From an uncultured Candidatus Rokubacteria bacterium (GTDB taxonomy: Bacteria > Methylomirabilota > Methylomirabilia > Rokubacteriales > DASRDR01), in NCBI GenBank assembly GCA_963826115.1, contig CAWGVS010000002.1, positions 160,001-224,000 of the forward strand: a DNA stretch of 64,000 bases, written 5' to 3'. The notes beneath the pieces were generated by a model. The model was given only the letters and a program-made list of their open reading frames with translations, was not told where the DNA came from and did no database searches. Position numbers and translations under genes: made by a program. How positions within the stretch are numbered: position 1 is the first letter of the stretch; the number at the start of each line of letters is the position of its first letter. This document shows, piece after piece, positions 1 through 64,000 of the stretch.

Positions 1-6
1 AACCGG

Positions 7-579
7 GTGCTGACGATGGACCTCCACTCGCCGCAGATGCAGGGGTTCTTCCGCATCCCGGCCGACCAGCTGCAGGCGGCGCCCATCCTCTGCGACTACC
101 TCCGCCAGAGCCGCGACCTGTCGAACTACGTCCTGGTCGCCGGCGACGTGGGCGAGTCCAAGGAGGTGGAGCACTACGCGACCCGGTTGGACCTCCCCAT
201 CGCCATCGTCGACAAGCGCCGGGACGGGGACGACGAGCGGGCGCGGGCCACCGACCTGATCGGCGACGTGCAGGGCAAGGTGGCCCTGATCGTGGACGAC
301 GAGGTGGCGAGCGGGGGGACCTTGCTGGAGGCCGCCCGGGTGGTGCTGGAGCGCGGCGCGACGGCCGTGGAGGCGTGCGTCGTGCACCCGGTCCTGTCCG
401 GGCGCGCCGTCGAGCGCCTGGCGGCCTCGCCGATCCGGCAGCTCGTCGTGACCGACACGATCCCGCTGCCGCCGCAGAAGCGCGTCGAGCGGATCCACGT
501 GCGGTCGGTGGCGGGGCTGTTCGCGGAGGCCATTCAGGCCATCCACGACGGCTCGAGCGTGTCCCGCCTCTTCCGGTAG
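7..579 (+). CDS. prs: Ribose-phosphate pyrophosphokinase, C-terminal part (truncated by window edge)
   Basis: DLHSPQMQGFF, IVDKRR, LIGDVQGK, PRPP-binding ALIVDDEVASGGTL, VVTDTIP. Confidence 0.92.
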   Translation: MLTMDLHSPQMQGFFRIPADQLQAAPILCDYLRQSRDLSNYVLVAGDVGESKEVEHYATRLDLPIAIVDKRRDGDDERARATDLIGDVQGKVALIVDDEVASGGTLLEAARVVLERGATAVEACVVHPVLSGRAVERLAASPIRQLVVTDTIPLPPQKRVERIHVRSVAGLFAEAIQAIHDGSSVSRLFR

Positions 580-620
580 TCCGCGGCCGGCGCGCGGCGC
601 CGGGCGCGTGGCCGGGTCGC

Positions 621-1190
621 CTACTTCGGGGCGGCGAGGAGGGCCTGAAAGAGGGCCCGGCCGTCGGGGCCGGTCCAGGGGCGCGGGCCAACGGCCCGCC
701 CCACGATGGTCCCGTCCCGCGCGATCACGAAGGCGGTCGGCGTCGCGCGGATGCCGTAGGCGTCGCTGACCTCACCGTCCGCGTCCAGCACGACCCGTGC
801 GACGTAGCCTCGCTCGGCGACCGCCCGCGCCACCTTGCCGCGCTCCTCGCGGATGTTCATGAGGAGCACGGTCACGCCCTTCGTCTCCCACTCCCGGTGC
901 ACCTGGTTGATCGAGGGCAACTCCCTCGTGCAGTAGGGTCACCAGGTCGCCCAGAAGTACAGCAGGACGACGCGGCCCCGGAGGTCGGCGAGGCGTACCG
1001 GCTTGCCGTCGAGCGTGGCGCGGTCGAACCCCGGCGCCTCGGCGCGCGCGGCGGGGCGTCCGAGTCGGAGCGCCTCCAGCAGCGGGGCCGGGACGCTGGG
1101 CCAGGCGAGGTCGAGGAACAGGAGCGGAGCGATCAGGGCGACCGCCGCGACCCACCGGGCGCCGGGCCATCTGCGCATGGGCCCCATCAT
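621..1190 (-). CDS. TlpA/ResA-like thioredoxin-fold selenoprotein (in-frame UGA = Sec, UxxC)
   Basis: ORFs 939..1190 and 621..920 are in the same frame; junction reads YFWATW-TGA-PYCTRELPSI; downstream cis-Pro region YGIRATPTAFVI; N-terminal hydrophobic anchor. Confidence 0.88.
912..928 (-). promoter_or_regulatory. Candidate bacterial SECIS hairpin
   Basis: mRNA CGAGGG-AGUUG-CCCUCG begins 10 nt after the UGA at 939-941; G/U in apical loop; UGCAC/GUGCA could form a lower stem. Confidence 0.7.
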
Positions 1191-1215
1191 ACATGGCGGT
1201 CGGCGCGACCCGGAC

Positions 1216-2637
1216 TCAGGCGGGGACGCCGAGGATCTCCGCCCAGCGCGCCGGGGCGAGGGCCAGCGCTCCCTCGACGATCCGGGGATCGAACTGCTTG
1301 CCGGCCCCTTCGCGGAGCGCCTCCAGCGCTTCGCGGAGCGGGCGGGCCTTCCGGTAGGGCCGATCGTGGGTCATCGCGTCGAGGGCGTCCGCCACCGCGA
1401 CGATGCGCGCGGTGAGCGGGATCGCGTCCTCGCGGAGCCCGTCCGGGTAGCCGCCGCCGTCCCACCGCTCGTGGTGACCGCCGACGACGTCGAGCGCCGG
1501 CGTCAGCAGCGGCACCGTCTCCAGGATCTCGACGCCTTGCATGGGATGCGCCTCGACCACCCGCCGCTCTTCGGGCGTGAGGGCACCCGGCTTCGACAGG
1601 ATCGCCTCCGGCGTCCGGATCTCGCCCACGTCGTGGAGAAGCGCCCCCAGCTCGAGGGCCTCGCGCTGGGCGGGCGAGAGCGCGAGGCCGTCGCCGATGG
1701 CAAGCGCCGCGGCCGCGACCCGCCCGAGGGCGCCGGCCTCTCCGCCGCGCGCCTCGAGAGCACGCACCAGGACGTCCACTAGGCTGCGCTGGGAGACGCC
1801 CAGGCGCTCCACCATCAGGTGGAACACGTTGCCGAGCATGCCGATCTCGTCCCGCGCCCGCACGCGGGCCCGCGCGGTGAGGTCGCCCTCCACGACGCGC
1901 CGGGCGAGAGCCGCCAGCTGGCCGACGGGCCCGGTGACCCGTCGCGCGACGAGGACGCCGGCGACGGCCGCCAGCGCGCCGCCCGCGAGGAGATGCCCGA
2001 CGAGCCGGCGACGGGCGGCCGCGAGGGCCATCACGTAGACGTCGGCCTTGTAGTCCACCTCGAGGACGGCGAGGGTCTGCCCGTCAGCGCCCTTCACCGG
2101 CGCGAAGGCCGTGAGCCACGTCCCGCCCTCGGTCCGGTAGATCGGTGTCGTGCTCGGTACGCCCTCGCCGAACGTCCGCTCGAAGGCGGGGACGAGCTCG
2201 GGCACCAGCGCGTACGGCTCGCCCGGGGCGGCGGGCCCTTGGCCCATGACCACGATCCGCGCCCGCCGCGCGGCCGGCTCGTAGTCGCTCAGCGTCCGCA
2301 CCGGCGTCGCGAGCTCGTTCGCGTCCTGGATCGCCGCGAGCGACCGACGCAGGTAGCGATAGGCCTCCGAATCCGCCGTCCGCGTGAGCTGCACCTCGAG
2401 GTGGAGCGCCGGGTCGATCAGCAGCGTGCCGGTCCGCGCGATGTTCAGAAGCAGCGCCCCCAGGGACTGTCGGATCCCGTCGGCCTCGGCGCGGTACTGG
2501 AGGCCGCCGCTCAGCAGGATGCCGGCCGCGGTCACGGCGACGAAGGCGGCCCCCAGGCGCCACGCGAGCCGACGCCACACGGGCAGCCGGCGGCCGCGCG
2601 GCGCGAGATTGGGAGCAGCGGCCGGATAGTCCGTCAT
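1216..2637 (-). CDS. Membrane sensor, HAMP + HD-GYP cyclic-dinucleotide phosphodiesterase
   Basis: Two TM segments around an extracytoplasmic domain, HAMP (RDEIGMLGNVFHLM), LHDVG, HHERWDGGGYP, VADALDAMTHDRPYR. Confidence 0.88.
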   Translation of the reverse strand: MTDYPAAAPNLAPRGRRLPVWRRLAWRLGAAFVAVTAAGILLSGGLQYRAEADGIRQSLGALLLNIARTGTLLIDPALHLEVQLTRTADSEAYRYLRRSLAAIQDANELATPVRTLSDYEPAARRARIVVMGQGPAAPGEPYALVPELVPAFERTFGEGVPSTTPIYRTEGGTWLTAFAPVKGADGQTLAVLEVDYKADVYVMALAAARRRLVGHLLAGGALAAVAGVLVARRVTGPVGQLAALARRVVEGDLTARARVRARDEIGMLGNVFHLMVERLGVSQRSLVDVLVRALEARGGEAGALGRVAAAALAIGDGLALSPAQREALELGALLHDVGEIRTPEAILSKPGALTPEERRVVEAHPMQGVEILETVPLLTPALDVVGGHHERWDGGGYPDGLREDAIPLTARIVAVADALDAMTHDRPYRKARPLREALEALREGAGKQFDPRIVEGALALAPARWAEILGVPA

Positions 2638-2638
2638 G

Positions 2639-4018
2639 TCAGGCCCCCCGCTTCTCGTCGACGGTCAGCTCGGAGACGTCGCGCTCGAAGAACAGCTCCA
2701 CCGTCCAGTCGAGCACCACGCGGACGCGCGTGGCGAGGGTGGGGAGCTTCAGCATGTAGATCGTCTTCCACAGGAACCACGCCGGGAACCCGACGAGGCG
2801 GAGCCCCATGAGGTCCGCGACGGCGGTGCGGCGCGAGAGCGGCACCATCTCGCCCAGGAGCTTGAAGCGGAACGGCCGCCGGTCGCGGCCGGTGAGGACA
2901 GCCTCGAGCTGCGCGCCCAGGGTCCGCCCCTGGCGGATCGCCACCTGCGCCGTCGCGACGTACGGCTGGCCCGTGTGGGCGTCCGCCTGGGCGGCGTTGT
3001 CCCCGAGGGCGTAGACACCCGGCCGGCCGACGACCTCGAAGTACTCGTCGACGAGGAGGCGGCCGTCCTTGCCGCGGGGGGCGTCGAGGGCCGCGACGAC
3101 CGGGCTCACCCGGTTCCCCGCGGTCCAGATGACGCAGCGGCTCGGGACGAATCGGCCGTCGGCCAGGTGGAGCCCGTCGGGCGTCACCCGCGCGGCGCGG
3201 GCGGTCTCGATCTCGATGCCGCGCCCCTCGAGCTGCGCCCGGGCCCACGCCGCGAGGTGCGGGGCCGTCTGCGGCAGGATGCCGCTTCCCACGAGGACGA
3301 GCCGTACGGTGTCGCCCGGGACCGTGGGGTAGTGGCGCAAGAGGATCCCCCGGGCCAGCTCCTCGACGGCCGCCATCAGCTCGGTTCCCGCGTGCCCGGC
3401 CCCGACGACGACGAAGGTCAGGAGCTGGCGCCGGACCCACGGATCGTCCGTGAGGGCGGCCGCCTCGAAGAGGTCGATCACGCGGTTCCGGATCTGGATC
3501 GCGTCCCCGGCCCCCTTGAAGGTGAGGGCGTGCTCGGCCGCGCCGGGCGCGATCGCGGTGTTCGGGGCCGCGCCGAGCGCGATCACGAGCCGGTCGTAGT
3601 GAAGCTCCTGGCGAACGGCCGAGCGCTGGTGGCGCACGACGACCCGGCGCCGGTCGAGGTCGATCCCCTCCACCGTCATCTCGGCGAACTCGATGCCAGC
3701 CGCCGTGCAGAGGGGCCGGATCGGATGGAGGACGTGGCGCGTGTCCACCGCGCCCGTCGCCGCCTCCGCGAGCATCGGCGTGAAGAGGAAGTAGTTCCGG
3801 TCGCTGACGAGCGTCACCCGCACGGGGAGGAGACCCGCGCAGCGCCGCGCGAGCTCGAGCGCGGTCGTCAGCCCGCCGAAGCCGCCGCCCAGGACCACGA
3901 TCCGCGGCGCCAGCGACGTGGAGCGGGCCGCGAGGACGCGGCCGCCGGTCGGCGCACGGCGCGGCGCGGCCGGGGCGCCGCGGGGAGTCTCGGGCACGAC
4001 CGCGAGCTCGGCGCTCAT
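2639..4018 (-). CDS. Type II NADH dehydrogenase-like FAD oxidoreductase
   Basis: VVLGGGFGG, FTPML, YDRLVIALG, VVVGAGHAGTEL, IWTAG, YALGD; ATG at 4018 overlaps the upstream stop (ATGA). Confidence 0.85.
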   Translation of the reverse strand: MSAELAVVPETPRGAPAAPRRAPTGGRVLAARSTSLAPRIVVLGGGFGGLTTALELARRCAGLLPVRVTLVSDRNYFLFTPMLAEAATGAVDTRHVLHPIRPLCTAAGIEFAEMTVEGIDLDRRRVVVRHQRSAVRQELHYDRLVIALGAAPNTAIAPGAAEHALTFKGAGDAIQIRNRVIDLFEAAALTDDPWVRRQLLTFVVVGAGHAGTELMAAVEELARGILLRHYPTVPGDTVRLVLVGSGILPQTAPHLAAWARAQLEGRGIEIETARAARVTPDGLHLADGRFVPSRCVIWTAGNRVSPVVAALDAPRGKDGRLLVDEYFEVVGRPGVYALGDNAAQADAHTGQPYVATAQVAIRQGRTLGAQLEAVLTGRDRRPFRFKLLGEMVPLSRRTAVADLMGLRLVGFPAWFLWKTIYMLKLPTLATRVRVVLDWTVELFFERDVSELTVDEKRGA

Positions 4019-5049
4019 CGCTCGACGATCTGGAAGGCGTGGCCGTCGGGATCTCGGACGAGGAACCCCTTCGTGAACCCGATCGTGGGATCCGGCCGCG
4101 CGACGCCGGGCGACGCCATCCGGCACGCGCCGCCCCCGAGCGCGCGGGCGGCCGCCTCGGCGTCCCGCGACTCCAGCACCGTCTGCCAGTGCGCGAGGTC
4201 GCTCGGGCGTGCGTCGGCCGGGATGGGCCGGCCGTCGCGCGGCGCGAGGTACTCGAGGAACTCGATGCCGGGGCCCGCCGCCGCGCGGAGCGTGGTGATC
4301 CGGAGCCGCGCGCCGAAGACGTTGTTGAGCCGCTCCTGCTCGGGCCCCCAGTTCTCGCCGGTCCCCGCCACCTGGAGCCCGAGCGCGTCGCGGTAGCACC
4401 GGAGGCTCGCCTCGGTGTCGGCGACCACGATGGCCGTGTGGTCGATCCCGAGGAACAGCCGCCCGCCCGCGTCCTGCCACCGCGGGTCGCCCTTGCCCGG
4501 CGGGAACTGCAGGACCTCCAGCGGATGGCCGTCCGGATCCCGGAAGTAGAAGGCGCGGATGCCGCCCGCGCTCGGGTTCCAGTTCGGCAGCCGCTGCGGG
4601 CCGGGCGACGCGTGCTCGACGCGGTTTCGCCGGAGCCAGGCGTACGCGCGGTCCATGTCGCTCACGATCAGGGCGACGTGCTGGAACCAGCGGTCCTGGC
4701 TCCGCGAGTCGACCGGGATCGGCCGGCCACGCGGCGCGAGGTACTCCGTGAGCTCGAGTGTCTCGTCGCCGAGCCGGAGACGGGCGACGCGCAGCCGGAG
4801 ACCGAACAGCCCCTGGAGGCGCTCCGCCTCGTCGCCGGCCGCTTCCGTCTCGCCGGCCATCTCGAAGCCGAGCACCCGCGTGTAGAAAGCGACCGCGCGG
4901 TCGAGGTCGGACACCGTCAGGCCGACCGCCGCCACTGCCTGGACCACCGGCGGCCGCGCGTCCGCCGGGGCCGCGGGCCGGGTCGCCCCGATCGCCAGCG
5001 CGATCCCGGCCAGGATGCCGACGAGCCGCCGGAGCTCGCGTCGGGCCAT
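4015..5049 (-). CDS. Exported two-domain VOC/glyoxalase family protein
   Basis: Signal peptide; LTVSDLDRAVAFY, FYFRDPDGHPLE, GIDHTAIVV, VRDPDGH. Confidence 0.85.
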   Translation of the reverse strand: MARRELRRLVGILAGIALAIGATRPAAPADARPPVVQAVAAVGLTVSDLDRAVAFYTRVLGFEMAGETEAAGDEAERLQGLFGLRLRVARLRLGDETLELTEYLAPRGRPIPVDSRSQDRWFQHVALIVSDMDRAYAWLRRNRVEHASPGPQRLPNWNPSAGGIRAFYFRDPDGHPLEVLQFPPGKGDPRWQDAGGRLFLGIDHTAIVVADTEASLRCYRDALGLQVAGTGENWGPEQERLNNVFGARLRITTLRAAAGPGIEFLEYLAPRDGRPIPADARPSDLAHWQTVLESRDAEAAARALGGGACRMASPGVARPDPTIGFTKGFLVRDPDGHAFQIVER

Positions 5050-5057
5050 GGCCCCGC

Positions 5058-6642
5058 CTATCCCAGCCGTCCGAGGAGGTGGTCGCCCACCCGGAGCGCG
5101 TTCGCCATGATCGTCAGCGCCGGGTTCACCGCGCCGCTCGACGGGAAGAAGCTTCCGTCCACGACGTAGAGATTGTCGACCTCGTGCGCTCGGCAGTGGA
5201 CGTCGAGCGCCGACGTCCGGGGGTCGTGGCCGAAGCGGACGGTGCCGTTCTGGTGGGCCACGCCCGCGAGCGGGATGCGGTCCCCGAGGAAGAGCGAACG
5301 GGCGAACACGCCCTGGTGGCAGTCGTGGCCGTGGACGCGGCACTCCGCCTGCTGCTGCATGATCGCCTTGAGCTTCGCGATCAGCCGCTCGTGGCCCTCC
5401 TCGTTGTTCGGCTGGTAGGCGAGAACGACCCGGCCCTCGCGGTCCACGGTCACGCGGTTGTCCGGATCGGGCAGGTCCTCCGAGGTGAGCCAGAAGTCGA
5501 GCGAGTGGCGCGCCATGAGGTCGAGAGTCCAGCCGGGCGCGATCGCGGGCGCGCCGGCCGACAGGGCGACCGCGTCGAGCTTCCCGACGAAGGAGATGTG
5601 CCCCATCGGGAACTCCCACTCCGGGGACCCGAAGTAGAAGTCGTTGAGCCCGAGCGTCTTCTGGAACACGGTCGGGTTCGAGCAGCGCGAGAGCGCGAGC
5701 TGGACCGAGTTGACGTGGCCCATGTAGTGGCGCCCCACCACGCCCGAGCCGTTGGCGAGCCCCCGGGGATGGCGGTCGCTGGCCGAGCGGAGGAGCAAGG
5801 CCGCCGAGTTGATCGCGCCGCCGGCGACCACGACGATGTCCGCCCGGTAGACCTCGGTGCGCACGGAGCCCGCGCCGCCGTCCCGCCGAACGTGGACCTC
5901 CGTGACCTCGCGCCCCCCGGGCTCGTCCCGAGCCGCCAGACCAGCGCGTTGGTCAGGAGTCGCACGTTCGGGTGCCGGAGCGCCGGATCGACGCACATGG
6001 CCTGGGCATCCGACTTCGCCTGGACCAGGCACGGATAGCCGTCGCAGGTCCCGCACCGGATGCACGGGCTCGTCCGCGGGTCCCGCTCGTCGAGCCGGAT
6101 CCCGAGCGGCACGGGAAACGGACGCAACCCCTGGCGCGCGAAGTCGTCGTGGAGCTCCTGGATGCGCGGCTCGTGGCTCACGGCCGGCCACGGGTAGGGC
6201 GCGCTCGCCGGCGGGTCCGTCGGGTCCGCGCCGCGCGCGCCGTGGACCTGGTACAGGCGCTCGGCCGCCGTGTAGTAGGACTCGAGGTCCTCATACGCGA
6301 TCGGCCACGCCGGCGACGCTCCCCCCAGTGCTTCAGCTCGCCGAAGTCCTCGCGCCGGAGCCGGAAGAGCGCCGCCCCGTAGAACTTCGTGTTGCCCCCG
6401 ACGTAGTAGTTCGTGTGGGGGCGAAGCTCCGCGCCCGCCGTGTCGCGCCAGACCTCGGTCGTGTGGTACCGCGCCTCGACGTTGACGGCGCGCGAGCTCC
6501 AGTTGGCCGGCTCGCGGCGCACGTAATCGCCGCGCTCCAGGAGCAGGATGCGCTTCCCGGACGGCGCGAGCCGGTGGGCGAGCGTGCCCCCACCCGCGCC
6601 CGTTCCGATGATGATCACGTCGTAGCGGGTCTCCATGTCCAT
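5058..6642 (-). pseudogene. GMC oxidoreductase split by two -1 frameshifts (probably sequencing errors)
   Basis: DVIIIGTGAGGG/VGGNTKFYGA, then WPIAYEDLESYY/CIRCGTCDGYPC, then GGAINSAALLLRS/HQNGT/NPALTIMANA in three successive frames; switches fall in G6 runs near 6321-6326 and 5913-5918. Confidence 0.85.
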
Positions 6643-6661
6643 CGGCGATTCCCTCCGGGGT

Positions 6662-6692
6662 CTTAGACACGGCGCGGCGCCCGCGCGATTCG
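6662..6692 (-). promoter_or_regulatory. Putative ECF sigma promoter (copy 2), upstream of the GMC gene
   Basis: CGAATCG-N15-GTGTCTAAG, same elements and spacing as 16943-16973. Confidence 0.6.
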
Positions 6693-6721
6693 GGGTGGAC
6701 GAGACGACCGGCCGGCGCGCC

Positions 6722-7339
6722 CTAGTGGGCGGGCGACGCGAGCGCGAGACGCTCGCGGAGCGCCATCCGGGCCCGATGGAGCCGCGGCCGGATGGACGCG
6801 TGGGGCAGCTCGAGGGCCTCGGCGATCTCGCCCTCGGACAGACCTTCCCCGTCCCGCAAGACGAGCACCGCCCGATGACCGAGCGGGAGCTGGCGTGTGG
6901 CCTCGCGGGCGCGCGCACTGGCGTCCGGCCCGTCGGCGCCGCCCGCCTCAGACGAGTCGGCCAGGGCCCCGGGGGCGCCGCGCCGGTGGCCGGACGCGTC
7001 GAAGCTCGGCAGCCACGCGTCGAGCCCGTCGTTCTCGCCCGACGTCGGGTCAGGGCCGCACCGGGCCCGGACGGCCGTCACCGCGAGCCGGCAGACGTGG
7101 ACTGCGAGCGAGCTCACCGCCGTGTCCGCCGTGGGTCCGTCGAGCAGCTCCACGATGACGGTCTGGACGACGCCCTCCGCCGTCCGGGCGTCGCCGGTCA
7201 GCGCGTGGGCGACACGCCACGCACGCGCGGCGTGCTCGGTCACCAGGGTCTCGAGCATCTCGAGACCCTGGTGGTTGGCGCCGCCCCCGGCGCCAGGGAA
7301 CGGTCGACGCGAGACCGGGACGGTCGTCTGGCTCAGCAT
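6722..7339 (-). CDS. Degenerate ECF sigma factor-like protein
   Basis: Region 4 intact (LPLGHRAVLVLRDGEGLSEGEIAEALE..RLHRARMALRERL); region 2 weak; linker resembles 15282..15878. Confidence 0.75.
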   Translation of the reverse strand: MLSQTTVPVSRRPFPGAGGGANHQGLEMLETLVTEHAARAWRVAHALTGDARTAEGVVQTVIVELLDGPTADTAVSSLAVHVCRLAVTAVRARCGPDPTSGENDGLDAWLPSFDASGHRRGAPGALADSSEAGGADGPDASARAREATRQLPLGHRAVLVLRDGEGLSEGEIAEALELPHASIRPRLHRARMALRERLALASPAH

Positions 7340-7608
7340 GGCAGGATCCCCCTGAGCTGCTCGGCCACGAAGGGCGAGCAGTTCGTCACCCGGACGCGCC
7401 GGCTGTCGAGCTCGCGGAACAGCGCGAGGCCGGCGTGGTCGATGAACCCCACGGCGCCGAGGTCGAGCGTCACGGCGTCGTGAGCGGCGAGCGCCCGGGC
7501 ACAGGCCTGGCGAAGCTCGTCCACCCAGGGGCCCAGCACGCCCCCTTCCAGGACGAGCGTCGTGCGGTCGCTCGCGGCGGCCCGGGTCCCGATCATCAGC
7601 ACGCTCAT
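7333..7608 (-). CDS. Small STAS-domain-like protein
   Basis: LVLEGGVLGPWVDEL..VTLDLGAVGFIDHAGLALF. Confidence 0.7.
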   Translation of the reverse strand: MSVLMIGTRAAASDRTTLVLEGGVLGPWVDELRQACARALAAHDAVTLDLGAVGFIDHAGLALFRELDSRRVRVTNCSPFVAEQLRGILPC

Positions 7609-7629
7609 GTCCTCCGGCGGTCATGCAGG

Positions 7630-7645
7630 GCAAGGGACGTGCCGG
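7630..7645 (-). promoter_or_regulatory. Sigma-54 (-24/-12) promoter for the STAS/ECF-like genes
   Basis: CCGGCACGTCCCTTGC: GG-N10-GC, 22 nt upstream of the ATG at 7608. Confidence 0.8.
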
Positions 7646-7728
7646 ACCGAGCGCGGCAGGGGTCTCGCTCGTAAGTGTCAGAAAGATTGATCTTTGCTGT
7701 GACCGGCTGACGAGGCGCCGGGGCGCGG

Positions 7729-7768
7729 CCCACGACGCGGCGTGGGAGGCCCCGCGCGGGGCCGTGGG
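7729..7768. promoter_or_regulatory. Tandem palindromic upstream activator sequences (candidate)
   Basis: CCCAC-N8-GTGGG (7729-7746) and CCCGC-N8-GTGGG (7751-7768), 22 bp apart, about 100-140 bp upstream of the -12 element. Confidence 0.55.
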
Positions 7769-7771
7769 CGA

Positions 7772-9397
7772 CTACGACCGGTCGGGGGTGGGTCTCCTGA
7801 TGCCGAGGCGCGCCATGCGACTCCGGAGGGTGTTCGGGTGGAGCTCGAGACGGCGGGCGGCGCCTTGCGGCCCCTCGATCACCCAGCCCGCCGCGGTCAG
7901 CGTCGCGAGGATGTGGCGGCGCTCGACGTCCTCGAGCGATCCGCTCGATTCGGTCGGCGACTCGGCGGGCACCCCGTCGCTCTCGGGCGACGGGGCGCTC
8001 GCGGGCAAGAGGGACCGATCGAGCTCGAGGATGGGCGTCTCCGCGAGGACCACCGCCCGCTCGATGACGTTCTGGAGCTCCCGGACGTTGCCCGGCCACG
8101 GATACGCGAGGAGCCGCTCGAGGCTCCCGTGCGACATCGCGTCCACGCGCTTGCCGAACCGCTTGGCGAAGCGGGCGAGGAAGAACATGGCGAGCTGCGG
8201 GATGTCCTCGCGGCGCGCGCGGAGCGGCGGCACCTCGACCGGGAGGACCGCCAGGCGGTAGTAGAGGTCGGCCCGGAAGCGCCCGGTCCGCACGGCCTCG
8301 GCCAGATCGCGGTTCGTCGCCGCGAGGACGCGCACGTCGACGCGGAGCGACTGGCTCGAGCCGACGGGCTCGAACTCCTGCTCCTGGAGGACGCGCAGCA
8401 GCTTCACCTGGGTCTCGAGCGGGAGCTCCCCGACCTCGTCGAGCAGGAGCGTGCCCCCGTCGGCGAGCTCGAAGCGGCCGTGGCGGCGCTCGAGCGCGCC
8501 CGTGAAGGCGCCCTTCACGTGCCCGAAGAGCTCGCTCTCCACGAGACCGGCCGAGATCGCCGCGCAGTTGACCTTCACGAGGGGCCGCTCCCGGCGCGGG
8601 CTCCGGTCGTGGATCGCGCGGGCGATGAGCTCCTTGCCCGTGCCGGTCTCGCCGGAGATCAGGACCGTGGAGTCGGTCGGCGCGACCTGCTCGACGCGCC
8701 GGAGCGCGGCGAGAAGCGCCGGACTCGACCCCACCATCTCCACGAAGTTGTGCTCCCGGCGGATCTCCTCCTGGAGGTAGACGTTCTCGCGCTGCAGCCG
8801 GTTCTTGAGCTCCTCCACCTCCGCGAGCAGCCGGGCGTTCGCCGCGGCCCGCGCGGCCAGCTCCTCGTGCGCGCGCATGTTCTCGACGGCGAGCGCCACC
8901 TGGCCCGCCAGCTGCTCGAGGAGCGCGACCTCGTCGGGTCCGTACTGCGCCGGAGTGTTGCTCGCCACGGCCAGCGTGCCGATCGCCCGGCCGCGAAGGA
9001 GGAGGGGCACGATGACGTACGAGCGGATGCCCTCCGCCACCGCGCTGCGCTCCAGCTCGAACTCGGCCTCGGCCGGGAGATCGCGCCGGACCATGGGGCG
9101 GGCGTTCCGGAAGACCCAGCCCACGTGGCTCTCTCCGGCCGGCATCTCGAAGCCCACCGCGAAGTAGGCGGACGGCGTCGGCGCCTCAAGCATGTAGAGC
9201 GTGAGCACGTCGCGCGCCGGGTCATGGAGGAAAATCCCGGTCCGGTCGTAGGGCAGGACGCGTCCGAGCGCCGCGGCGACCGCGCGGAAGAGCGCGGCGC
9301 GCGTCAGGTTCGAGACGATCGCGTTGTTGACCTCGAGGAGCGTTCGGTAGCGCTCCGCGGTGTCGAGCGGCGGGGGTCGGTTGGCAGGGATCTTCAC
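7772..9397 (-). CDS. GAF-domain sigma-54 enhancer-binding protein (FhlA/NifA-like)
   Basis: N-terminal GAF, GETGTGKE, ESELFGHVKGAFTGA, LLLDEVGE, WPGNVREL, Fis HTH. Confidence 0.93.
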   Translation of the reverse strand: MKIPANRPPPLDTAERYRTLLEVNNAIVSNLTRAALFRAVAAALGRVLPYDRTGIFLHDPARDVLTLYMLEAPTPSAYFAVGFEMPAGESHVGWVFRNARPMVRRDLPAEAEFELERSAVAEGIRSYVIVPLLLRGRAIGTLAVASNTPAQYGPDEVALLEQLAGQVALAVENMRAHEELAARAAANARLLAEVEELKNRLQRENVYLQEEIRREHNFVEMVGSSPALLAALRRVEQVAPTDSTVLISGETGTGKELIARAIHDRSPRRERPLVKVNCAAISAGLVESELFGHVKGAFTGALERRHGRFELADGGTLLLDEVGELPLETQVKLLRVLQEQEFEPVGSSQSLRVDVRVLAATNRDLAEAVRTGRFRADLYYRLAVLPVEVPPLRARREDIPQLAMFFLARFAKRFGKRVDAMSHGSLERLLAYPWPGNVRELQNVIERAVVLAETPILELDRSLLPASAPSPESDGVPAESPTESSGSLEDVERRHILATLTAAGWVIEGPQGAARRLELHPNTLRSRMARLGIRRPTPDRS

Positions 9398-9436
9398 GGG
9401 GGTGGCCCGCCGCCCACCATACCACCGGGCGATGGG

Positions 9437-10639
9437 TCAGTCGGTCGGGGCGCGCACCGACACGGCAGCCGCGCGCGCGGGCCGGACGAGCCCCGCCCCG
9501 AGCGCGATCAGGGCGCAGGCGAGCGCGACCAGCCCGAGCGCCACCGGCAGCCCGCGGGCGTCCGCCACGAGGCCGATGGCCGGCGGGCCCGCGAGGAAGC
9601 CGCCATAGCCGGTCGTGGCTACGGCGGCGAGCGCGGCGCCGGGCGCGAGCCCGGGCATCCGCCCCGCGGCGCCGAAGAGCACCGGGATCGAGTTCGCGAG
9701 CCCGAGCCCCACCAGTCCCGCCCCGACGATCGCCGCCCCGGGGTGGGCCGCGACCAGCGCCGCGGCGAGCCCGCCGGCGGCCAGACCCCCGGAGAGCCGG
9801 AGGAGCCGGACCGGGCCGAGCCGGACGGCCAGGCGGTCGCCGCCGAACCGGCCGACCGCCATCGCGAGGGAGAACGCCGCGAACCCCGCGCCGGCCAGGG
9901 CCGGCGGCGCGCCGAGATCGTCGCGGAGATAGACCGCGCTCCAGTCGCCCATCGCGCCCTCGGCCAGGAGCGCGCAGAAGGTCAGGCCCCCGAGCCCGAG
10001 GAGTCGCCGCGGCGGCCAGGCGAAGACCGGCGCTCGCGCGGCGGCCCGCGGCGCCGAAGGCACGAGGGCGCCCCTCACCGCGCCGAGGACGGCGAGGGCG
10101 CCGACCGTCACCGCGGTCACGTGCGCGACGGCCGGCGCACCGACCGCCATGGCGCCGACCGCCAGCGCGGCGCCCACGAGGCCGCCGAGGCTGAAGAGCC
10201 CGTGGAAGCTCGAGAGCACCGGCCGCTCGAGGGCCGCCTCGACGGCCACGCCCTGGGCGTTCATCGCGACGTCGAGCGTCGCGTTCGCCGCGCCGAAGCA
10301 CGCCAGGGCGGCCGCGACCAGTGCCGCGCTCGGCGCGATGACGGGCACGGGCAGCCCGAGGGCCAGCGCGGCCGCCGCGAGGAGCGTCACGCGCCGGCTC
10401 CCCAGCCGGCCCACGAGCCAGCCCGCGGCGGGCAGGACGGCCACGGCGCCCACGGCCATCGCGAGGAGCACGCGGCCGAGGGCGCCGTCGCCCAATCCGT
10501 GCGTGGTCTTGATCAGCGGGATGTACGGCACCCAGCTCGCGAGGAGGAGGCCGTTCAGGAGGAAGATCGTGCCGACCGCGGCTCGCGGGGAAAGCCGCCC
10601 GCGCGCGCCGGTCGTGCGGGCGCCGCCATCGAAGGCCAT
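9437..10639 (-). CDS. MFS transporter
   Basis: About 12 hydrophobic segments; GWLVGRLGSRR and GRFGGDRLAVRLG loop motifs; AEGAMGDWSAVYL. Confidence 0.85.
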   Translation of the reverse strand: MAFDGGARTTGARGRLSPRAAVGTIFLLNGLLLASWVPYIPLIKTTHGLGDGALGRVLLAMAVGAVAVLPAAGWLVGRLGSRRVTLLAAAALALGLPVPVIAPSAALVAAALACFGAANATLDVAMNAQGVAVEAALERPVLSSFHGLFSLGGLVGAALAVGAMAVGAPAVAHVTAVTVGALAVLGAVRGALVPSAPRAAARAPVFAWPPRRLLGLGGLTFCALLAEGAMGDWSAVYLRDDLGAPPALAGAGFAAFSLAMAVGRFGGDRLAVRLGPVRLLRLSGGLAAGGLAAALVAAHPGAAIVGAGLVGLGLANSIPVLFGAAGRMPGLAPGAALAAVATTGYGGFLAGPPAIGLVADARGLPVALGLVALACALIALGAGLVRPARAAAVSVRAPTD

Positions 10640-10650
10640 GGCGCCGACGA

Positions 10651-11529
10651 TCAGCGCGCCCCCGCGGCGTACCCGCACCGGAAGATGCAGCGCTGGCGCC
10701 CGTCGTGCACGAGCTTGGCGCACCGGACCGCTGGCTGCCGGGGCGCCCGGCGGTACGCCTCGGTCGCGAGCAGCATACCGAGCGGGGGCGCGAGGAGGTA
10801 CACCCAGAAGGCCATCCACGTCCCCGCCCACGCCGCGGACCCGGTGGAACGCGCCGGGTTCAGGCTCATCCCGGACAGGGGGGCCTCGACGATGATGTAC
10901 GTCGCGACGAGCGCGGCGGCGCCGAGCCCCGCGAAGCGCGCAAGCTCGTCCCGGTTCGAGACCCGCAGCACGACGGTCATGAGCCCGAACGCCATCAGGA
11001 CCTCGGCGACGAACGCCACGCCCGCGCCCGGCGCGCCCGGCGTGGTCGCCGCGAAGCGCACCGCCGGGTCCGCGACCCGGGCCCCGAGCAGCGCGGTCGC
11101 GAGCCCGACGCCGGCCACCGCGCCGCCGAACTGCGCGAGCACGTAGAACACCGCGTCCCACCCCGCCACCTTGCCGAGGCGCCAGAACGCGAGCGTCGTG
11201 GCCGGGTTGAAGTGGGCGCCCGACCGGCGACCCCACGGCGAGTAGATCAGCGCGATCGCCGTGAGCGCCATCGCGAGCCCCATGGGGAGCCGGCGCCACA
11301 CGGCGACCGGTATGGCCTGGCGGACCGGCGAGCCCGGGTGCTCGAGGATCGTGGCGAACAGGCACGCCGACAGCATGAAGACGCCCAGCCCGGCCGCCTC
11401 GATCAGGTACTCCGGCCAGTGGGCGCCGAGCGTCGCCCCGGCGCGTGCGGCCCATCCGCGGGTGGCGACGGCCGGCTCGGCCAGCGCGCCCGCGGGACGC
11501 CGGACCTCGGCGGGAGCGGTGGCGGCCAT
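10651..11529 (-). CDS. Aquaporin/MIP channel with Cys-rich C-tail
   Basis: SGAHFNPATT and SLNPARS; tail CAKLVH..RCIFRCG. Confidence 0.9.
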   Translation of the reverse strand: MAATAPAEVRRPAGALAEPAVATRGWAARAGATLGAHWPEYLIEAAGLGVFMLSACLFATILEHPGSPVRQAIPVAVWRRLPMGLAMALTAIALIYSPWGRRSGAHFNPATTLAFWRLGKVAGWDAVFYVLAQFGGAVAGVGLATALLGARVADPAVRFAATTPGAPGAGVAFVAEVLMAFGLMTVVLRVSNRDELARFAGLGAAALVATYIIVEAPLSGMSLNPARSTGSAAWAGTWMAFWVYLLAPPLGMLLATEAYRRAPRQPAVRCAKLVHDGRQRCIFRCGYAAGAR

Positions 11530-11533
11530 CCCG

Positions 11534-14186
<2,653 letters not shown>

Positions 14187-14197
<11 letters not shown>

Positions 14198-14996
14198 GCG
14201 CGAACTCCGGGTAGAGCGTCATGCCGCCGTCGACGAACAGGGTCTGCCCGTGGACGTAGTCGGCGTCGTCGGACACGAGCCACGCCACCGCCTTGCCGAT
14301 GTCCTCGGGGCGGCCGATGCGCCCGTAGGGGATCAGGGTGAGGAGGCTCTGGAGCGCTTCGGGGGCCTCCCACGCCGCCCGGTTGATCGGCGTCTGGATC
14401 GCCCCCGGCCCGACCGAGTTCACCCGGATCCGGTGCGGCGCCAGCTCCTGCGCGACGGACTGCATGAACAGCATCATGCCGCCCTTGGAGGCCGCGTAGT
14501 TCACGTGCCCGGCCCAGGGAATCCGCTCGTGGACCGAGGACATGCAGATGATCTTGCCGGTGGCCCGGGAGACCGCCGGCCGGGGGCCCCGCCGGATCAT
14601 CTCGCGGGCCGCCTCGCGCACGCAGAGGAACGTCCCGGTGAGGTTGACGCCGAGCACGGTGTTCCACTGGTCGAGCGTCATGTCGACGAGGCTCGCGTCC
14701 CGCTGGAGCCCCGCGTTCGACACCAGGATGTCGATCGTGCCCCAGGCCGCGATCATCTCCTGGAACATCGACCGCACCTCGGCCTCGCGCGACACGTCCG
14801 CGCGGATGGCCATGGCGGCGACGCCCGCCTCCTTGAGCTCGCCGACCAGCCGGTCGGCGTCCTCGGGCCGGCTCACGTAGTTGACGACCACGTCCGCGCC
14901 CGCGGCGGCGAGCGCCCGCGCGACGCCCTCGCCGATGCCGGAGTTCGCCCCGGTGACGAGCGCCTTCTGGCCCTTCAACGGCTGGTGCGAGGTCAT
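14187..14996 (-). CDS. Glucose 1-dehydrogenase-like SDR
   Basis: [43 protein letters not shown]. Confidence 0.88.
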
Positions 14997-15274
14997 GTCG
15001 ATCCGTCCTCCCTCGGCGCGCCGGAACCGGGCGGGCGCTCGAGCCGGTTCAGCAGGAACTGTCGGAGCCGCGTCCGCATGTCCTCCGGCATGGCGACCCG
15101 GGTCACCTCGCCGGTGAGCTCGCGCGTCCTCCGGTAGGTGTTGACGTAGGCGACGCACGCCGGGCAGCGGTCGAGATGCCCGTTGAGGCCCTCGAGCGTC
15201 TCCGCCGGCAGGCTCTGCTCCAGGTAGTCGGCCAGGAGCGCGATGACGTCGCGGCAGGTCAGTCTCTCCGTCAT
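14993..15274 (-). CDS. zf-HC2 (ZAS) anti-sigma factor, soluble
   Basis: LTCRDV..HLDRCPAC (HxxxCxxC), directly downstream of an ECF sigma. Confidence 0.85.
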   Translation of the reverse strand: MTERLTCRDVIALLADYLEQSLPAETLEGLNGHLDRCPACVAYVNTYRRTRELTGEVTRVAMPEDMRTRLRQFLLNRLERPPGSGAPREDGST

Positions 15275-15281
15275 GTCTGCC

Positions 15282-15878
15282 TCACGTGAGCGCCTGGGTG
15301 AGCTGCTCGCGCAGCGCCATGCGCGCCCGGTGGAGTCGGGACTTCACGGACGCGACCGTCTCGCCGAGGATGTCGGCGACCTCCTCGTTCGACAGCCCCT
15401 CGAGGTCCCGGAGCAGCACCACCGCCCGGTAGGTGTCGGGCAGCCGCTCGAGCGCCTGCGTCAGGACCGCGCGCGTCTCGACCGCCTGGGCCGCCTCGTC
15501 CGGCTTCTGCGACCAGTCCGCGCACAGGTAGGCGCGGTCCCCCTCGCGGTGCCCGTCCTCCAGGAATCGCGGAAGGTAGTCCTCCAGCAGCACCTCGAGC
15601 TCCGCCCGCTTGCCGCGCCGCTTGATGAGCGCCGCATTCGTGGTGACGCGGTAGATCCAGGTCCCGAGGGCCGAGCGTTCCTCGAAGGTGTCGATCTTGC
15701 GGAAGAGCGTCAGGAACACGTCCTGGACGATCTCCTCGGCGTCCGCGTCGTTGCGCGTGATCCCATAGGCCAGGCGGTAGATGCGGCCCGAGTAGCGGGC
15801 CATCAACGACTCGAGCGCCCCGGTGTCCCCCAGCCGGAGCCGCTCGATCAGCCGGGCCTCCGACGCGAGCTCCGCCAT
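15282..15878 (-). CDS. ECF RNA polymerase sigma factor
   Basis: DAEEIVQDVF, TWIYRVTTN, LPDTYRAVVLLRDLEGLSNEEVA..VKSRLHRAR; GGGGAGG RBS before ATG 15878. Confidence 0.92.
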   Translation of the reverse strand: MAELASEARLIERLRLGDTGALESLMARYSGRIYRLAYGITRNDADAEEIVQDVFLTLFRKIDTFEERSALGTWIYRVTTNAALIKRRGKRAELEVLLEDYLPRFLEDGHREGDRAYLCADWSQKPDEAAQAVETRAVLTQALERLPDTYRAVVLLRDLEGLSNEEVADILGETVASVKSRLHRARMALREQLTQALT

Positions 15879-15960
15879 CGTCCTCCCCGCATCCGGCGCC
15901 GGGGTCGCCTCCCCCGGACCGCCGTGGCGCTCCATGGTCGCAGATGAGCCCGGCATGGGG

Positions 15961-16905
15961 CTACTGGCCCACTGCCAGGGGCCGCCCGGCACGAGCCGGG
16001 TGCTCGACCTGACGGCGCGTCGCGAACACCCGCGCGGGATCGCCCAGGTCGTTCCAGGCGACGCCGGCGACCGGGAGCACCGCCAGGCGCTCGGGACGGG
16101 CCGCCAGCACGTCCCGCGAGAAGTCCGCCGCCGGGAGGGCCGCGTACGCCTCCCGGACGGCGCCGGGCTCGGCGGGCCGTTCGAAGGCCGGCCGGGCGGC
16201 CGCGAGGGTGCGGTAGACCGCCGGCAGGGTTTGCCGGACCAGCCCGATCAGGGCGCTCACCCGGGACACGATCACGAAGCTGTTCCAGAGGCAGCCCCGC
16301 GCCTCGAGCTGGGCGGCGATCCGCGGCCCGGGCTTCTCCCAAAAGCGGCGGACTCGGGAGACGAGCAGCGGCCGGGGCCGCGCGAGCGGCACCACGGGCC
16401 CGCCCGGCTCGATCCAGCCGTACTCGGTCTCCGGGCGGTCCGGCCGGATCCCGAGGAGAACCGTGAGGTCGGGGCACGCCCGGACCGCGTCGAACGCGGC
16501 GTCCACGTAGGCCATGAAGGCCTCGTCGTCCGAGACGTAGTGGTCCGAGGGAAAGAGCGCCACCGCGTCCGAAGCGGTCACGGTCTCGAGCCGCAGGAGC
16601 GGATAGAGGATGCCCGCGGCCGTGCCGCGGTTCGCGGGCTGGACGACCACCGCGTGGGGCGGGAGATCCGCGAGCGCGTCCCGGTAGAACGGCTCGTGTT
16701 GACGCGTGACGACGACCAGCGTCCGGAGCGGCGAGATCGACTGGCTCACGCGCCGGCGGGTCTGCTCGAGCAGCGTCTCGTCGCCCAGCACCCGGCAGTA
16801 CTGCTTCGGCCGCTCGTCCCCGGCCAGCTCCCGGGTCAGCGTCCGGAGACGCATCCCGTCCCCGCCCGCCAGGATCACCGCCCATCGCCTCCCGTAGTCG
16901 GTCAT
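15961..16905 (-). CDS. Sugar-phosphate nucleotidyltransferase (mannose-1-phosphate guanylyltransferase-like, no isomerase domain)
   Basis: VILAGGDGMRL, RPKQY, QPANRGTA, FPSDH, ETEYGWI, FWEKP, WNDLG. Confidence 0.85.
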   Translation of the reverse strand: MTDYGRRWAVILAGGDGMRLRTLTRELAGDERPKQYCRVLGDETLLEQTRRRVSQSISPLRTLVVVTRQHEPFYRDALADLPPHAVVVQPANRGTAAGILYPLLRLETVTASDAVALFPSDHYVSDDEAFMAYVDAAFDAVRACPDLTVLLGIRPDRPETEYGWIEPGGPVVPLARPRPLLVSRVRRFWEKPGPRIAAQLEARGCLWNSFVIVSRVSALIGLVRQTLPAVYRTLAAARPAFERPAEPGAVREAYAALPAADFSRDVLAARPERLAVLPVAGVAWNDLGDPARVFATRRQVEHPARAGRPLAVGQ

Positions 16906-16942
16906 GGCCCCCCTCCCGCGTGTCTCTGCGCCCGACAGTTCC

Positions 16943-16973
16943 CTTAGACACAGGCGGACGGGATCACGGTTCG
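16943..16973 (-). promoter_or_regulatory. Putative ECF sigma promoter (copy 1), heading the operon that contains the ECF sigma
   Basis: CGAACCG-N15-GTGTCTAAG, 38 nt upstream of ATG 16905. Confidence 0.6.
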
Positions 16974-17177
16974 ACGAGGGGAGGCGGCGCTCGCTGACGG
17001 CGAGGGGGCCCCGCTCGGCGCGGCGAACCGCGCGATTCCGTTGACGCGCGATGGGAGAGGTGGCCCCCTTGACGCGGGGTCCCCGGGGGGACGATTCTCG
17101 GCCCATCTCGGGGCGCGCCTCGTCCCGGGGCGGCCACAGTGCCGCGGGCCGAGACCTCACGCTCAGGGAGGACCCTC

Positions 17178-18404
17178 ATGGCGTCAGACTCGCCGGACAC
17201 AGCCATTCACACGTCGATCTCGCGACGCAGACTCATCACCGGGGTCGGCTTGGCCGCCGGGGCGGCCGTCATGGCTCCCCGACTCGGGCGGGCCCAGACG
17301 GGGCCCATGGCCCCGCCGAGCACGATCACGACGCCGCCGCGGGACTTCGGCCCGAACGGCGCGCCGACCACCTACTTCACGGACCCCGACGTCCTCAGCG
17401 TGGACCCGATGTTCAACGGCATCGCCCAGCCGAACAGCGCCATCCAGCGCCTGTGGACCGGCGCGCTCTGGGCGGAGGGGCCGGCGTGGAGCGGCCAGGG
17501 CCGCTACCTGGTCTTCAGCGACATCCCCAACAACCGGCAGATGCGGTGGGTCGAGGACACCGGCCACGTCAGCGTCTTCCGGATGCCGTCCAACAACAGC
17601 AACGGCAACACGTTCGACTTCCAGGGCCGCCAGCTCTCGTGCGAGCACCTGACGCGCCGGGTGGTCCGCTACGAGCACGACGGCTCCATCACCATCCTCG
17701 CGGAGGCGTTCGAGGGCAAGCGTCTGAACTCCCCGAACGACGTCGTCCCCCATCCGGACGGGAGCTACTGGTTCACCGACCCGCCGTACGGCGGGCAGCT
17801 CTACGAGGGCGCGCCGGACGCCGCGGGCGGGCCCAGCAACCCGGCCGGGCGCCTGAAGAACCGGCTGGGGCAGGCCGCGGAGATCGGCGGGGCGAAGCGG
17901 GAGCTCCCAACGAACTGCTACCGGATCGACCCCAGCGGGCGCATCGACCTCGTCATCACCGAGGCCCAGGTGCCCGATCCGAACGGGCTCTGCTTCTCCC
18001 CCGACTACAAGAAGCTCTACGTCGCCAGCACCGGGAAGGGTCCGGGCGACCAGGGACCCGGTGGCAAGGGCGACATCCACGTCTTCGACGTGGGGAGCGA
18101 CAACAAGGTCTCCAACCAGAAGCTCTTCTCCGACTGCATGGTGGACGGCGTCAAGTGCGGGCCGGACGGCGTCCGCTGCGACGTGGACGGCAACCTCTGG
18201 ACGTCGAGCAACGCGGGCCGCGCGGTCGGCTACAGCGGGGTCCTCGTGTTCACGCCGGAGGCGAAGCTGATCGGGCGCATCCGGCTCCCGGAGATCTGCG
18301 GGAACGTCGCCTTCGGCGGCCCGAAGCGGAACCGCCTCTTCATGGCCGGCAGCCAGTCGCTGTACGCCGTCTACGTCAACACCCAGGGGGCCGCGCCGGG
18401 CTAG
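17178..18404 (+). CDS. SMP-30/gluconolactonase family protein with Tat signal
   Basis: SRRRLI + hydrophobic core; WAEGPAW, SDIPNN, NSPND, PNGLCFSPD, PDG. Confidence 0.9.
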   Translation: MASDSPDTAIHTSISRRRLITGVGLAAGAAVMAPRLGRAQTGPMAPPSTITTPPRDFGPNGAPTTYFTDPDVLSVDPMFNGIAQPNSAIQRLWTGALWAEGPAWSGQGRYLVFSDIPNNRQMRWVEDTGHVSVFRMPSNNSNGNTFDFQGRQLSCEHLTRRVVRYEHDGSITILAEAFEGKRLNSPNDVVPHPDGSYWFTDPPYGGQLYEGAPDAAGGPSNPAGRLKNRLGQAAEIGGAKRELPTNCYRIDPSGRIDLVITEAQVPDPNGLCFSPDYKKLYVASTGKGPGDQGPGGKGDIHVFDVGSDNKVSNQKLFSDCMVDGVKCGPDGVRCDVDGNLWTSSNAGRAVGYSGVLVFTPEAKLIGRIRLPEICGNVAFGGPKRNRLFMAGSQSLYAVYVNTQGAAPG

Positions 18405-18426
18405 CCGCGCCGAGCACCCCGGATTC

Positions 18427-18465
18427 ACGAGAGCCCGGCGCCGGTCAATGGCGTCGGGCTCTCGT
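18427..18465 (+). terminator. Intergenic stem-loop (terminator or mRNA stabiliser)
   Basis: ACGAGAGCCCGGCGCC-7nt-GGCGTCGGGCTCTCGT, 16-bp stem with one G-U; no U-tract. Confidence 0.55.
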
Positions 18466-18524
18466 CCTCGCACCGCGCTCCCATCCCGTTCACGGCACCA
18501 GGCCCGGAGGTCGCAGACCCAGCC

Positions 18525-19880
18525 ATGAGCATCCTCATCCGAGACGCGACGGTCATCACGGTGGACGCCCGGCGCCGCATCCTCGAGCCCGGCGCGGTCT
18601 ACGTCGACGGGGCGCGCATCGTCGACGTGGGCCCGAGCGACGAGGTCGTCCGCCGGCACCCGACCGCGGGCCGGGTCATCGACGGCCGGCGCAAGGTCGT
18701 CATCCCCGGGCTCGTCAGCGCGCACAACCACGTCGGCTACACGCTCTTCCGCGGCCGGGCCGAGGACGCGGGCCTCGGCTGTGTCACCGGCATGTACTTC
18801 CCGATGACGACCGTCGTCACGCGCCCGGAGCGCCTGGCGGTGGGCTCTCTCACCTACGCGGAGCTCCTGCAGAGCGGCGTGACGACCGCGCTCGAGATGG
18901 AGGAGGACGCCGACGTCTACGCGCCCTTCGTGGAGCGGCTCGGAATCCGGAGCCTCATGGGCGTCATGACCCTCGACGTCGACGTGGACGGGCTCCGCCA
19001 CAACCGGTACCACTACGACCCCGCCCTCCGGCGGGCCCAGCTCCGCCAGGCCGTCGAGTTCGCCGAGGCCTGGCACGGCAAGGCCGACGGCCGGATCTCG
19101 GTCATCATGGCGCCGAACATGACGATCAGCTCCTCGCCGGAGCTGCTCCGGGAATCCCGCGCCGCCGCCGACCGCCTGGGGCTGCGCCTCAGCATTCACC
19201 TCGGCTGGGGTCCGGCCGAGGGGGTCGCCATCCGCCGACTCCACGGCGTCGGGGCGTTCGAGTACGCGCGGGCCAACGGGCTCCTCGCCCCCGACGTCGT
19301 CGCGGCGCACTGCTACGTCATCGAGGACCCGGACATCGCGCTTCTCGCGGAGACGCGCACGGCCGTCGCGCACTGTCCGCTCATGAACTCGGTCCGCGGC
19401 CTCATCGCGCCCGTCGGCGAGTTCCGGCGCCGCGGCATCACCGTCGGTCTCGGCATCGACAACATGTTCGCCGACTACTTCGACGTGATCCGCGCGTGCG
19501 TCCTGATGGCGCGCATCAAGGAGCGGAACGCGCTGACGATGCTCACGCCCGAGGCGCTCGAGCTCGCCACGATGGGCGGCGCGCGGGCGCTCGGCCTCGA
19601 CCGCGAGATCGGGTCCATCGAGACGGGCAAGCGCGCGGACCTGGTGGTGCTCGACTACCGGGCCTTCGGCCTCACGCCCACCCTCGACCCCATCCAGAAT
19701 CTCGTCTACCACGGCCACTCGAAGGACGTGGAGACCGTGCTCGTGGACGGCCGCGTCGTCGTCGACGGCCACCGCCTGGTCCACGCCGACGCCGGCGCGC
19801 TCCTGGACGCCGCGCAGGACGCCGCGACGGCCGCCTGGGGGCGCTTCGTCGCGAAGTACGGCGGGATCATGGCCGGGTAG
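18525..19880 (+). CDS. Metal-dependent amidohydrolase (MTA/SAH deaminase-like)
   Basis: PGLVSAHNH, SIHLG, AAHC, GLGID, GSIETGKRADLVV. Confidence 0.85.
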   Translation: MSILIRDATVITVDARRRILEPGAVYVDGARIVDVGPSDEVVRRHPTAGRVIDGRRKVVIPGLVSAHNHVGYTLFRGRAEDAGLGCVTGMYFPMTTVVTRPERLAVGSLTYAELLQSGVTTALEMEEDADVYAPFVERLGIRSLMGVMTLDVDVDGLRHNRYHYDPALRRAQLRQAVEFAEAWHGKADGRISVIMAPNMTISSSPELLRESRAAADRLGLRLSIHLGWGPAEGVAIRRLHGVGAFEYARANGLLAPDVVAAHCYVIEDPDIALLAETRTAVAHCPLMNSVRGLIAPVGEFRRRGITVGLGIDNMFADYFDVIRACVLMARIKERNALTMLTPEALELATMGGARALGLDREIGSIETGKRADLVVLDYRAFGLTPTLDPIQNLVYHGHSKDVETVLVDGRVVVDGHRLVHADAGALLDAAQDAATAAWGRFVAKYGGIMAG

Positions 19881-19903
19881 CGGGCCATCCGGGAACGACG
19901 GCG

Positions 19904-20638
19904 ATGACGAGCCCCGCCGAGCTTCGGGCCCGGATCCGCGTGTGCATGTTCGACCAGTACGGCACCGTCGTCGACATGCAGACGGGGCTCCGGGAGGCGG
20001 TCACGCCCTATCTCCGGCAGAAGGGCTGGGCCGGTGACCCCGACCAGTTCGTGACGTGGTGGCGGCGCACCCACTTCGAGAACTCGATGATCGACGCGCT
20101 CCTCCAGCGCGAGCACACGCCCTACCGGGAGATCGGCCATCGGTCGGTGGCCTGGGTGCTCGACCGCGCGGGCATCCCCCACACGCTGGACGAGGTGCGG
20201 CATCTAGTCGCGCAGATCGAGACGCTGCGCCCGTTTCCCGAAGTCCCCGACGCGCTCGCCCGTCTCCAGGCCCGCTTCAAGCTCGTCGTCCTCTCGAACG
20301 GCGACCCGGACATGCTCGAGGCGGCAAAGCCGCACCACCGGATCCCGTTCGACGCGGTCATCTCCGTGGCGATCGCCAATGCGTTCAAGCCACACGTGGC
20401 GACCTACACTCGCGCCGCCGAGATCCTGGACGTCCCGATGGCGGACGTCCTCTTCGTCGCCAACCACGCCTTCGACTGCGTCGGGGCCAAGTCCGCCGGC
20501 ATGCACAGCGCCTTCATCGACCGCCGCCGGCGGCCTTTCGGCGCGACGCCGCACCAGCCGGACCTGATCGTCGCCAGCATGACGGAGCTCGCGGACCTGC
20601 TCACCGGCGGGCCGAGTCCCGGAGGAGCAGACGGATGA
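19904..20638 (+). CDS. Haloacid dehalogenase type II
   Basis: FDQYGTVVD, LSNG, FKPH, FVANHAFD. Confidence 0.85.
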   Translation: MTSPAELRARIRVCMFDQYGTVVDMQTGLREAVTPYLRQKGWAGDPDQFVTWWRRTHFENSMIDALLQREHTPYREIGHRSVAWVLDRAGIPHTLDEVRHLVAQIETLRPFPEVPDALARLQARFKLVVLSNGDPDMLEAAKPHHRIPFDAVISVAIANAFKPHVATYTRAAEILDVPMADVLFVANHAFDCVGAKSAGMHSAFIDRRRRPFGATPHQPDLIVASMTELADLLTGGPSPGGADG

Positions 20639-21321
20639 TCACCTGGCATCCCTCGAGACCTGTCCCCGCGCCCGCCGCTTTGGGCGCGTGCCTCCTGGCC
20701 GTGACGCTCGTCGGCTCGGACCGCCCGGCCGCCCTGGCCGGCGGCGCCGGGGTCTCGCGCCTCGCCCAGGCCACGCCCGCTCAGGCGGACCGACCGGTCA
20801 CGCTTCGGGGCAGCATCGTCAGCCTCGAGGGGACCCAGCTCCGCGTGGCCACCGCCACCGGCGTCGAGGCCGTCACCCTGGTCCCTCCGCTCACGGTCAC
20901 CGGGGCGAGCCGAGCCAGCCTCGCTGACATCGGCCCCGGGACGTTCCTCGGGACGGCCGCGCGCACTCAGCCGGACGGCACGTTCCGTGCGCTGGAGGTG
21001 CACATCTTCGACGAATCCATGCGCGGGACGGGCGAGGGGCATCGGCCCATGGACGCGCCCGGCACGACCATGACCAACGCGGCCGTCGACGCCCTCGTGC
21101 AACGGGCAGACGGCCCCCTCTTGACTCTCAAGCACAAGGATGGCGTGACGCAGGTCCTGGTGCCGCCCGAGGCGCCCATCGTGCGATTCGCACCGGGGAA
21201 CCCGAGCCTCCTCGTCGCGGGGGCCAGCGTCGCGGTGTTCCGAGCGACCCGGGCCACCGACGGCACCCTCAGCGCCTCGCGCCTCACCGTCGGCGTGAAC
21301 GGCACGCGGCTGCCGATGTAG
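20635..21321 (+). CDS. Exported hypothetical protein (DUF5666-like repeated beta domains)
   Basis: Signal-like N-terminus; ALEVHIFDESMRGTGEGHRP, MTNA. Confidence 0.6.
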   Translation: MITWHPSRPVPAPAALGACLLAVTLVGSDRPAALAGGAGVSRLAQATPAQADRPVTLRGSIVSLEGTQLRVATATGVEAVTLVPPLTVTGASRASLADIGPGTFLGTAARTQPDGTFRALEVHIFDESMRGTGEGHRPMDAPGTTMTNAAVDALVQRADGPLLTLKHKDGVTQVLVPPEAPIVRFAPGNPSLLVAGASVAVFRATRATDGTLSASRLTVGVNGTRLPM

Positions 21322-21398
21322 ATCGAAGCCCGCTGGAGCACGTCACCTCGTTCGCGCTCGGGGCGAGCGTGAGCGCGTGGAAGCGGCCGCCCCTCGGT

Positions 21399-23024
21399 CT
21401 AGAGCTCCCAGGGCGGCTCGATCGCGACGGGGACCTCGATCAGCGCGGGGCCGCCCAGGGCCAGCGCCTGGTCGAGGGTCGACCGGAGCGCGTCGGCGTC
21501 CGCCGCGCGATAGGCCTCGACCCCGAAGGCCCGCGCCAGCGCGAGGACGTCCGGGCCCCCGAGGGCGTGCTCGCCGGTCCGCCCGTAGAGGCGGTGCTGG
21601 AGGTACCGGATCGCGCCGTAGTCCTGGTCATTCATGACGACGTACACGACCGGGAGGCGATACTTCGCGGCCGTGGCCAGCTCGGCCCCCGTGAACAGCA
21701 ACCCGCCGTCGCCGACGACCGCGACCACCGCACGGTCCGGGTGCGCCACCTTGGCGCCGATCGCCGCCGGGACGCCGTAGCCGAGCGTCGCCGAGCCGAT
21801 CGGGTAGAGGAACGTGCGCGGCGCGAAGACCGGCAGGTGCCACTCCATCCAGTAGTTCAGGCACGTCTGGTCGCCGACGAAGATCCCGTCCGCGGGAACC
21901 GCCTCGCGGAGGGCCCGGAGCAGGGCGTCGATGGTCGCCGTGTAGCGGGGGCTCCGCGCGTCGCGGGCCTGGCCGAGCGCCGCCCGGTCCCAGCGCGCGG
22001 CGGCAGTCCCGGCGGGCAGCGCCGCCAGGATGCCGGCGAGTCCGTCCCGCGCGTCCCCGACGAGCCCGAGCGCGGGCGCGTGCATGCGCCCGATGGCCCG
22101 CGGGTCCAGATCGAGCTGGATCAGCGCCTGCTCGGGGCGGAGCTCGAAGTTGAGGAGCAGCCCCCGGGTCGACCGGTGCGAGAAGCGGCAGCCAACCGAC
22201 AGGATCACGTCGGCGGACTCCAGCGCGGCCTGGGTGGCGCGACGGTTCGGCAGGACGCCCTGCCAGAGCGGGTCGGTCTCGGCGATGGCGCCGCGTCCCA
22301 TCACGGACGTGATCACGGGCGCCCGGAGCCGGCGCGCGAGCGCCTGGAGCTCGGCCGTCGCCTCCGCCGCGATGACGCCGCCGCCCGCGACCACGAGCGG
22401 CCGCTCAGCCCGGGCGAGATACCGAGCGGCCTCCTCGACGAGGCCGACGTCGCACGGCGGGCGGCGGCCGGCGCCCGCCGGCGTGAGCCGCGCGGCCGCG
22501 ACTCCCGTGAGGAGATCGGTCGGGATCGACAGCGCGACCGGCCCGGGCCGGCCGGTGCGGAAGAGGTGGAAGGCGCCCTGTACCGCGCCGGGGATCTCGG
22601 CGCCGCTTCGCAGCGCGTCCGCCCAGCGAGAGACCGGCCGGAAGCACTCGATCTGGTTCGGGACCTCGTGGAGCGCGCCCAGCTCCCGGCCGACCAGGGC
22701 GTTCGGGATGTCGGACATGACGAGGAGGAGCGGCTGGCACCCCGCGTGGGCCTCGACGAGCGGCGTGAGGGCGTTGGTCGCGCCGGGCCCGGTGGTCACC
22801 AGGATGACGCCGGGGCGCCCCGACGCGCGGGCGTAGCCGTCCGCCATGAATCCCGCGCCCTGCTCGTGCCGCGCGAGGACGTGCGCGATCCGGTCCTGAC
22901 GGAGGAGGGCGTCGTAGATCGCGAGGTTGTGGACGCCGGGGATCCCGAACACGTGGCGCACGCCCTCGGCGTCGAGCGCCGCGACGACCCACTCGCCCCC
23001 GGTGCGCGCCACCGTGTCACTCAC
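21399..23024 (-). CDS. Thiamine pyrophosphate-dependent enzyme (acetolactate synthase-like)
   Basis: FGIPGVHNL, RHEQGAGFMADGYAR, TGPGATN, GDGG..NDQDYG. Confidence 0.9.
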   Translation of the reverse strand: MSDTVARTGGEWVVAALDAEGVRHVFGIPGVHNLAIYDALLRQDRIAHVLARHEQGAGFMADGYARASGRPGVILVTTGPGATNALTPLVEAHAGCQPLLLVMSDIPNALVGRELGALHEVPNQIECFRPVSRWADALRSGAEIPGAVQGAFHLFRTGRPGPVALSIPTDLLTGVAAARLTPAGAGRRPPCDVGLVEEAARYLARAERPLVVAGGGVIAAEATAELQALARRLRAPVITSVMGRGAIAETDPLWQGVLPNRRATQAALESADVILSVGCRFSHRSTRGLLLNFELRPEQALIQLDLDPRAIGRMHAPALGLVGDARDGLAGILAALPAGTAAARWDRAALGQARDARSPRYTATIDALLRALREAVPADGIFVGDQTCLNYWMEWHLPVFAPRTFLYPIGSATLGYGVPAAIGAKVAHPDRAVVAVVGDGGLLFTGAELATAAKYRLPVVYVVMNDQDYGAIRYLQHRLYGRTGEHALGGPDVLALARAFGVEAYRAADADALRSTLDQALALGGPALIEVPVAIEPPWEL

Positions 23025-23115
23025 GGATCGAGGGCCGCCCCCCGTCGGATCACGGTGCCCGCAGCGTAATCGGGGGCGCTCCCGACCGTCAAGGCGCGTC
23101 GCGCGGGTGGCCCCG

Positions 23116-25860
23116 TCAGAGGAGCTCGAATGCCTCCAGCGTCAGCCCGAGCGGCACCGGCCGGTCCCGGCCGACGACGGCCCGGACGGCCCGCGGCCCC
23201 CAGTCCTCGATCGCGTCGCCCGTGCGCGCTCCGCGCACGCCGATCAGGACGTGGGACCACCCCGGCATCCCCCTGAGATCCGCGCGACCGCCGACGGCGC
23301 CGAGCGCGCGCACGGCGCGCTCGCTGAGCTGGGACTCCGCCCCGTCCGTCGCGACCGCGACGACGATCGTGCCCTCCGGCCAGCCGCCCACGTACGCCGC
23401 GAGCCGCTCCGACTCCTCGCCGGGCTCGCGCGTGTCGAAGCGGCGCGTGCCCAGGACACGGCCGTCGGTCGGCGCCAGGGCCGCGACCCAGTAGCCGCGG
23501 CAGCGGACGCCCGCCAGCTCGCGCCCGTTGACCCGGACGGAGACGAGGCCGTGGGGGCCGCCCGCGCTCCGCACGTCCAGATCGACGGGGGAGGACTGCC
23601 CCGTCCTGCCGATCCGGTAGGGCGCGCTTCGCGTCACGGCCGACGGGATGTCGTAGACGTGCTGGAAGACCAGCTCGTTCCGATCGGCGTCGGGAAACGG
23701 CGGCGGCAGGACGGCGCGGCCGGACACGGGCCCGGTCGCGGTCTCGAGGAGCCGGCCGTTGAAGCGCACCTCGACCCGCCGGTGGACCTCCGGATCCTCC
23801 CCCGCGAGCCGGAGCGCGTACGCGGCCTGCGGGTGGCGCCGAACGAAGTCCGACGAGAACTGGCGGCGGATCACGGCGCCCGTCTCCGGCGTCGGGGTCA
23901 CCCGGTAGACCTCATCGTCGCGCTCGAACGTCCGGACGAGCCCCAGGCCCGGCACGCCACCCTCGCGCAGGAGCTCCCACATGGGCCGCCACGTCCGGCC
24001 GAGCCCCAGGCCGCGGTGGACGACGACGTACCGGACGGGATAGATCGCCCGGATGGCCGTGCTGAGCCGGTCGGGATCCCGCGCCTCGGCGGCCCACACC
24101 AGCTCCTCCCAGTGCGGGAGCGCGAAGCCGCCGTGCCCGTTCACGACGCGCTTGCCGTGGTCCACCGCCCAGAGCATCGCCCACGCGTCCGCGCCCTTGT
24201 CGTGGATCGGCAGCTGCAGGATGGCGAGGTCCCCGGGCTCGTCGCGGAGCCAGTCGTAGACCGCGGGCCTCGACGGGGACCGGTGCCAGGGCAGCGGCAC
24301 CACGGCCAGCTCCACCAGCACGAGGGCCAGCAGGGCGCCGGGCGCCAGCCGGGCCCACGGTCCGGAGAAGCGCGCCCCGATGGCGCGGACCCCCAGGGCC
24401 GCGAGCAGCGCGAGCGGGAGCGCGAAGACGAGGCTCCAGCGCCCCGGGGCCCGAAACGCGCTGCCGCCCGGCACGTGGAGGTACACCCAACGAAAGAGCG
24501 TCGCGCCCCACGCCTCGCCGAACAGGATGATGGTCGGCGCCAGACAGAGAAGGTAGGCGAGGAGCGCGAGGAACAGGAGCACGAGCATCCACTCTCGCGG
24601 TCCGAGGGCACCGCGGGCGCGGCGGCGCCCCTCGAGCCCGAGCCACACCAGGGCCAGCAACGGGAGCGCGTTCACCGCCAGGGTCAGGTCGCGAACCGCC
24701 AGCGCCCCGAGAACGCCCCCCCGCGGGGCCCGACCGAGCGCGAGGGCCAGCCCGATCGCGCCGAGGACGGCCGCCGCGAGACCGAGGAGGCCCCACCGCG
24801 CGCGACGCACCCATCCCGGGAGCGCCGGCGGGCCCGACGCCCGCGCGTGGAGGACGACGGCCGCCCCCGCCAGGAGGAGCGCCGCGAACCCCGGAAACAG
24901 GCCGCCCTCCGGCCGCCCGAGCGACATGAGGCGGTGCCGGTAGAAGCGGCTGAACTCCGCCGGATCCAGGATGGACAGGAGCTCCATCCCGAACACGTCG
25001 CCCTCCGCGAGGGTTCGCTGGAACCCGAGCTCCCGGTGCACGCTCACGTACGGCCACAGGAAGGGCGCGAGGGCGAGCCCGAGCCCGGCACCGGCCACCC
25101 CGAGGCGCCCGGCGAGGCTCCACGTCAGCCGATCCGGTCGGAGCACGAAGAGCCCGAGGAGGAGGCCGCCCACGAGGATCGCGAGCGCGTAGCCGTTGTA
25201 GAGCGACGACAGCATCTGGGCCCACCCGGCGACCGCCGCCAGCCACAGGTGGCCCGGCCGTCCGTCGATGACGAAGCGATACAGCGCCCAGACGATGAGC
25301 GGGAACAGCACCGCCTGCTGGTAGGTGAACTGCCCGAGGTGGTCCATGCGGTTCGGATAGAACGCGAAGATCGCGCCCGCCACGAGCCCCGGGATCACCC
25401 CGCCGGTCACCGCGCGCGTCAGCACGTACGTCAGGACGCCGCTCGCCGTCAGACCCGCGAGGAGGAGGAGGTTCACGGCCAGGAGCGGCTCGATCCCCGT
25501 CGCGAGGAGCGGCGCGGCCAGGAGTCCCGTGAAGAACGCCGACTGCTGGTACGCGACGCCGTTCGCGTAGGGGTAGTAGAAGGGCACCTGGAACAGGCGC
25601 GTGGGGTCGCGGAACGTCTGCCGCGCGTTCCACGCCACCATGCTGGTCTCGGTCAGGTAGTCGCCGTGGCCGCCCCGCAGGGTGAGCCGGGGGTGGAGGG
25701 CCAGCGGGTACGTGTAGACCACCGTGGCGGCGCCGAAGAAGGCCGTGATCAGGAGCGCGTGCGTCAGGCGCCGGAGCCGCGGCCGCGCGCCGCTCACGGG
25801 CCGCGCGGTCGCGACCGACGCGGTCCCGCCGGCCGGGCGGTCAGGCGAGGTCGCGGTCAA
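23116..25860 (-). CDS. Polytopic GT-C/YfhO-like membrane protein with a C-terminal ILEI-like domain
   Basis: Many TM helices, FYYPY, FRAPGRW, VNGHGG; C-terminus RRFDT..EGTIVVAVATD..SHVLIGVRGA. Confidence 0.6.
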   Translation of the reverse strand: MTATSPDRPAGGTASVATARPVSGARPRLRRLTHALLITAFFGAATVVYTYPLALHPRLTLRGGHGDYLTETSMVAWNARQTFRDPTRLFQVPFYYPYANGVAYQQSAFFTGLLAAPLLATGIEPLLAVNLLLLAGLTASGVLTYVLTRAVTGGVIPGLVAGAIFAFYPNRMDHLGQFTYQQAVLFPLIVWALYRFVIDGRPGHLWLAAVAGWAQMLSSLYNGYALAILVGGLLLGLFVLRPDRLTWSLAGRLGVAGAGLGLALAPFLWPYVSVHRELGFQRTLAEGDVFGMELLSILDPAEFSRFYRHRLMSLGRPEGGLFPGFAALLLAGAAVVLHARASGPPALPGWVRRARWGLLGLAAAVLGAIGLALALGRAPRGGVLGALAVRDLTLAVNALPLLALVWLGLEGRRRARGALGPREWMLVLLFLALLAYLLCLAPTIILFGEAWGATLFRWVYLHVPGGSAFRAPGRWSLVFALPLALLAALGVRAIGARFSGPWARLAPGALLALVLVELAVVPLPWHRSPSRPAVYDWLRDEPGDLAILQLPIHDKGADAWAMLWAVDHGKRVVNGHGGFALPHWEELVWAAEARDPDRLSTAIRAIYPVRYVVVHRGLGLGRTWRPMWELLREGGVPGLGLVRTFERDDEVYRVTPTPETGAVIRRQFSSDFVRRHPQAAYALRLAGEDPEVHRRVEVRFNGRLLETATGPVSGRAVLPPPFPDADRNELVFQHVYDIPSAVTRSAPYRIGRTGQSSPVDLDVRSAGGPHGLVSVRVNGRELAGVRCRGYWVAALAPTDGRVLGTRRFDTREPGEESERLAAYVGGWPEGTIVVAVATDGAESQLSERAVRALGAVGGRADLRGMPGWSHVLIGVRGARTGDAIEDWGPRAVRAVVGRDRPVPLGLTLEAFELL

Positions 25861-27097
25861 GGCGGAGGAGCAGCTCCAGGAGCACCCGGGCGCCGGTCAC
25901 CAGGTGGTCGACGTCGGCCCACTCCTCCGGGCAGTGGCTGCGGCCGTCGCGGCAAGGGATGAAGAGGAGCCCGATCGGGCAGAGCCGCGCCATGTGATTC
26001 GCGTCGTGGCTGGCGCCGCTCGTGAGACGCCGGTGGGGGATCCCGAGCGCCGATGCCGCGGCGTCCGCGGCGGCCACCATCTCGGGCGCCACGGTGAGGG
26101 GCGGGTCCCGCATGAGGACGGTCCACTCGACGGCGACGGCGCGCCGCGCGGCGATCTCCCGTGTCCCGGTCTCGAAGCGCGCCAGCGTCTCGGCGATCGC
26201 GGGTGGGTCGATCCCACGGAAGTCCACGAGGAGATCCGCCTCCCCGGGGACGATGTTGATCATGTTCGGGCGCGCCTCGACGACGCCGACCGTCCCCACC
26301 ATCCCGCGGCCGGCCTCGCGCGCGACCTGCTCCACGAGCAGGACGATCTCCGCGGCCGCCGCGACCGCGTCCCGCCGATCCGCCATCGGCGTCCCGCCCG
26401 CGTGGTCCTGGCGGCCCCGCACCGCGACCCGGTAGCGGCTCGGCGCCGCGATGGCGGTCACCACGCCGAGCGGCAGACCCGCCCGGTCGAGCGAGACCGC
26501 CTGCTCGATGTGGAGCTCGAGGTACCGGAGGACGTCGCCGGACGACCGCCGCGCGCCGTCGAGGGCCGCGCCACGCCCGCCCACCGAGTCGACCGCGTCG
26601 GCGAGGCTCTGTCCCACGCGGTCGCGGAGCCCGACCGCGGTGGCGGCGTCCAGCTTGCCGCTCATCGCGCGGCTGCCGATCGTCGAGAGGCCGAAGTCCG
26701 ACGGCTCCTCGCAGGTGAAGTTGATCACCTCGAACGGGTGCGCGAGCCGGTGACCGGCCGCCTCGAGGCAGCGAGCCACCTCGAGGCCCGCCAGGACGCC
26801 CGCGATCCCGTCGAAGCGCCCGCCCGCCTCGACGGTGTCGAGATGCGAGCCGATCACGAGCGCGGGCCCCGGACCGCCGCGCCGCCCGATCTGGTTGCCG
26901 GCGGCGTCGACCGACGGGGTGAGCCCCGCCTCCGCCATCCGCCGGGTGAGCCACTGGCGCGCCGCGCGATCCTCGTCGGAGAAGGCCCGGCGCGTGTACG
27001 GCCGGTCCGGCCGCGTGAAGGCCTCGAGCGCGCGGAGGTCGGCCGCGAGCCGCTCCGGCGACGGGCGCGGCAGGCCCGCAGAGCGGGCGTCAGGCAC
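25841..27097 (-). CDS. M20 Zn-dependent hydrolase (N-carbamoyl-amino-acid/allantoate amidohydrolase type)
   Basis: GSHLDTV, GRFDGIAG, EE, ELHIEQ, HAGGTPM, SGASHDA, SHCPEE. Confidence 0.9.
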   Translation of the reverse strand: MPDARSAGLPRPSPERLAADLRALEAFTRPDRPYTRRAFSDEDRAARQWLTRRMAEAGLTPSVDAAGNQIGRRGGPGPALVIGSHLDTVEAGGRFDGIAGVLAGLEVARCLEAAGHRLAHPFEVINFTCEEPSDFGLSTIGSRAMSGKLDAATAVGLRDRVGQSLADAVDSVGGRGAALDGARRSSGDVLRYLELHIEQAVSLDRAGLPLGVVTAIAAPSRYRVAVRGRQDHAGGTPMADRRDAVAAAAEIVLLVEQVAREAGRGMVGTVGVVEARPNMINIVPGEADLLVDFRGIDPPAIAETLARFETGTREIAARRAVAVEWTVLMRDPPLTVAPEMVAAADAAASALGIPHRRLTSGASHDANHMARLCPIGLLFIPCRDGRSHCPEEWADVDHLVTGARVLLELLLRLDRDLA

Positions 27098-27130
27098 GCG
27101 CCGCGCTCCGCTGCCGGGCCGCGGCGGCGC

Positions 27131-28018
27131 TCATCGCGGCAGGACCGCCTCGGCGAGCGTCCCGGCGATCGCGGTCAAGGCCCGCGCCGCCGCCGCGTCG
27201 GGGTGCTCGAGCACGAACGGCCGGCCGCGGTCCGCGGCCGCGGCGAGCCGCGGGTCGAACGGCACGCGCCCGAGGAAGGCCACGCCGTGCTGGGCAGCCG
27301 TCGCTTCCCCGCCGGGACCGTCGAAGAGCGGCCCGACGGCGCCGCAGGTCGGACAGGCGTAGCCCGCCATGTTCTCGATCAGCCCGAGCAGACGCGCCCC
27401 CCGCTCGCGCGCGAGGGTCATCGCGCGGCGCACGACGAGGTGCGAGACGGCCGAGGGAATCGTGACGACCACGGCGCCGGTCAGGCCGGGCAGGAGGTCG
27501 AGGAGCGTCGGCAATCGCTCGGCGCCCGGCGGCAGGTCGAGGAGCAGCACGTCGAGGGCGCCCCATGCCGTGTCCGCGAGGAACTCCCGGAGCGCGGTCC
27601 CCTCCATGGTCCCGCGCCAGGTGTGCGCCTCGGCCTGGGTCGGCGCGTCCCAGACCACGGGCGTGTCGTCGCCGGGCAGGAGGAGGTCCATCGACAGGAC
27701 CCGGATCCCGTCGGCCGACACGGCGGGGCGAACGCCGTCGGGCGCGACCTCCAGCGTCTGGCCGCGCACGCCGAGCATCTTGCCCATCGACGGGCCGTTC
27801 AGGTCCGCGTCGAGCACGCCGACGGCGAGCCCGCGCGCGGCGAGGGCGCCCGCGAGGTTCGCGGTCACCGAGCTCTTCCCCACCCCGCCCTTCCCCGAAA
27901 CGACCGCGACGCTCGCGCGGACCGGCGCCATCCGGGCGGCGAGCCGCGTCTGCTGCGCGACCACCTGCTCCACGATGTTCGAGCCGCCGTCGCCCGCAAT
28001 GTCGCGATAGCCCTTCAT
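27131..28018 (-). CDS. Mrp/NBP35/ApbC Fe-S carrier ATPase
   Basis: SGKGGVGKS, DADLNGPS, WRG, DLPPG, ENM..CPTC. Confidence 0.88.
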   Translation of the reverse strand: MKGYRDIAGDGGSNIVEQVVAQQTRLAARMAPVRASVAVVSGKGGVGKSSVTANLAGALAARGLAVGVLDADLNGPSMGKMLGVRGQTLEVAPDGVRPAVSADGIRVLSMDLLLPGDDTPVVWDAPTQAEAHTWRGTMEGTALREFLADTAWGALDVLLLDLPPGAERLPTLLDLLPGLTGAVVVTIPSAVSHLVVRRAMTLARERGARLLGLIENMAGYACPTCGAVGPLFDGPGGEATAAQHGVAFLGRVPFDPRLAAAADRGRPFVLEHPDAAAARALTAIAGTLAEAVLPR

Positions 28019-29034
28019 GCGCCGCTGCCCTCGTCGCTGGTGTCGAGCGGGGCCGACGCGGGGTCCCGCAGGTGCGCGCGGAAGCGCCGCATGAGGTCCT
28101 GCCCGAGGAAGTCCCCGGGGGCGCCATGCCGCTCGGCCTCGAAATAGTGCCGGATCCGGTCGAGCCGCTCCTGCGCCTCCGGGTTCAGACTGACGGTGCG
28201 GATCTCGGCCTTCGCGGCGTCGAACGCGTCGAAGGTGAGCTCGGTGAAGCCGAGCTCGCGGATGCGCTTGACGGCCTTCATCATCGCCTGGTTCCGGAAC
28301 CGCGTGAGGAGCGGCGAGTCGATCTCCGCCACGCCCATCCGCCGGGCGCGCCGCTCCGCCGCCTTGCGGATGCCCTCGCGCACGAACTCCGGAGCCGTCT
28401 GGAGCCGCGCCCAGGCCTCGGGGCGCCACCGGACCGGCGTGTCGGGCGCCGCCTGCCAGAGCCGGTCGACGACCTCCGCGGTGACCCGCTCGTACCCGGC
28501 GCGCCGGGCCTCGACCTCGACGTCTCGCTGGAAGAGGCGGAGCACGAAGTCCGCCATCATGGCCGGGGCCTTGCCGAGTCGCGCGACGAGCCGGGCCTCC
28601 GCGTCGGGCGTCCAGGGGAGCGGCGCCGCGGCCGCCTCGGTCTCGGCTTCCGCCTCGGCCTCCCGGATCAGATCATGTGTCACCGCGACCGCTCCGCGCT
28701 CGGCGGCCAGCTCCTCGCAGATCCGGCGCGTCATGGGCCGCATGAAGGAGGGCGCCGCCTCGAGCACCGCCAGCGCCTCCGGCGTCCACGGCGGGGCGGA
28801 CTGCGGGACCTGGTAGGCGCCGCTCTCGGCGAGGCCCATCATCTCGCTCTTGTAGCGGGTCATGAGCTCGGGCGTGATCACCTCCACGCCCTCGGCGCGC
28901 GCCCGCCGCTCGGCCAGCCGCCGGACCATGCCCCGGAGGAAGAACGGCGCGCGCGCGACCCGCGCCTCGGCCTCCGGCGTCCAGCGCACCTCGCCGGACG
29001 GGGGCGGGGCCGGCGCGCCGGATGCGCCGCTCAC
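28015..29034 (-). CDS. Protein of four tandem PCP_red (BchB/ChlB C-terminal-like) domains
   Basis: WTPEAEARVARAPFFLRGMVRR, WTPEALAVLEAAPSFMRPMTRR, WTPDAEARL.., WRPEAWARLQTAPEFVREGIRK; GTG start overlaps the upstream stop. Confidence 0.8.
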   Translation of the reverse strand: MSGASGAPAPPPSGEVRWTPEAEARVARAPFFLRGMVRRLAERRARAEGVEVITPELMTRYKSEMMGLAESGAYQVPQSAPPWTPEALAVLEAAPSFMRPMTRRICEELAAERGAVAVTHDLIREAEAEAETEAAAAPLPWTPDAEARLVARLGKAPAMMADFVLRLFQRDVEVEARRAGYERVTAEVVDRLWQAAPDTPVRWRPEAWARLQTAPEFVREGIRKAAERRARRMGVAEIDSPLLTRFRNQAMMKAVKRIRELGFTELTFDAFDAAKAEIRTVSLNPEAQERLDRIRHYFEAERHGAPGDFLGQDLMRRFRAHLRDPASAPLDTSDEGSGA

Positions 29035-29456
29035 GCCTCGCGGCTCCACGCCGCCCGCGCGAGGATCACGGCCGTGAAGATCGTGAGGAGGCAGAAGGCC
29101 CACGCGCCCACGCGCATCGGCACGTCGAGCCCGAGGACGGGGATGGTCTCCGCGCGAGGCGCCCGGGCGATCCGCGCCACCTCGATCGCGCGGATGGCGA
29201 CCAGCAGGGTCAGGATGCGGGCGAAGTCCCGGCGGGAGAGGAGCCAGCGATCGAGCCACCCGCGCTCCTTCACAAGGAGCCACGGAATCACGATCACGAA
29301 CAGCGCGCCGACGACGAACCACGCCGCGCCCCCACGCTCCATTCCCCGTGGGCCGAGGCCGCTCTGCGCGAGCGCGAGCCCCCCGAGCCAGTAGACGACG
29401 CCGTAGGCGACGTACGTCCATGCGGCCTGGCGGTAGAGCGCGTCCCGCGGGGCCAT
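29031..29456 (-). CDS. Small four-TM membrane protein, unknown function
   Basis: Four hydrophobic stretches; coupled to neighbouring genes. Confidence 0.7.
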   Translation of the reverse strand: MAPRDALYRQAAWTYVAYGVVYWLGGLALAQSGLGPRGMERGGAAWFVVGALFVIVIPWLLVKERGWLDRWLLSRRDFARILTLLVAIRAIEVARIARAPRAETIPVLGLDVPMRVGAWAFCLLTIFTAVILARAAWSREA

Positions 29457-29463
29457 CCCGCGC

Positions 29464-30840
29464 TCAGCCGTCCCCGGCCGTGGGCGGGCGGCCGGCCGCG
29501 GGCGTGAACGGCCGCCCCGGCGAGATGCCCCAGCGGCTCCGCACCTCGGCGAGGATCGCCGGGGTCACGGTCGTCTGCCCCTGGCCGCGCGCGTAGGCCT
29601 CGACCGCCTGGACGACCATGGCGCGGGCGAACGCCGGGATCGCGTCGAGCCGCGCCCGGGCCGCCGGCTCCCACGCGAGCGCGAACCGCGCCTCGAGCCC
29701 GAACGTCTGCTCGACCCCGAGCCGGATCAGCTCGCCGCCGTGGGCGCCGGGCTGGTAGCCGCAAGCCGGGTCCTCGGCGAGATAGTCGCCGTAGGTCGCG
29801 TAGGCGCGGCAGCGGCAGCCGCCGCAGAGCTCGCGGAACTCGCAGGCGCCGCAGCGCCCGCCGAGCGGCCGGTGACGGAGCTCCGTGAAGACTTCCGCCC
29901 GTTCCCAGAGCTCGGCGAAGCCGGTCTCGCGCAGGTTGCCGGCGGACACCGGCATGTACGGGCACGGCGTCACGTCGCCCGTCGGCGTGATGCGGCAGTA
30001 GTACTTCCCGGCCGGGCACGAGCCGTGCGCGTAGTTCGCGAGCAGCGGCGAGCTCGGGTCCAGCTCGTAGAGCACCCGCCGGAAGTGGGGCGCGCACTTC
30101 GCGCGGATCAGGAGGCCGCCGGCCCGGCCGACGGGCACGCTCCAGGGGTCCTCGCGCCGCTCGAGCACGGAGTCGGACGCGGAGCTCTCTGGCGCGCGGC
30201 CCGCCCCCTGAGTCCGGGCCAGATAGGTCAGGATCTCCTCGTACTGCGCGGGTGTGATGTCGGTGAGCCCTTCGCCGCGGCCTGTCCGGACGAGGAAGAA
30301 GAAGTTGAGGACCCGCGCCCCGAGCTCCCGCGCGAGGTCGATCATCGCGGGGATCTCGCCGACGTTCCAGTCGGTGACGCTCATGTGGAGCGAGAAGTCG
30401 ATGCGCTCCGCCCGGAGGGCCTCGGTCGCCCGGATGGCGCCCTTCCAGGCGCCGGGCAGATGCCGGAACTCGTCATGACGCGCGGCATCGACCGAGTCGA
30501 GGGAGAGCGACGCCCCCTGGACGCCGTGGGTCTTCATGAGGCGCGCCTGCTTCGCGCGGAGGAGGACGCCGTTGGTCCCGAGGACGACCGTGAAGCCGTG
30601 CTCCCGCCCCTCGGCCGCCAGCTCGAAGATGTCCGGACGCAGCAGCGGCTCGCCGCCGGTGAGGATCAGGAAGGTCCCGGGGTTCACGCGGGCCATGTCC
30701 GCCATCACCCGGCGGCACTCCTCCGTCGAGAGCTCGCCCGCCGCCGAGGCGCTCGGGGCCCCGCTGATGTAGCAGTGGGCGCAGAAGAGGTTGCAGCGCT
30801 GGGTGAGGTTCCAGGAGACCGCGTACGCCTTGTACGTCAC
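29464..30840 (-). CDS. Radical SAM/SPASM protein (AhbD/NirJ-like) with a C-terminal PCP_red domain
   Basis: WNLTQRCNLFCAHC, TGGEPL, KCAPH, CPAG..PCPY..CGAC..CGGCRC..DPAC; tail WEPAARARLDAIPAFARAMV. Confidence 0.85.
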   Translation of the reverse strand: MTYKAYAVSWNLTQRCNLFCAHCYISGAPSASAAGELSTEECRRVMADMARVNPGTFLILTGGEPLLRPDIFELAAEGREHGFTVVLGTNGVLLRAKQARLMKTHGVQGASLSLDSVDAARHDEFRHLPGAWKGAIRATEALRAERIDFSLHMSVTDWNVGEIPAMIDLARELGARVLNFFFLVRTGRGEGLTDITPAQYEEILTYLARTQGAGRAPESSASDSVLERREDPWSVPVGRAGGLLIRAKCAPHFRRVLYELDPSSPLLANYAHGSCPAGKYYCRITPTGDVTPCPYMPVSAGNLRETGFAELWERAEVFTELRHRPLGGRCGACEFRELCGGCRCRAYATYGDYLAEDPACGYQPGAHGGELIRLGVEQTFGLEARFALAWEPAARARLDAIPAFARAMVVQAVEAYARGQGQTTVTPAILAEVRSRWGISPGRPFTPAAGRPPTAGDG

Positions 30841-30926
30841 TGGATGACGGCCGGTTGCGCCTCGACCGGGGCTTTTCCCGCGAGGACGCTCAGCGAGCCG
30901 GCGATGAACGCGCGCCTGGCCAGCAT
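30837..30926 (-). other. 29-aa micro-ORF resembling an isolated Tat signal peptide
   Basis: MLARRAFIAGSLSVLAGKAPVEAQPAVIQ; its TGA overlaps the rSAM GTG (GTGA). Confidence 0.35.
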
Positions 30927-31000
30927 CGGAGGGCGCCCGCTCTCGCCAGCCGCCACCGTGGCAACGCCCCGCGCGGCCTCGACCGACGTGACCTCGCCGC

Positions 31001-32902
31001 CTAGCCCTGCGGCTTGTTCTTGATGTAGCCGGCGATGACCTCGTTCATCGTGGTGCGGGCGTGGCCGATCCCCTCCTCGCAGACGTCGAGATCGATGAAT
31101 CCGACCTGCTTCTCCCCCGCCACCTTCTCGATCGCCTCGCGGGTCATGTCGCGCATGAAGCCGGCCGGCACGCGGTTCAGACGGGCGACGGCGTCCTCGG
31201 TCCACGTGAAGGCGCCGTTCGGGTCGGTCACGTCCTTGAGGGTCGCCCCGGCGAACTTCGTGTTGGCAATGAGCGTGTCCCAGCCGTCGCCGAGCTTGTC
31301 GCGCCCGACCGTCTCCTCGATGAGCGGGAAGGCGACCTCCTTCGTGATGACGGGGAGCTTCCGCGTCCGCGCGTACTTCTCGATCCGCGCCTTCGCGCGC
31401 CGGCGGAGGTAGGCGTCGGTGACCTGGCGGAGCCCCTCCCGCGCGTCGTTGGCCCAGCGGACCGTCACGCCGGGCATGACCTCCTCCTCGGCGATCCCGC
31501 CCTCCAGGGTGGCGATCTGCTCCACCGCCTTCCGGTCGACGAGGGTGAACGCCTCCGGGCCGCCCGAGCAGACCGGGCACTTCACGACGGGGTTCGGGCC
31601 CTTCACGACGTACCCGCAGACCGAGCAGATCGCCGTCACGGCGGCGTCCTCGGCCCGGAGCTTCGCGACCGCCAGGTCCTCGGCGAGGATCTGCATCTTC
31701 TCGGCCATGCGGCCGGGCATGAAGATCGCCATCGCCTCGTCGATGACCTTCGAGGTGATGACGGTGTGCCCCTGCTCGATCGCGTAGCGGAGGAGCGCCG
31801 TGCGCGCCACCCCGGCCACCTGCTCGGGCACGCGCTTCATCCGGTCCCGGGCCTCGTCCGTCCAGGCGATGATCTCCTCGGCCTTGACGTCGAGCGGCGG
31901 GTAGAACTTGCCGCCCACCAGCAGCACGTTGCACGGGGCCAGGCGGAGCAGGTTCTCCGTGTTCGAGCCGAGGTCCGCCTCCCGCTCGTCCGAGTGGACG
32001 CCGATGCGTCCGAGGATCAGGAGCCAGGGCTGCTCCTTCCGGCAGAACTGGAGCACCTTCTCGAAGCACTTGCCGTCGAGCAGCGTGATCGCGAGGTCGA
32101 CCCCCTCATCGGCCGCGAGCTTCCGGCCGATCTCGAGGTGCGACTGGTAGATCTTCGCGAGCCCCGTGTCGATGATCTCCTCGTGGAGCTGCTCCTGCTC
32201 CTTGAAGCGGAACACCTTCGAGGCCTGCTCGGTGAGCACGCCGACGATCCCGTTGAACATGGCGTAGTGGAGGTACGGGTCGTACACCGCGACCGCGTGG
32301 ACCGGCCGGCGGAGGGCCTTCCCCAGCGCGATGCCGACCTTGAGCCCGTAGAAGGACTGCGGGCTCCCGTCGAGGCCGACGACGATCGCGCCCTGCTGTG
32401 CCTCCAGGGGCTCCAGGCTCCGGATCACCAGCGTGTCGGCCGTGACCTTCCGGATGAAGCGCTCGGTCACCGAGCCGAGCTGGCTGTCGCGCACCGCGCC
32501 CAGGCCCAGCGCGCCCATGATGACGAGGTCGTAGTCCTTGCCCTGCACGTCGTCGATCAGGGCCTTGTAGTGCTTGCCGTCCATCATCCGCGGCTCGAAG
32601 GGCAGCCCGGCGGCCTCGGTCTTCTTCCGCATGACCTCGAGGTAGGAATCGGACACGAGCTGGAGGCCCATGGCGATCAGCGAGTCGTGGATCTTTCGCT
32701 GGCGCTCGAGCTCGTGCTCGTCCCGGTACTCCTCGGGCAGCGTGTACTCCATCTGCTTGAAGCGGTAGTCGTGGAGCCGCGCCGCGTACACGTGGCAGCC
32801 GGTCAGGGTCGAGCCGAAGGCCCGCCCGAGCTCCACGGCGAGGTCGATCGCGCGGTTGGAGTAGTCCGAGTTGTCGACCGGAACGTAGATCTTGCCGAAC
32901 AT
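31001..32902 (-). CDS. Tandem universal stress protein domains + rubredoxin-like knuckle + three PCP_red domains
   Basis: IYVPVDNS..DLVIMGALG..LGSVTE; VVGLDGS..LGSNTENLL; CSVC..CPVC; WTDEARDRMKRVP, WANDAREGL, WTEDAVARLNRVPAGFMR. Confidence 0.85.
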   Translation of the reverse strand: MFGKIYVPVDNSDYSNRAIDLAVELGRAFGSTLTGCHVYAARLHDYRFKQMEYTLPEEYRDEHELERQRKIHDSLIAMGLQLVSDSYLEVMRKKTEAAGLPFEPRMMDGKHYKALIDDVQGKDYDLVIMGALGLGAVRDSQLGSVTERFIRKVTADTLVIRSLEPLEAQQGAIVVGLDGSPQSFYGLKVGIALGKALRRPVHAVAVYDPYLHYAMFNGIVGVLTEQASKVFRFKEQEQLHEEIIDTGLAKIYQSHLEIGRKLAADEGVDLAITLLDGKCFEKVLQFCRKEQPWLLILGRIGVHSDEREADLGSNTENLLRLAPCNVLLVGGKFYPPLDVKAEEIIAWTDEARDRMKRVPEQVAGVARTALLRYAIEQGHTVITSKVIDEAMAIFMPGRMAEKMQILAEDLAVAKLRAEDAAVTAICSVCGYVVKGPNPVVKCPVCSGGPEAFTLVDRKAVEQIATLEGGIAEEEVMPGVTVRWANDAREGLRQVTDAYLRRRAKARIEKYARTRKLPVITKEVAFPLIEETVGRDKLGDGWDTLIANTKFAGATLKDVTDPNGAFTWTEDAVARLNRVPAGFMRDMTREAIEKVAGEKQVGFIDLDVCEEGIGHARTTMNEVIAGYIKNKPQG

Positions 32903-32940
32903 GGAAGCCTCCTTGCGCAGCACGGGGGGCGGCGCCGGGG

Positions 32941-33705
32941 TCACTTGAGCTCGAACTCGACCGCGACCTCGCCCTTCGCCGGCACCGTCACCTCCTGGGT
33001 GAGGACGCGGGGGGGGTCGTAGAGGGGGCGGCCGTCCTTGTCCTTGCCCGTCGCCACCCAGCCTTCGTGCCAGGCGGTGACGCGGTAGCGTCCCGGCGGG
33101 ATCTCGTCGATGCGGAACTGTCCATTGTCGTCCGTGACCGCGAAGTAGGGGTTCTCGCGCACGACGATCCAGGCCCGCATGTGGGTATGCGCGTCGCAGA
33201 CGACCTCGATGACGCCGGGCTTCTTGATGCGCTGCGAGACGTCGACGGCCTGGTCCTTCGTGGGCAGCGCGATGTTGAACACCGTCAGGCGATCGAGGTA
33301 GCCGTGGGTGTTGTGGAGCACCGGATCGGTGTTCTTGATCCGCACCTTGGCCCCCGCCATCACCGCGGAGACGTGCGGCACGAAGAGGCACTTCGCGTTG
33401 TCCAGCTCGAAGTCCGGCGCGCGCTTGCCCCGCTCGACACCCTCGAGCGCCACCACCGTGCCGCGGACGCCGCCGGTCGCGCCCACCACCAGCGCCTCCG
33501 AGGGCTTGTGCTCGCCACAGACGTCCGTGTTCTTCCGCACGGCCAGGAGCTCCGCTTTCGGCGGCTCGCCCGCGAGCCCGACGCGCCCCACCAGGACGCC
33601 GCCGTCGGGCACCGGGGCCTCGACGTAGGGCGCCGCCGACCGGGCCACGCCCGCGAGCCCGAGGCCCAGCGCGAGGAGAAGCACGGCGAGACCACGAGCG
33701 CGCAT
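32941..33705 (-). CDS. Exported carboxypeptidase-regulatory-like/cupredoxin-like protein
   Basis: Signal peptide; C..F.PHV, LHNTH, CDAHTHM, FAVTDDNGQFRIDEIPPG. Confidence 0.75.
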   Translation of the reverse strand: MRARGLAVLLLALGLGLAGVARSAAPYVEAPVPDGGVLVGRVGLAGEPPKAELLAVRKNTDVCGEHKPSEALVVGATGGVRGTVVALEGVERGKRAPDFELDNAKCLFVPHVSAVMAGAKVRIKNTDPVLHNTHGYLDRLTVFNIALPTKDQAVDVSQRIKKPGVIEVVCDAHTHMRAWIVVRENPYFAVTDDNGQFRIDEIPPGRYRVTAWHEGWVATGKDKDGRPLYDPPRVLTQEVTVPAKGEVAVEFELK

Positions 33706-33717
33706 CCTAGCCCCGTC

Positions 33718-34110
33718 TCACGGCGCGCCCGCCGAGCCCGGCCCGGAGCGCCCGCCCTCGGTCGGATCCACCAGGTGATCGAGCGCCAGCCAGATGGCCT
33801 TGCTGTACCGAAACGACCAGAGCGGGAACAGCACCGCGAAGGCGCCCCAGATCGTCACCTGCCATCCCGGCGAGGGCGCGAGCCAGGCCTCCAGGAGGAA
33901 GTACCCGGCGAGGGCGAGGCCCACCGTCAGACCGTAGTTGATGTAGATCGCGCCAATGAAGTACCCCGCCTCGCGCTCGAACTGGAGCCCGCAGACCGGG
34001 CAGCGGGGCCGCATCCGGACCAGGCCGGTGAACAGCGACGCGCCGCCGCAGCGCGGGCAGCGCAGTCCGAGCCCCCGCCGGACCGCCAGGGCCAGTCGCG
34101 TGCGATCCAC
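33718..34110 (-). CDS. DUF983-like membrane protein
   Basis: CPRCG..CPVCG, EAGYFIGA, two TMs. Confidence 0.7.
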   Translation of the reverse strand: MDRTRLALAVRRGLGLRCPRCGGASLFTGLVRMRPRCPVCGLQFEREAGYFIGAIYINYGLTVGLALAGYFLLEAWLAPSPGWQVTIWGAFAVLFPLWSFRYSKAIWLALDHLVDPTEGGRSGPGSAGAP

Positions 34111-34132
34111 GGGCCCGCGCCCTCACGCCCGC

Positions 34133-34546
34133 TCATCCATGGTAGAGCATCCAGTACACCACCACGCCGGTCACCGACACGTAGAGCCAGATCGGGAAGG
34201 TGACGCGGGCCAGGCGCGCGTGGCGCGTGAACTGCGCCCGGAGCGCGCGGTAGAGCGTCGTCCCGACGAGGGGGACGATCGCCACCGCCAGCACGGTGTG
34301 CGTGATCAGGATCACGAAGTAGACCGGCCGCAGCCACCCGCCGCCCGCGTACGGGCGCGAGCCCACCTGCGCGTGGTAGGTCAGGTACGAGACGAGGAAG
34401 AGGACCGAGAGGGCAACCGCGGTCAGCATGCAGGCCCGGTGGACGGCGACCCGCCCCTGCCGGATGGCCACGAAGCCGGCCACGAGCGCCACCGCCGCGG
34501 AGGCGTTCAGCACGGCGTTGACCGTGGGCAGGACCGCGAGGGTCAC
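34133..34546 (-). CDS. DUF420 (CtaM-like) oxidase assembly membrane protein
   Basis: NAVLN, HRACM, FLVSYLTYH, ILITH, IWLYVSVTGVVVY. Confidence 0.88.
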   Translation of the reverse strand: MTLAVLPTVNAVLNASAAVALVAGFVAIRQGRVAVHRACMLTAVALSVLFLVSYLTYHAQVGSRPYAGGGWLRPVYFVILITHTVLAVAIVPLVGTTLYRALRAQFTRHARLARVTFPIWLYVSVTGVVVYWMLYHG

Positions 34547-34577
34547 CGGCCGGCGGGCCGCGGAGACGGGTACCCCG

Positions 34578-34904
34578 TCAATGCTTGGGTGCCTCGAGCT
34601 TCTTCTCGGCGGCGGTCTGGCGCGGCGGGTTCAGCGAGTCCGGCAGCAGCACCAGCACCAGGAGCGTGCCGATCAGGACGGGCGTCAGGGCAATGTAGCC
34701 GAGCGTCTTCGTCTCGAGCTTGAGGTGCATGAAGTAGAGGGCGACCATCGCCGCCTTCGCCGAGGCGAGCGAGACCAGCAGGATGGCGATCACGGTATGG
34801 GGAAGGGGCATGAAGATGACCCCGATCTCGACCACCGTGAGCACCGCCAGGTACCAGAAGATGGCCATGTAGCTCGGGCCGTGCTTCGCATGGGAGTCCG
34901 CCAT
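34578..34904 (-). CDS. Cytochrome c oxidase subunit IV
   Basis: LAVLTVVE, KAAMVALYFMHLK. Confidence 0.85.
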   Translation of the reverse strand: MADSHAKHGPSYMAIFWYLAVLTVVEIGVIFMPLPHTVIAILLVSLASAKAAMVALYFMHLKLETKTLGYIALTPVLIGTLLVLVLLPDSLNPPRQTAAEKKLEAPKH

Positions 34905-34926
34905 CGCGCGCCTCCGCCTCGTCCGG

Positions 34927-35550
34927 CTACAGGAGGTAGATGAAGGTGAACACCATGATCCAGACCAGGTCGACGAAGTGCCAGTACAGCCCGGCCACCT
35001 CCGCGACCATGTAGTTGTAGCGCATGTCCTTCACGCGGCTGATAACCCGCCAGATCACCAGGAGGTAGATCACGCCCGCCGTCACGTGGAGCCCGTGGAA
35101 GCCGGTGATGATGAAGAAGCTGGCCCCGAACAGGGTGGCGCCCCACGGGTTCCCGAAGACCATGAGCCCGCGCTCGATCAGGTGCGTCCACTCGAAGACC
35201 TGGAGTCCGACGAAGATCGCGCCGCCGGCCGCGGTCAGCAGCACGAACTTCTTCGCGCGGGCCAGGTCGGACGCCTGGAGGGCCTCGAGGGCCTTCACCA
35301 TCGTGACGCTCGAGCAGATCAGGAGGAACGTCATGAGCGCGGTGAGCTGGATGCCGAGTACCTGGGCCGGGTTTGGCCAGTCGACGCTCCCCGCCCGCAT
35401 CGCGCCGTAGGACGCCAGGAGTACGCCGAAGCCCACGGCGTCTCCCGCCAGGAAGACCCACATCCCGAGCTTGCCCCAGCTCTCCGGCGTCAGGGGCGAC
35501 TCGGCCGGCTCGACGGCCGGATGGTGCAGGGCAGTTGCCGCGTCGCTCAC
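34927..35550 (-). CDS. Cytochrome c oxidase subunit III (copy B)
   Basis: KLGMWVFL, LICSSVT, TGFHGLHV, GLYWHFVDLVW. Confidence 0.9.
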   Translation of the reverse strand: MSDAATALHHPAVEPAESPLTPESWGKLGMWVFLAGDAVGFGVLLASYGAMRAGSVDWPNPAQVLGIQLTALMTFLLICSSVTMVKALEALQASDLARAKKFVLLTAAGGAIFVGLQVFEWTHLIERGLMVFGNPWGATLFGASFFIITGFHGLHVTAGVIYLLVIWRVISRVKDMRYNYMVAEVAGLYWHFVDLVWIMVFTFIYLL

Positions 35551-35572
35551 GATCCGCTCTCCTTCCGTGCGG

Positions 35573-36268
35573 TCATGCGAGGTAGACGAGCACGTACAAG
35601 ACCGGCCAGAGGGCCACCACGAAGTGCCAGTAGATCGCGCAGCAGTCGAGCGCCGCGTACCGCTCCGCGGTGAACCGGCCGCGCCGCGCGAGCCAGAGCA
35701 TCGCGCCCAGCCAGGCCGCCGCGCCGAACACGTGGGCCGCATGCACGCCGATCAGCGTGTAGAACGTGGCTCCGTAGACTCCCGACGACACCCGCAGTCC
35801 GAAATGGACGAGCCGTGTCCACTCGACCCCCTGGACCACCAGGAACAGCGCGCCGAGCCCCCAGGTCCAGGCGAGCCCGCGCACGAGCCCGGCCCGGTCG
35901 CCCGCCCGGACGGCGCGGAGCGCCCGCACGAGGGTCCAGCTCGACGCGAGCAGGACGAGCGTGTTCACCGCGGTGAGGCCGATGGGGAGCCGCGGCTGGC
36001 CGGGCGGCGGCCAGACCGCCGCCCCCAGCCGCAGCTGGAGGAAGGCGAGCACCAGGCCCCCGAAGAACATGCTCTCCCCGGCGAGGAGCATCCCCATCGC
36101 GAGGCGGGCGTTCGAGAGCGGCGGCCCGTCGGGCCCCGGGGCCCGCTCGCCCTCCCCGTTCCCCTCGTGGGGTCCCGGCGGGCCCGGGATCCGGCCGCCC
36201 CGATCGGGGACGCGGTCCCGCTGGATCTCCGCGGGGCGCACCTCGAGGTCGAGCACGGGCGTGGCCAC
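35573..36268 (-). CDS. Cytochrome c oxidase subunit III (copy A)
   Basis: ESMFFGGL, NTLVLLASS, GVHAAHV, YWHFVVALW. Confidence 0.88.
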   Translation of the reverse strand: MATPVLDLEVRPAEIQRDRVPDRGGRIPGPPGPHEGNGEGERAPGPDGPPLSNARLAMGMLLAGESMFFGGLVLAFLQLRLGAAVWPPPGQPRLPIGLTAVNTLVLLASSWTLVRALRAVRAGDRAGLVRGLAWTWGLGALFLVVQGVEWTRLVHFGLRVSSGVYGATFYTLIGVHAAHVFGAAAWLGAMLWLARRGRFTAERYAALDCCAIYWHFVVALWPVLYVLVYLA

Positions 36269-36270
36269 GC

Positions 36271-36432
36271 TCAGTTCCGCAGCCAGGCCACGGCGGCCGA
36301 GACGAGCATGAGCACGACGATCCACGCCACGAGCCCCCACGCGGTTCGGCGGTTTCGGGTCGCCAGCGAGCTCGGGAGCGCCGGGCGCGGCTCGACGGGT
36401 GACGCGGGAACCACGGACGCGCGCGGGGGCAT
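36271..36432 (-). CDS. Small single-TM protein within the oxidase operon
   Basis: 53 aa; NRRT followed by a hydrophobic helix; fills the gap between ctaB and subunit III. Confidence 0.55.
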   Translation of the reverse strand: MPPRASVVPASPVEPRPALPSSLATRNRRTAWGLVAWIVVLMLVSAAVAWLRN

Positions 36433-36436
36433 CGGG

Positions 36437-37348
36437 CTAGCCCACCTTGTCCAGCGCCATGAGGGCAAGGAGGAGCGGCAGGTACACGACCGAGGCGATG
36501 ACGACCCGCCGCGCGGCGGACTCGGAGGGCCGGAGGGCCTGCGCCGCGCCGGTGGCCAGGAAGAGCGCGCCGAGGAGCAGGGCGCCGAAGAAGTACACGC
36601 CGCCCGTCAGCCCCACCAGGGTCGGCAGGAGCGCCACCGCGTGGAGCGCGAGGCAACCCGTCACGATCTGGCGCTCGGTGCTCCCGCCGTCCGGGTCCAC
36701 CACGGGCAGGACCCGGATCCCCGCGCGCGCGTAGTCGTCGCGGTACAGGCGGGCGATGGCCAGCGTGTGCGGGAGCTGCCAGAGGAACAGGATCGCGAAG
36801 AGCACGCCGGCGCCGATCCCCAGCTCGCCGCGCGCTGCGACCCATCCCGCCACCGGCGGCAAGGCGCCCGGCACCGCGCCGAGCACGGTGCAGAGCGGGC
36901 TCACCTGCTTGAGCGGCGTGTAGACGCCGAGGTAGAGCGCCGACGTCACCGCGGTGACCGCGGTCACCCCGGGACCGACCGCCACGAGGAGGTACAGGAG
37001 GCCGCCGAACGTCGCCAGGACGCCGAAGGCCGCGGCCTCGCCCGGCTGGAGCCGCCCGTCGGGCAACGGCCGCCCGCGGGTACGGAGCATCCGCGCGTCC
37101 ACCTCGCGCTCGAGGAACTGGTTGAGCGCGAGGGTCCCCCCGGCGGCCAGGGCGGTCCCCACGAGGACGTGGAGCACCTGCAGGTAGTCGAGGTCTCGGG
37201 ACGCGCCGAGGTAGTACCCGACGAGCGTGGTCAGCACGACCATCAGGACGACGCGGGGCTTGGCGAGCGACAGGAAGTCCGCGAGGCGGCGCCGGGTGCC
37301 CGCGAGCGCCACCGCGCTCTCGCGCACGACCGCGGTCCGGGACGTCAT
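36437..37348 (-). CDS. ctaB: Heme o synthase
   Basis: LAKPRV, NQFLEREVDARMLRTRGRPL, YTPLK, WQLPH, DYARAG. Confidence 0.93.
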   Translation of the reverse strand: MTSRTAVVRESAVALAGTRRRLADFLSLAKPRVVLMVVLTTLVGYYLGASRDLDYLQVLHVLVGTALAAGGTLALNQFLEREVDARMLRTRGRPLPDGRLQPGEAAAFGVLATFGGLLYLLVAVGPGVTAVTAVTSALYLGVYTPLKQVSPLCTVLGAVPGALPPVAGWVAARGELGIGAGVLFAILFLWQLPHTLAIARLYRDDYARAGIRVLPVVDPDGGSTERQIVTGCLALHAVALLPTLVGLTGGVYFFGALLLGALFLATGAAQALRPSESAARRVVIASVVYLPLLLALMALDKVG

Positions 37349-38265
37349 GCCAGCGCCTCCGTCCGGACCGGCGCGGCCCGGCGCTGCGCGCGGGTCTCGG
37401 CGCCGAGCGCGCGCCGCCGGCCGAGCTGGAGCGCGAGGGCCACCGCGCTCCCCAGGATCAGTGCGCCCACGACCCGGTGGAGCACCGGGAGGGCGACCAC
37501 GGAGAGCTGCCCCCCCGGCACCCAGAGGCTCGTGAAGCGGACCGTGTAGGCGCCGAGCCCGAGGAGGACCTGGACCAGGAGGAGCACCTTCACGGCGCGC
37601 GCCCACCAGGCGAGGACCGGGTCCTCCCCGGCGGCCCGAAGGACCGCGAGGGCCACGCCGACCAGGACGGCGAGCGTCACGACCGCCCCGGCGACGTGCC
37701 ACCAGACCGCCGGGCCGTGCGTCGTGAAGGCGCCGAGGACGACCTGGCCGTAGACGACGACCACCGCGAACCGGCCGAGCACGGCCAGCCGGTCGATCCG
37801 CTCCGGCGCGGCGGACAGCGCCTGCCAGCCGCGGCCCGTCACCACCGCGATCCCGACCAGGAGCCCGAAGAACACCTGGGCGAGACAGCCGTGGACGACG
37901 GCCAGCGCATCCTGCAGGAGCACGACACGGAGTCCCCCGATCAGCCCCTGGATCCCCACCAGGACGACAGCCAGGGCGCCCAGGCCCCGTACCCAGCGGC
38001 GCGCCTCACCGAGCCACAGGGCCACCGCCAAGAGGGCGGTGAGGAGCCCGATCGTGGCCCCGAGGAGGCGATGGCCGTGCTCGACCAGGACGCCCCCCAC
38101 CATCCCCGACCACGGGAACAGGAAGAGGTTGTGCCCGAAGGTGGTGGGCCAGTCGGGCACCGCCAGCGCCGCGCCCGTGTTGGTGACGAGCCCGCCGGCC
38201 ACGATCAGGCCGGCGGTCGCGCCCGCCGTCACGCACGCCAGGCGATGCGGCCACCCGACAGCCAC
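37345..38265 (-). CDS. ctaA: Heme a synthase (COX15/CtaA)
   Basis: GGLVT, PDWP, EHGHR, QGLIGGLRV, VHG, LHRVVG. Confidence 0.88.
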   Translation of the reverse strand: MAVGWPHRLACVTAGATAGLIVAGGLVTNTGAALAVPDWPTTFGHNLFLFPWSGMVGGVLVEHGHRLLGATIGLLTALLAVALWLGEARRWVRGLGALAVVLVGIQGLIGGLRVVLLQDALAVVHGCLAQVFFGLLVGIAVVTGRGWQALSAAPERIDRLAVLGRFAVVVVYGQVVLGAFTTHGPAVWWHVAGAVVTLAVLVGVALAVLRAAGEDPVLAWWARAVKVLLLVQVLLGLGAYTVRFTSLWVPGGQLSVVALPVLHRVVGALILGSAVALALQLGRRRALGAETRAQRRAAPVRTEALA

Positions 38266-38297
38266 CCGCGTCCCCTCCCGCGTCCCGCCCGGACCCG

Positions 38298-40046
38298 TCA
38301 GTGCCCGTGTCCGCCCGATCGGGCGCCGGCCACCACCTGGGTCTGCGGCAGGAAATCCTCGGTCATGCCCGGCACGCTGTACTCGTAGGGGCCCCGGTAG
38401 ACGGTCGGGATCGCGGCCTCCCAGTTACCGTGCGGGGGCGGCGAGGCTGCCTGCCACTCGAGCGTGTTCGAGTGCCAGGGGTTCCGCTCCGCCTTCTTCC
38501 CGCCGACGAGGCTCGAGATGAAGTTCCAGAGGAACAGGATCTGGGACACCCCGAGGATGAAGGCGCACACGGACATGAACACGGCGATGGGCTGGAGGTG
38601 CTGGAGGAACTCGTACTGCGTCGGGTTGTAGATCCGACGCATCATCCCGCCCACGCCCAGGAAGTGCATCGGGAAGAAGACGAGGTTGAAGAACACGAAC
38701 GTCAGGATGGCGTGGAGCTTCCCGAGCGACTCGTTCATCTCCCGCCCGAAGAGCTTCGGGAACCAGAACGTGATGGCCGCGAACATCGCGAAGATGATCC
38801 CCGCCACCACGTAGTGGAAGTGCGCCACGATGAAGTAGGTGTCGTGGATGAAGATGTCGACCGGCGTGATGGCCATGAAGATCCCGGAGAGACCGCCGAT
38901 CGTGAACGTCGACAGGAACGAGATCGCGTGGATCATCGGCGTCGTGAAGCGGATCGAGCCGCCCCACAGCGTCCCGAGCCAGTTGAACGACTTGATCGCG
39001 GACGGCACCGCGATGACCATCGTCGTCAGCATGAACGAGGTGCCGAGCGCGGGGCTCATGCCGCTGATGAACATGTGGTGGCCGTAGACGATCCACGACA
39101 GGAACGCGATCGAGATCATCGAGTACGCCATCGCCCGGTACCCGAAGATCGGCTTGCGCGAGAAGGTCGACAGCACGTCCGAGGTCACGCCCATCGCCGG
39201 AAGGACGAGGATGTAGACCTCCGGGTGCCCGAAGAACCAGAAGAGGTGCTGCCAGAGCAGCACCTCGCCGCCCCCCGACGGGTCGAACCAGTGGGTCCCG
39301 ATCGTCCGGTCGAAGAGGAGCATGGCGCACGCGGACGTGAGCACGGGCAGCGCCAGCAGGAGCAGGATCGCCGTGATGAAGAGGGACCAGATCACGAGCG
39401 GCATCCGGAACAGCGTCATGCCGGGCGCCCGCATGTTGACGACCGTCGTGATGTAGTTGATCGAGCCCATCATCGACGAGACCCCGAGCACGAAGAGGCT
39501 GATCAACCAGAGGTTCTGGCCCCAGTTCACCCCGGTGAACTGGGGGTTGGCGGACAGGGGGGCGTAGGCGGTCCAGCCCGCCGCCGCATGGCCGCCGGGA
39601 ACGAAGAACCCGGCCAGCATGATCACGCCCGACACCGCGCCCGTCCAGAACGAGAGCATGTTCAGCTTGGGGAAGGCCATGTCGCGCGCGCCGAGCATCA
39701 GCGGGATCAGGAAGTTCCCGAAACACCCCACCATGATCGGCATGACCACGAAGAAGATCATCAGGGTGGCGTGCATCGTGAACAGCATGTTGTAGACCTC
39801 GGGCGGGATCACGCCCTCGGTCTCGCGGAACAGCCAGCCCATGCCCGGCACCGGCGTCTCCGGCCAGCCGAGCTGCCACCGGATCAGCATGGCCAGGAAG
39901 CCGCCGATCATCAGCATGAAGAGGCCCATGAACAGGAACTGCCGACCGATCATCTTGTGGTCGGTCGAGAAGATGTACGTGCGCACGAACCCGAGGTCGT
40001 GGTGCTCGTGGACGTCGTGCGCCGCTGCCTTCGCGCTCTGAGCCAT
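38298..40046 (-). CDS. ctaD: Cytochrome c oxidase subunit I, A1 type
   Basis: DHKMIG, TMHA, GWTAY, WFFGHPEVY, HHMF, HDTYFIVAHFHY, MMRR. Confidence 0.96.
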   Translation of the reverse strand: MAQSAKAAAHDVHEHHDLGFVRTYIFSTDHKMIGRQFLFMGLFMLMIGGFLAMLIRWQLGWPETPVPGMGWLFRETEGVIPPEVYNMLFTMHATLMIFFVVMPIMVGCFGNFLIPLMLGARDMAFPKLNMLSFWTGAVSGVIMLAGFFVPGGHAAAGWTAYAPLSANPQFTGVNWGQNLWLISLFVLGVSSMMGSINYITTVVNMRAPGMTLFRMPLVIWSLFITAILLLLALPVLTSACAMLLFDRTIGTHWFDPSGGGEVLLWQHLFWFFGHPEVYILVLPAMGVTSDVLSTFSRKPIFGYRAMAYSMISIAFLSWIVYGHHMFISGMSPALGTSFMLTTMVIAVPSAIKSFNWLGTLWGGSIRFTTPMIHAISFLSTFTIGGLSGIFMAITPVDIFIHDTYFIVAHFHYVVAGIIFAMFAAITFWFPKLFGREMNESLGKLHAILTFVFFNLVFFPMHFLGVGGMMRRIYNPTQYEFLQHLQPIAVFMSVCAFILGVSQILFLWNFISSLVGGKKAERNPWHSNTLEWQAASPPPHGNWEAAIPTVYRGPYEYSVPGMTEDFLPQTQVVAGARSGGHGH

Positions 40047-40095
40047 CGTTGTTCCTATCCTCCCTTGCGAGAGACCTCAGTCCGGCGGGTCCGGC

Positions 40096-40752
40096 CTAGG
40101 AAGGCCACTTCTCCTTGAGCCACTTCCCGTAGTCCTCGGGCGTGTGGACGAAGAGGTAACCCTTCATCCCCGAGTGGCCGAACCCGCACAGCTCGGCGCA
40201 CGGGATCTCGTACTTCCCCGGTTTGGTCACCTCGATCCACTGGAGGATCTCGCGGCCGGGCACCGCGTCCTGCTTGAACCGCGCCGTGGGGATGAACACG
40301 CTGTGGATGACGTCCCGCGACCGAAGGTGCAGCACGACCGGTTTGTTGATCGGCACGTGCACCTCGTTGTCGAACGTCTGGTCGTCGGCGGTGTCGAACT
40401 TCCCGTCCGGCCCCGGGTACGCGACCTCCCAGTTGAACTGCTTCGCGGTGATGCGCACGTGGAGGTCCGACTCGGGAACGTGGCTCTTGATCTTCGACCA
40501 GGTCGGGATGGCGAGGAACGTCAGCACCACCAGGATCAGGGAGGGGACGATCGTCCACACCATCTCGAGCGTGGTGTTGCCGTGGCTGTAGACGGCCCGC
40601 CGTCCGGGCCGTTGGCGGTACACGACCAGGAACCACGCCAGCAACACCGTCACGAGCACGAACGCGGCGCCGGTGATGTAGTAGATGAGATAGAAGAGGT
40701 CGTCGAGCTCCTTGCCGTACGTCGCGATGTTCTCGGGGAGCCAGCTCATCAT
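40096..40752 (-). CDS. ctaC: Cytochrome c oxidase subunit II with CuA site
   Basis: LEMVWTIVP, QFNW, DVIHS, CAELCGFGHSGM; no fused cytochrome c. Confidence 0.94.
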   Translation of the reverse strand: MMSWLPENIATYGKELDDLFYLIYYITGAAFVLVTVLLAWFLVVYRQRPGRRAVYSHGNTTLEMVWTIVPSLILVVLTFLAIPTWSKIKSHVPESDLHVRITAKQFNWEVAYPGPDGKFDTADDQTFDNEVHVPINKPVVLHLRSRDVIHSVFIPTARFKQDAVPGREILQWIEVTKPGKYEIPCAELCGFGHSGMKGYLFVHTPEDYGKWLKEKWPS

Positions 40753-40827
40753 CGCAGTCGGCCCGTCCTTTTCGATCGAAGGGGGGTCACGGTCTCGTTC
40801 CGCACCGGGGCCGACGCCCCGGCGTCC

Positions 40828-40871
40828 GGCGCGCGCTCCCGGCGGCCCATCCGGCCCCGGGAGCGCACGCC
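40828..40871 (-). terminator. Intercistronic stem-loop
   Basis: 15-bp stem on the mRNA strand (one G-U pair), 11 nt after the stop at 40882. Confidence 0.45.
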
Positions 40872-40881
40872 TGCCGGAGTC

Positions 40882-41580
40882 CTACTTTTTCAACTCGAAG
40901 GCGACCTTCGTGTCCTGCCCGGCCTTGACCTCGACTTCCTTGGTCTGCTTGCCGAGCACCGGGTGGATCACCTCCACCTTGTGCTTCCCGGGCGGCACGT
41001 TCTCCAGCTTGAAGGCGCCGTTGGCGTCGGTGACGGCCGTCGGACTCTCGGTCACGAAGATCCAGCCGTGCATCCAGCTGTGGGCGTCACACTGGACCTT
41101 CACGAGCTCGGGCTTGTCCAGCTTCTCCACCATCTCCTTCTTGAATTTCGGCTGCGCCTTGTTGATCGGCGGGTTGGCCGTCGAGAAGGTGTGGATGTTG
41201 TGGAGGACGCCGTCCGAATTGAGGATCTTGACCTCGCCCGGCGCCATCACGAGGACCTCGGGGTGGAACTCGCACCCCTTCTGGTCGAGGACCGCCGGCT
41301 TGGAGGGCTTGGCGCCCTTGGCGCTGGGGACCGACACCAGCGTGTCGGCCAGGCCGCCCCCGGCGCCCACCGCGACCTCGGCGATCTTCTTCTCCTGGCC
41401 GCAGACCTCGTTGTCCTTGTTGACCTTGATCACCTTGGGCGCGGGCGCGGCACCGGCGAACTTCACCTCGCCGCTGATGGACCCACCGCCCTGGGCGCCC
41501 GCCGGCCAGCCGGCCACCAGGACGACTCCCGCCGCGGTTGCCACGACGGCCAGCATGCTCACCACGATCGACTGCTTCAT
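40882..41580 (-). CDS. Exported carboxypeptidase-regulatory-like/cupredoxin-like protein (paralog of 32941..33705)
   Basis: AGGAGG RBS; signal peptide; LHNIH, CDAHSWM, AVTDANGAFKLENVPPG. Confidence 0.78.
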   Translation of the reverse strand: MKQSIVVSMLAVVATAAGVVLVAGWPAGAQGGGSISGEVKFAGAAPAPKVIKVNKDNEVCGQEKKIAEVAVGAGGGLADTLVSVPSAKGAKPSKPAVLDQKGCEFHPEVLVMAPGEVKILNSDGVLHNIHTFSTANPPINKAQPKFKKEMVEKLDKPELVKVQCDAHSWMHGWIFVTESPTAVTDANGAFKLENVPPGKHKVEVIHPVLGKQTKEVEVKAGQDTKVAFELKK

Positions 41581-41597
41581 CGAAACCTTCCTCCTTG

Positions 41598-43883
41598 TCA
41601 TCGAGTCTCGCGCGACGCGGCGTCTTGCCGCCCGCGGGCCCACCGGGCGAGCCCGAGGCCGGCGGCGCCCGACGCCAGCGCCAGGATCGGCGGTACGACG
41701 AACTGCCGCTTCGAGGGCGGCGGCTCGAGCCGCGCATAGTACCAGGTGGAGACGGCGGCCTTCGGGCCGTCGTCCCCCTCCGAGCCGTCCCATGCCCAGA
41801 AGGCCACCGGGAAGAACTCCCCGGGGCGGAAGACGAAGTCCTGCGAGTCCGAGGTCTTGAGCGGCCGCCGGATCACCGCCCGGTACTGGCCGGCGTCGTA
41901 GACGACCTGTCCCTTGGCTTGCACGGCTTCCCCCGCCTGGGGCGTCATCTTCCCCGCTCCCGTTGCCGTGGCCTCGCCCACGTCCCCGCCCGCGCGCCAC
42001 GTCAGCAAGTAGACGGGATGGCTGCCGTCTCCCATCAGGAAGTACGGGCGGTCCCCCGTCCCCTGCCCGGTCGGGAACTGGATGGCGACCATGTCCGGCT
42101 TCGGCGCCCCCTTGGTCGGATCGGACGCCGTCGGGTCGTCCCAGGTCAGGTGAAACACCGCCTCGCGCTCAGTGTACACCGCCCGCACCGTGACGATGTC
42201 GACGGTGGGGTTGAAGTTTCGCGGGTCGACGATGACCTGGCCGACCATGGGGATCGGCCCGCCCGGGCGGCGGGTCCAGAACTCGGCGTTCGGGTCGCTC
42301 GGCACCTCGCCCGCGACCGGTAGAATCGTCAGCAGCGCCGCCAAGTTGAGGCGCTCCGGCCCCAGGGACCGCACGTAGTTCGCGAGGTCCCAGAGGCTCG
42401 CGTCCTTGACGTCGGCGTCCTTCTCGTCCGACTTTCGGTAGTCCTCGACCGAGTCGGCGATGGCCGGCATCGGCGTCCCGGCGACGCCGGTCAGGAGCCG
42501 CATGACCACGTCCTTCCGCTCCGAGCCCCCCCGGAAGTTCCACGGGCTGTGGAGGTTGGCAGGCCGGATCGGGTGGCCCCAGTCGTCCTTCAAGTCGGAT
42601 CCCGGCGCGGGATCCCCGCGACCCGCCTGGCCGTGGCACTTGACGCACTCGAAGGCGTCGAACATCTTCTTGCCCCGGCGCAGCGACGCCTCCGACGAGG
42701 CAACCTCCTTGGGCACGGCGACGGCCTCGAGCTTCGCCCCCTTGTAGCCGTCCGCGAAGGTCTTGATGTAGGCCACGACCGCCGAGCGCTCCTTCTCGGG
42801 GAGCGACCGCCAGGCGGGCATCGACGTCCCGGGCATGCCGTCGGTCACGATCCGGAGCAGATCCTGGTCCGAGGCCAGGGGGCCCCCCACGCTGCGGATC
42901 TTGTACTTCCCGGCGGTGAAGTCGCGCGGCCGCGGGACGAGCAGCTCGGCCGCGGGCCCGTCGCCCTTGCCGGTCGCGCCGTGGCAGCCCACGCAGCGCT
43001 TCTCGTAGACCTGCTTGCCGAGTGCGACGTCGCCCGACTGGGCGGCCGCGGACCGCGGCGCGAGAAGCTCGGCGCCGCCGGCGAGGAGGCCCGTCGTCGG
43101 CCCCGGCTCGACCGGCCGGGCCGCGTGCGACTCCATCACCCGCGGCGGATGGCCCGTCGTCTCGTAGAGGTAGTAGATCACCTGCCAGATCTGCTCGTCG
43201 GTCAGCCGGTCTTCCCAGGCCGGCATCGCCGAGTTCCAGGGCGTCGACTCCTTCGGCAGGCCCGGGCCGCCCTTCGCGATGCGCCAGAACACGTAGCCCT
43301 CGGAGAGCTGGGCGATCGTGTTCGGGCCGGCGAAGTCCGCCGGCTGCGGGTTGAAGCCGTGGGCGAAGTGCCCCCGGCCGTCCAGCAGGTCGCCATGGCA
43401 GTACATGCAGTTCCGGATGTAGGTCGCGGCGCCCGCCGCGAGGTGCTTCTCGCGGTTCCCGGGGTTCGCCTTGATGTCCTTCCGGATCGGCGTGTCGGCG
43501 TGCTGGAGGTTGATCTCCTTCCCCCGGAAGCTGATGGAGTCGGGGGGCGCCGGGTGGACCGCGCGGAGCTCGAGCGGCGCCTCGGCGCGGGCCGCCGCCT
43601 GCGAATACGCGTAGTAGCCGATCAGGAGGGGGATCACCACGCCGAGGACGAGCCGCAGTGGCCGCCGGCGGGGCTCGGTGAGCATCGCCCAGATCGGCGC
43701 CACGAAGGCGCGCCACGAGTCGGAGTCCGACGAGACGTACACCAGGACGGCCATGACCGTGATGGCCATGTACATCGAGAACACGCTGAACGGCATGGGC
43801 GGCCGGATCCCGTACCGGAACAGGAGGGCGGCCGCGACCACGACCAGGGCGGCCTGGAGGAACTTCCCGCGCGGGGTCGGCAT
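41598..43883 (-). CDS. Membrane-anchored triheme cytochrome c fused to an EbdC-like heme b domain
   Basis: CMYCH, CVGCH, CVKCH with distal Met motifs (SAMP, TSMP, TPMP); C-domain LTWDD, PVAFWAWDG, KAAVSTW; N- and C-terminal TMs. Confidence 0.85.
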   Translation of the reverse strand: MPTPRGKFLQAALVVVAAALLFRYGIRPPMPFSVFSMYMAITVMAVLVYVSSDSDSWRAFVAPIWAMLTEPRRRPLRLVLGVVIPLLIGYYAYSQAAARAEAPLELRAVHPAPPDSISFRGKEINLQHADTPIRKDIKANPGNREKHLAAGAATYIRNCMYCHGDLLDGRGHFAHGFNPQPADFAGPNTIAQLSEGYVFWRIAKGGPGLPKESTPWNSAMPAWEDRLTDEQIWQVIYYLYETTGHPPRVMESHAARPVEPGPTTGLLAGGAELLAPRSAAAQSGDVALGKQVYEKRCVGCHGATGKGDGPAAELLVPRPRDFTAGKYKIRSVGGPLASDQDLLRIVTDGMPGTSMPAWRSLPEKERSAVVAYIKTFADGYKGAKLEAVAVPKEVASSEASLRRGKKMFDAFECVKCHGQAGRGDPAPGSDLKDDWGHPIRPANLHSPWNFRGGSERKDVVMRLLTGVAGTPMPAIADSVEDYRKSDEKDADVKDASLWDLANYVRSLGPERLNLAALLTILPVAGEVPSDPNAEFWTRRPGGPIPMVGQVIVDPRNFNPTVDIVTVRAVYTEREAVFHLTWDDPTASDPTKGAPKPDMVAIQFPTGQGTGDRPYFLMGDGSHPVYLLTWRAGGDVGEATATGAGKMTPQAGEAVQAKGQVVYDAGQYRAVIRRPLKTSDSQDFVFRPGEFFPVAFWAWDGSEGDDGPKAAVSTWYYARLEPPPSKRQFVVPPILALASGAAGLGLARWARGRQDAASRETR

Positions 43884-43887
43884 GGGG

Positions 43888-44724
43888 TTAGGGCTTGGCC
43901 TTGGCGGCGGGCTGGCCGGCGGCGGGAGCCGCGCCGCCCTTGAGCGTCAAGAGGAACGCGACGAGATCGAGGTACTCCCGGGCCGCGAGCTGCTGCCCGA
44001 AGGTCTTCGGCATGACGTTCGGCGGGAACCCGGAGACCGTGCCCTTCGAGGCGGGGTCCAGGATCTTGCCCATGATGTACTCCGGCGTCTGGCTGCCGGC
44101 GATGTTCGAGAGGTCCGGCCCGACCGGGCTCGCCCCGATCGCCCCCGCCTTGTGGCAGGCGATGCACGCGCCCTTGCCCATGAACACCGCCTGGCCCGCC
44201 TTCGGATCGCCCGGCAGCTCGATCGAGGCGGCGGCGCCGGCGGCGGCCGCCGCGATCTGCGGCACGTCGTCGAGCTTGACGTCCACGCTGCCGCCCTGGC
44301 TCTCCAGGAAGGCCACCACGGCCCAGAGCTCGCTCCGGTTCAGGCCGATCGGCGGCTTCGACACGTTCGGCATGATGTTGGGGAAGCCCTCGACCACGTA
44401 GGCGGACGGGGTCAGCAGGGACTCGACCAGGTACGCGGCCGCCCGGGTCCCGGGCTTCCGGGTCGCCGCGCGCCCGCCCACGCCCGCGAGGTCGGGCCCG
44501 CGCCCGGCCCGGCCGATGCCGTGGCAGGTCGTGCACTGGCCCTTCTCGCGGAAGATCCGCTCGCCGGCGGCCACGAGCTGCTCAGGGGTCACGCTGCCGC
44601 CCTCGAGCGAGAGCTCCTCGGGAGGCTTCGACTCGATCTGGGGGATCGAGTTCGCGTACCAGGTGTAGCTGCCCATCACCGCCAGGGCGAACGCGCCCAC
44701 CTTGACCGTCACGGGCAGCGCCAT
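43888..44724 (-). CDS. Membrane-anchored diheme cytochrome c
   Basis: CTTCH..NIMP; CIACH..NVMP. Confidence 0.9.
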   Translation of the reverse strand: MALPVTVKVGAFALAVMGSYTWYANSIPQIESKPPEELSLEGGSVTPEQLVAAGERIFREKGQCTTCHGIGRAGRGPDLAGVGGRAATRKPGTRAAAYLVESLLTPSAYVVEGFPNIMPNVSKPPIGLNRSELWAVVAFLESQGGSVDVKLDDVPQIAAAAAGAAASIELPGDPKAGQAVFMGKGACIACHKAGAIGASPVGPDLSNIAGSQTPEYIMGKILDPASKGTVSGFPPNVMPKTFGQQLAAREYLDLVAFLLTLKGGAAPAAGQPAAKAKP

Positions 44725-44732
44725 GGCGCGGG

Positions 44733-46559
44733 CTACGCCTCCGGGCTCCCGCCGGCGATGGGGGCGGGCGCCGGATGTCCGCCGGGCGCCTTGGCGTCCG
44801 TGAGGGGCCCCTTCTCTCCGAGACCGCCGAGCCAGAAGATGAACATCACCATCAGGAAGAACAGGATGGTGGTGATGGTGATGATGTTCGCCGCGTAGCC
44901 GAGGGCCGGTGTGAGCGCGTCGGGCGACCGGTCCTGCATCACGCCATAGACGTGCCAGTGCTGCCGGATCCCCGACCGCGCGAAGCCCATGAGACCCATC
45001 AGCCAGGTGAAGGTCACGGCCAGCAGGATCAGCACGTACTGGGAGCGCGGCGCGATCGTGCCCCAGCGGATGGTCCCGGTGGATCGGGCCCCCTTGAACA
45101 TCGGGATGTCGATCGCCATCACGATGACGATGCAGAGCAGGACCGACCCCACCTGCAACGGCGAGAAGCGCCGGATCCGGACAATGGCCTCGACGAAGTA
45201 CCCGCCGAGGCCCAGGCCGATCACCGCGGCGCCCGCGAGGGCGAACGTCAGGTACTGGAGCATCATCCCGAAGCGGGCCCACGACACGGTCGGCTCGCGG
45301 TTCGCCCGCCGATACAGGAGGTACGAGAAGAAGGTCGTCAGGATCATGAGGTTCACCGCGGTGTTCTTCGCGGTCATGACCCCGAAGAACCGCAGGAACC
45401 GGTGGTCCGACCCGCCCATGGCGCGGACCTCGCCGAGCGACGCGATGAGGCTTCGCGGGGTGGCCCACACCATGAACCCGAGCGCGATGATCAGGAGGAG
45501 GTACTTGATCCAGGGTCGGAAGCGCTCGGCCCCGGGGATGCGCTCCATCCCGAGCCAGAGGTAGTAGTTCGAGCCCAGGAAGAGCACGCCGATGAGGATG
45601 GCCTGGACGATCCAGAGCCACGACATGAAGCCGCCCATCATCGTGATGCCCATCGTCTGGTTGTAGCCGTAGATCTCGAAGCCGAGCCAGTACCCGGCGA
45701 ACGGGAGCACCATCAGCGCCGAGAGCGCCACGAAGTTCCCGATGTACCCCATCCAGTCGTAGCGCGCCCGCTCCTCGTCCGTCTTGGCGCCCAGGAACCG
45801 GAACGCGGCGTACCCGGCGACGATGGTCCCCCCGAACACGAGGTTGGCGATGAGGCGGTGGATGTTGACCGGCATCCAGGTGAAGTTGTTCACGGCTTGC
45901 CAGAGGGTGCCCGTGAACTTCCCGCTCTCGTCCACGCCGGCCGGCGAGATCATGAAGGTGACCCACGAGTTCGAGACGAACAGGATGGCCGTGCCGAGGA
46001 GGTTCGACAGCACCCCGATCGCCACGTGGAGCCCCTTCCGCGGCCCCGACAGCCAGTGCCAGCCGTAGTACCAGAGGTACACGGTGAACGTCTCGGCGAA
46101 GAACAGGCCCGCGTAGAGCCACATCGTGGGCGCGAAGATGCCGCTCATGAACGTCCAGAACCGCGGGTACAGCGTGATCAGGAGGAACAGGAGCAGGCCG
46201 CCCAGGAGCGCCGTGGTCGAGAACGCCGCGAACGTGAGCTTGACGAACTCGTGGGAGAGCCAGTCGTACCGGCGCCCCTCCTCGCGGTCCATCCCGATCC
46301 GCCAGCCCATGAACTCGATGATCACGGCGAAGATCGGAACGCCCAGGATGAACGCCGCGAAGTTGAGGTGGATCTGCGCGATCACCCAGATGGCAAGCCG
46401 CGAGCCGATGAAGGGGAAGGCCCGGTAGGCGGCGTCCTTCTGCTCCTGGGCCCAGCCGGGCGTCGCCAGGAGCGCGACCGCGGCGGCGGCCAGGACCAGC
46501 GGAAGGACGCGCGCGAGCCGCGACGGTGCGGGCTCGCTCGGGGTCACGGGCGGCCGCAC
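44733..46559 (-). CDS. Cytochrome bd subunit I-like (CydA-like) protein, non-canonical
   Basis: AQIHLNFAAF, FFAET, LH, NIHRLIAN, RSGIRQHWHVYG (GRQPW-like); many TMs; no cydB nearby. Confidence 0.82.
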   Translation of the reverse strand: MRPPVTPSEPAPSRLARVLPLVLAAAAVALLATPGWAQEQKDAAYRAFPFIGSRLAIWVIAQIHLNFAAFILGVPIFAVIIEFMGWRIGMDREEGRRYDWLSHEFVKLTFAAFSTTALLGGLLLFLLITLYPRFWTFMSGIFAPTMWLYAGLFFAETFTVYLWYYGWHWLSGPRKGLHVAIGVLSNLLGTAILFVSNSWVTFMISPAGVDESGKFTGTLWQAVNNFTWMPVNIHRLIANLVFGGTIVAGYAAFRFLGAKTDEERARYDWMGYIGNFVALSALMVLPFAGYWLGFEIYGYNQTMGITMMGGFMSWLWIVQAILIGVLFLGSNYYLWLGMERIPGAERFRPWIKYLLLIIALGFMVWATPRSLIASLGEVRAMGGSDHRFLRFFGVMTAKNTAVNLMILTTFFSYLLYRRANREPTVSWARFGMMLQYLTFALAGAAVIGLGLGGYFVEAIVRIRRFSPLQVGSVLLCIVIVMAIDIPMFKGARSTGTIRWGTIAPRSQYVLILLAVTFTWLMGLMGFARSGIRQHWHVYGVMQDRSPDALTPALGYAANIITITTILFFLMVMFIFWLGGLGEKGPLTDAKAPGGHPAPAPIAGGSPEA

Positions 46560-46626
46560 GGTGGTCGTGCCGAGGCTCCTTCGGGTCGAGGCATTGCGAG
46601 CGCGCCGGCGGGGGGCCCCGGCCCGC

Positions 46627-46686
46627 TTGTTCCAATCGTCACAAGGGCGACGCCTCTTTGTAGGGCAGCGAGGGGTCCCCTGTCAA
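46627..46686 (-). promoter_or_regulatory. Candidate sigma-70 promoter and downstream Rex/CRP-like palindrome
   Basis: TTGACA-N18-TACAAA (46686-46657), then TTGTGACGATTGGAACAA (46644-46627). Confidence 0.45.
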
Positions 46687-47026
46687 GGGCGAGTCGGGCC
46701 GTTTCGCCCGCGCGGCGGCGCGCGCGCGGGACGCCGTGGGCGCGACGCGCACCGCGCATCCGCGGCGTGCCGTCGGCGCGGGGACGCGCGCGCCCCGACA
46801 CGGGTCCCGGCGGCCGAGGAGCGCGCGCGGCACTGCGGGCGGGGCGCGCGCCGCGTGGTCGAGCGATGCGTGAGGAGCGCGATGTCGTCCCGCGCGACCA
46901 CGGCGCGCGGCGCCGGGCCGCGATTGCCCGACGCGGCGCCGCTGTGCTACCGTGAATGGTGCATTTCGCTCGTCTCGTGATGAGCGTCACCCCCGACCGA
47001 CCGGTCATCCTGAGCGGAGGAACTCC

Positions 47027-47356
47027 ATGGCAAGCCAGGCCACGTTGCACCTGACCGAGGCCGCATTCGACCAGACCCTGGCCGAGCACCAGGAAGCGGT
47101 GGTCGTCGACTTCTGGGCCGAGTGGTGTGGCCCGTGCAAGGCGATCGCGCCCACGCTGGACGAGCTCGCGCAGGAGTACGCCGGTCGGGTGACGATCGCC
47201 AAGGTCAACGTCGATGAGCACCCCGGCCTGGCCGCGCGCTTCCAGGTGCGCTCCATCCCCACCCTCCTCTTCTTCAAGGGCGGGCACGTCATCGACCAGG
47301 TCATCGGCGCAGTCCCGAAGGCGCAGATCAAGAAGCGCTTGGACGCGGTCGCCTGA
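47027..47356 (+). CDS. trxA: Thioredoxin
   Basis: DFWAEWCGPCK, SIPTL; GGAGG RBS. Confidence 0.96.
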   Translation: MASQATLHLTEAAFDQTLAEHQEAVVVDFWAEWCGPCKAIAPTLDELAQEYAGRVTIAKVNVDEHPGLAARFQVRSIPTLLFFKGGHVIDQVIGAVPKAQIKKRLDAVA

Positions 47357-47368
47357 GGGAGCCCGCTG

Positions 47369-48412
47369 GTGAGGGCTGGCGAGGACCCTGACCCGTCCGG
47401 GGCCTCCCAAGCAACGCTCGCGGCGCTCGGCGAGCGCGGGCTGATCACCCGCCTCCGCCAGCGGCTGCCCGCGCCCGGCCCCGAGGTCCTGCTCGGGATC
47501 GGGGACGACGCGGCCGCCATCCGCTGGGACGGGTCGACCCTCTTGCTGACCACCGACACCCTGCTCGAGGGCATCCACTTCCGGCGGTCAACCGCCACGC
47601 TCCGGGACATCGGGGCCAAGGCCATCGCGGTCAACGTCTCGGACATCGCGGCGATGGGCGGGGAGCCCCGCTACGCGCTGCTCGCCCTGGCCCTCCCGCC
47701 GAGCCTCCCGGTCGACGAGGTCGACGCCCTCTACGCGGGTGTCCAGGAAATGGCCGGCCGGCATGGCGTGACGGTCGTCGGCGGCGACACGTGCGCCGCG
47801 CTCGAAGGCGTCGTGCTGTCGGTGACCCTGGTCGGGCGCGTGGCGGGCGCGCCCCTCCGGCGGAGCGGCGCGCGCCCGGGTGACGCGATCCTGGTGACCG
47901 GGAGCCTGGGGGCGGCCGCCGCGGGCCTGGCCGTCCTCGAGCGCGGCGATGGCGGGCTGCCGCCGGCGGTGGTGGCGGCGGTCGTCGGTCCGCACCGGGT
48001 GCCGACCCCTCGCGTCGCCGAGAGCGGGGTGATCCGGGCCTCGGGATGGGCGACGGCCATGATCGACCTCTCGGACGGCCTCGCGACCGACCTCGGACAC
48101 ATCGCGGCCGAGAGCCGGGTGGGGGCCCGGGTCGAGCTCGACCTCGTCCCGGTGAGCGACGCGACACGCCGGGTGGCGGAGGTCCAGGGCGTCGATCCCC
48201 TCTGCTGGGCGCTGAGCGGCGGCGAGGACTACGAGCTCCTGTTCACCGCCGAGCCCGGGCGCGCAGCCGAACTGGCGCACCTGGTGACGGCCCGGACCGG
48301 CACCCCGGTCCACCGGATCGGCGAGGTGCGGCCGGCCGCGGAGGGCGTGCGCTTCGTGGACCGGCAGGGGCACGCGCGCCCGGTCGCCCCGGGCTTCGAC
48401 CACTTCGGCTAG
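47369..48412 (+). CDS. thiL: Thiamine-monophosphate kinase
   Basis: GIGDDAA, NVSDIAAMGG, GGDT, MIDLSDGL, GGEDYEL. Confidence 0.95.
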   Translation: MRAGEDPDPSGASQATLAALGERGLITRLRQRLPAPGPEVLLGIGDDAAAIRWDGSTLLLTTDTLLEGIHFRRSTATLRDIGAKAIAVNVSDIAAMGGEPRYALLALALPPSLPVDEVDALYAGVQEMAGRHGVTVVGGDTCAALEGVVLSVTLVGRVAGAPLRRSGARPGDAILVTGSLGAAAAGLAVLERGDGGLPPAVVAAVVGPHRVPTPRVAESGVIRASGWATAMIDLSDGLATDLGHIAAESRVGARVELDLVPVSDATRRVAEVQGVDPLCWALSGGEDYELLFTAEPGRAAELAHLVTARTGTPVHRIGEVRPAAEGVRFVDRQGHARPVAPGFDHFG

Positions 48413-48415
48413 ACG

Positions 48416-49741
48416 ATGGAACGGCTGGTCCTCGACATCATCCTGCTCGCGACGTTCCTCGGCATCTCGGCGCTCCTCGCCGGCGCGGAGGCGGCGTACT
48501 TCTCCCTCTCGCGCCTGGGGACCGCGCACCTCGAGCCCGAGGAGACCCCGGGACACGCCCTCCTCGAACGGGTCCTGCGCGATCCGCGGGACCTCCTGAT
48601 CACGCTCCTGGTCGGCATCACGCTCGTGAACATCGCCGCCGCCGCCGTGGCCGCGCAGGTGGCCACCACGCTCTTCGGCCCGCGCGGCATCGGGGTCGCG
48701 ATCCCGGTGATGGTGTTCCTCATCGTCGTGTTCGGCGAGGTGCTGCCGATGACCATCGCCGTCGGGATGCCGCACCGCTTCGGCCTCCTGGTGGCGCGGC
48801 CGGTGCTGGCCCTCCAGTGGCTGCTCACGCCGGTCCGGCTCCTCCTGGGCGCCTTCACCAGCCTCGTCTCGCAGGCGACGGACGGCGAGGGCGGCGTGGC
48901 CAAGGCCGCGATCACGGAGGCGGAGCTCCGCACGCTGGTCGAGGTCGGCCACCAGGAGGGCGTGGTCCAGCGCAAGGAACGGGAGATGATCCACGGGGTC
49001 TTCGAGCTCGGGGAGACCACCGTGGCCGAGGTCATGGTCCCGCGGACCGACGTGTTCGGCCTCGACGTGGCGACGCCGCCCGACCGGCTGCTGCCGTCGA
49101 TCCGGGCGAACCTCCACCACCGGGTGCCCGTGTACGAGGGGAGCCTCGACCACGTCCTCGGCATCCTCCTCACGACGGAGCTCCTGCCGTACTACGCGGG
49201 GCTGCCGGCCGGCTTCGACCTCCGGGCCCACCTCACGGCACCCTACTTCGTGCCCCAGTCCAAGCGCGCGGACGCGCTCCTGCGGGAGTTCAAGGCCAAG
49301 AAGCTCCGCACGGCCATCGTCGTCGACGAGTACGGGGGCACCGCGGGGCTGGTCACGCTGGAGGACCTCCTGGAGGAGGTCGTCGGCGAGATCCGCGACG
49401 AGTTCGAGGCCGAGGAGCGCCTGGCCCAGCCGGTGGACGACCGCACGTGGCGCGTCGCGGCCAAGATGGCGATCGGCGACTTCAACGCGGTCACCCGGCT
49501 TACCATCTCCGACGAGCACTTCGACACGGTCGGCGGCTGGGTGCTGGATCTCTTCGGCCGTGTGCCCCACCGGGGCGAGAGCCTCGAGGGCGAGGGCATC
49601 CGCGTCACCGTGGAGACCATGCACCGGAACCGCATCCTCCAGGTCCTGGTCCGCCTGCCGGCCGCCCCCACCGCCGGAAGCCCCGCCCCGGAGGCGGGCG
49701 CGGCCCCGAGCGCGCACGCGCACCCGGAGGGTGAGGCGTGA
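48416..49741 (+). CDS. CNNM/CorB-type (DUF21-CBS-CorC) transporter
   Basis: AEAAYFS, FGEVLP, EVMVPR, VVDEYGGTAG, EDLLEEVVGEI. Confidence 0.9.
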   Translation: MERLVLDIILLATFLGISALLAGAEAAYFSLSRLGTAHLEPEETPGHALLERVLRDPRDLLITLLVGITLVNIAAAAVAAQVATTLFGPRGIGVAIPVMVFLIVVFGEVLPMTIAVGMPHRFGLLVARPVLALQWLLTPVRLLLGAFTSLVSQATDGEGGVAKAAITEAELRTLVEVGHQEGVVQRKEREMIHGVFELGETTVAEVMVPRTDVFGLDVATPPDRLLPSIRANLHHRVPVYEGSLDHVLGILLTTELLPYYAGLPAGFDLRAHLTAPYFVPQSKRADALLREFKAKKLRTAIVVDEYGGTAGLVTLEDLLEEVVGEIRDEFEAEERLAQPVDDRTWRVAAKMAIGDFNAVTRLTISDEHFDTVGGWVLDLFGRVPHRGESLEGEGIRVTVETMHRNRILQVLVRLPAAPTAGSPAPEAGAAPSAHAHPEGEA

Positions 49742-51027
49742 CCCTCGGCGCGACGCTCACGATCGTCTTCCTGTGCCTCCTCGCGTCCGCCTTCTTCTCG
49801 AGCGCGGAGATCGCGTTCCTGGCCGCCAACCGCGTCCGCCTCCGCCACCTGGCGGAGCAGGGTCGCCGGGTGGCCCGGGGCTACATGGAGGCGTTCCAGC
49901 ACCCGGAGCAGCTCCTGTCCACCGCGATGATGGGGGTGACGATCGCCCACGTCGTGTCCTCGGCGATGGCGACGGCCGCCCTGCTCCCGTGGGTGGGCGG
50001 CCAGGCCTCGCTCTGGGCGACGGTGGTGCTGACGCCGCTCATGCTGGTGTTCGGCGAGATCCTGCCGAAGGCGCTGACCCAGCCCCGGGCGACCGAGATC
50101 GCGCTCCGCACCTTCGACCCCTTGCGCGCCGTCGCCTGGCTCCTCGCCCCCGTGGTGGGCCTCGCGAACCTCCTCGTGCGCGCGATCCTGGGTGGCCTCG
50201 GTCACGGGGAGCGCCGGGACCCGTTCGTCTCGCGGGCCGATCTCCGGCTCCTCGTCGAGCGCGAGCCGGACGGCACGACGGACGTCCGCGAGGAAGAGCG
50301 GGAGATGATCGAGGGGATCTTCGATCTCGTGGAGACGTCGGTGCGCGAGGTCATGGTGCCCCTGGTCGACGTCGTCGCCGTGCCCGAGGACGCGACCATC
50401 GACGAGGCGGTCGCGAAGGTGCGGGAGAGCGGGCACTCCCGCCTGCCCGTCTACCGGGAGCGCATCGACAACGTCGTGGGCGTCCTGGCCGCGCTCGACA
50501 TCCTCGGCCGCGGGGCCGCCGGCGAGACGCTCCGCACGCTCATGCGGCCGGCCCACTACGTCCCGGCCACCAAGCGCGTCAGCGACCTCCTGCCGGAGAT
50601 GCAGCGGCGCCGGATCCAGCTCGCCGTCGTGGTGGACGAGTACGGCGCGAGCCAGGGCATCGTGACGGTCGGGAACGTCATCGAGGAGATCGTGGGTGAG
50701 ATCCCCGACGACCGCGAGCGCACGCCCGCCCAGCTCGTGCGGCTGCCCGACGGGAGCTACCTCGTGAACGGCCGCATGTGGCTCGAGGAGCTGAACGAGG
50801 CCCTGGACTGGGAGCTGCCGACCAAGAAGGGCTACGAGACGGTGGCGGGGCTGATCCTGGCGTCCCTCGGCCGCATCCCCCGGCCCGGCGAGCAGGTCAC
50901 CGTCGGCAACTACGAGCTCGCCGTCGTCGACGCCGACGAGCGTCGCATCCTCAAGGTGAAGGTCCGGGCGCGCGAGCGGAAGGCCGACCCCGCTCCCGCG
51001 GCCCCCCAAGGAGGACACCCAGCATGA
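49738..51027 (+). CDS. Second CNNM/CorB-type transporter
   Basis: SAFFSSAEIA, FGEILPK, HSRLPVY, VVDEYG, ETVAG. Confidence 0.9.
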   Translation: MTLGATLTIVFLCLLASAFFSSAEIAFLAANRVRLRHLAEQGRRVARGYMEAFQHPEQLLSTAMMGVTIAHVVSSAMATAALLPWVGGQASLWATVVLTPLMLVFGEILPKALTQPRATEIALRTFDPLRAVAWLLAPVVGLANLLVRAILGGLGHGERRDPFVSRADLRLLVEREPDGTTDVREEEREMIEGIFDLVETSVREVMVPLVDVVAVPEDATIDEAVAKVRESGHSRLPVYRERIDNVVGVLAALDILGRGAAGETLRTLMRPAHYVPATKRVSDLLPEMQRRRIQLAVVVDEYGASQGIVTVGNVIEEIVGEIPDDRERTPAQLVRLPDGSYLVNGRMWLEELNEALDWELPTKKGYETVAGLILASLGRIPRPGEQVTVGNYELAVVDADERRILKVKVRARERKADPAPAAPQGGHPA

Positions 51028-51698
51028 CCGGCAGCATGGTGACGTTTCCCGCGAACGGGACCTCGACGTCCGGGTACCTCGCGACGCCCAAGCCGGGCGC
51101 GGGGCCGGGCGTCCTCGTCATCCAGGAGTGGTGGGGCCTGGTCCCCCACATCAAGCACGTGTGCGACCGTCTCGCCGCCGAGGGCTTCGTCGCGCTGGCG
51201 CCCGACATGTACCACGGACAGACCGCCAGCGAGCCCGACGGCGCGGGCAAGCTCTTCATGGCCCTCAACATCGCGCGCGCCGAGAAGGACCTCCGGGGCG
51301 CCGCGACGTACCTCCTCGGGCACTCGTCGTCGAAGACGCTCGGCGCGATCGGCTTCTGCATGGGCGGGCAGCTGGCGCTGTTCGCGGCGACGCTGAACCC
51401 CGCGGTGGGGGCGTGCGTGAACTTCTACGGCATCCACCCGAACGTGAAGCCCGACTACGCGAAGCTCGCCGGGCCCGTGCTCGGGCTCTACGCGGAGCAG
51501 GACGGCTTCGTCACGCCGGCGGTCGCGCGGCAGGTCGACACGGACATCCGGAAGGCGGGCAAGGCCTCGGAGATCCACATCTACCCGGGTGTCGACCACG
51601 CCTTCTTCAACGACGAGCGCCCCGACGTCTACAACCGGGCCGCCGCCGAGGACGCCTGGCGGCGGACGCTGACCTTCCTCCGCCAGCACCTCCGGTAG
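51024..51698 (+). CDS. Dienelactone hydrolase family
   Basis: QEWWG, GFCMGG, HAFFND. Confidence 0.92.
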   Translation: MTGSMVTFPANGTSTSGYLATPKPGAGPGVLVIQEWWGLVPHIKHVCDRLAAEGFVALAPDMYHGQTASEPDGAGKLFMALNIARAEKDLRGAATYLLGHSSSKTLGAIGFCMGGQLALFAATLNPAVGACVNFYGIHPNVKPDYAKLAGPVLGLYAEQDGFVTPAVARQVDTDIRKAGKASEIHIYPGVDHAFFNDERPDVYNRAAAEDAWRRTLTFLRQHLR

Positions 51699-51716
51699 CC
51701 GCGGGCCCCGAAACGC

Positions 51717-51745
51717 CGCGAGGGGGGCCCGGGGCCCCCCTCGCG
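51717..51745. terminator. Perfect inverted repeat between convergent genes
   Basis: CGCGAGGGGGGCCC-G-GGGCCCCCCTCGCG. Confidence 0.65.
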
Positions 51746-51775
51746 CAGAACCGTCTCGGCCGGCCGCGCGCCGCG

Positions 51776-52240
51776 CTAGGCGCCGCGGGCGGCGGCCGCC
51801 GCGGCCTTCCGCGCCTTCTTGGCTTCCTTGCCCTTCGGCTCGGCGGACTTCTTGCCCTTCTCGGACTTCTCCTTGGGGGCCTCGGGCCGGTCGACCAGCT
51901 CGAGGATCGCCAGCGGCGCGGCGTCGCCCCGCCGGGTCCCCATCTGGAGGATGCGCGTGTAGCCGCCGCGCCGGTCCGCGTAGCGGGCGCCGACGGTGTC
52001 GAAGAGCCGGTGCACGACCTTGACGTCGGGCACCAGGGTGAGCGCCTGGCGCCGCGCGTGGAGGTTGTCCGCCTTCGCGAGCGTCACCAGATGGTCCGCC
52101 AGCGGCCGCACGGCCTTGGCCTTGGCCAGGGTCGTCGTGATCCGCTCGTGGGTGAACAGCGCCGTGAGGAGGTTCCGGAACAGGGCCCAGCGGTGGGCCG
52201 TGAGCCGGCCGAGCTTCCAGCCGTCGCGCCTGTGTCTCAT
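51776..52240 (-). CDS. rplQ: 50S ribosomal protein L17
   Basis: MRHR..KLGR..HERITTT.AKAK, GGYTRI. Confidence 0.95.
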   Translation of the reverse strand: MRHRRDGWKLGRLTAHRWALFRNLLTALFTHERITTTLAKAKAVRPLADHLVTLAKADNLHARRQALTLVPDVKVVHRLFDTVGARYADRRGGYTRILQMGTRRGDAAPLAILELVDRPEAPKEKSEKGKKSAEPKGKEAKKARKAAAAAARGA

Positions 52241-52986
52241 GCGTCCCTCGAAGACTCCACCGAGGCCGCGGCCGCCGTAGGCTCGTCGTCCTCCTCCTCC
52301 GCCCCCGCCGGCGTGAACAGGTCGAAGTGGTCGCGCAGGAGCTTCGACGCCTGGAGGAAGGCATGGTCCGGGGCGATGCTGCCGTCGGTCGTGATCTCGA
52401 CCAAGAGTTTCTCGTAGTCGGTGATGTTGCCGAGCCGGGACATCTCCACCTGGTAGTTCACGCGCCGGATCGGCGAGAACGCCGAGTCGAGGCCGATCGC
52501 GCCCGCGGGCACGCTGTCCCCGTGCCGGTCGGCGGACACGTAGCCCCGGCCGGCGCGGATGCCCACGTCGAGCGTCAGCTTCCCGCCCGCCGTGACGGTG
52601 GCCAGGTGGAGGTCGGGGGTCACCACCTCGACCCCAGGCCCCGCGAGGTCGGCGCCGGTGGCGGCGCGCGGGCCCCGCACGTCGAGATGGGCCGTGCCCG
52701 TCTCGGCGTTGCCGGGAAGCCGCACGACCAGCTTCTTCATGTTGAGCAGGAGGTTGGCGAGATCCTCCTCGACGCCTGCCACGCGCTCGGCGTTCGCGCT
52801 CACGCCCGCGATCTTGACCCAGACCGGAGCCGTGCCGGGGACCGCCGACAGGAGCACCCGGCGGAGGGAGCCGCCGACCGTCAGCGCGTAGCCCTTCTCG
52901 AACGGTTCGGCCGCCATGCGGCCGAACGTCGGGGTCAGGTTCTCCCATTCGATGCGACGAGGACGCTGGAACATCAACCGCGGCAT
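52237..52986 (-). CDS. rpoA: RNA polymerase alpha subunit, NTD only (249 aa)
   Basis: EPFEKGY..SLRRVLLS, GVEED, GRGYVSA, DSAFSPIRRVNY, TDGSI; between rpsD and rplQ. Confidence 0.9.
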   Translation of the reverse strand: MPRLMFQRPRRIEWENLTPTFGRMAAEPFEKGYALTVGGSLRRVLLSAVPGTAPVWVKIAGVSANAERVAGVEEDLANLLLNMKKLVVRLPGNAETGTAHLDVRGPRAATGADLAGPGVEVVTPDLHLATVTAGGKLTLDVGIRAGRGYVSADRHGDSVPAGAIGLDSAFSPIRRVNYQVEMSRLGNITDYEKLLVEITTDGSIAPDHAFLQASKLLRDHFDLFTPAGAEEEDDEPTAAAASVESSRDA

Positions 52987-53000
52987 TCGTCCGACCTCTC

Positions 53001-53624
53001 TTACTTCGAGTACAGCTCGACGATGAGCTGCTCCTGCACCGGAATCTGGATGTCGTCGCGGAGCGGCAGGCTCCGGACGGTGCCCGACTTCTCGGGGGCC
53101 GCCAGCTCGAGCCACTGGGGCACGTGGCCCCGGCCCGCCGACAGGTTGTCCGTCACCCGGTCCTGGAACTTCGAGGTCGGCCGGAGCCGCACCTGGTCGC
53201 CGACCCGCACCAGGAACGACGGGACCGACACCCGTCGGCCGCTCACCTGGAAGTGCCCGTGCGCCACCATCTGCCGCGCCTCGGCCCTCGAGGCGGCAAA
53301 GCCGAGCCGGAACACGACGTTGTCGAGCCGCCGCTCCAGGAGCCGCAGGAGGTTCTCGCCCGTCACGCCCTTCTGGCCTTCGGCCTGGGCGAAGTAGCGC
53401 CGGAACTGACCCTCGAGGAGCCCGTAGATGCGCTTGGCCTTCTGCTTCTCCCGCAACTGCTGCCCGTACGCCGACTGCTTGGAGCGGCCCAGCCCGTGCT
53501 GGCCTGGCGGGTAGTTGCGGCGCTCGATGGCGCACTTGTCCGTGAAGCAGCGTGAGCCCTTGAGGAAGAGCTTCAGGCCCTCCCGCCGGCACAGCCGGCA
53601 GACCGCGTCGTTATACCTGGCCAA
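53001..53624 (-). CDS. rpsD: 30S ribosomal protein S4
   Basis: [31 protein letters not shown]; TTG start. Confidence 0.96.
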
Positions 53625-53639
53625 CTTCCATCCTCCTCG

Positions 53640-54044
53640 CTACACCCGGCGCCGCTTGGGTGGGCGGCAGCCGTCGTGCGGGATCGGCGTGACGTCGTGG
53701 ATCGCCGTGATCTCCAGGCCCACCGCCTGCAGCGAGCGGATCGCGGCTTCCCGGCCCGCGCCGGGACCCTTCACGTAGACCTCGACCTGCTTGAGTCCGA
53801 TCTCCATGGCCTTCCGCGCCGCCGACTCGGCCGCCATCTGCGCGGCGAACGGGGTGCTCTTGCGCGAGCCCTTGAAGCCCACGCTCCCGGCGCTCGCCCA
53901 CGCGACCACTCCGCCCATCTTGTCGGTGAGGGTCACGATCGTGTTGTTGAACGTCGCCTGCACGTGGGCGATCCCCGTGCGGACCTCGCGCCGTTCCTTC
54001 TTCTTCCCGCTCTTGCGCGGCTTGCCGGTCCCCGCTTCAGCCAT
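53640..54044 (-). CDS. rpsK: 30S ribosomal protein S11
   Basis: [21 protein letters not shown]. Confidence 0.96.
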
Positions 54045-54050
54045 GGTGCC

Positions 54051-54452
54051 CTATGCCTTCCCCGTCGTCGGGTTCTTGCTGGTGGCCTTCTTCCGGATGC
54101 CGACCCCGCGCCGGGGGCCCTTCCGGGTCCGCGCGTTCGTATGGGTGCGCTGCCCCCGGACGGGCAGGCCCTTCCGGTGCCGGATGCCCCGGTAGCTGCC
54201 GATGTCCATGAGGCGCTTGACGTTCATGGTGACCTCGCGCCGGAGGTCGCCTTCGACCCGCTGCTCGCGGTCGATCACCTCGCGGACCCGCGCGGTCTCG
54301 TCCTCGGTCCACTCCCGCACCCGGCGGTTCAGATCCACCGCCGCCCGGTTCAGGATGCGCCGGGCCGACGAGCGCCCGATGCCGAAGATGTACGTCAAGG
54401 CGACCTCGCCCCGCTTGTCCCGGGGCAGATCCACTCCCGCCACGCGTGCCAT
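54051..54452 (-). CDS. rpsM: 30S ribosomal protein S13
   Basis: [17 protein letters not shown]. Confidence 0.96.
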
Positions 54453-54476
54453 ACGCCTGTCCTCTCCCGCCGCGCG

Positions 54477-54590
54477 TCAGCCCTGGCGCTGCTTGTGGCG
54501 CACGTTCGTGCAGATGACCCGCACGACGCCCTTGCGCCGGATGATCTTGCACTTCTCGCATCGCGTCCTGACCGATGGTCGTACTTTCAT
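54477..54590 (-). CDS. rpmJ: 50S ribosomal protein L36 (absent from the ORF track)
   Basis: Translates [37 protein letters not shown]. Confidence 0.95.
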
Positions 54591-54617
54591 CGTCGGTTCT
54601 TCCTGACCCCGGTCGCT

Positions 54618-54884
54618 CTACTTGAACCGGTACGTGATCCGGCCCCGCGTCAGGTCGTACGCCGACAGCTCGACCTTGACCCGGTCGCCGGGCAGGATCC
54701 GGATAAAGTGCATGCGCATCTTGCCCGAGACATGGGTCAGCACGCGGTGCCCGTTGTCCAGCTCGACCCGGAACATGGCATTCGGCAGGGGCTCGACCAC
54801 CTTGCCCTCCACCTCGATCGCGTCGTCCTTGGGCTTCTTGCCCTCCCGCTCCTCGGGAAACTGGCCGCGTCGCCGCCGCCCCAT
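54618..54884 (-). CDS. infA: Translation initiation factor IF-1
   Basis: [31 protein letters not shown]. Confidence 0.95.
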
Positions 54885-55648
54885 CAGGCCGCCTCCCTCG
54901 CGTCCGCCGTGAGCACGTCCGGGCCGCGCTCGGTGACGGCCACCGTGTGCTCGAAGTGCGCCGCCAGGCTCCCGTCCGCGGTCACCGCCGTCCACCGGTC
55001 CTCGAGCACGCGCACCTCCCAGTGCCCCATCGTGACCATGGGCTCGAGGGCGAGCACCATGCCAGCCCGCAGCAAGGGCCCCCGGCCGGGCTCCCCGAAG
55101 TTCGGCACCTGGGGGTCCTCGTGGAGCGCGCGGCCGATGCCGTGCCCGACGAAGGCCCGCACGATCCCGAAACCCGCCGCCTCCACGTGCCGCTGGACCG
55201 CCGCCGACACGTCGCCCAGGCGCTGGCCGGGCCGACACTGCGCGATGGCCAGCTCCAGCGACTCGCGCGTCACGTCGAGCAGGCGCCGCGTCTCCTCGGC
55301 CACCTCGCCGACCGGCAGCGTCACGGCCGCGTCCGCGTAGTACCCCTCGACGATGGCGCCCAGGTCCAGGCCGATGATGTCCCCCTCCCGCAACCGGCGG
55401 CGGGCCGCCGGAATGCCGTGGACGACCTCCTCGTTGATCGAGGCGCAGATCGTGGCCGGGAAGCCGCGGTACCCCTTGAACGCCGGCTTCGCCTTCCGCT
55501 CCCGGATCAAGCCCTCCACTTCGCGGTCGATCTCGAGGGTCGACACCCCCGGCTTCACGAGGTCGCGGCACATCCGGAAGGCGTCGGCCAGGATCTGGCC
55601 GGCCTCGCGCATGTGCGCGATCTGGGCGGGCGACTTCAGCTCGATCAC
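54884..55648 (-). CDS. map: Methionine aminopeptidase
   Basis: [25 protein letters not shown]. Confidence 0.96.
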
Positions 55649-56295
55649 CGTGGACCCTCGGTGGCCGCCACGAGGTCCGCGTGGACGGCGTCCATCGTGC
55701 CGGCGCCGGTGATCGCGGTGAGGAGTCCGCGCCGCTGGTAGTAGTCGACGAGCGGGCGCGTGTCCCGCGCGTAGACGGCCAGCCGCCGCCGCACCGTCGC
55801 CTCCTCGTCATCCGTGCGCTGGTAGAGCTCCCCCCCGCACGCATCGCACCGGCCCGGCACCCGGGGCGGCGAGAGCGTCACGTGGTAGTTGCGGCCGCAG
55901 CTCCGGCACACCCGTCGACCGGTGAGGCGCGCCACCAGATCCTCGTCGGCGATCTGGAACAGCACCACGCGGTCGAGAGGCGTGCCCTCGGCCTCGAGGA
56001 GCTGGTCGAGGGCCGCCGCCTGGGCCGCCGTGCGCGGGAAGCCGTCCAGGACGAACCCCTTCCGGCCGTCCGGCTGGGCGAGCCGCTCGCGGACGAGCCC
56101 GATGATCACGGCGTCGGGCACGAGCTCCCCGGCGTCCATGTACCGGCGCGCCTCGAGCCCGAGCTGGGTCCCGTGGGCAACGGCCTCCCGGAGCATGTCC
56201 CCCGTCGCGACCTGGGGCACGCTCCACCGCGTGGCGAGACGCCGCGCCTGCGTCCCCTTTCCCGCGCCCGGAGGGCCGAGCAGCACGACCCGCAT
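55645..56295 (-). CDS. adk: Adenylate kinase
   Basis: [15 protein letters not shown], Zn-type LID CRSC..CDAC. Confidence 0.96.
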
Positions 56296-56296
56296 G

Positions 56297-57619
56297 TCAG
56301 GCGCGCGCCTTCGTGCGGCGGCGGAGGAATCCCTCGTAGTGCCGCATCAGGAGGTGCGACTCCATCTGCCGCACGGTGTCGAGGGCCACGCCGACGACGA
56401 TGAGGAGGCTCGTGCCGCCGAAGTAGAACGGCACGTTGAACGCCCGGATCAGGAAGTCCGGCAAGACCGAGATCATGGCCAGGAAGATCGCGCCCGGCAG
56501 GGTGATCCGGGTCAGCACGCGGTCGATGTACTCCGAGGTCTTCTTCCCGGGGCGCACGCCGGGGATGAAGCCGCCGTACTTCTTCATGTTGTCCGCGAGG
56601 TCGTTCGGATTGAAGATGATCGCGGTGTAGAAGTACGTGAAAAAGATGATGAAGCCCATGTAGAGGACGTAGTAGAGGCCGTGCTGCGGCAGGGGGCCCG
56701 GCGAGAGCGCGTCGGACACCGCCTGCATCCACCAAGTCGGGACGAATCGGGCGAGCGTCGCCGGGAACAGGATCAACGACGAGGCGAAGATCACCGGGAT
56801 CACGCCGGCCGTGTTGATCCGGAGCGGGATGTGGGTCGATTGCCCTCCGTAGACCCGCCGCCCGACCACGCGTTTGGCGTACTGGACCTGGATTTTCCGC
56901 TGGCCCTCCTGCATGACGATGACCGCGGCGGTCACCCCCAGCATGAGCGCGATCACGCCCAGCAGCGCGAGCGGCTTGATCTCACCCGTACGGAGGAGCT
57001 GGAAGGTCCCCTCGAGCGCCGACGGCAGCCGGACCACGATGCCGGCGAAGATGATCAGCGAGATGCCGTTCCCGATCCCCTTCTCGGAGATCTGCTCGCC
57101 GAGCCACATGATCAGCGCGGTCCCCGACGTCAGCGTCATCATCGTGATCACGCGGAAGGCCCAGCCCTTGTTCGGCACCAGGGTGACCCCGCCCGCGTCC
57201 ATGCTCTCCAGGCCGATGGCGATGAACAGCGACTGGAACGCCGAGAGCACGATCGTGCCGTAGCGCGTGTACTGCGTGATCTTCTTGCGCCCGGCCTCGC
57301 CCTCCTTGGCCAGCCGCTCGAGGGCCGGCACCACGACCGTCAGGAGCTGGAGGATGATCGAGGCGGAGATGTACGGCATGATCCCGAGGGCGAACACCGT
57401 CAGGCTGCGGAGGTTGCCACCCGAGAAGAGATCCACCAGCCCCAGGAGGGTTCCCTGGACGCTGTCGAAGAACCGCGCGAGCGCGGCGGCGTCGACGCCC
57501 GGGGTGGGCACGTGCGCGCCGAGCCGGTACGCGGCCAGGAGCCCCGCCGTCACCAGGAGCCGGCGCTTGAGCTCCGGGATCTTGGTGACGTTCTGGAGGT
57601 TCTGGAGGATCTCGATCAC
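56297..57619 (-). CDS. secY: Preprotein translocase SecY
   Basis: [41 protein letters not shown]. Confidence 0.96.
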
Positions 57620-58074
57620 GCCGACAGCACCTCGGTCCGGCCGCCCGCCGCCGCGATCTTGGCCGCCGCCGCCTTGGAGAAGGCGTGGGCGCGCACCATC
57701 AGCGCGGTCCCGGCCGCCAGCTCGCCGTCGCCCAGCACCTTGACCAGGCCGCTCTCGCCCGCCTTCACGAGCCCCGCGCCCACGAGGGCCTCGGGACCGA
57801 CCTCCCCGCCCTTGGGGAAGCACCGGGCCAGGTCGCTCAGGTTCACCACGGCGAACTCGCGGTGGAACCGGTTCTTGAAGCCCCGCTTGGGGATCCGGCG
57901 GTAGAGCGGCATCTGCCCGCCCTCGAAGCCCGGGCCCTTGCCGCCGCCCGAGCGCGCCTTGTGCCCCTTGTGCCCCTTCGTGGACGTCTTGCCGTGGCCC
58001 GACCCGGGCCCGCGACCCACGCGCTTGCGTGGCTTCCGGGCGCCGCGCGGGGGCCGGAGATCCCCGAGCTTCAT
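57616..58074 (-). CDS. rplO: 50S ribosomal protein L15
   Basis: [19 protein letters not shown]. Confidence 0.96.
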
Positions 58075-58322
58075 GCCGAGCGCTCCTTCGTGGGCCGGGC
58101 GGCCGTGGCGGTCCCGCGGCTCGTGGGGACGGCGCCCGTCACCGGCATCACCTCGATGGCGTACGACACCCGCGCGATCATGCCGCGGATCACCGGCGTG
58201 TCGTGGTGGACGACGCTCGCGCGGATCCGCCGCAGCCCGAGCGCCTCGAGCGTGCGCACGTGACCCGGCAGGAGGCCGATCCGGCTGCGCACGAGGCTGA
58301 TCTTCAGCTTGCTGCTAGACAA
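58071..58322 (-). CDS. rpmD: 50S ribosomal protein L30
   Basis: [18 protein letters not shown]; position between rpsE and rplO. Confidence 0.9.
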
Positions 58323-58833
58323 GGACGGTCTCCTCCGCCTCCGCGGTCCCCTTGCGCCGGAGCCCCTGGAGATCCTGGAGCTTCCGGATTCGCCGGAGCG
58401 CGTCCAGGGTCGCCTTGAGCACGTTGTGCGGGTTGTGCGAGCCCAGCGTCTTCGTCAGCACGTCCTGGATACCCGCCGCCTCCAGCACCGCCCGGACCGC
58501 GCCGCCCGCGATCAAGCCCGTGCCCTGCGTGGCCGGGCGGAGGAACACGCGCCCCGAGCCGTAGTGCCCGGTGATCTCGCAGGGGAGCGTCGTGTCGCGG
58601 AGCGGGACGTAGAGCAGATCCTTCTTCGCGTGCTCGACGGCCTTCCGGATCGCCTCGGGGACCTCGTGCGCTTTCCCGAGACCCACGCCCACGTGCCCGC
58701 CGCCGTCGCCCACGACGACGAGGGCGGTGAAGGAGAACCGACGTCCGCCCTTCACCACCTTGGCCACGCGATTGATGGCGACCACCTTGTCCTTCAGCTC
58801 GAGCCCGCTCGGATCGATGCGCCCCTCCGCCAT
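58315..58833 (-). CDS. rpsE: 30S ribosomal protein S5
   Basis: [23 protein letters not shown]. Confidence 0.96.
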
Positions 58834-58856
58834 GTCCTCTCCAGTCGTCCCGGCCG

Positions 58857-59222
58857 CTAGAACACGAGGCCCGCGGCGCGCGCCGCGTCCGCCAGGGCCT
58901 TCACGCGGCCGTGGTACTTGTAGCCGCCGCGGTCGAACACGACCGCCGCGATCCCCCCGGCCTTGGCCTTCCGGGCGATCAGGTCGCCCACCGCCTTCGC
59001 CGCCGCCACGTTGCCGCCCGTGCGCAGCGTGTCCCGGAGCTCGGGCGACAGGCTGCCCGCCGCGACCACCGTGACGCCCCGCTCGTCGTCGACCACCTGG
59101 GCGTAGATGTGCTTGACGCTCCGGAACACCACCAAGCGGGGGCGCTCCACCGATCCGCGCACGACGCGCCGGATGCGGCGGTGCCGCTTCACCCGTCCCT
59201 CCACGCGCTCTCTCACGCCCAC
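58857..59222 (-). CDS. rplR: 50S ribosomal protein L18
   Basis: [22 protein letters not shown]. Confidence 0.96.
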
Positions 59223-59249
59223 CGTCGTCTCTCCTCGGGGAATCGCCGG

Positions 59250-59789
59250 CTACTTGGCGCCGGTCTTCCCGACCTTCTTGCGGACCACTTCGCCCGCGTA
59301 GCGCACGCCCTTGCCCTTGTACGAGTCGGGCGGCCGCAGGGCCCGAAGCTGCGCCGCGGTCTGGCCGACCAGGTACTTGTCCACGCCGCGGAGCGTGATC
59401 GCCGTCTGCTTGTCCACCTCGGCGGTCACACCGTCCGGCAGCGGGAACACGATCGGGTGCGAGTAGCCCAGGGCGAACGTGAGGTTCTTCCCGGCCTGCT
59501 GGACCCGGTACCCGATCCCCTGGATCTCGAGCTTCCGCTCGAAGCCCTCGGTGACCCCCTGGACCATGTTCGCGACCAGGGCCCGCGTGAGCCCGTGGAG
59601 CGCCCGCGCCGTCCGGTTCTCGGCGCCGCGCGCCACCACCACGCTGCCCTCGGCGACCTTCACCGAGCAGAGCTCGTGGACGCGAAGCTCGAGGCGGCCC
59701 TTCGGACCCTTGACCTCGACCTGCTGCCCCTGGATGCCCACCTGGACACCCTTGGGGATCGTGATCGGCTTCCTGCCTATCCTCGACAT
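59250..59789 (-). CDS. rplF: 50S ribosomal protein L6
   Basis: [23 protein letters not shown]. Confidence 0.96.
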
Positions 59790-59829
59790 CGTCTCGTCCC
59801 TCGCCCCGGTCGCAGCCCGGCGGGCCGCG

Positions 59830-60231
59830 CTACCAGACGTAGCAGAGGACCTCCCCGCCCACCTTCGCCTTGCGGGACTCCCGGTCCGTGAGCACGCCGC
59901 GCGGCGTGGACAGGATCGCCACACCCATCCCGCCGAGCACGCTCGGGATCCGGTCGGCCCCCACGTACAGCCGGCGCCCCGGCTTGGACACCCGCCGGAG
60001 CCCGCTGATCACCCGCTCCTGCCCCGGGCCGTACTTCAGGTAGACGCGGAGCACGCCCTGGTGCTTGTCCTCGAGGAGCCGGAAGTTCTTGATGAACCCC
60101 TCCTCCTTCAGGATCTCCGCCAGCCGCACCTTCAGCTTCGAGGCCGGGATGTCGACCTTCTCGTGCTCGGCCAGGCTGCCGTTGCGGATGCGCGTCAGCA
60201 GGTCCGCCACCGGATCCGTCACCATCGCCAT
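59830..60231 (-). CDS. rpsH: 30S ribosomal protein S8
   Basis: [29 protein letters not shown]. Confidence 0.96.
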
Positions 60232-60254
60232 GAATCGCTCTCCCTCGGCCCGGC

Positions 60255-60440
60255 CTACCAGGAGGCCTTCGCCACGCCCGGGATCTCGCCGCGCAGGGCC
60301 AGGCCTCGGAAGCAGATGCGGCACAGCATGAACTTGCGGAGGTAGCCCCGCGGCCGCCCGCAGAGCCGGCACCGCGTGTAGGCGCGCACCTTGAACTTCG
60401 GCGTGCTCCGCTGCTTGTTGATCAGGGACGTCTTTGCCAT
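60255..60440 (-). CDS. rpsZ: 30S ribosomal protein S14 type Z
   Basis: 61 aa; CRLC..CRIC. Confidence 0.95.
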
Positions 60441-60455
60441 GGGCTTGTTCTCCGC

Positions 60456-61160
60456 CTACTCGCGGAACGGGACGCCGAGGTGCGTCAGGAGGGCCTTCGC
60501 TTCCTCGTCGGTCTCGGCCGTCGTGCAGATGATGATGTCCATCCCCCGGACCTTGTCGATCTTGTCGTACAGGATCTCCGGGAAGATGATCTGCTCCTTG
60601 AGTCCGAGGGCGTAGTTCCCGCGCCCGTCGAACGACTTGGGGGAGACCCCCCGGAAGTCGCGCACGCGCGGCAGGGCCACGCTCACCAGACGGTCGAGGA
60701 ACTCGTACATCCGCGCGCCGCGGAGCGTCGTCTTCGCCCCCACCGGCATGCCCTCGCGGACCTTGAACGCGGCAATCGACTTCTTCGCCTTTGTGATCAC
60801 GGCCTTCTGGCCCGTGATCGCCACCATGTCGGCGGCGGCGGCGTCCAATGCCTTCGCGTTCTCCTTGGCCTCGCCGAGTCCCATGTTGAGCACGATCTTG
60901 ACGAGACGCGGAGCCTGGTGCGGGTTCTTGTACCCCCGCTCCTGCATGAGGGCGGGCACGATGGCGGTCCGGTACCGCTCGCGCATCCGCGGCGGGACCG
61001 TCCCCGTGCCGCGCGCCTTGGTTGGCGCCGCCGCCGGGGCGGCCTTGGCCGCCGTGGCGCCCTTGCCGCCGCGCGCGGGCGTCCCGGGCTTGCCACCCCC
61101 CGCCGGCTTGGCCCCGGGCGCCTTCGCCGGCGCGCCCTCGGGCTTGTCTCCCTTCGCCAT
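60456..61160 (-). CDS. rplE: 50S ribosomal protein L5 with long N-terminal extension
   Basis: [27 protein letters not shown]. Confidence 0.95.
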
Positions 61161-61172
61161 CGCCCGTCTCCT

Positions 61173-61505
61173 CTAGCTCTTGTCGACGATCTCGCCGCAG
61201 CGCTTGCAGACGCGCGTCCGGCGGCCGTTCGCCAGCACTTGCTTGCCGATCCGAGTCGGCTTGTCGCACTTCCCGCAGACCAGCATCAGGTTCGAGACGT
61301 GCAGCGGCGCCTCGCGCTCGATGATCCCGCCCTGACGGAGCTTCTGCGTCGGGCGCTGGTGCCGCTTGACCATGTTCACGCGCTCTACGAGCACGCGCTC
61401 CTTGGCCGGCAGCACGAAGAGGACCTTCCCGCGCTTGCCCTTCTCCCGCCCCGCGATGACCACCACCGTGTCGTTCTTCCGAATCGCCAGCCCTGGACCC
61501 GTCAT
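61173..61505 (-). CDS. rplX: 50S ribosomal protein L24
   Basis: [18 protein letters not shown]. Confidence 0.95.
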
Positions 61506-61512
61506 GGCCGCC

Positions 61513-61881
61513 TCAGATGACCTCGGGCGCGAGCGAGATGATCTTCAGGAACTGCCGGTCGCGCAGCTCGCGCGCCACGGGCCCGAAGATACGCGTCCCG
61601 ATCGGATTGTTCTGGGGGTTCAGGAGCACCGCCGCGTTCCGGTCGAACTTGATGTGCGAGCCGTCCGGCCGCCGGATCTCCTTCGCCGTCCGCACCACGA
61701 CCGCGCGGGCCACGTCGCCCTTCTTGACGGAGCCATCGGGGGTGGCTTCCTTCACCGCCACGATGATCGTGTCCCCAATCGACGCGTACTTCTTGTTCGA
61801 GCCGCCCATCACCCGGATGCACTGGACCTTCCGGGCGCCCGAGTTGTCGGCGACGTCCAGCATCGTCCGCGGTTGAATCAT
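61513..61881 (-). CDS. rplN: 50S ribosomal protein L14
   Basis: [15 protein letters not shown]. Confidence 0.97.
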
Positions 61882-61905
61882 GGCTGTCCGCTCCCCGGGT
61901 CGGGC

Positions 61906-62148
61906 TCAGGAGGCCCGCTCGAGGATCTCCTTGATCCGCCACCGCTTGTCCTTGGACAGAGGGCGGGTCTCCACGATGAGCACGCGGTCCCCCACGTGCG
62001 CCTCGTTCTTCTCGTCGTGCGCCTTGAACCGCGTCGCGCGCTTGACGACACGCTCGTAGCGAGCGTGGCGGAACGCGCGCTCCACCACGACCACTCGCGT
62101 CTTGCTCATCTTGTCGCTGACCACCAGCCCGACTCGCGTCTTCAGCAC
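61906..62148 (-). CDS. rpsQ: 30S ribosomal protein S17
   Basis: [16 protein letters not shown]. Confidence 0.95.
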
Positions 62149-62165
62149 GCCTCGCCTCCCGCCCC

Positions 62166-62372
62166 TCAGCCGCGCCGGAGCCCGAGCGCCCGCTCCCGGA
62201 GGAGCGTCTGCACGCGGGCCAGCTCGCGCCGGGCCTGGCCGATGCGCGCCGGATTCTTGGCCATCGCCATCGAGACCTGGAACCGGAGGTTGAAGACTTC
62301 CTCCCGGAGCTCACGGGCCTTCTGCCCGAGCTCGGCCTCGCTCAGATCGCGCATGTTCGTCTTGTTCTTCAT
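62166..62372 (-). CDS. rpmC: 50S ribosomal protein L29
   Basis: [15 protein letters not shown]. Confidence 0.93.
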
Positions 62373-62382
62373 CGCGCTGTCC

Positions 62383-62796
62383 TCACGCCCGCTCGCGCTT
62401 GACCATCTTGGTCCGGATGGGCAGCTTGTTACCCGCCAGGCGGAACGCCTCCCGCGCGACGTCCTCGGTCAACCCCTCCATTTCGTAGAGGATCCGGCCC
62501 GGCTTGACGACGGCCACCCAGTACTCCGGGTTCCCCTTGCCCTTGCCCATGCGGGTCTCCGCCGGCTTCTTGGTGAAGGGCTTGTCCGGGAAGATCCGGA
62601 TCCAGATCTTGCCGCCCCGCTTGACCGCCCGCGTCAGGGCGACCCGGCCGGCCTCGATCTGGCGGTTCGTGAGCCAGCACGGCTCGAGCGCCTTCAGGCC
62701 GAAGTCGCCGAAGGCGAGCGTCGCCCCCCGGTGCGCGGTACCCTTCATCCGGCCACGCTGGGCCTTGCGGTACTTGACGCGCTTGGGTTGGAGCAT
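62383..62796 (-). CDS. rplP: 50S ribosomal protein L16
   Basis: [15 protein letters not shown]. Confidence 0.97.
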
Positions 62797-62805
62797 GGCG
62801 CCCGA

Positions 62806-63456
62806 CTAGCCCAGCTCGGCAGCCCGCGCCGCCGGCAGGACCTCACCCTTGAAGATCCAGACTTTCACGCCGATCGTCCCGTACGTGGTGTGGGCGGTCG
62901 CGATCCCGAAGTCGAGGTCGGCCCGGAGCGTCTGGAGCGGCACCCGCCCGTCGCGGTACCACTCGCGACGCGCGATCTCGGCGCCGCCGAGCCGCCCCGC
63001 GCACGCGATCCGCACGCCCTCGGCCCCGAGCCGCACCGAGCTCTGCACGGCCTTCTTCATCGCGCGCCGGAACGCGACCCGCTTCTCGAGCTGGAGCGCG
63101 ATGTTCTCGGCGACCAGCTGCGAGTCGAGCTCGGGGTGCACCACCTCCTGGATGTCGAGGTGAATCTCCTTCCCCGTCCGGACTTGCAGCTCGTTCTTGA
63201 GCTTCTCGACCTCCGCCCCCTTCCGGCCGATGATGATCCCGGGCCGCGCGGTGTGCACGATGATCCGGGCCCGGTTCGCCGAGCGCTCGACGTCGATGCG
63301 CGAGATGCCGGCGTGGTAGAGGGCGTCCTTGATGTAGCGCCGGATCTTCACGTCCTCGTGGAGCATGTTCGCGTACTCCTTCCCCGCGAACCACCGCGAG
63401 CTCCACGTCCGGGTCGTGCCGAGCCGGAATCCGATCGGGTGGACCTTCTGCCCCAT
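62806..63456 (-). CDS. rpsC: 30S ribosomal protein S3
   Basis: [21 protein letters not shown]. Confidence 0.97.
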
Positions 63457-63888
63457 CTACGCGCTCCTCGTCGTCGTCTTGGCCGGGCGGCGTCCGCCGG
63501 CGGCGCGCGCCCGCGTCGCCACAGCGGGCCGTCGCCGCGCCGGCGCCGCGCCCGGGCCGGCCTCGGCCAGGGACACCGTGATGTGGGCGAGCCGGTGGCG
63601 GATCCAGAAGGCGCGGCCCATGGCGCGCGGCTGGATCCGCTTGAGCGACGGTCCCCCGTCGATCACCGGGTTCACCCGGAGGTCGTCCAGGCTCCGCACC
63701 TGGTGGTTGTGCTCCGCGTTGGCGACCGCCGACCGCAGCACCTTCTCGATGTGCCGCGCGGCCACCTGGGGCGAGTACTGGAGGATGGCCAGCGCCTCCG
63801 CCACCGTCTTGCCGCGGACGAGGTCCGCGACCAGACGCGCCTTGCGGGGCGACACCCGGATGTACCGTGCGACGGCCTTGGTCAGCAT
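63457..63888 (-). CDS. rplV: 50S ribosomal protein L22
   Basis: SPRKARLV, SAVANA, PRAMGRA. Confidence 0.96.
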   Translation of the reverse strand: MLTKAVARYIRVSPRKARLVADLVRGKTVAEALAILQYSPQVAARHIEKVLRSAVANAEHNHQVRSLDDLRVNPVIDGGPSLKRIQPRAMGRAFWIRHRLAHITVSLAEAGPGAAPARRRPAVATRARAAGGRRPAKTTTRSA

Positions 63889-63900
63889 GGAGTCTCCGTC

Positions 63901-64000
63901 CTACTTGAGCGCCGTCGACTTCTCGGTGTGCGAGCCGTGGGCCCGGAAGGTCCGCGTCGGCGAGAACTCCCCGAGCTTGTGGCCGACCATGTTCTCCGTC
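63901..64000 (-). CDS. rpsS: 30S ribosomal protein S19, C-terminal part
   Basis: [17 protein letters not shown]. Confidence 0.93.

Follow-up and report, generated by a model that had tools for sequence, protein, structure and literature searches.

A PCP_red-rich gene module with a probable role in cofactor maturation for a bd-like complex in Rokubacteria

A run of genes from an uncultured Candidatus Rokubacteria bacterium (Methylomirabilota; Rokubacteriales; DASRDR01; assembly GCA_963826115.1) probably, on balance, encodes a dedicated cofactor-maturation module for a CydA-like (`bd-like') complex and not for the adjacent aa3 oxidase. The window analysed comprises 64,000 nt of the forward strand of contig CAWGVS010000002.1 (positions 160,001 to 224,000), in which the module occupies 27131..32902. 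Co-occurrence, gene order and domain content were observed, and from these we infer a mechanism. No description of the module was found in the accessible text of the literature searched, subscription papers lying outside that search.

All genes of the module lie on the minus strand. A 633 aa protein with the order USP-USP-PCP_red-rubredoxin-PCP_red-PCP_red (31001..32902; Pfam) is followed, after 160 nt, by a radical SAM/SPASM enzyme of 458 aa with a C-terminal PCP_red domain (rSAM; 29464..30840), which was related to AhbD and NirJ2 using Pfam, NCBIfam and a tree. A further 7 nt separate it from the gene for a small membrane protein of 141 aa (29031..29456) with about four hydrophobic segments and no Pfam family. 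The run continues with PCP4, a stand-alone protein of 339 aa with four PCP_red copies and a conserved C-terminal helical domain (28015..29034; Pfam), and a variant Mrp/NBP35 ATPase of 295 aa with its ATG at 28018 (27131..28018; Pfam, NCBIfam). Stop and start codons overlap by 4 nt at the membrane gene/PCP4 and PCP4/Mrp junctions; a sequence-only reading had assigned translational coupling to most of these genes, and such overlaps are seen at two of the four internal junctions. The GTG start of PCP4 was placed from the gene overlap and homologues. The conserved membrane protein was left out of that reading; its gene was found in 54/55 loci with 6 kb of sequence downstream of the USP gene. Orthologues of the USP protein are 75–97% identical across 80 loci. 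An M20 hydrolase after Mrp was rejected as a module member, being present in just 6/80 loci. No promoter-like sites were seen, and the single terminator-like site, on the plus strand, is at chance level.

Upstream, also on the minus strand, are haem-copper oxidase genes (CoxII, CoxI, CtaA, CyoE, two CoxIII and CoxIV; 34578..40752; Pfam) and the bd-like cluster, which consists of a cytochrome c + EB_dh protein resembling a haem b gamma subunit (41598..43883; Pfam), a dihaem cytochrome c (43888..44724) and the CydA-like membrane protein (44733..46559, start uncertain; PF01654, E 1.1e-13, Pfam). In Rokubacteria the oxidase genes separate the bd-like cluster from the module, and they lie upstream of the USP gene in 46 of the 49 loci with 8.5 kb of upstream sequence.

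A phylogenetic profile was calculated over 151 Methylomirabilota genomes, in which the CydA-like protein was found in 94, Mrp in 89, and the USP protein, rSAM and a Zn-ribbon-PCP_red protein (ZnPCP, see below) in 93 each. The CydA-like gene was the best predictor of the presence of the module. All 94 carriers have at least one of Mrp, ZnPCP and USP, and rSAM and the CydA-like protein overlap in 88/99 genomes (Jaccard 0.89). The Jaccard values of the module genes are 0.87–0.91 with the CydA-like protein versus 0.70–0.73 with the close CoxI orthologue, and none of the ten CoxI-orthologue genomes that have neither Mrp nor ZnPCP nor USP has a CydA-like match. The aa3 oxidase was therefore rejected as the client of the module; the link to respiration proposed earlier is conserved, but it is to the CydA-like cluster. 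In a distant lineage (38–60% identity), the CydA-like, cytochrome, USP and Mrp genes form one run in 5/27 loci; these five, which are near-copies of each other, have no haem-copper oxidase in the locus. Since the genomes are related, a single island that travels as a unit may account for the co-occurrence.

The same set of CydA-like, cytochrome c and EB_dh proteins occurs in the bd-like oxidase clusters of Nitrospira, Nitrospina and anammox bacteria (alt_NxrC, two cytochromes c) and in the Manganitrophus TO complexes. The cytochrome c/EB_dh protein scores below the cut-off of TIGR03477 (117.6 versus 169.85 bits) and resembles the `alternative NxrC' that partners bd-like oxidases (PMC6606698). 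Unlike these systems, the genome has no match over cut-off with the alpha subunit of type II DMSO reductase (TIGR03479), and a link to nitrite oxidoreductase was rejected. The bd-like proteins are proposed O2 reductases where a canonical haem-copper oxidase is absent, in Nitrospira and related lithotrophs, and are described as uncharacterised, with the function itself unproven (PMC6606698, PMC9040806). The accessible parts of published accounts of bd-like clusters name no maturation genes.

Eight PCP_red domains (PF08369; Pfam cut-off 32.5 bits), distributed 4 + 1 + 3 over three proteins as read earlier, were confirmed with the Pfam HMM. PCP4 has four stretches (28852-28983, 28657-28788, 28462-28614 and 28300-28428; E 3.2e-40, 136.3 bits), rSAM has one domain (residues 390-434, 29539-29673; E 1.6e-11, 44.5 bits) and the USP protein has three (31733-31864, 31334-31456 and 31073-31204; E 1.3e-22, 79.9 bits), with nucleotide positions taken from a genome scan (minus strand). 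Scored singly, 6/8 domains exceed the curated cut-off and the other two reach 23.5 and 26.6 bits. The copies are just 18–50% identical, and the repeat motif supposed to be shared by all retains its P-x-F-x-R core in five and not in three. The F and R that are conserved in other copies are missing from copy 1 of USP and copy 3 of PCP4; these two copies are nonetheless conserved in their own right, which suggests specialised roles. Sequence matches to 2kru, 2l09, 2ynm_D and 3aek_B, together with the similarity of the PCP4 model to the three-helix fold of 2kru and 2l09 (Z 8.3 and 8.0), bear out the assignment to the BchB C-terminal type. The PCP4 model is modest (pLDDT 63, pTM 0.32), and its C-terminal domain was barely probed by the fold search. 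For a model of ZnPCP, comparison with 2kru/2l09 gave Z 9.7 and an r.m.s.d. of 1.3 over 55.

The domains are thus alike in sequence and fold to the C-terminal domain of DPOR BchB/ChlB (2kru, 2ynm_D) and to Nostoc Asr4154 (2l09) and, as in DPOR, are found beside a SIMIBI-class ATPase. Unlike in DPOR, unrelated proteins carry them in one to four copies, the conserved core has been lost from three of the copies and the genome has no nitrogenase-like component: PF00148 (component 1, BchN/BchB) gave no match in the 99%-complete genome, in line with the earlier view that DPOR is absent. Related radical SAM enzymes bear 1–4 copies, and the domain order of the stand-alone protein is shuffled between relatives, as befits the reusable module that had been proposed.

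A fold search also related PCP_red to AAA+ lids and lid-like domains (RuvB, MCM, BchI, and the DP1 and p68 N-terminal domains) at Z 5.5–6.5, values within the range usual for small helical bundles; the detached lid-like docking domains of DP1 and the Pol alpha p68 N-terminus gave Z 5.8–6.2. The PCP_red profile scored 22 against the RuvB lid and at most 13 in 40 shuffles. The hhalign probability was 41%, with the conserved arginine shifted by about three columns. The invariant PCP_red arginine presumably falls some three positions after the sensor-2 arginine of RuvB. This offset leaves a catalytic parallel with AAA+ sensor-2 unsupported.

The best NCBIfam match of rSAM is AhbD (TIGR04545; 298.6 bits), followed by NirJ2 (TIGR04055; 292.4 bits), both about 200 bits short of cut-offs of 500; the top TIGR04545 score among its PCP-tagged relatives is 329.1 bits. 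Peptide-maturase models score far below these haem-type models. The CX3CX2C RS motif is kept, and the eight-cysteine SPASM motif (C249-C360) has the complete AhbD spacing, for which PMC10452713 was used as the reference. These motifs are common to AhbD and NirJ2, the closest families; unlike them, the enzyme bears a C-terminal PCP_red domain, and the PCP-tagged enzymes form a separate clade even on the catalytic core alone. In a quick tree with a midpoint root this clade (SH-aLRT 100) stands apart from a 47-row clade with P0337, and rSAM is placed outside the clade with the sole sequence passing TIGR04545. Tetrapyrrole chemistry itself is therefore suggested by the nearest families, and coproheme or haem b would be a putative substrate from family likeness.

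The sequence GKGGhGK[ST] of the deviant Walker A motif is present in 72/72 orthologues of the module Mrp. The [4Fe-4S]-bridging CxxC motif, defined together with it for Mrp/ApbC and essential there for cluster binding (PMC6345978), is deleted in 47/72 and kept in 25/72, including the window copy, and in 26/26 distant copies. The window Mrp thus has both motifs of the Mrp/ApbC/NBP35 carriers; unlike these, its subfamily has often lost CxxC and has its own N-terminal extension, and its score against the ApbC equivalog PRK11670 is below cut-off (167.3 versus 348 bits). A second, canonical Mrp with a SUF-associated domain is found in the genome (307.1 bits against the ApbC model). Both the CxxC deletions and this separate protein weaken the view of the module Mrp as an ordinary ApbC-type Fe–S carrier.

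ZnPCP is a ninth PCP_red protein, encoded elsewhere in this genome (contig C4) and left out of the earlier reading. It is the steadiest neighbour of Mrp, adjoining it in 25/25 distant loci with downstream sequence; the two are found together in 84/98 genomes with either, and are far apart in most Rokubacteria. Most ZnPCP rows have a Cys-Pro-Phe motif, which we take to be haem-regulatory, ahead of the PCP domain. We assume that the PCP_red domain of DPOR subunit B contacts BchL, with which Mrp shares the SIMIBI class. Contact of BchL with BchB is described in PMC12022308, the accessible text of which does not mention the PCP_red domain. The predicted complex of Mrp with full-length ZnPCP scored 0.55 (best control 0.00; interface not given), where the mark was reached by 116/157 solved and 2/215 mismatched pairs, 18 and 2 of them at 0.60 or below; contact agreement between runs was at least 73% and partner pLDDT at least 63. 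An in-frame PCP4–Mrp fusion (P0124) is a single sequence (six contigs, cluster of one) and could be due to a lost stop codon. A search of longer proteins for a ZnPCP–Mrp fusion gave two matches, neither one an Mrp fusion. The fusion and the complex lend slight support to the proposed contact; that PCP_red itself docks on Mrp we rate, within the maturation reading, at somewhat under an even chance.

A G-2x-G-9/10x-G(S) motif, presumably of the nucleotide-binding type, is found in each of the two USP domains, at positions 130 and 298, and the rubredoxin CxxC...CxxC is kept in 88/88 orthologues. In the Nitrospira marina proteome, candidate counterparts were picked solely from their annotation, their length and the ids next to them: a 699 aa USP adjoining a 460 aa SPASM rSAM, and a 306 aa Mrp adjoining a PCP_red protein (PMC8115632, supplement 4). 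These candidates were abundant at atmospheric O2 (USP, 112–132 spectra) and showed no induction when O2 was low (rSAM, 38/43/44 versus 32/18/27 spectra), conditions under which four short USPs were significantly up (PMC8115632).

Alternatively, rSAM could be an AhbD/ChdH-type coproheme decarboxylase for the general haem pool and a low-O2 back-up for ChdC, with USP, Mrp and PCP_red as helpers. Its top NCBIfam match and full SPASM motif agree with this, as does a genome with HemE, HemY and ferrochelatase, without a match to AhbA/B or HemF and with HemN below cut-off; AhbD is known in coproporphyrin-pathway bacteria without other Ahb genes (PMC13564367), and 35/93 rSAM genomes have no ChdC-like match. 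The other 58, however, including the source genome, do have one, 30 ChdC-like genomes have no rSAM, and rSAM tracks the bd-like protein (Jaccard 0.89) and not the absence of ChdC. With the sub-cut-off AhbD score, the separate clade and the lack of low-O2 induction of the likely N. marina counterparts (PMC8115632), we regard this role as unlikely.

Rather less probable is that every PCP_red copy docks the Mrp dimer, as BchB does for BchL, with every tagged protein receiving Fe–S clusters or electrons from Mrp. The shared SIMIBI class, the PCP4/Mrp overlap, the one fusion, the weak pass of the complex and the CxxC of this and the 26 distant Mrp copies are consistent with such docking, but CxxC is deleted in most orthologues, two conserved PCP_red copies have no F and R, and PCP4 is without a cysteine cluster motif that could be loaded. 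We give least credence, and little at that, to a redox- or energy-sensing set that gates respiratory complexes in their assembly or activity, in which USP (ATP), rubredoxin and the CP-motif protein would register the state of the cell and rSAM would modify a protein and not a cofactor. The two USP nucleotide motifs, the invariant rubredoxin and the Cys-Pro-Phe of ZnPCP would suit a sensor; against it are the absence of a DNA-binding or kinase domain, the far lower peptide-maturase scores and the unresponsiveness to O2 of the likely N. marina counterparts (PMC8115632).

In the preferred reading of a maturation module, the three-cluster radical SAM enzyme would make haem for the bd-like complex, with coproheme or haem b as its iron-porphyrin substrate. 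The USP–rubredoxin protein would serve this enzyme as a nucleotide-binding scaffold and electron relay, and the variant Mrp dimer with ZnPCP may be an ATP-driven chaperone that loads Fe–S clusters on the enzyme or passes on its product, metal ligands possibly coming from partners where CxxC has been lost. The PCP_red domains would be small AAA+-lid-like bundles that hold the parts together as reusable interaction modules, free to vary in copy number and order. Within this reading, plain haem b made on site is an even bet, a modified haem a less favoured product and anything else a minor prospect. We think it improbable, though worth stating, that the PCP-tagged clade makes a novel haem derivative as the catalytic cofactor of the bd-like complex and that PCP_red is a detached AAA+ lid docking on, and gating, the Mrp-variant ATPase and the USP nucleotide sites of an ATP-driven synthesis and insertion machine.

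The context is oxygen reduction by Nitrospira and its kin where no canonical haem-copper oxidase is present. If the maturation reading is true, heterologous expression of bd-like proteins would fail without the module, which names the genes to co-express and, in its radical SAM enzyme, the one to assay; PF08369 would gain a function outside chlorophyll synthesis, and an Mrp subfamily able to work without its Fe–S motif would be defined.

PCP4 is missing from the locus in most Rokubacteria (present in 12/55). It is not pure repeat: beyond copy 4 comes a conserved helical stretch of about 80 residues. Its full-length form is present in 12/12 genomes of the same family, with only partial matches in other families, and a PCP-X-PCP-PCP form of the stand-alone protein is found elsewhere.

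On the minus strand, the module run comprises the USP protein (31001-32902; USP-USP-PCP_red-rubredoxin-PCP_red-PCP_red), a radical SAM/SPASM enzyme (29464-30840), a membrane protein of 141 residues (29031-29456), the stand-alone PCP4 protein (28015-29034) and, as its last gene, Mrp (27131-28018). Three, one and four copies of PCP_red (PF08369) were assigned by Pfam to the USP protein, the radical SAM enzyme and PCP4, respectively, the same numbers as in the sequence-only reading, and six of the eight copies exceed the Pfam cut-off individually. The repeat motif described in that reading was retained in part: PF08369 is present in all three proteins, but the P-x-F-x-R core is missing from three of the eight copies (copies 1 and 2 of the USP protein, copy 3 of PCP4). 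The copies are 18-50% identical and are therefore old and diversified. Translational coupling, also proposed there, applies to two of the four junctions (4 nt overlaps) but not to the others (7 and 160 nt). The gap between the USP and radical SAM genes (30841-31000) is a variable site; certain relatives, among them L017 and L040, have 2-3 kb there. Its closest loci place the genome in Rokubacteria, and a profile search of it gave no match to PF00148.

Gene order was analysed in the best 80 of 542 USP relatives, nearly all from Rokubacteria. In the 55 of these loci with 6 kb of downstream sequence, the radical SAM enzyme was found in 55, Mrp in 55, the membrane gene in 54 and PCP4 in 12; CoxI lies upstream in 46 of the 49 with 8.5 kb upstream. 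PCP4 is full-length in 12/12 same-family genomes and is matched only partially in other families, by a protein ordered PCP-X-PCP-PCP, in which copy 4 is shared with PCP4, as is the helical domain (X) that comes after it; atlas clusters of this type are most frequently from Nitrospirota. A scan with a distant Mrp query (27 loci, several of them near-copies) gave five loci with the CydA-like protein, cytochromes, USP and Mrp without a haem-copper oxidase.

Across 151 draft Methylomirabilota genomes (completeness at least 85%; kin among them not independent), the Mrp variant was counted in 89, ZnPCP (a Zn-ribbon-PCP_red protein) in 93, USP in 93, the radical SAM enzyme in 93 (after removal of four paralogue-only genomes), the CydA-like protein in 94 and any CoxI in 141. 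The respiratory linkage that had been predicted was borne out for the CydA-like protein (Jaccard 0.87-0.91 for the module genes), but was weaker for the close CoxI orthologue (0.70-0.73). A module gene is present in 94/94 CydA-like genomes, and seven of the 151 bear the module without a CydA-like match. Ten genomes encode the CoxI orthologue but lack the module, and these have no CydA-like protein either; entire genera are without both (g12, 0/11; g16, 0/6).

Gene content, linkage and folds were observed directly; the most likely reading, somewhat more probable than not, is that the module is a dedicated cofactor-maturation set for the bd-like complex (CydA-like membrane protein and cytochromes c). 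We infer its substrate, product and contacts: the radical SAM enzyme would perform radical chemistry on iron-porphyrin, the USP-rubredoxin protein would be the scaffold, Mrp-ZnPCP would act as a chaperone driven by ATP and PCP_red would provide reusable interaction modules. The bd-like cluster is described in PMC6606698 and PMC9040806; our literature search found no description of the PCP_red/USP/radical SAM/Mrp module. Among the alternatives, a general back-up haem synthase is rather unlikely, a universal docking tag for Mrp appears quite improbable, and a sensor function for the module even more so.

The radical SAM enzyme carries the RS motif and an eight-cysteine spacing matching the AhbD description in PMC10452713. 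HemE, HemY and ferrochelatase are encoded in the genome, a HemN match falls under the cut-off, and profile searches of the genome gave no match to AhbA/B or HemF. The enzyme scores 299 and 292 bits, with cut-offs of 500 for both family models. Among its best 150 representative relatives, the nearest bear one to four PCP copies, and both motifs occur in 102; 96 of these were taken forward (six partial or odd rows were removed), and one further row was then lost by length. In a quick, midpoint-rooted catalytic-core tree of the remainder, 22 PCP-tagged and two untagged rows form one branch (SH-aLRT 100), separate from the NirJ2 group and from a 47-row group with the sole TIGR04545-passing row. 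Many AhbD-clade proteins (P0303, P0304, P0316, P0347 and others) have long C-terminal extensions that may resemble AhbA/B. A ChdC/HemQ-like protein (G000:C5:904976-905683, L143), far under the NCBIfam HemQ cut-offs, is conserved in 88/151 genomes; both it and the radical SAM enzyme occur in 58, the enzyme only in 35, the ChdC-like gene only in 30 and neither in 28. Given the scores, the separate clade and this overlap, the enzyme is best called AhbD-like rather than an established AhbD, and is no simple substitute for ChdC.

Published spectra speak against a low-oxygen back-up role. In supplement 4 of PMC8115632, a 699-residue Nitrospira marina USP has the identifier adjacent to that of a 460-residue SPASM radical SAM protein, a 306-residue partitioning-type ATPase lies beside a 257-residue PCP_red protein and a 159-residue PCP_red protein is two identifiers away from a bd-like subunit; annotation, length and adjacency, rather than sequence, suggest that these are the module counterparts. 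Spectra at atmospheric versus low O2 were 112/132/125 versus 132/97/128 (USP), 38/43/44 versus 32/18/27 (radical SAM) and 43/38/37 versus 24/19/13 (ATPase) (PMC8115632); four short USPs are listed as significantly up in supplement 4.

The ninth PCP_red gene, ZnPCP (178 residues; Zn ribbon, Cys-Pro-Phe motif and PCP_red; G000:C4:90133-90669, L154), usually neighbours Mrp, but most Rokubacteria have the two genes apart; the membrane gene before it is presumably DUF502-like. In other families it lies immediately 3' of Mrp in 9/9 Mrp-bearing loci (a biased choice, hand-picked around PCP matches), and in the independent distant-Mrp scan it is 3' of Mrp in 25/25 loci with downstream sequence. Walker A is intact in 72/72 aligned Mrp orthologues; the CxxC segment, called essential for cluster binding in PMC6345978, is deleted in 47/72 and retained in the window Mrp and in 26/26 distant copies. 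A separate canonical Mrp is encoded elsewhere in the genome. One protein among the 120 longer relatives listed is an in-frame PCP4-Mrp fusion (a single sequence on six contigs).

The predicted complex of the Mrp dimer, ATP/Mg and ZnPCP scored 0.55 (best control 0.00) for full-length ZnPCP; contacts agreed between runs to at least 73% and the partner pLDDT was at least 63. The score mark was reached by 116/157 solved and 2/215 mismatched pairs, 18 and two of them at 0.60 or under. The prediction, which came with no interface, hints weakly at an Mrp dimer-ZnPCP contact and does not discriminate between PCP_red and the Zn ribbon as the binding part. In fold comparisons PCP_red is closest to 2kru and 2l09, followed by AAA+ lids (MCM, Z 6.5; RuvB, 6.0; BchI, 5.6) and by the docking domains, themselves lid-like, found in polymerase B subunits (Z 5.8-6.2). 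Against RuvB lids the PCP_red profile beats 40/40 shuffles, with its conserved arginine offset from sensor 2. Such a fold would be compatible with docking, though only by analogy. DUF2621 (PF11084) clusters of Bacillota lie near PCP_red by features (score 0.84; PF08369 in 22% of members), which is no more than a lead.

A second type of CydA-like cluster (L110-L111, L113, L117; G030, G107, G099) comes with a separate PCP protein of three copies and a separate membrane gene; its CydA-like protein is about 55% identical over the first 410 residues and differs in histidine pattern. Two related secreted carboxypeptidase-regulatory-like proteins (32941-33705 and 40882-41583) lie either side of the oxidase genes and are found in bd-like clusters too. 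The ribosomal protein/secY/adk/map cluster at 51776-63888, with a short RpoA-like gene, is ordinary.

Follow-up and report, generated by a model that had tools for sequence, protein, structure and literature searches.

In the DNA analysed here, from a genome of Rokubacteria (Methylomirabilota), the gene for an orphan, bd-like membrane haem protein heads an operon that continues into the genes of an aa3 oxidase. By sequence family and fold, this protein is a subunit I of the cytochrome bd superfamily. Judged from its sequence, it falls outside the canonical quinol oxidases, having neither a Q-loop nor Glu99 and Glu445 equivalents and no adjacent cydB, and it probably belongs to the OR-N family, as a member of OR-N2. 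We tentatively propose that this OR-N-type module in an aa3 operon is a second oxygen reductase, which would be fed by cytochrome c and cupredoxin and would share a periplasmic wire with the aa3 enzyme. The role of the bd-like oxidases of Nitrospira, Nitrospina and anammox bacteria has been in question since they were first noticed, although major nitrifiers are presumed to use them as their terminal oxidase. The novelty here is the aa3 context; the protein and its gene set are of a known type.

The operon lies on the minus strand and hence runs from position 46559 to 34578. Pfam matches, structure and motifs confirmed the gene order given in the earlier note (cydA-like, dihaem c, trihaem c/haem b, cupredoxin, coxBA, ctaAB, two coxC genes and coxD), and every gene named there was found where it had been placed (Table 1). 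The genes are densely packed: 8 bp separate the bd-like gene from c2 and 4 bp separate c2 from c3EB, the c3EB and cupr genes overlap, and the spacing from cupr to coxB is 129 bp. Genes on the same strand extend past coxD to approximately position 27134, beyond the limits first described, in the order DUF420, DUF983, a second cupredoxin, Usp/PCP_red, radical-SAM enzyme, small membrane protein, 3x PCP_red protein and Mrp/NUBPL-like ATPase. The window, i.e., the whole 64-kb stretch analysed, contains no cydB, cytochrome b/bc1 or ACIII genes, as had been reported. Gene content (COX1, a CuA-bearing COX2, COX3, COX4, and haem o and haem a synthases) identifies the oxidase as A-type (aa3), and neither a CxxCH motif nor a fused cytochrome c was found in the coxB sequence. 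The coxC2 start is likely the GTG at 35550, which is preceded by GGAAGGAGAG.

Table 1. Features of the operon and its same-strand extension, in the direction of reading.
Feature	Position	Strand	Evidence
bd-like (OR-N type) CydA-fold membrane haem protein, 608 aa	44733..46559	-	Pfam, hhalign, AF2, Foldseek, VIA
c2, membrane-anchored dihaem cytochrome c, 278 aa	43888..44724	-	Pfam, two cytochrome c domains; CTTCH, CIACH; start codon
c3EB, trihaem c + haem b, 761 aa	41598..43883	-	Pfam EB_dh, 2.8e-15; three CxxCH
cupr, type-1 copper cupredoxin with C-terminal CarboxypepD_reg-like beta-sandwich	40882..41601	-	AF2 and Foldseek; ligands
coxB, subunit II with CuA motif	40096..40752	-	Pfam COX2, COX2_TM; sequence
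coxA, haem-copper oxidase subunit I	38298..40046	-	Pfam COX1, 2.4e-150
ctaA, haem a synthase family	37345..38265	-	Pfam COX15-CtaA
ctaB, haem o synthase (UbiA family)	36437..37348	-	Pfam UbiA, 1.6e-50; start codon
coxC1, COX3 family, start codon uncertain	35573..36340	-	Pfam COX3, 8.5e-27
coxC2, COX3 family	34927..35550	-	Pfam COX3, 7.8e-17
coxD, subunit IV	34578..34904	-	Pfam COX4_pro, 1.7e-11
DUF420 (34133-34546) and DUF983 zinc-ribbon membrane protein (33718-34110)	33718..34546	-	Pfam
cupr2, cupredoxin paralogue	32941..33705	-	37% identity to cupr (A3 alignment); same invariant copper ligands
Usp + rubredoxin-like + 3x PCP_red protein	31001..32938	-	Pfam
Radical-SAM/SPASM enzyme with PCP_red tail	29464..30840	-	Pfam; NCBIfam
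p141, small 2-3 TM protein	29031-29456	-	within block 27134..29456
3x PCP_red protein	about 28018-29028	-	within block 27134..29456
Mrp/NUBPL-like P-loop NTPase	within 27134-28672	-	reading frame overlaps 3x PCP_red frame

The bd-like protein matched the Pfam family Cyt_bd_oxida_I (PF01654) at 1.1e-13 and 51 bits (cut-off 26.2), over its N-terminal half only (profile positions 2-240 of 418). A profile of its family matched the solved CydA chains 5doq_A, 9r2g_A, 7ose_A and 6rko_A at 2.6e-17 to 1.5e-6, with hhalign probabilities of 96.3-96.9%. In Foldseek, all of the top 10 matches to its AF2 model (pLDDT 90.7) were CydA chains; comparison with 7ose_A by VIA gave Z 35.3 and rmsd 3.5 over 353 aligned residues, and the entire nine-helix core is shared with canonical CydA of E. 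coli, Geobacillus and Mycobacterium (Z 31.6-35.3). The next structural matches were the quinol-binding ActF/ActC and PsrC (Z 23.6 to 15.6), which canonical CydA may well match likewise. The model consists of a signal-like N-terminal helix and 13 TM helices, i.e., 14 predicted helices, four to five more than in the canonical protein.

Profile alignments bore out the ligands that had been assigned by eye (H64 as His19, H234 as His186 and E156 as Glu107) and further aligned H178 with His126; equivalents of Arg448 and Trp451 are also retained, and H64 is near-invariant in the family alignment (A1). The proposed replacement of two acidic residues likewise held, with Tyr149 in place of Glu99 and Gly530 in place of Glu445, although the C-terminal part of the alignment on which the latter placement depends is weak by itself (32% probability). 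Gly530 falls within '...SGI-RQHW', in agreement with the observation that GRQPW is altered to IRQHW. The position of Met393, the second haem b558 ligand of canonical CydA, aligned with G471 in a low-confidence part of the alignment. No conserved counterpart of the Q-loop with its quinol-binding residues was found by hhalign, and TM helices at 312-487 of the model occupy the place of the canonical Q-loop and TM7. In contrast to canonical CydAB, cytochrome c is the predicted electron input here. The gene is single-copy, with no second cydA-like gene nearby or in the rest of the genome, and the sole PF02322 (cydB) match in the host genome adjoins a canonical cydA on another contig, so that it is not a cognate of the bd-like protein. 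The description of the protein as an orphan, non-canonical, CydB-less member of the superfamily consequently stands, and its features set it with the OR-N type rather than with canonical quinol oxidases.

Assignment to OR-N2 follows the features listed in passages of bioRxiv 10.1101/2021.01.16.426971 (no quinol site, no CxxCH, ~14 TM helices, a second cydA-like gene optional); the bd-like protein has no Q-loop, no CxxCH, 14 helices and a single gene copy. According to passages of the same preprint and of PMC10839748, OR-N enzymes probably use cytochrome c. The CydA fold, His19 and an operon with cytochromes c are shared with OR-N as defined by Murali, Gennis and Hemp 2021 (NIDE0901-like 'bd-like oxidases'), whereas the host here is a Rokubacteria-type heterotroph and not a nitrifier. 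The closest ESM Atlas clusters were mostly from Nitrospirota.

Passages of Luecker 2013 (PMC3578206) and Mundinger 2019 (PMC6606698) describe a set comprising a bd-like protein, an alternative NxrC, cytochromes c, two cupredoxins and a zinc-finger protein in Nitrospina, Nitrospira and Kuenenia, adjoining NXR in the nitrite oxidisers; the same set was named TO_1 in Ca. Manganitrophus (Yu et al. 2021 preprint). The present locus shares with it the 14-helix bd-like protein with helices for the Q-loop, the dihaem c, two cupredoxins and a zinc-ribbon protein. The monohaem membrane c and the NxrC-like haem b protein (two CxxCH) of that set are fused here in one ORF, c3EB, which occurs as two genes in one related locus (L079). 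Unlike TO_1, the present set is not beside NXR, in a genome without an NXR-type enzyme, and is embedded in an aa3 operon, with a radical-SAM/PCP_red cassette in its conserved neighbourhood.

Three N-terminal TM helices of c3EB are followed by the haem c motifs CMYCH, CVGCH and CVKCH, an NxrC-type EB_dh domain and a C-terminal TM helix. We observed homology of its C-terminal domain to type II DMSO-reductase gamma subunits (TIGR03477, 4.3e-34, below cut-off) and to Kuenenia NxrC (7b04_C, 3.6e-8). Prediction of a complex between the bd-like protein and residues 1-250 of c3EB gave a score of 0.75, while the best of three controls scored 0.00; 0.75 was reached by 58/80 solved complexes and 2/110 mismatched pairs, counts that are approximate because our own alignments were used. 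Contact agreement between runs was at least 48% and partner pLDDT at least 75. The predicted interface covers residues 321-389 of the bd-like protein, including the family-invariant Y332, W335, T367, P368 and E377. In 3 of 23 aligned sequences (P0001, P0003 and P0015), the bd-like protein is naturally fused to a CxxCH (c2) domain. For cupr, Pfam detected the C-terminal CarboxypepD_reg domain only, and the cupredoxin assignment comes from the fold (pLDDT 89.8; Foldseek matches to the NirK cupredoxin, amicyanin and plastocyanin); its copper ligands His107, Cys144, His147 and Met150 are invariant in 13/13 aligned sequences.

We determined the neighbourhood of the gene in the loci of the best 80 relatives, counting assessable loci only. 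The c2 gene comes next after the bd-like gene in 72/72 loci and c3EB follows in 64/64, while a type-1 cupredoxin is the usual, not constant, companion. Linkage to aa3 genes is conserved, as coxA follows in 47/53 loci (Rokubacteria, Gemmatimonadota); it is absent from the other six, which include NC10 and Myxococcota. Within the host's soil phylum, the module was found in 91 of the 151 genomes sampled (67/98 among high-quality genomes). A cassette encoding an AhbD/NirJ-like radical-SAM enzyme and PCP_red proteins accompanies the module, which is a new point. In 22 loci, including some from Gemmatimonadota and NC10, the cassette immediately precedes the bd-like gene; 21 of these 22 belong to the 74 loci with sufficient upstream DNA. 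In the Gemmatimonadota and NC10 loci, the gene next to the bd-like gene is that of the Usp/rubredoxin-like/PCP_red protein. The families nearest to the radical-SAM enzyme were AhbD and NirJ2 (NCBIfam, 7.1e-89 and 5.4e-87, both below cut-offs), and such a dedicated haem enzyme may indicate an unusual cofactor.

Here the module stands apart from nitrite oxidation, in a host without NXR, and is joined transcriptionally to a textbook aa3 oxidase. Along with the wide occurrence in a soil phylum, this narrows the range of possible roles, and the gene content suggests that the module may be a general respiratory device beyond nitrite oxidisers. The locus also brings out a predicted docking site for cytochrome c in place of the Q-loop, a putative shared wire to aa3, and the haem enzyme.

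In the second-oxidase reading, the bd-like protein, c2, c3EB and the cupredoxin would form one membrane complex, in which the extra helices in place of the Q-loop would dock a TM helix of the cytochrome c subunit, so that the electron source would be haem c, haem b and copper centres in the periplasm and not quinol. The periplasmic carriers would be reduced by the genome's ACIII, and the wire would have two ends, one at CuA in the aa3 oxidase of the same operon and the other at the bd-like protein, which would reduce O2 at the His19-ligated haem with protons arriving via the retained Glu107-type path. The radical-SAM/PCP_red cassette probably supplies or tailors the haem of the module. A second terminal enzyme fed by cytochrome c agrees with this evidence and with the default view of the field; a hybrid supercomplex with aa3, suggested by synteny, is putative. 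Counting against a second oxidase, the protein lacks equivalents of Glu99 and Glu445, both central to the di-haem site at which canonical enzymes reduce O2. Furthermore, as the host genome already encodes a canonical cydAB pair and has four haem-copper oxidase loci, one more oxidase in the aa3 transcript would seem redundant. Strictly anaerobic anammox bacteria carry the same gene set (passages of PMC3578206 and PMC6606698), an occurrence that fits a quinone-linked role better than O2 reduction.

Such a role, which we consider unlikely, would make the module an analogue of complex III, with a newly evolved quinol site and b haems passing electrons to c2, c3EB, the cupredoxin and the CuA of aa3, and with the reverse flow in nitrite oxidisers and anammox bacteria. 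The gene order tracks this path, coxB lacks a cytochrome c domain, the O2-site glutamates are lost, and quinol-binding proteins rank next after CydA among the structural matches, as they may well do for canonical CydA. ACIII-oxidase and bc-aa3 arrangements resemble the operon layout, which also counts for this role. As in operons and supercomplexes of ACIII and caa3 oxidase, a multi-haem membrane-anchored module is encoded immediately before an A-type oxidase; different here are the absence of NrfD, FeS and molybdopterin-like subunits and of a demonstrated quinol site, and the location of ACIII elsewhere in the same genome. Passages of Luecker et al. 2013 (PMC3578206) and Mundinger et al. 2019 (PMC6606698) propose this role for the family, and the former already contains both the quinone:cytochrome c and the terminal-oxidase alternatives for proteins of OR-N type.

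Against the complex III analogue, the protein has neither the Q-loop nor the residues that belong to it, and their region is the predicted c3EB docking site. The earlier note had raised a stand-in for complex III and predicted an anti-correlation with bc1/ACIII. The prediction failed: the host genome has one ACIII (ActD found), encoded outside the window, and ActD/ACIII is present in 48/50 module-bearing genomes and also in 12/12 high-quality module-free relatives. The two carriers without ActD or cytochrome b are both fragmented assemblies. The module thus substitutes for no missing complex III, which weakens that reading, and a haem-tailoring cassette would be unexpected for simple electron-transfer b haems. 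Quite unlikely, in our view, is a broader version in which the module would be a third, hitherto unrecognised type of quinone-linked cytochrome c oxidoreductase, with a radical-SAM-tailored haem. In Rokubacteria and Gemmatimonadota it would be bound to aa3 in an obligate supercomplex, and next to NXR, in nitrite oxidisers and anammox bacteria, it would work in the opposite direction.

It is improbable that the module serves as the docking and entry point for a soluble periplasmic dehydrogenase, whose electrons the NxrC-type haem b would take towards aa3, much as NxrC accepts those of NxrAB, with the bd-like protein mainly a haem-bearing anchor. The homology of c3EB to NxrC and gamma subunits favours this, as does the position of the gene set beside NXR in nitrite oxidisers (in the same passages of PMC3578206 and PMC6606698). 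However, no NXR-type or type II DMSO-reductase alpha subunit (TIGR03479) scored above cut-off in the 99% complete host genome (best 123 bits vs 984.75), the genes flanking the module across the 80 loci include no conserved candidate for a partner enzyme, and the conserved His19, Glu107 and His126 equivalents suggest more than an anchor. Finally, a reductase fed by the same periplasmic wire for another oxidant (NO, peroxide or an oxyanion by-product) would suit active-site residues unlike those of canonical bd oxidases and a dedicated enzyme for haem tailoring that is akin to NirJ2, a haem d1 enzyme, but is very improbable, as neither the window nor the 80 loci contain linked genes for nitrogen oxides or oxyanions and the close linkage is with an O2 reductase.

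The window (G000:C2:160001-224000) has a G+C content of 72% and lies in a source genome that is 99% complete and finds its closest public relatives among Candidatus Rokubacteria/Methylomirabilota assemblies. Codon-position G+C revealed a single uninterrupted gene run on the minus strand, and Pfam searches bore out the gene list of the earlier note from the cydA-like gene to coxD. The bd-like gene is separated from that of the dihaem cytochrome c (c2) by 8 bp, c2 from the trihaem c/haem b gene (c3EB) by 4 bp, c3EB overlaps the cupredoxin gene (cupr), and 129 bp lie between cupr and coxB; the spacing from bd-like to coxB is operon-like. A promoter and terminator scan found no site of either kind in the 129-bp gap 5' of coxB; elsewhere it gave two promoter-like sites, neither of them on the minus strand of the operon, and 6 terminator-like sites where 4.1 would be expected. 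CoxB contains a CuA motif and lacks a haem c motif, and the ctaA and ctaB genes of the operon point to an aa3-type oxidase.

Genes of the operon in the window, in order of reading
Gene or product	Position	Strand	Pfam result
bd-like, Cyt_bd_oxida_I	44733-46559	-	51 bits, profile positions 2-240 of 418 only
c2, dihaem cytochrome c	43888-44724	-	recognized
c3EB, three CxxCH + EB_dh	41598-43883	-	recognized
cupr, cupredoxin	40882-41601	-	CarboxypepD_reg tail only
coxB, coxA, ctaA, ctaB, two COX3 genes, coxD	downstream of cupr	-	recognized

In RNA libraries, eight runs covered small shares (0.05-0.09) of the window. The four runs that were aligned gave contigs of 92-571 bases, mostly 90-95% alike, on all genes, some of which spanned the bd-like/c2 and coxB/coxA junctions; neither a single transcript nor expression in the host is demonstrable from such contigs. 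A thioredoxin gene (46952-47356, plus strand) diverges from the upstream region of the operon, and no regulator gene was seen beside it.

The bd-like protein reached CydA through its family profile only. A search of solved structures with the single sequence gave no match at E <= 1, and a profile of 53 family members matched four CydA sequences, from 5doq_A (2.6e-17) to 6rko_A (1.5e-6). The AlphaFold model (pLDDT 90.7, pTM 0.89) returned CydA chains as all of its top ten Foldseek matches, and VIA-align placed model residues 45-588 on chain residues 3-504 (Z 35.3, rmsd 3.5, 353 residues aligned); therefore, the nine-helix CydA core is present in full. There are 14 helices in total, counting an N-terminal signal-like helix, and five of them (312-487) occupy the interval between helices 6 and 12, which in canonical enzymes holds the Q-loop and a single helix.

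Residues were mapped in two steps, by aligning the genome's own canonical CydA with E. coli bd-II and then by profile-profile alignment to the bd-like protein. This confirmed what had been read by eye, namely that the His19- and His186-like ligands and Glu107 are kept (H64, H234 and E156, respectively) and that Glu99 and Glu445 are replaced (Tyr149 and Gly530); H178 corresponds to His126. The C-terminal stretch with the Glu445 position ('...SGI-RQHWHV' vs '...AELGRQPW'), in which Arg, Gln and Trp of GRQPW are kept, aligns weakly when taken alone (32% probability) and is colinear with the remainder, consistent with the structural span. For Met393 the alignment yields no confident counterpart; a low-confidence part of it puts G471 opposite that residue. 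The gene is present as a single copy, and the reported lack of a cognate cydB extends to the whole genome, whose sole cydB adjoins a canonical cydA on another contig. These features agree with the OR-N1/OR-N2 description in bioRxiv 10.1101/2021.01.16.426971 and with that of the Nitrospina 'bd-like oxidase' in PMC3578206, and the putative OR-N2 assignment rests on them rather than on a tree. Additional bd-like paralogues, 44-56% identical and in open frames of ~500-770 aa, were seen in several Methylomirabilota genomes (e.g. G080:C50, G113:C21 and G076:C12) and may represent other OR-N subfamilies.

The fourth operon gene does encode a cupredoxin: all 13 of 13 aligned sequences, including the paralogue at 32941-33705, share His107, Cys144, His147 and Met150, and the model (pLDDT 89.8) matches NirK cupredoxin domains, amicyanin, plastocyanin and pseudoazurin. 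A third paralogue (G000:C6:798483-798962) shares 64% identity with cupr over 160 residues and is encoded ~8 kb away from a c2-like cytochrome c (G000:C6:789924-790232). The C-terminal domain of c3EB matches Kuenenia NxrC (7b04_C, 3.6e-8) and scores 4.3e-34 against the type II DMSO-reductase haem b subunit model, below the cut-off of that model; its Met and Lys aligned with NxrC are presumably haem ligands. A Gemmatimonadota locus (L079 12553-15102) encodes c3EB as two genes, for a 269-aa membrane monohaem c and a 579-aa dihaem c/EB_dh protein, and the 761-aa ORF of the window is a fusion of these. Directly after the third TM helix of c3EB, within residues 1-250 (window 43134-43883), an 'R..HPAPP' motif (R107, H110, P111, A112, P113, P114) is invariant in 9/9 aligned sequences, and its histidine could be a haem ligand.

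Two observations bear on contacts within the module. Natural fusions of bd-like proteins to CxxCH domains, found in 3/23 aligned family members (P0001, P0003 and P0015), argue for direct electron exchange between bd-like and c2. Complex prediction with c3EB residues 1-250 scored 0.75 vs 0.00 for the best of three controls, a mark reached by 58/80 solved complexes and 2/110 mismatched pairs, counts that are only rough here since our own alignments were used. Runs shared at least 48% of contacts with a partner pLDDT of at least 75, and the interface paired residues 26-57 of c3EB with residues 321-389 of the bd-like protein, a region on family-specific helices that contains the invariant Y332, W335, T367, P368 and E377. 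The model thus supports predicted binding of the bd-like protein to the N-terminal part of c3EB.

Relatives are encoded in at least 582 genomic stretches, of which the best 80 were examined; these are the nearest relatives rather than a sample of the whole family. Among those with sufficient downstream DNA, the bd-like gene was followed by c2 in 72/72, c3EB in 64/64, a cupredoxin in 56/61, coxB in 51/57 and coxA in 47/53. Linkage to aa3 genes is therefore conserved in Rokubacteria and Gemmatimonadota, the latter with bd-like proteins 57-61% identical to that of the window; within the same best 80, it was absent from L053, L069, L070 (NC10/Methylomirabilis), L074, L086 (Myxococcota) and L094. 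Across the phylum, 91/151 sampled genomes, 67/98 of the high-quality ones, had a bd-like match at E <= 1e-30. Three unpublished genomes (G015/L042, G026/L071 and G031/L082) entered the following-gene and ActD counts, and L082 also alignments A2-A4; when they are omitted the counts are c2 69/69, c3EB 61/61, cupredoxin 53/58, coxB 48/54, coxA 44/50 and ActD 45/47. Four more (G151, G079, G097 and G108), all with a match, entered the phylum tally, which is 87/147 when they are omitted, and our conclusions are independent of all seven. L090 and L051 were left out of the alignments because their references contain a stop codon. Locus L086 (3415-15507) has two complete bd-like modules in divergent orientation, and in a Thermodesulfobacteriota locus (L078 7971-8699) a second bd-like gene directly follows the cupredoxin.

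On the same strand 3' of coxD, the order is DUF420, DUF983, a second cupredoxin, a Usp/rubredoxin-like/3x PCP_red protein, a radical-SAM/SPASM/PCP_red enzyme, a small membrane protein, a 3x PCP_red protein and an Mrp/NUBPL-like ATPase. The radical-SAM enzyme has AhbD (7.1e-89) and NirJ2 (5.4e-87) as its nearest families, and neither match reaches its cut-off. Its gene is the immediate upstream neighbor of bd-like in 22 of the best 80 loci (of at least 582); 74 of the 80 have 1.5 kb or more of upstream DNA, and 21 of the 22 are among these. The 22 include Gemmatimonadota and NC10 loci and one from Rokubacteria (L051); the cassette therefore belongs to the module and not to aa3. At 27134-29028 the 3x PCP_red ORF (~28018-29028) overlaps the frame of the P-loop NTPase (27134-28672; Pfam ParA match, residues 251-506), which could reflect a real overlap, a wrong start or an assembly frameshift.

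Both roles suggested in the earlier note, a complex III stand-in and a cytochrome c-fed second terminal enzyme, have already been proposed for the bd-like family (PMC3578206, PMC6606698, bioRxiv 10.1101/2021.11.15.468770 and PMC10839748). A module of this kind is known; what is new is its conserved arrangement, in which it sits within an aa3 operon, has no NXR and is accompanied by a probable haem-tailoring cassette. A partial literature search found no paper joining 'bd-like' with Gemmatimonadota or Rokubacteria or describing the aa3 arrangement there, and none joining 'bd-like oxidase' with radical SAM, AhbD or NirJ.

We tentatively favor, at somewhat short of even odds, a putative oxygen reductase in which electrons from cytochrome c/cupredoxin would feed the bd-like protein over a periplasmic wire common to aa3. 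This reading is favored because a predicted cytochrome docking surface replaces the quinol site, cytochrome c fusions exist, the genome offers ACIII as an upstream enzyme, the protein retains equivalents of His19, Glu107 and His126, and the dedicated haem enzyme hints at a catalytic cofactor. Against it, the protein no longer has counterparts of Glu99 and Glu445, five other oxidase loci are already present in the genome, and the gene set is reported in anaerobic anammox bacteria. Four COX1 loci scored above cut-off in the genome, and no NXR-type partner or type II DMSO-reductase alpha subunit did.

A complex III-like role of the module appears unlikely. The genome gave no match to either of the Pfam cytochrome b families and has one ACIII, with ActD adjoining an NrfD-type ActC. 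The predicted anti-correlation with bc1/ACIII fails: ActD was found in 48/50 module-bearing genomes and in 12/12 high-quality module-free relatives, so that ACIII is simply universal in the group examined, and the module does not replace complex III. The two carriers without ActD, which also lack cytochrome b, decide nothing because their assemblies are fragmented. In two carrier genomes (G010:C1:279519-280014 and G013:C30:131396-131886) frameshifts split ActD into two or three pieces, with an in-frame TGA in one; the breaks probably stem from assembly errors and not from loss of the gene. At G000:C2:12790-14764, which is not part of the window, a Rieske gene is found next to a molybdopterin-like fragment and an NrfD-type membrane gene, and similar NrfD genes were seen in G003 and G017.
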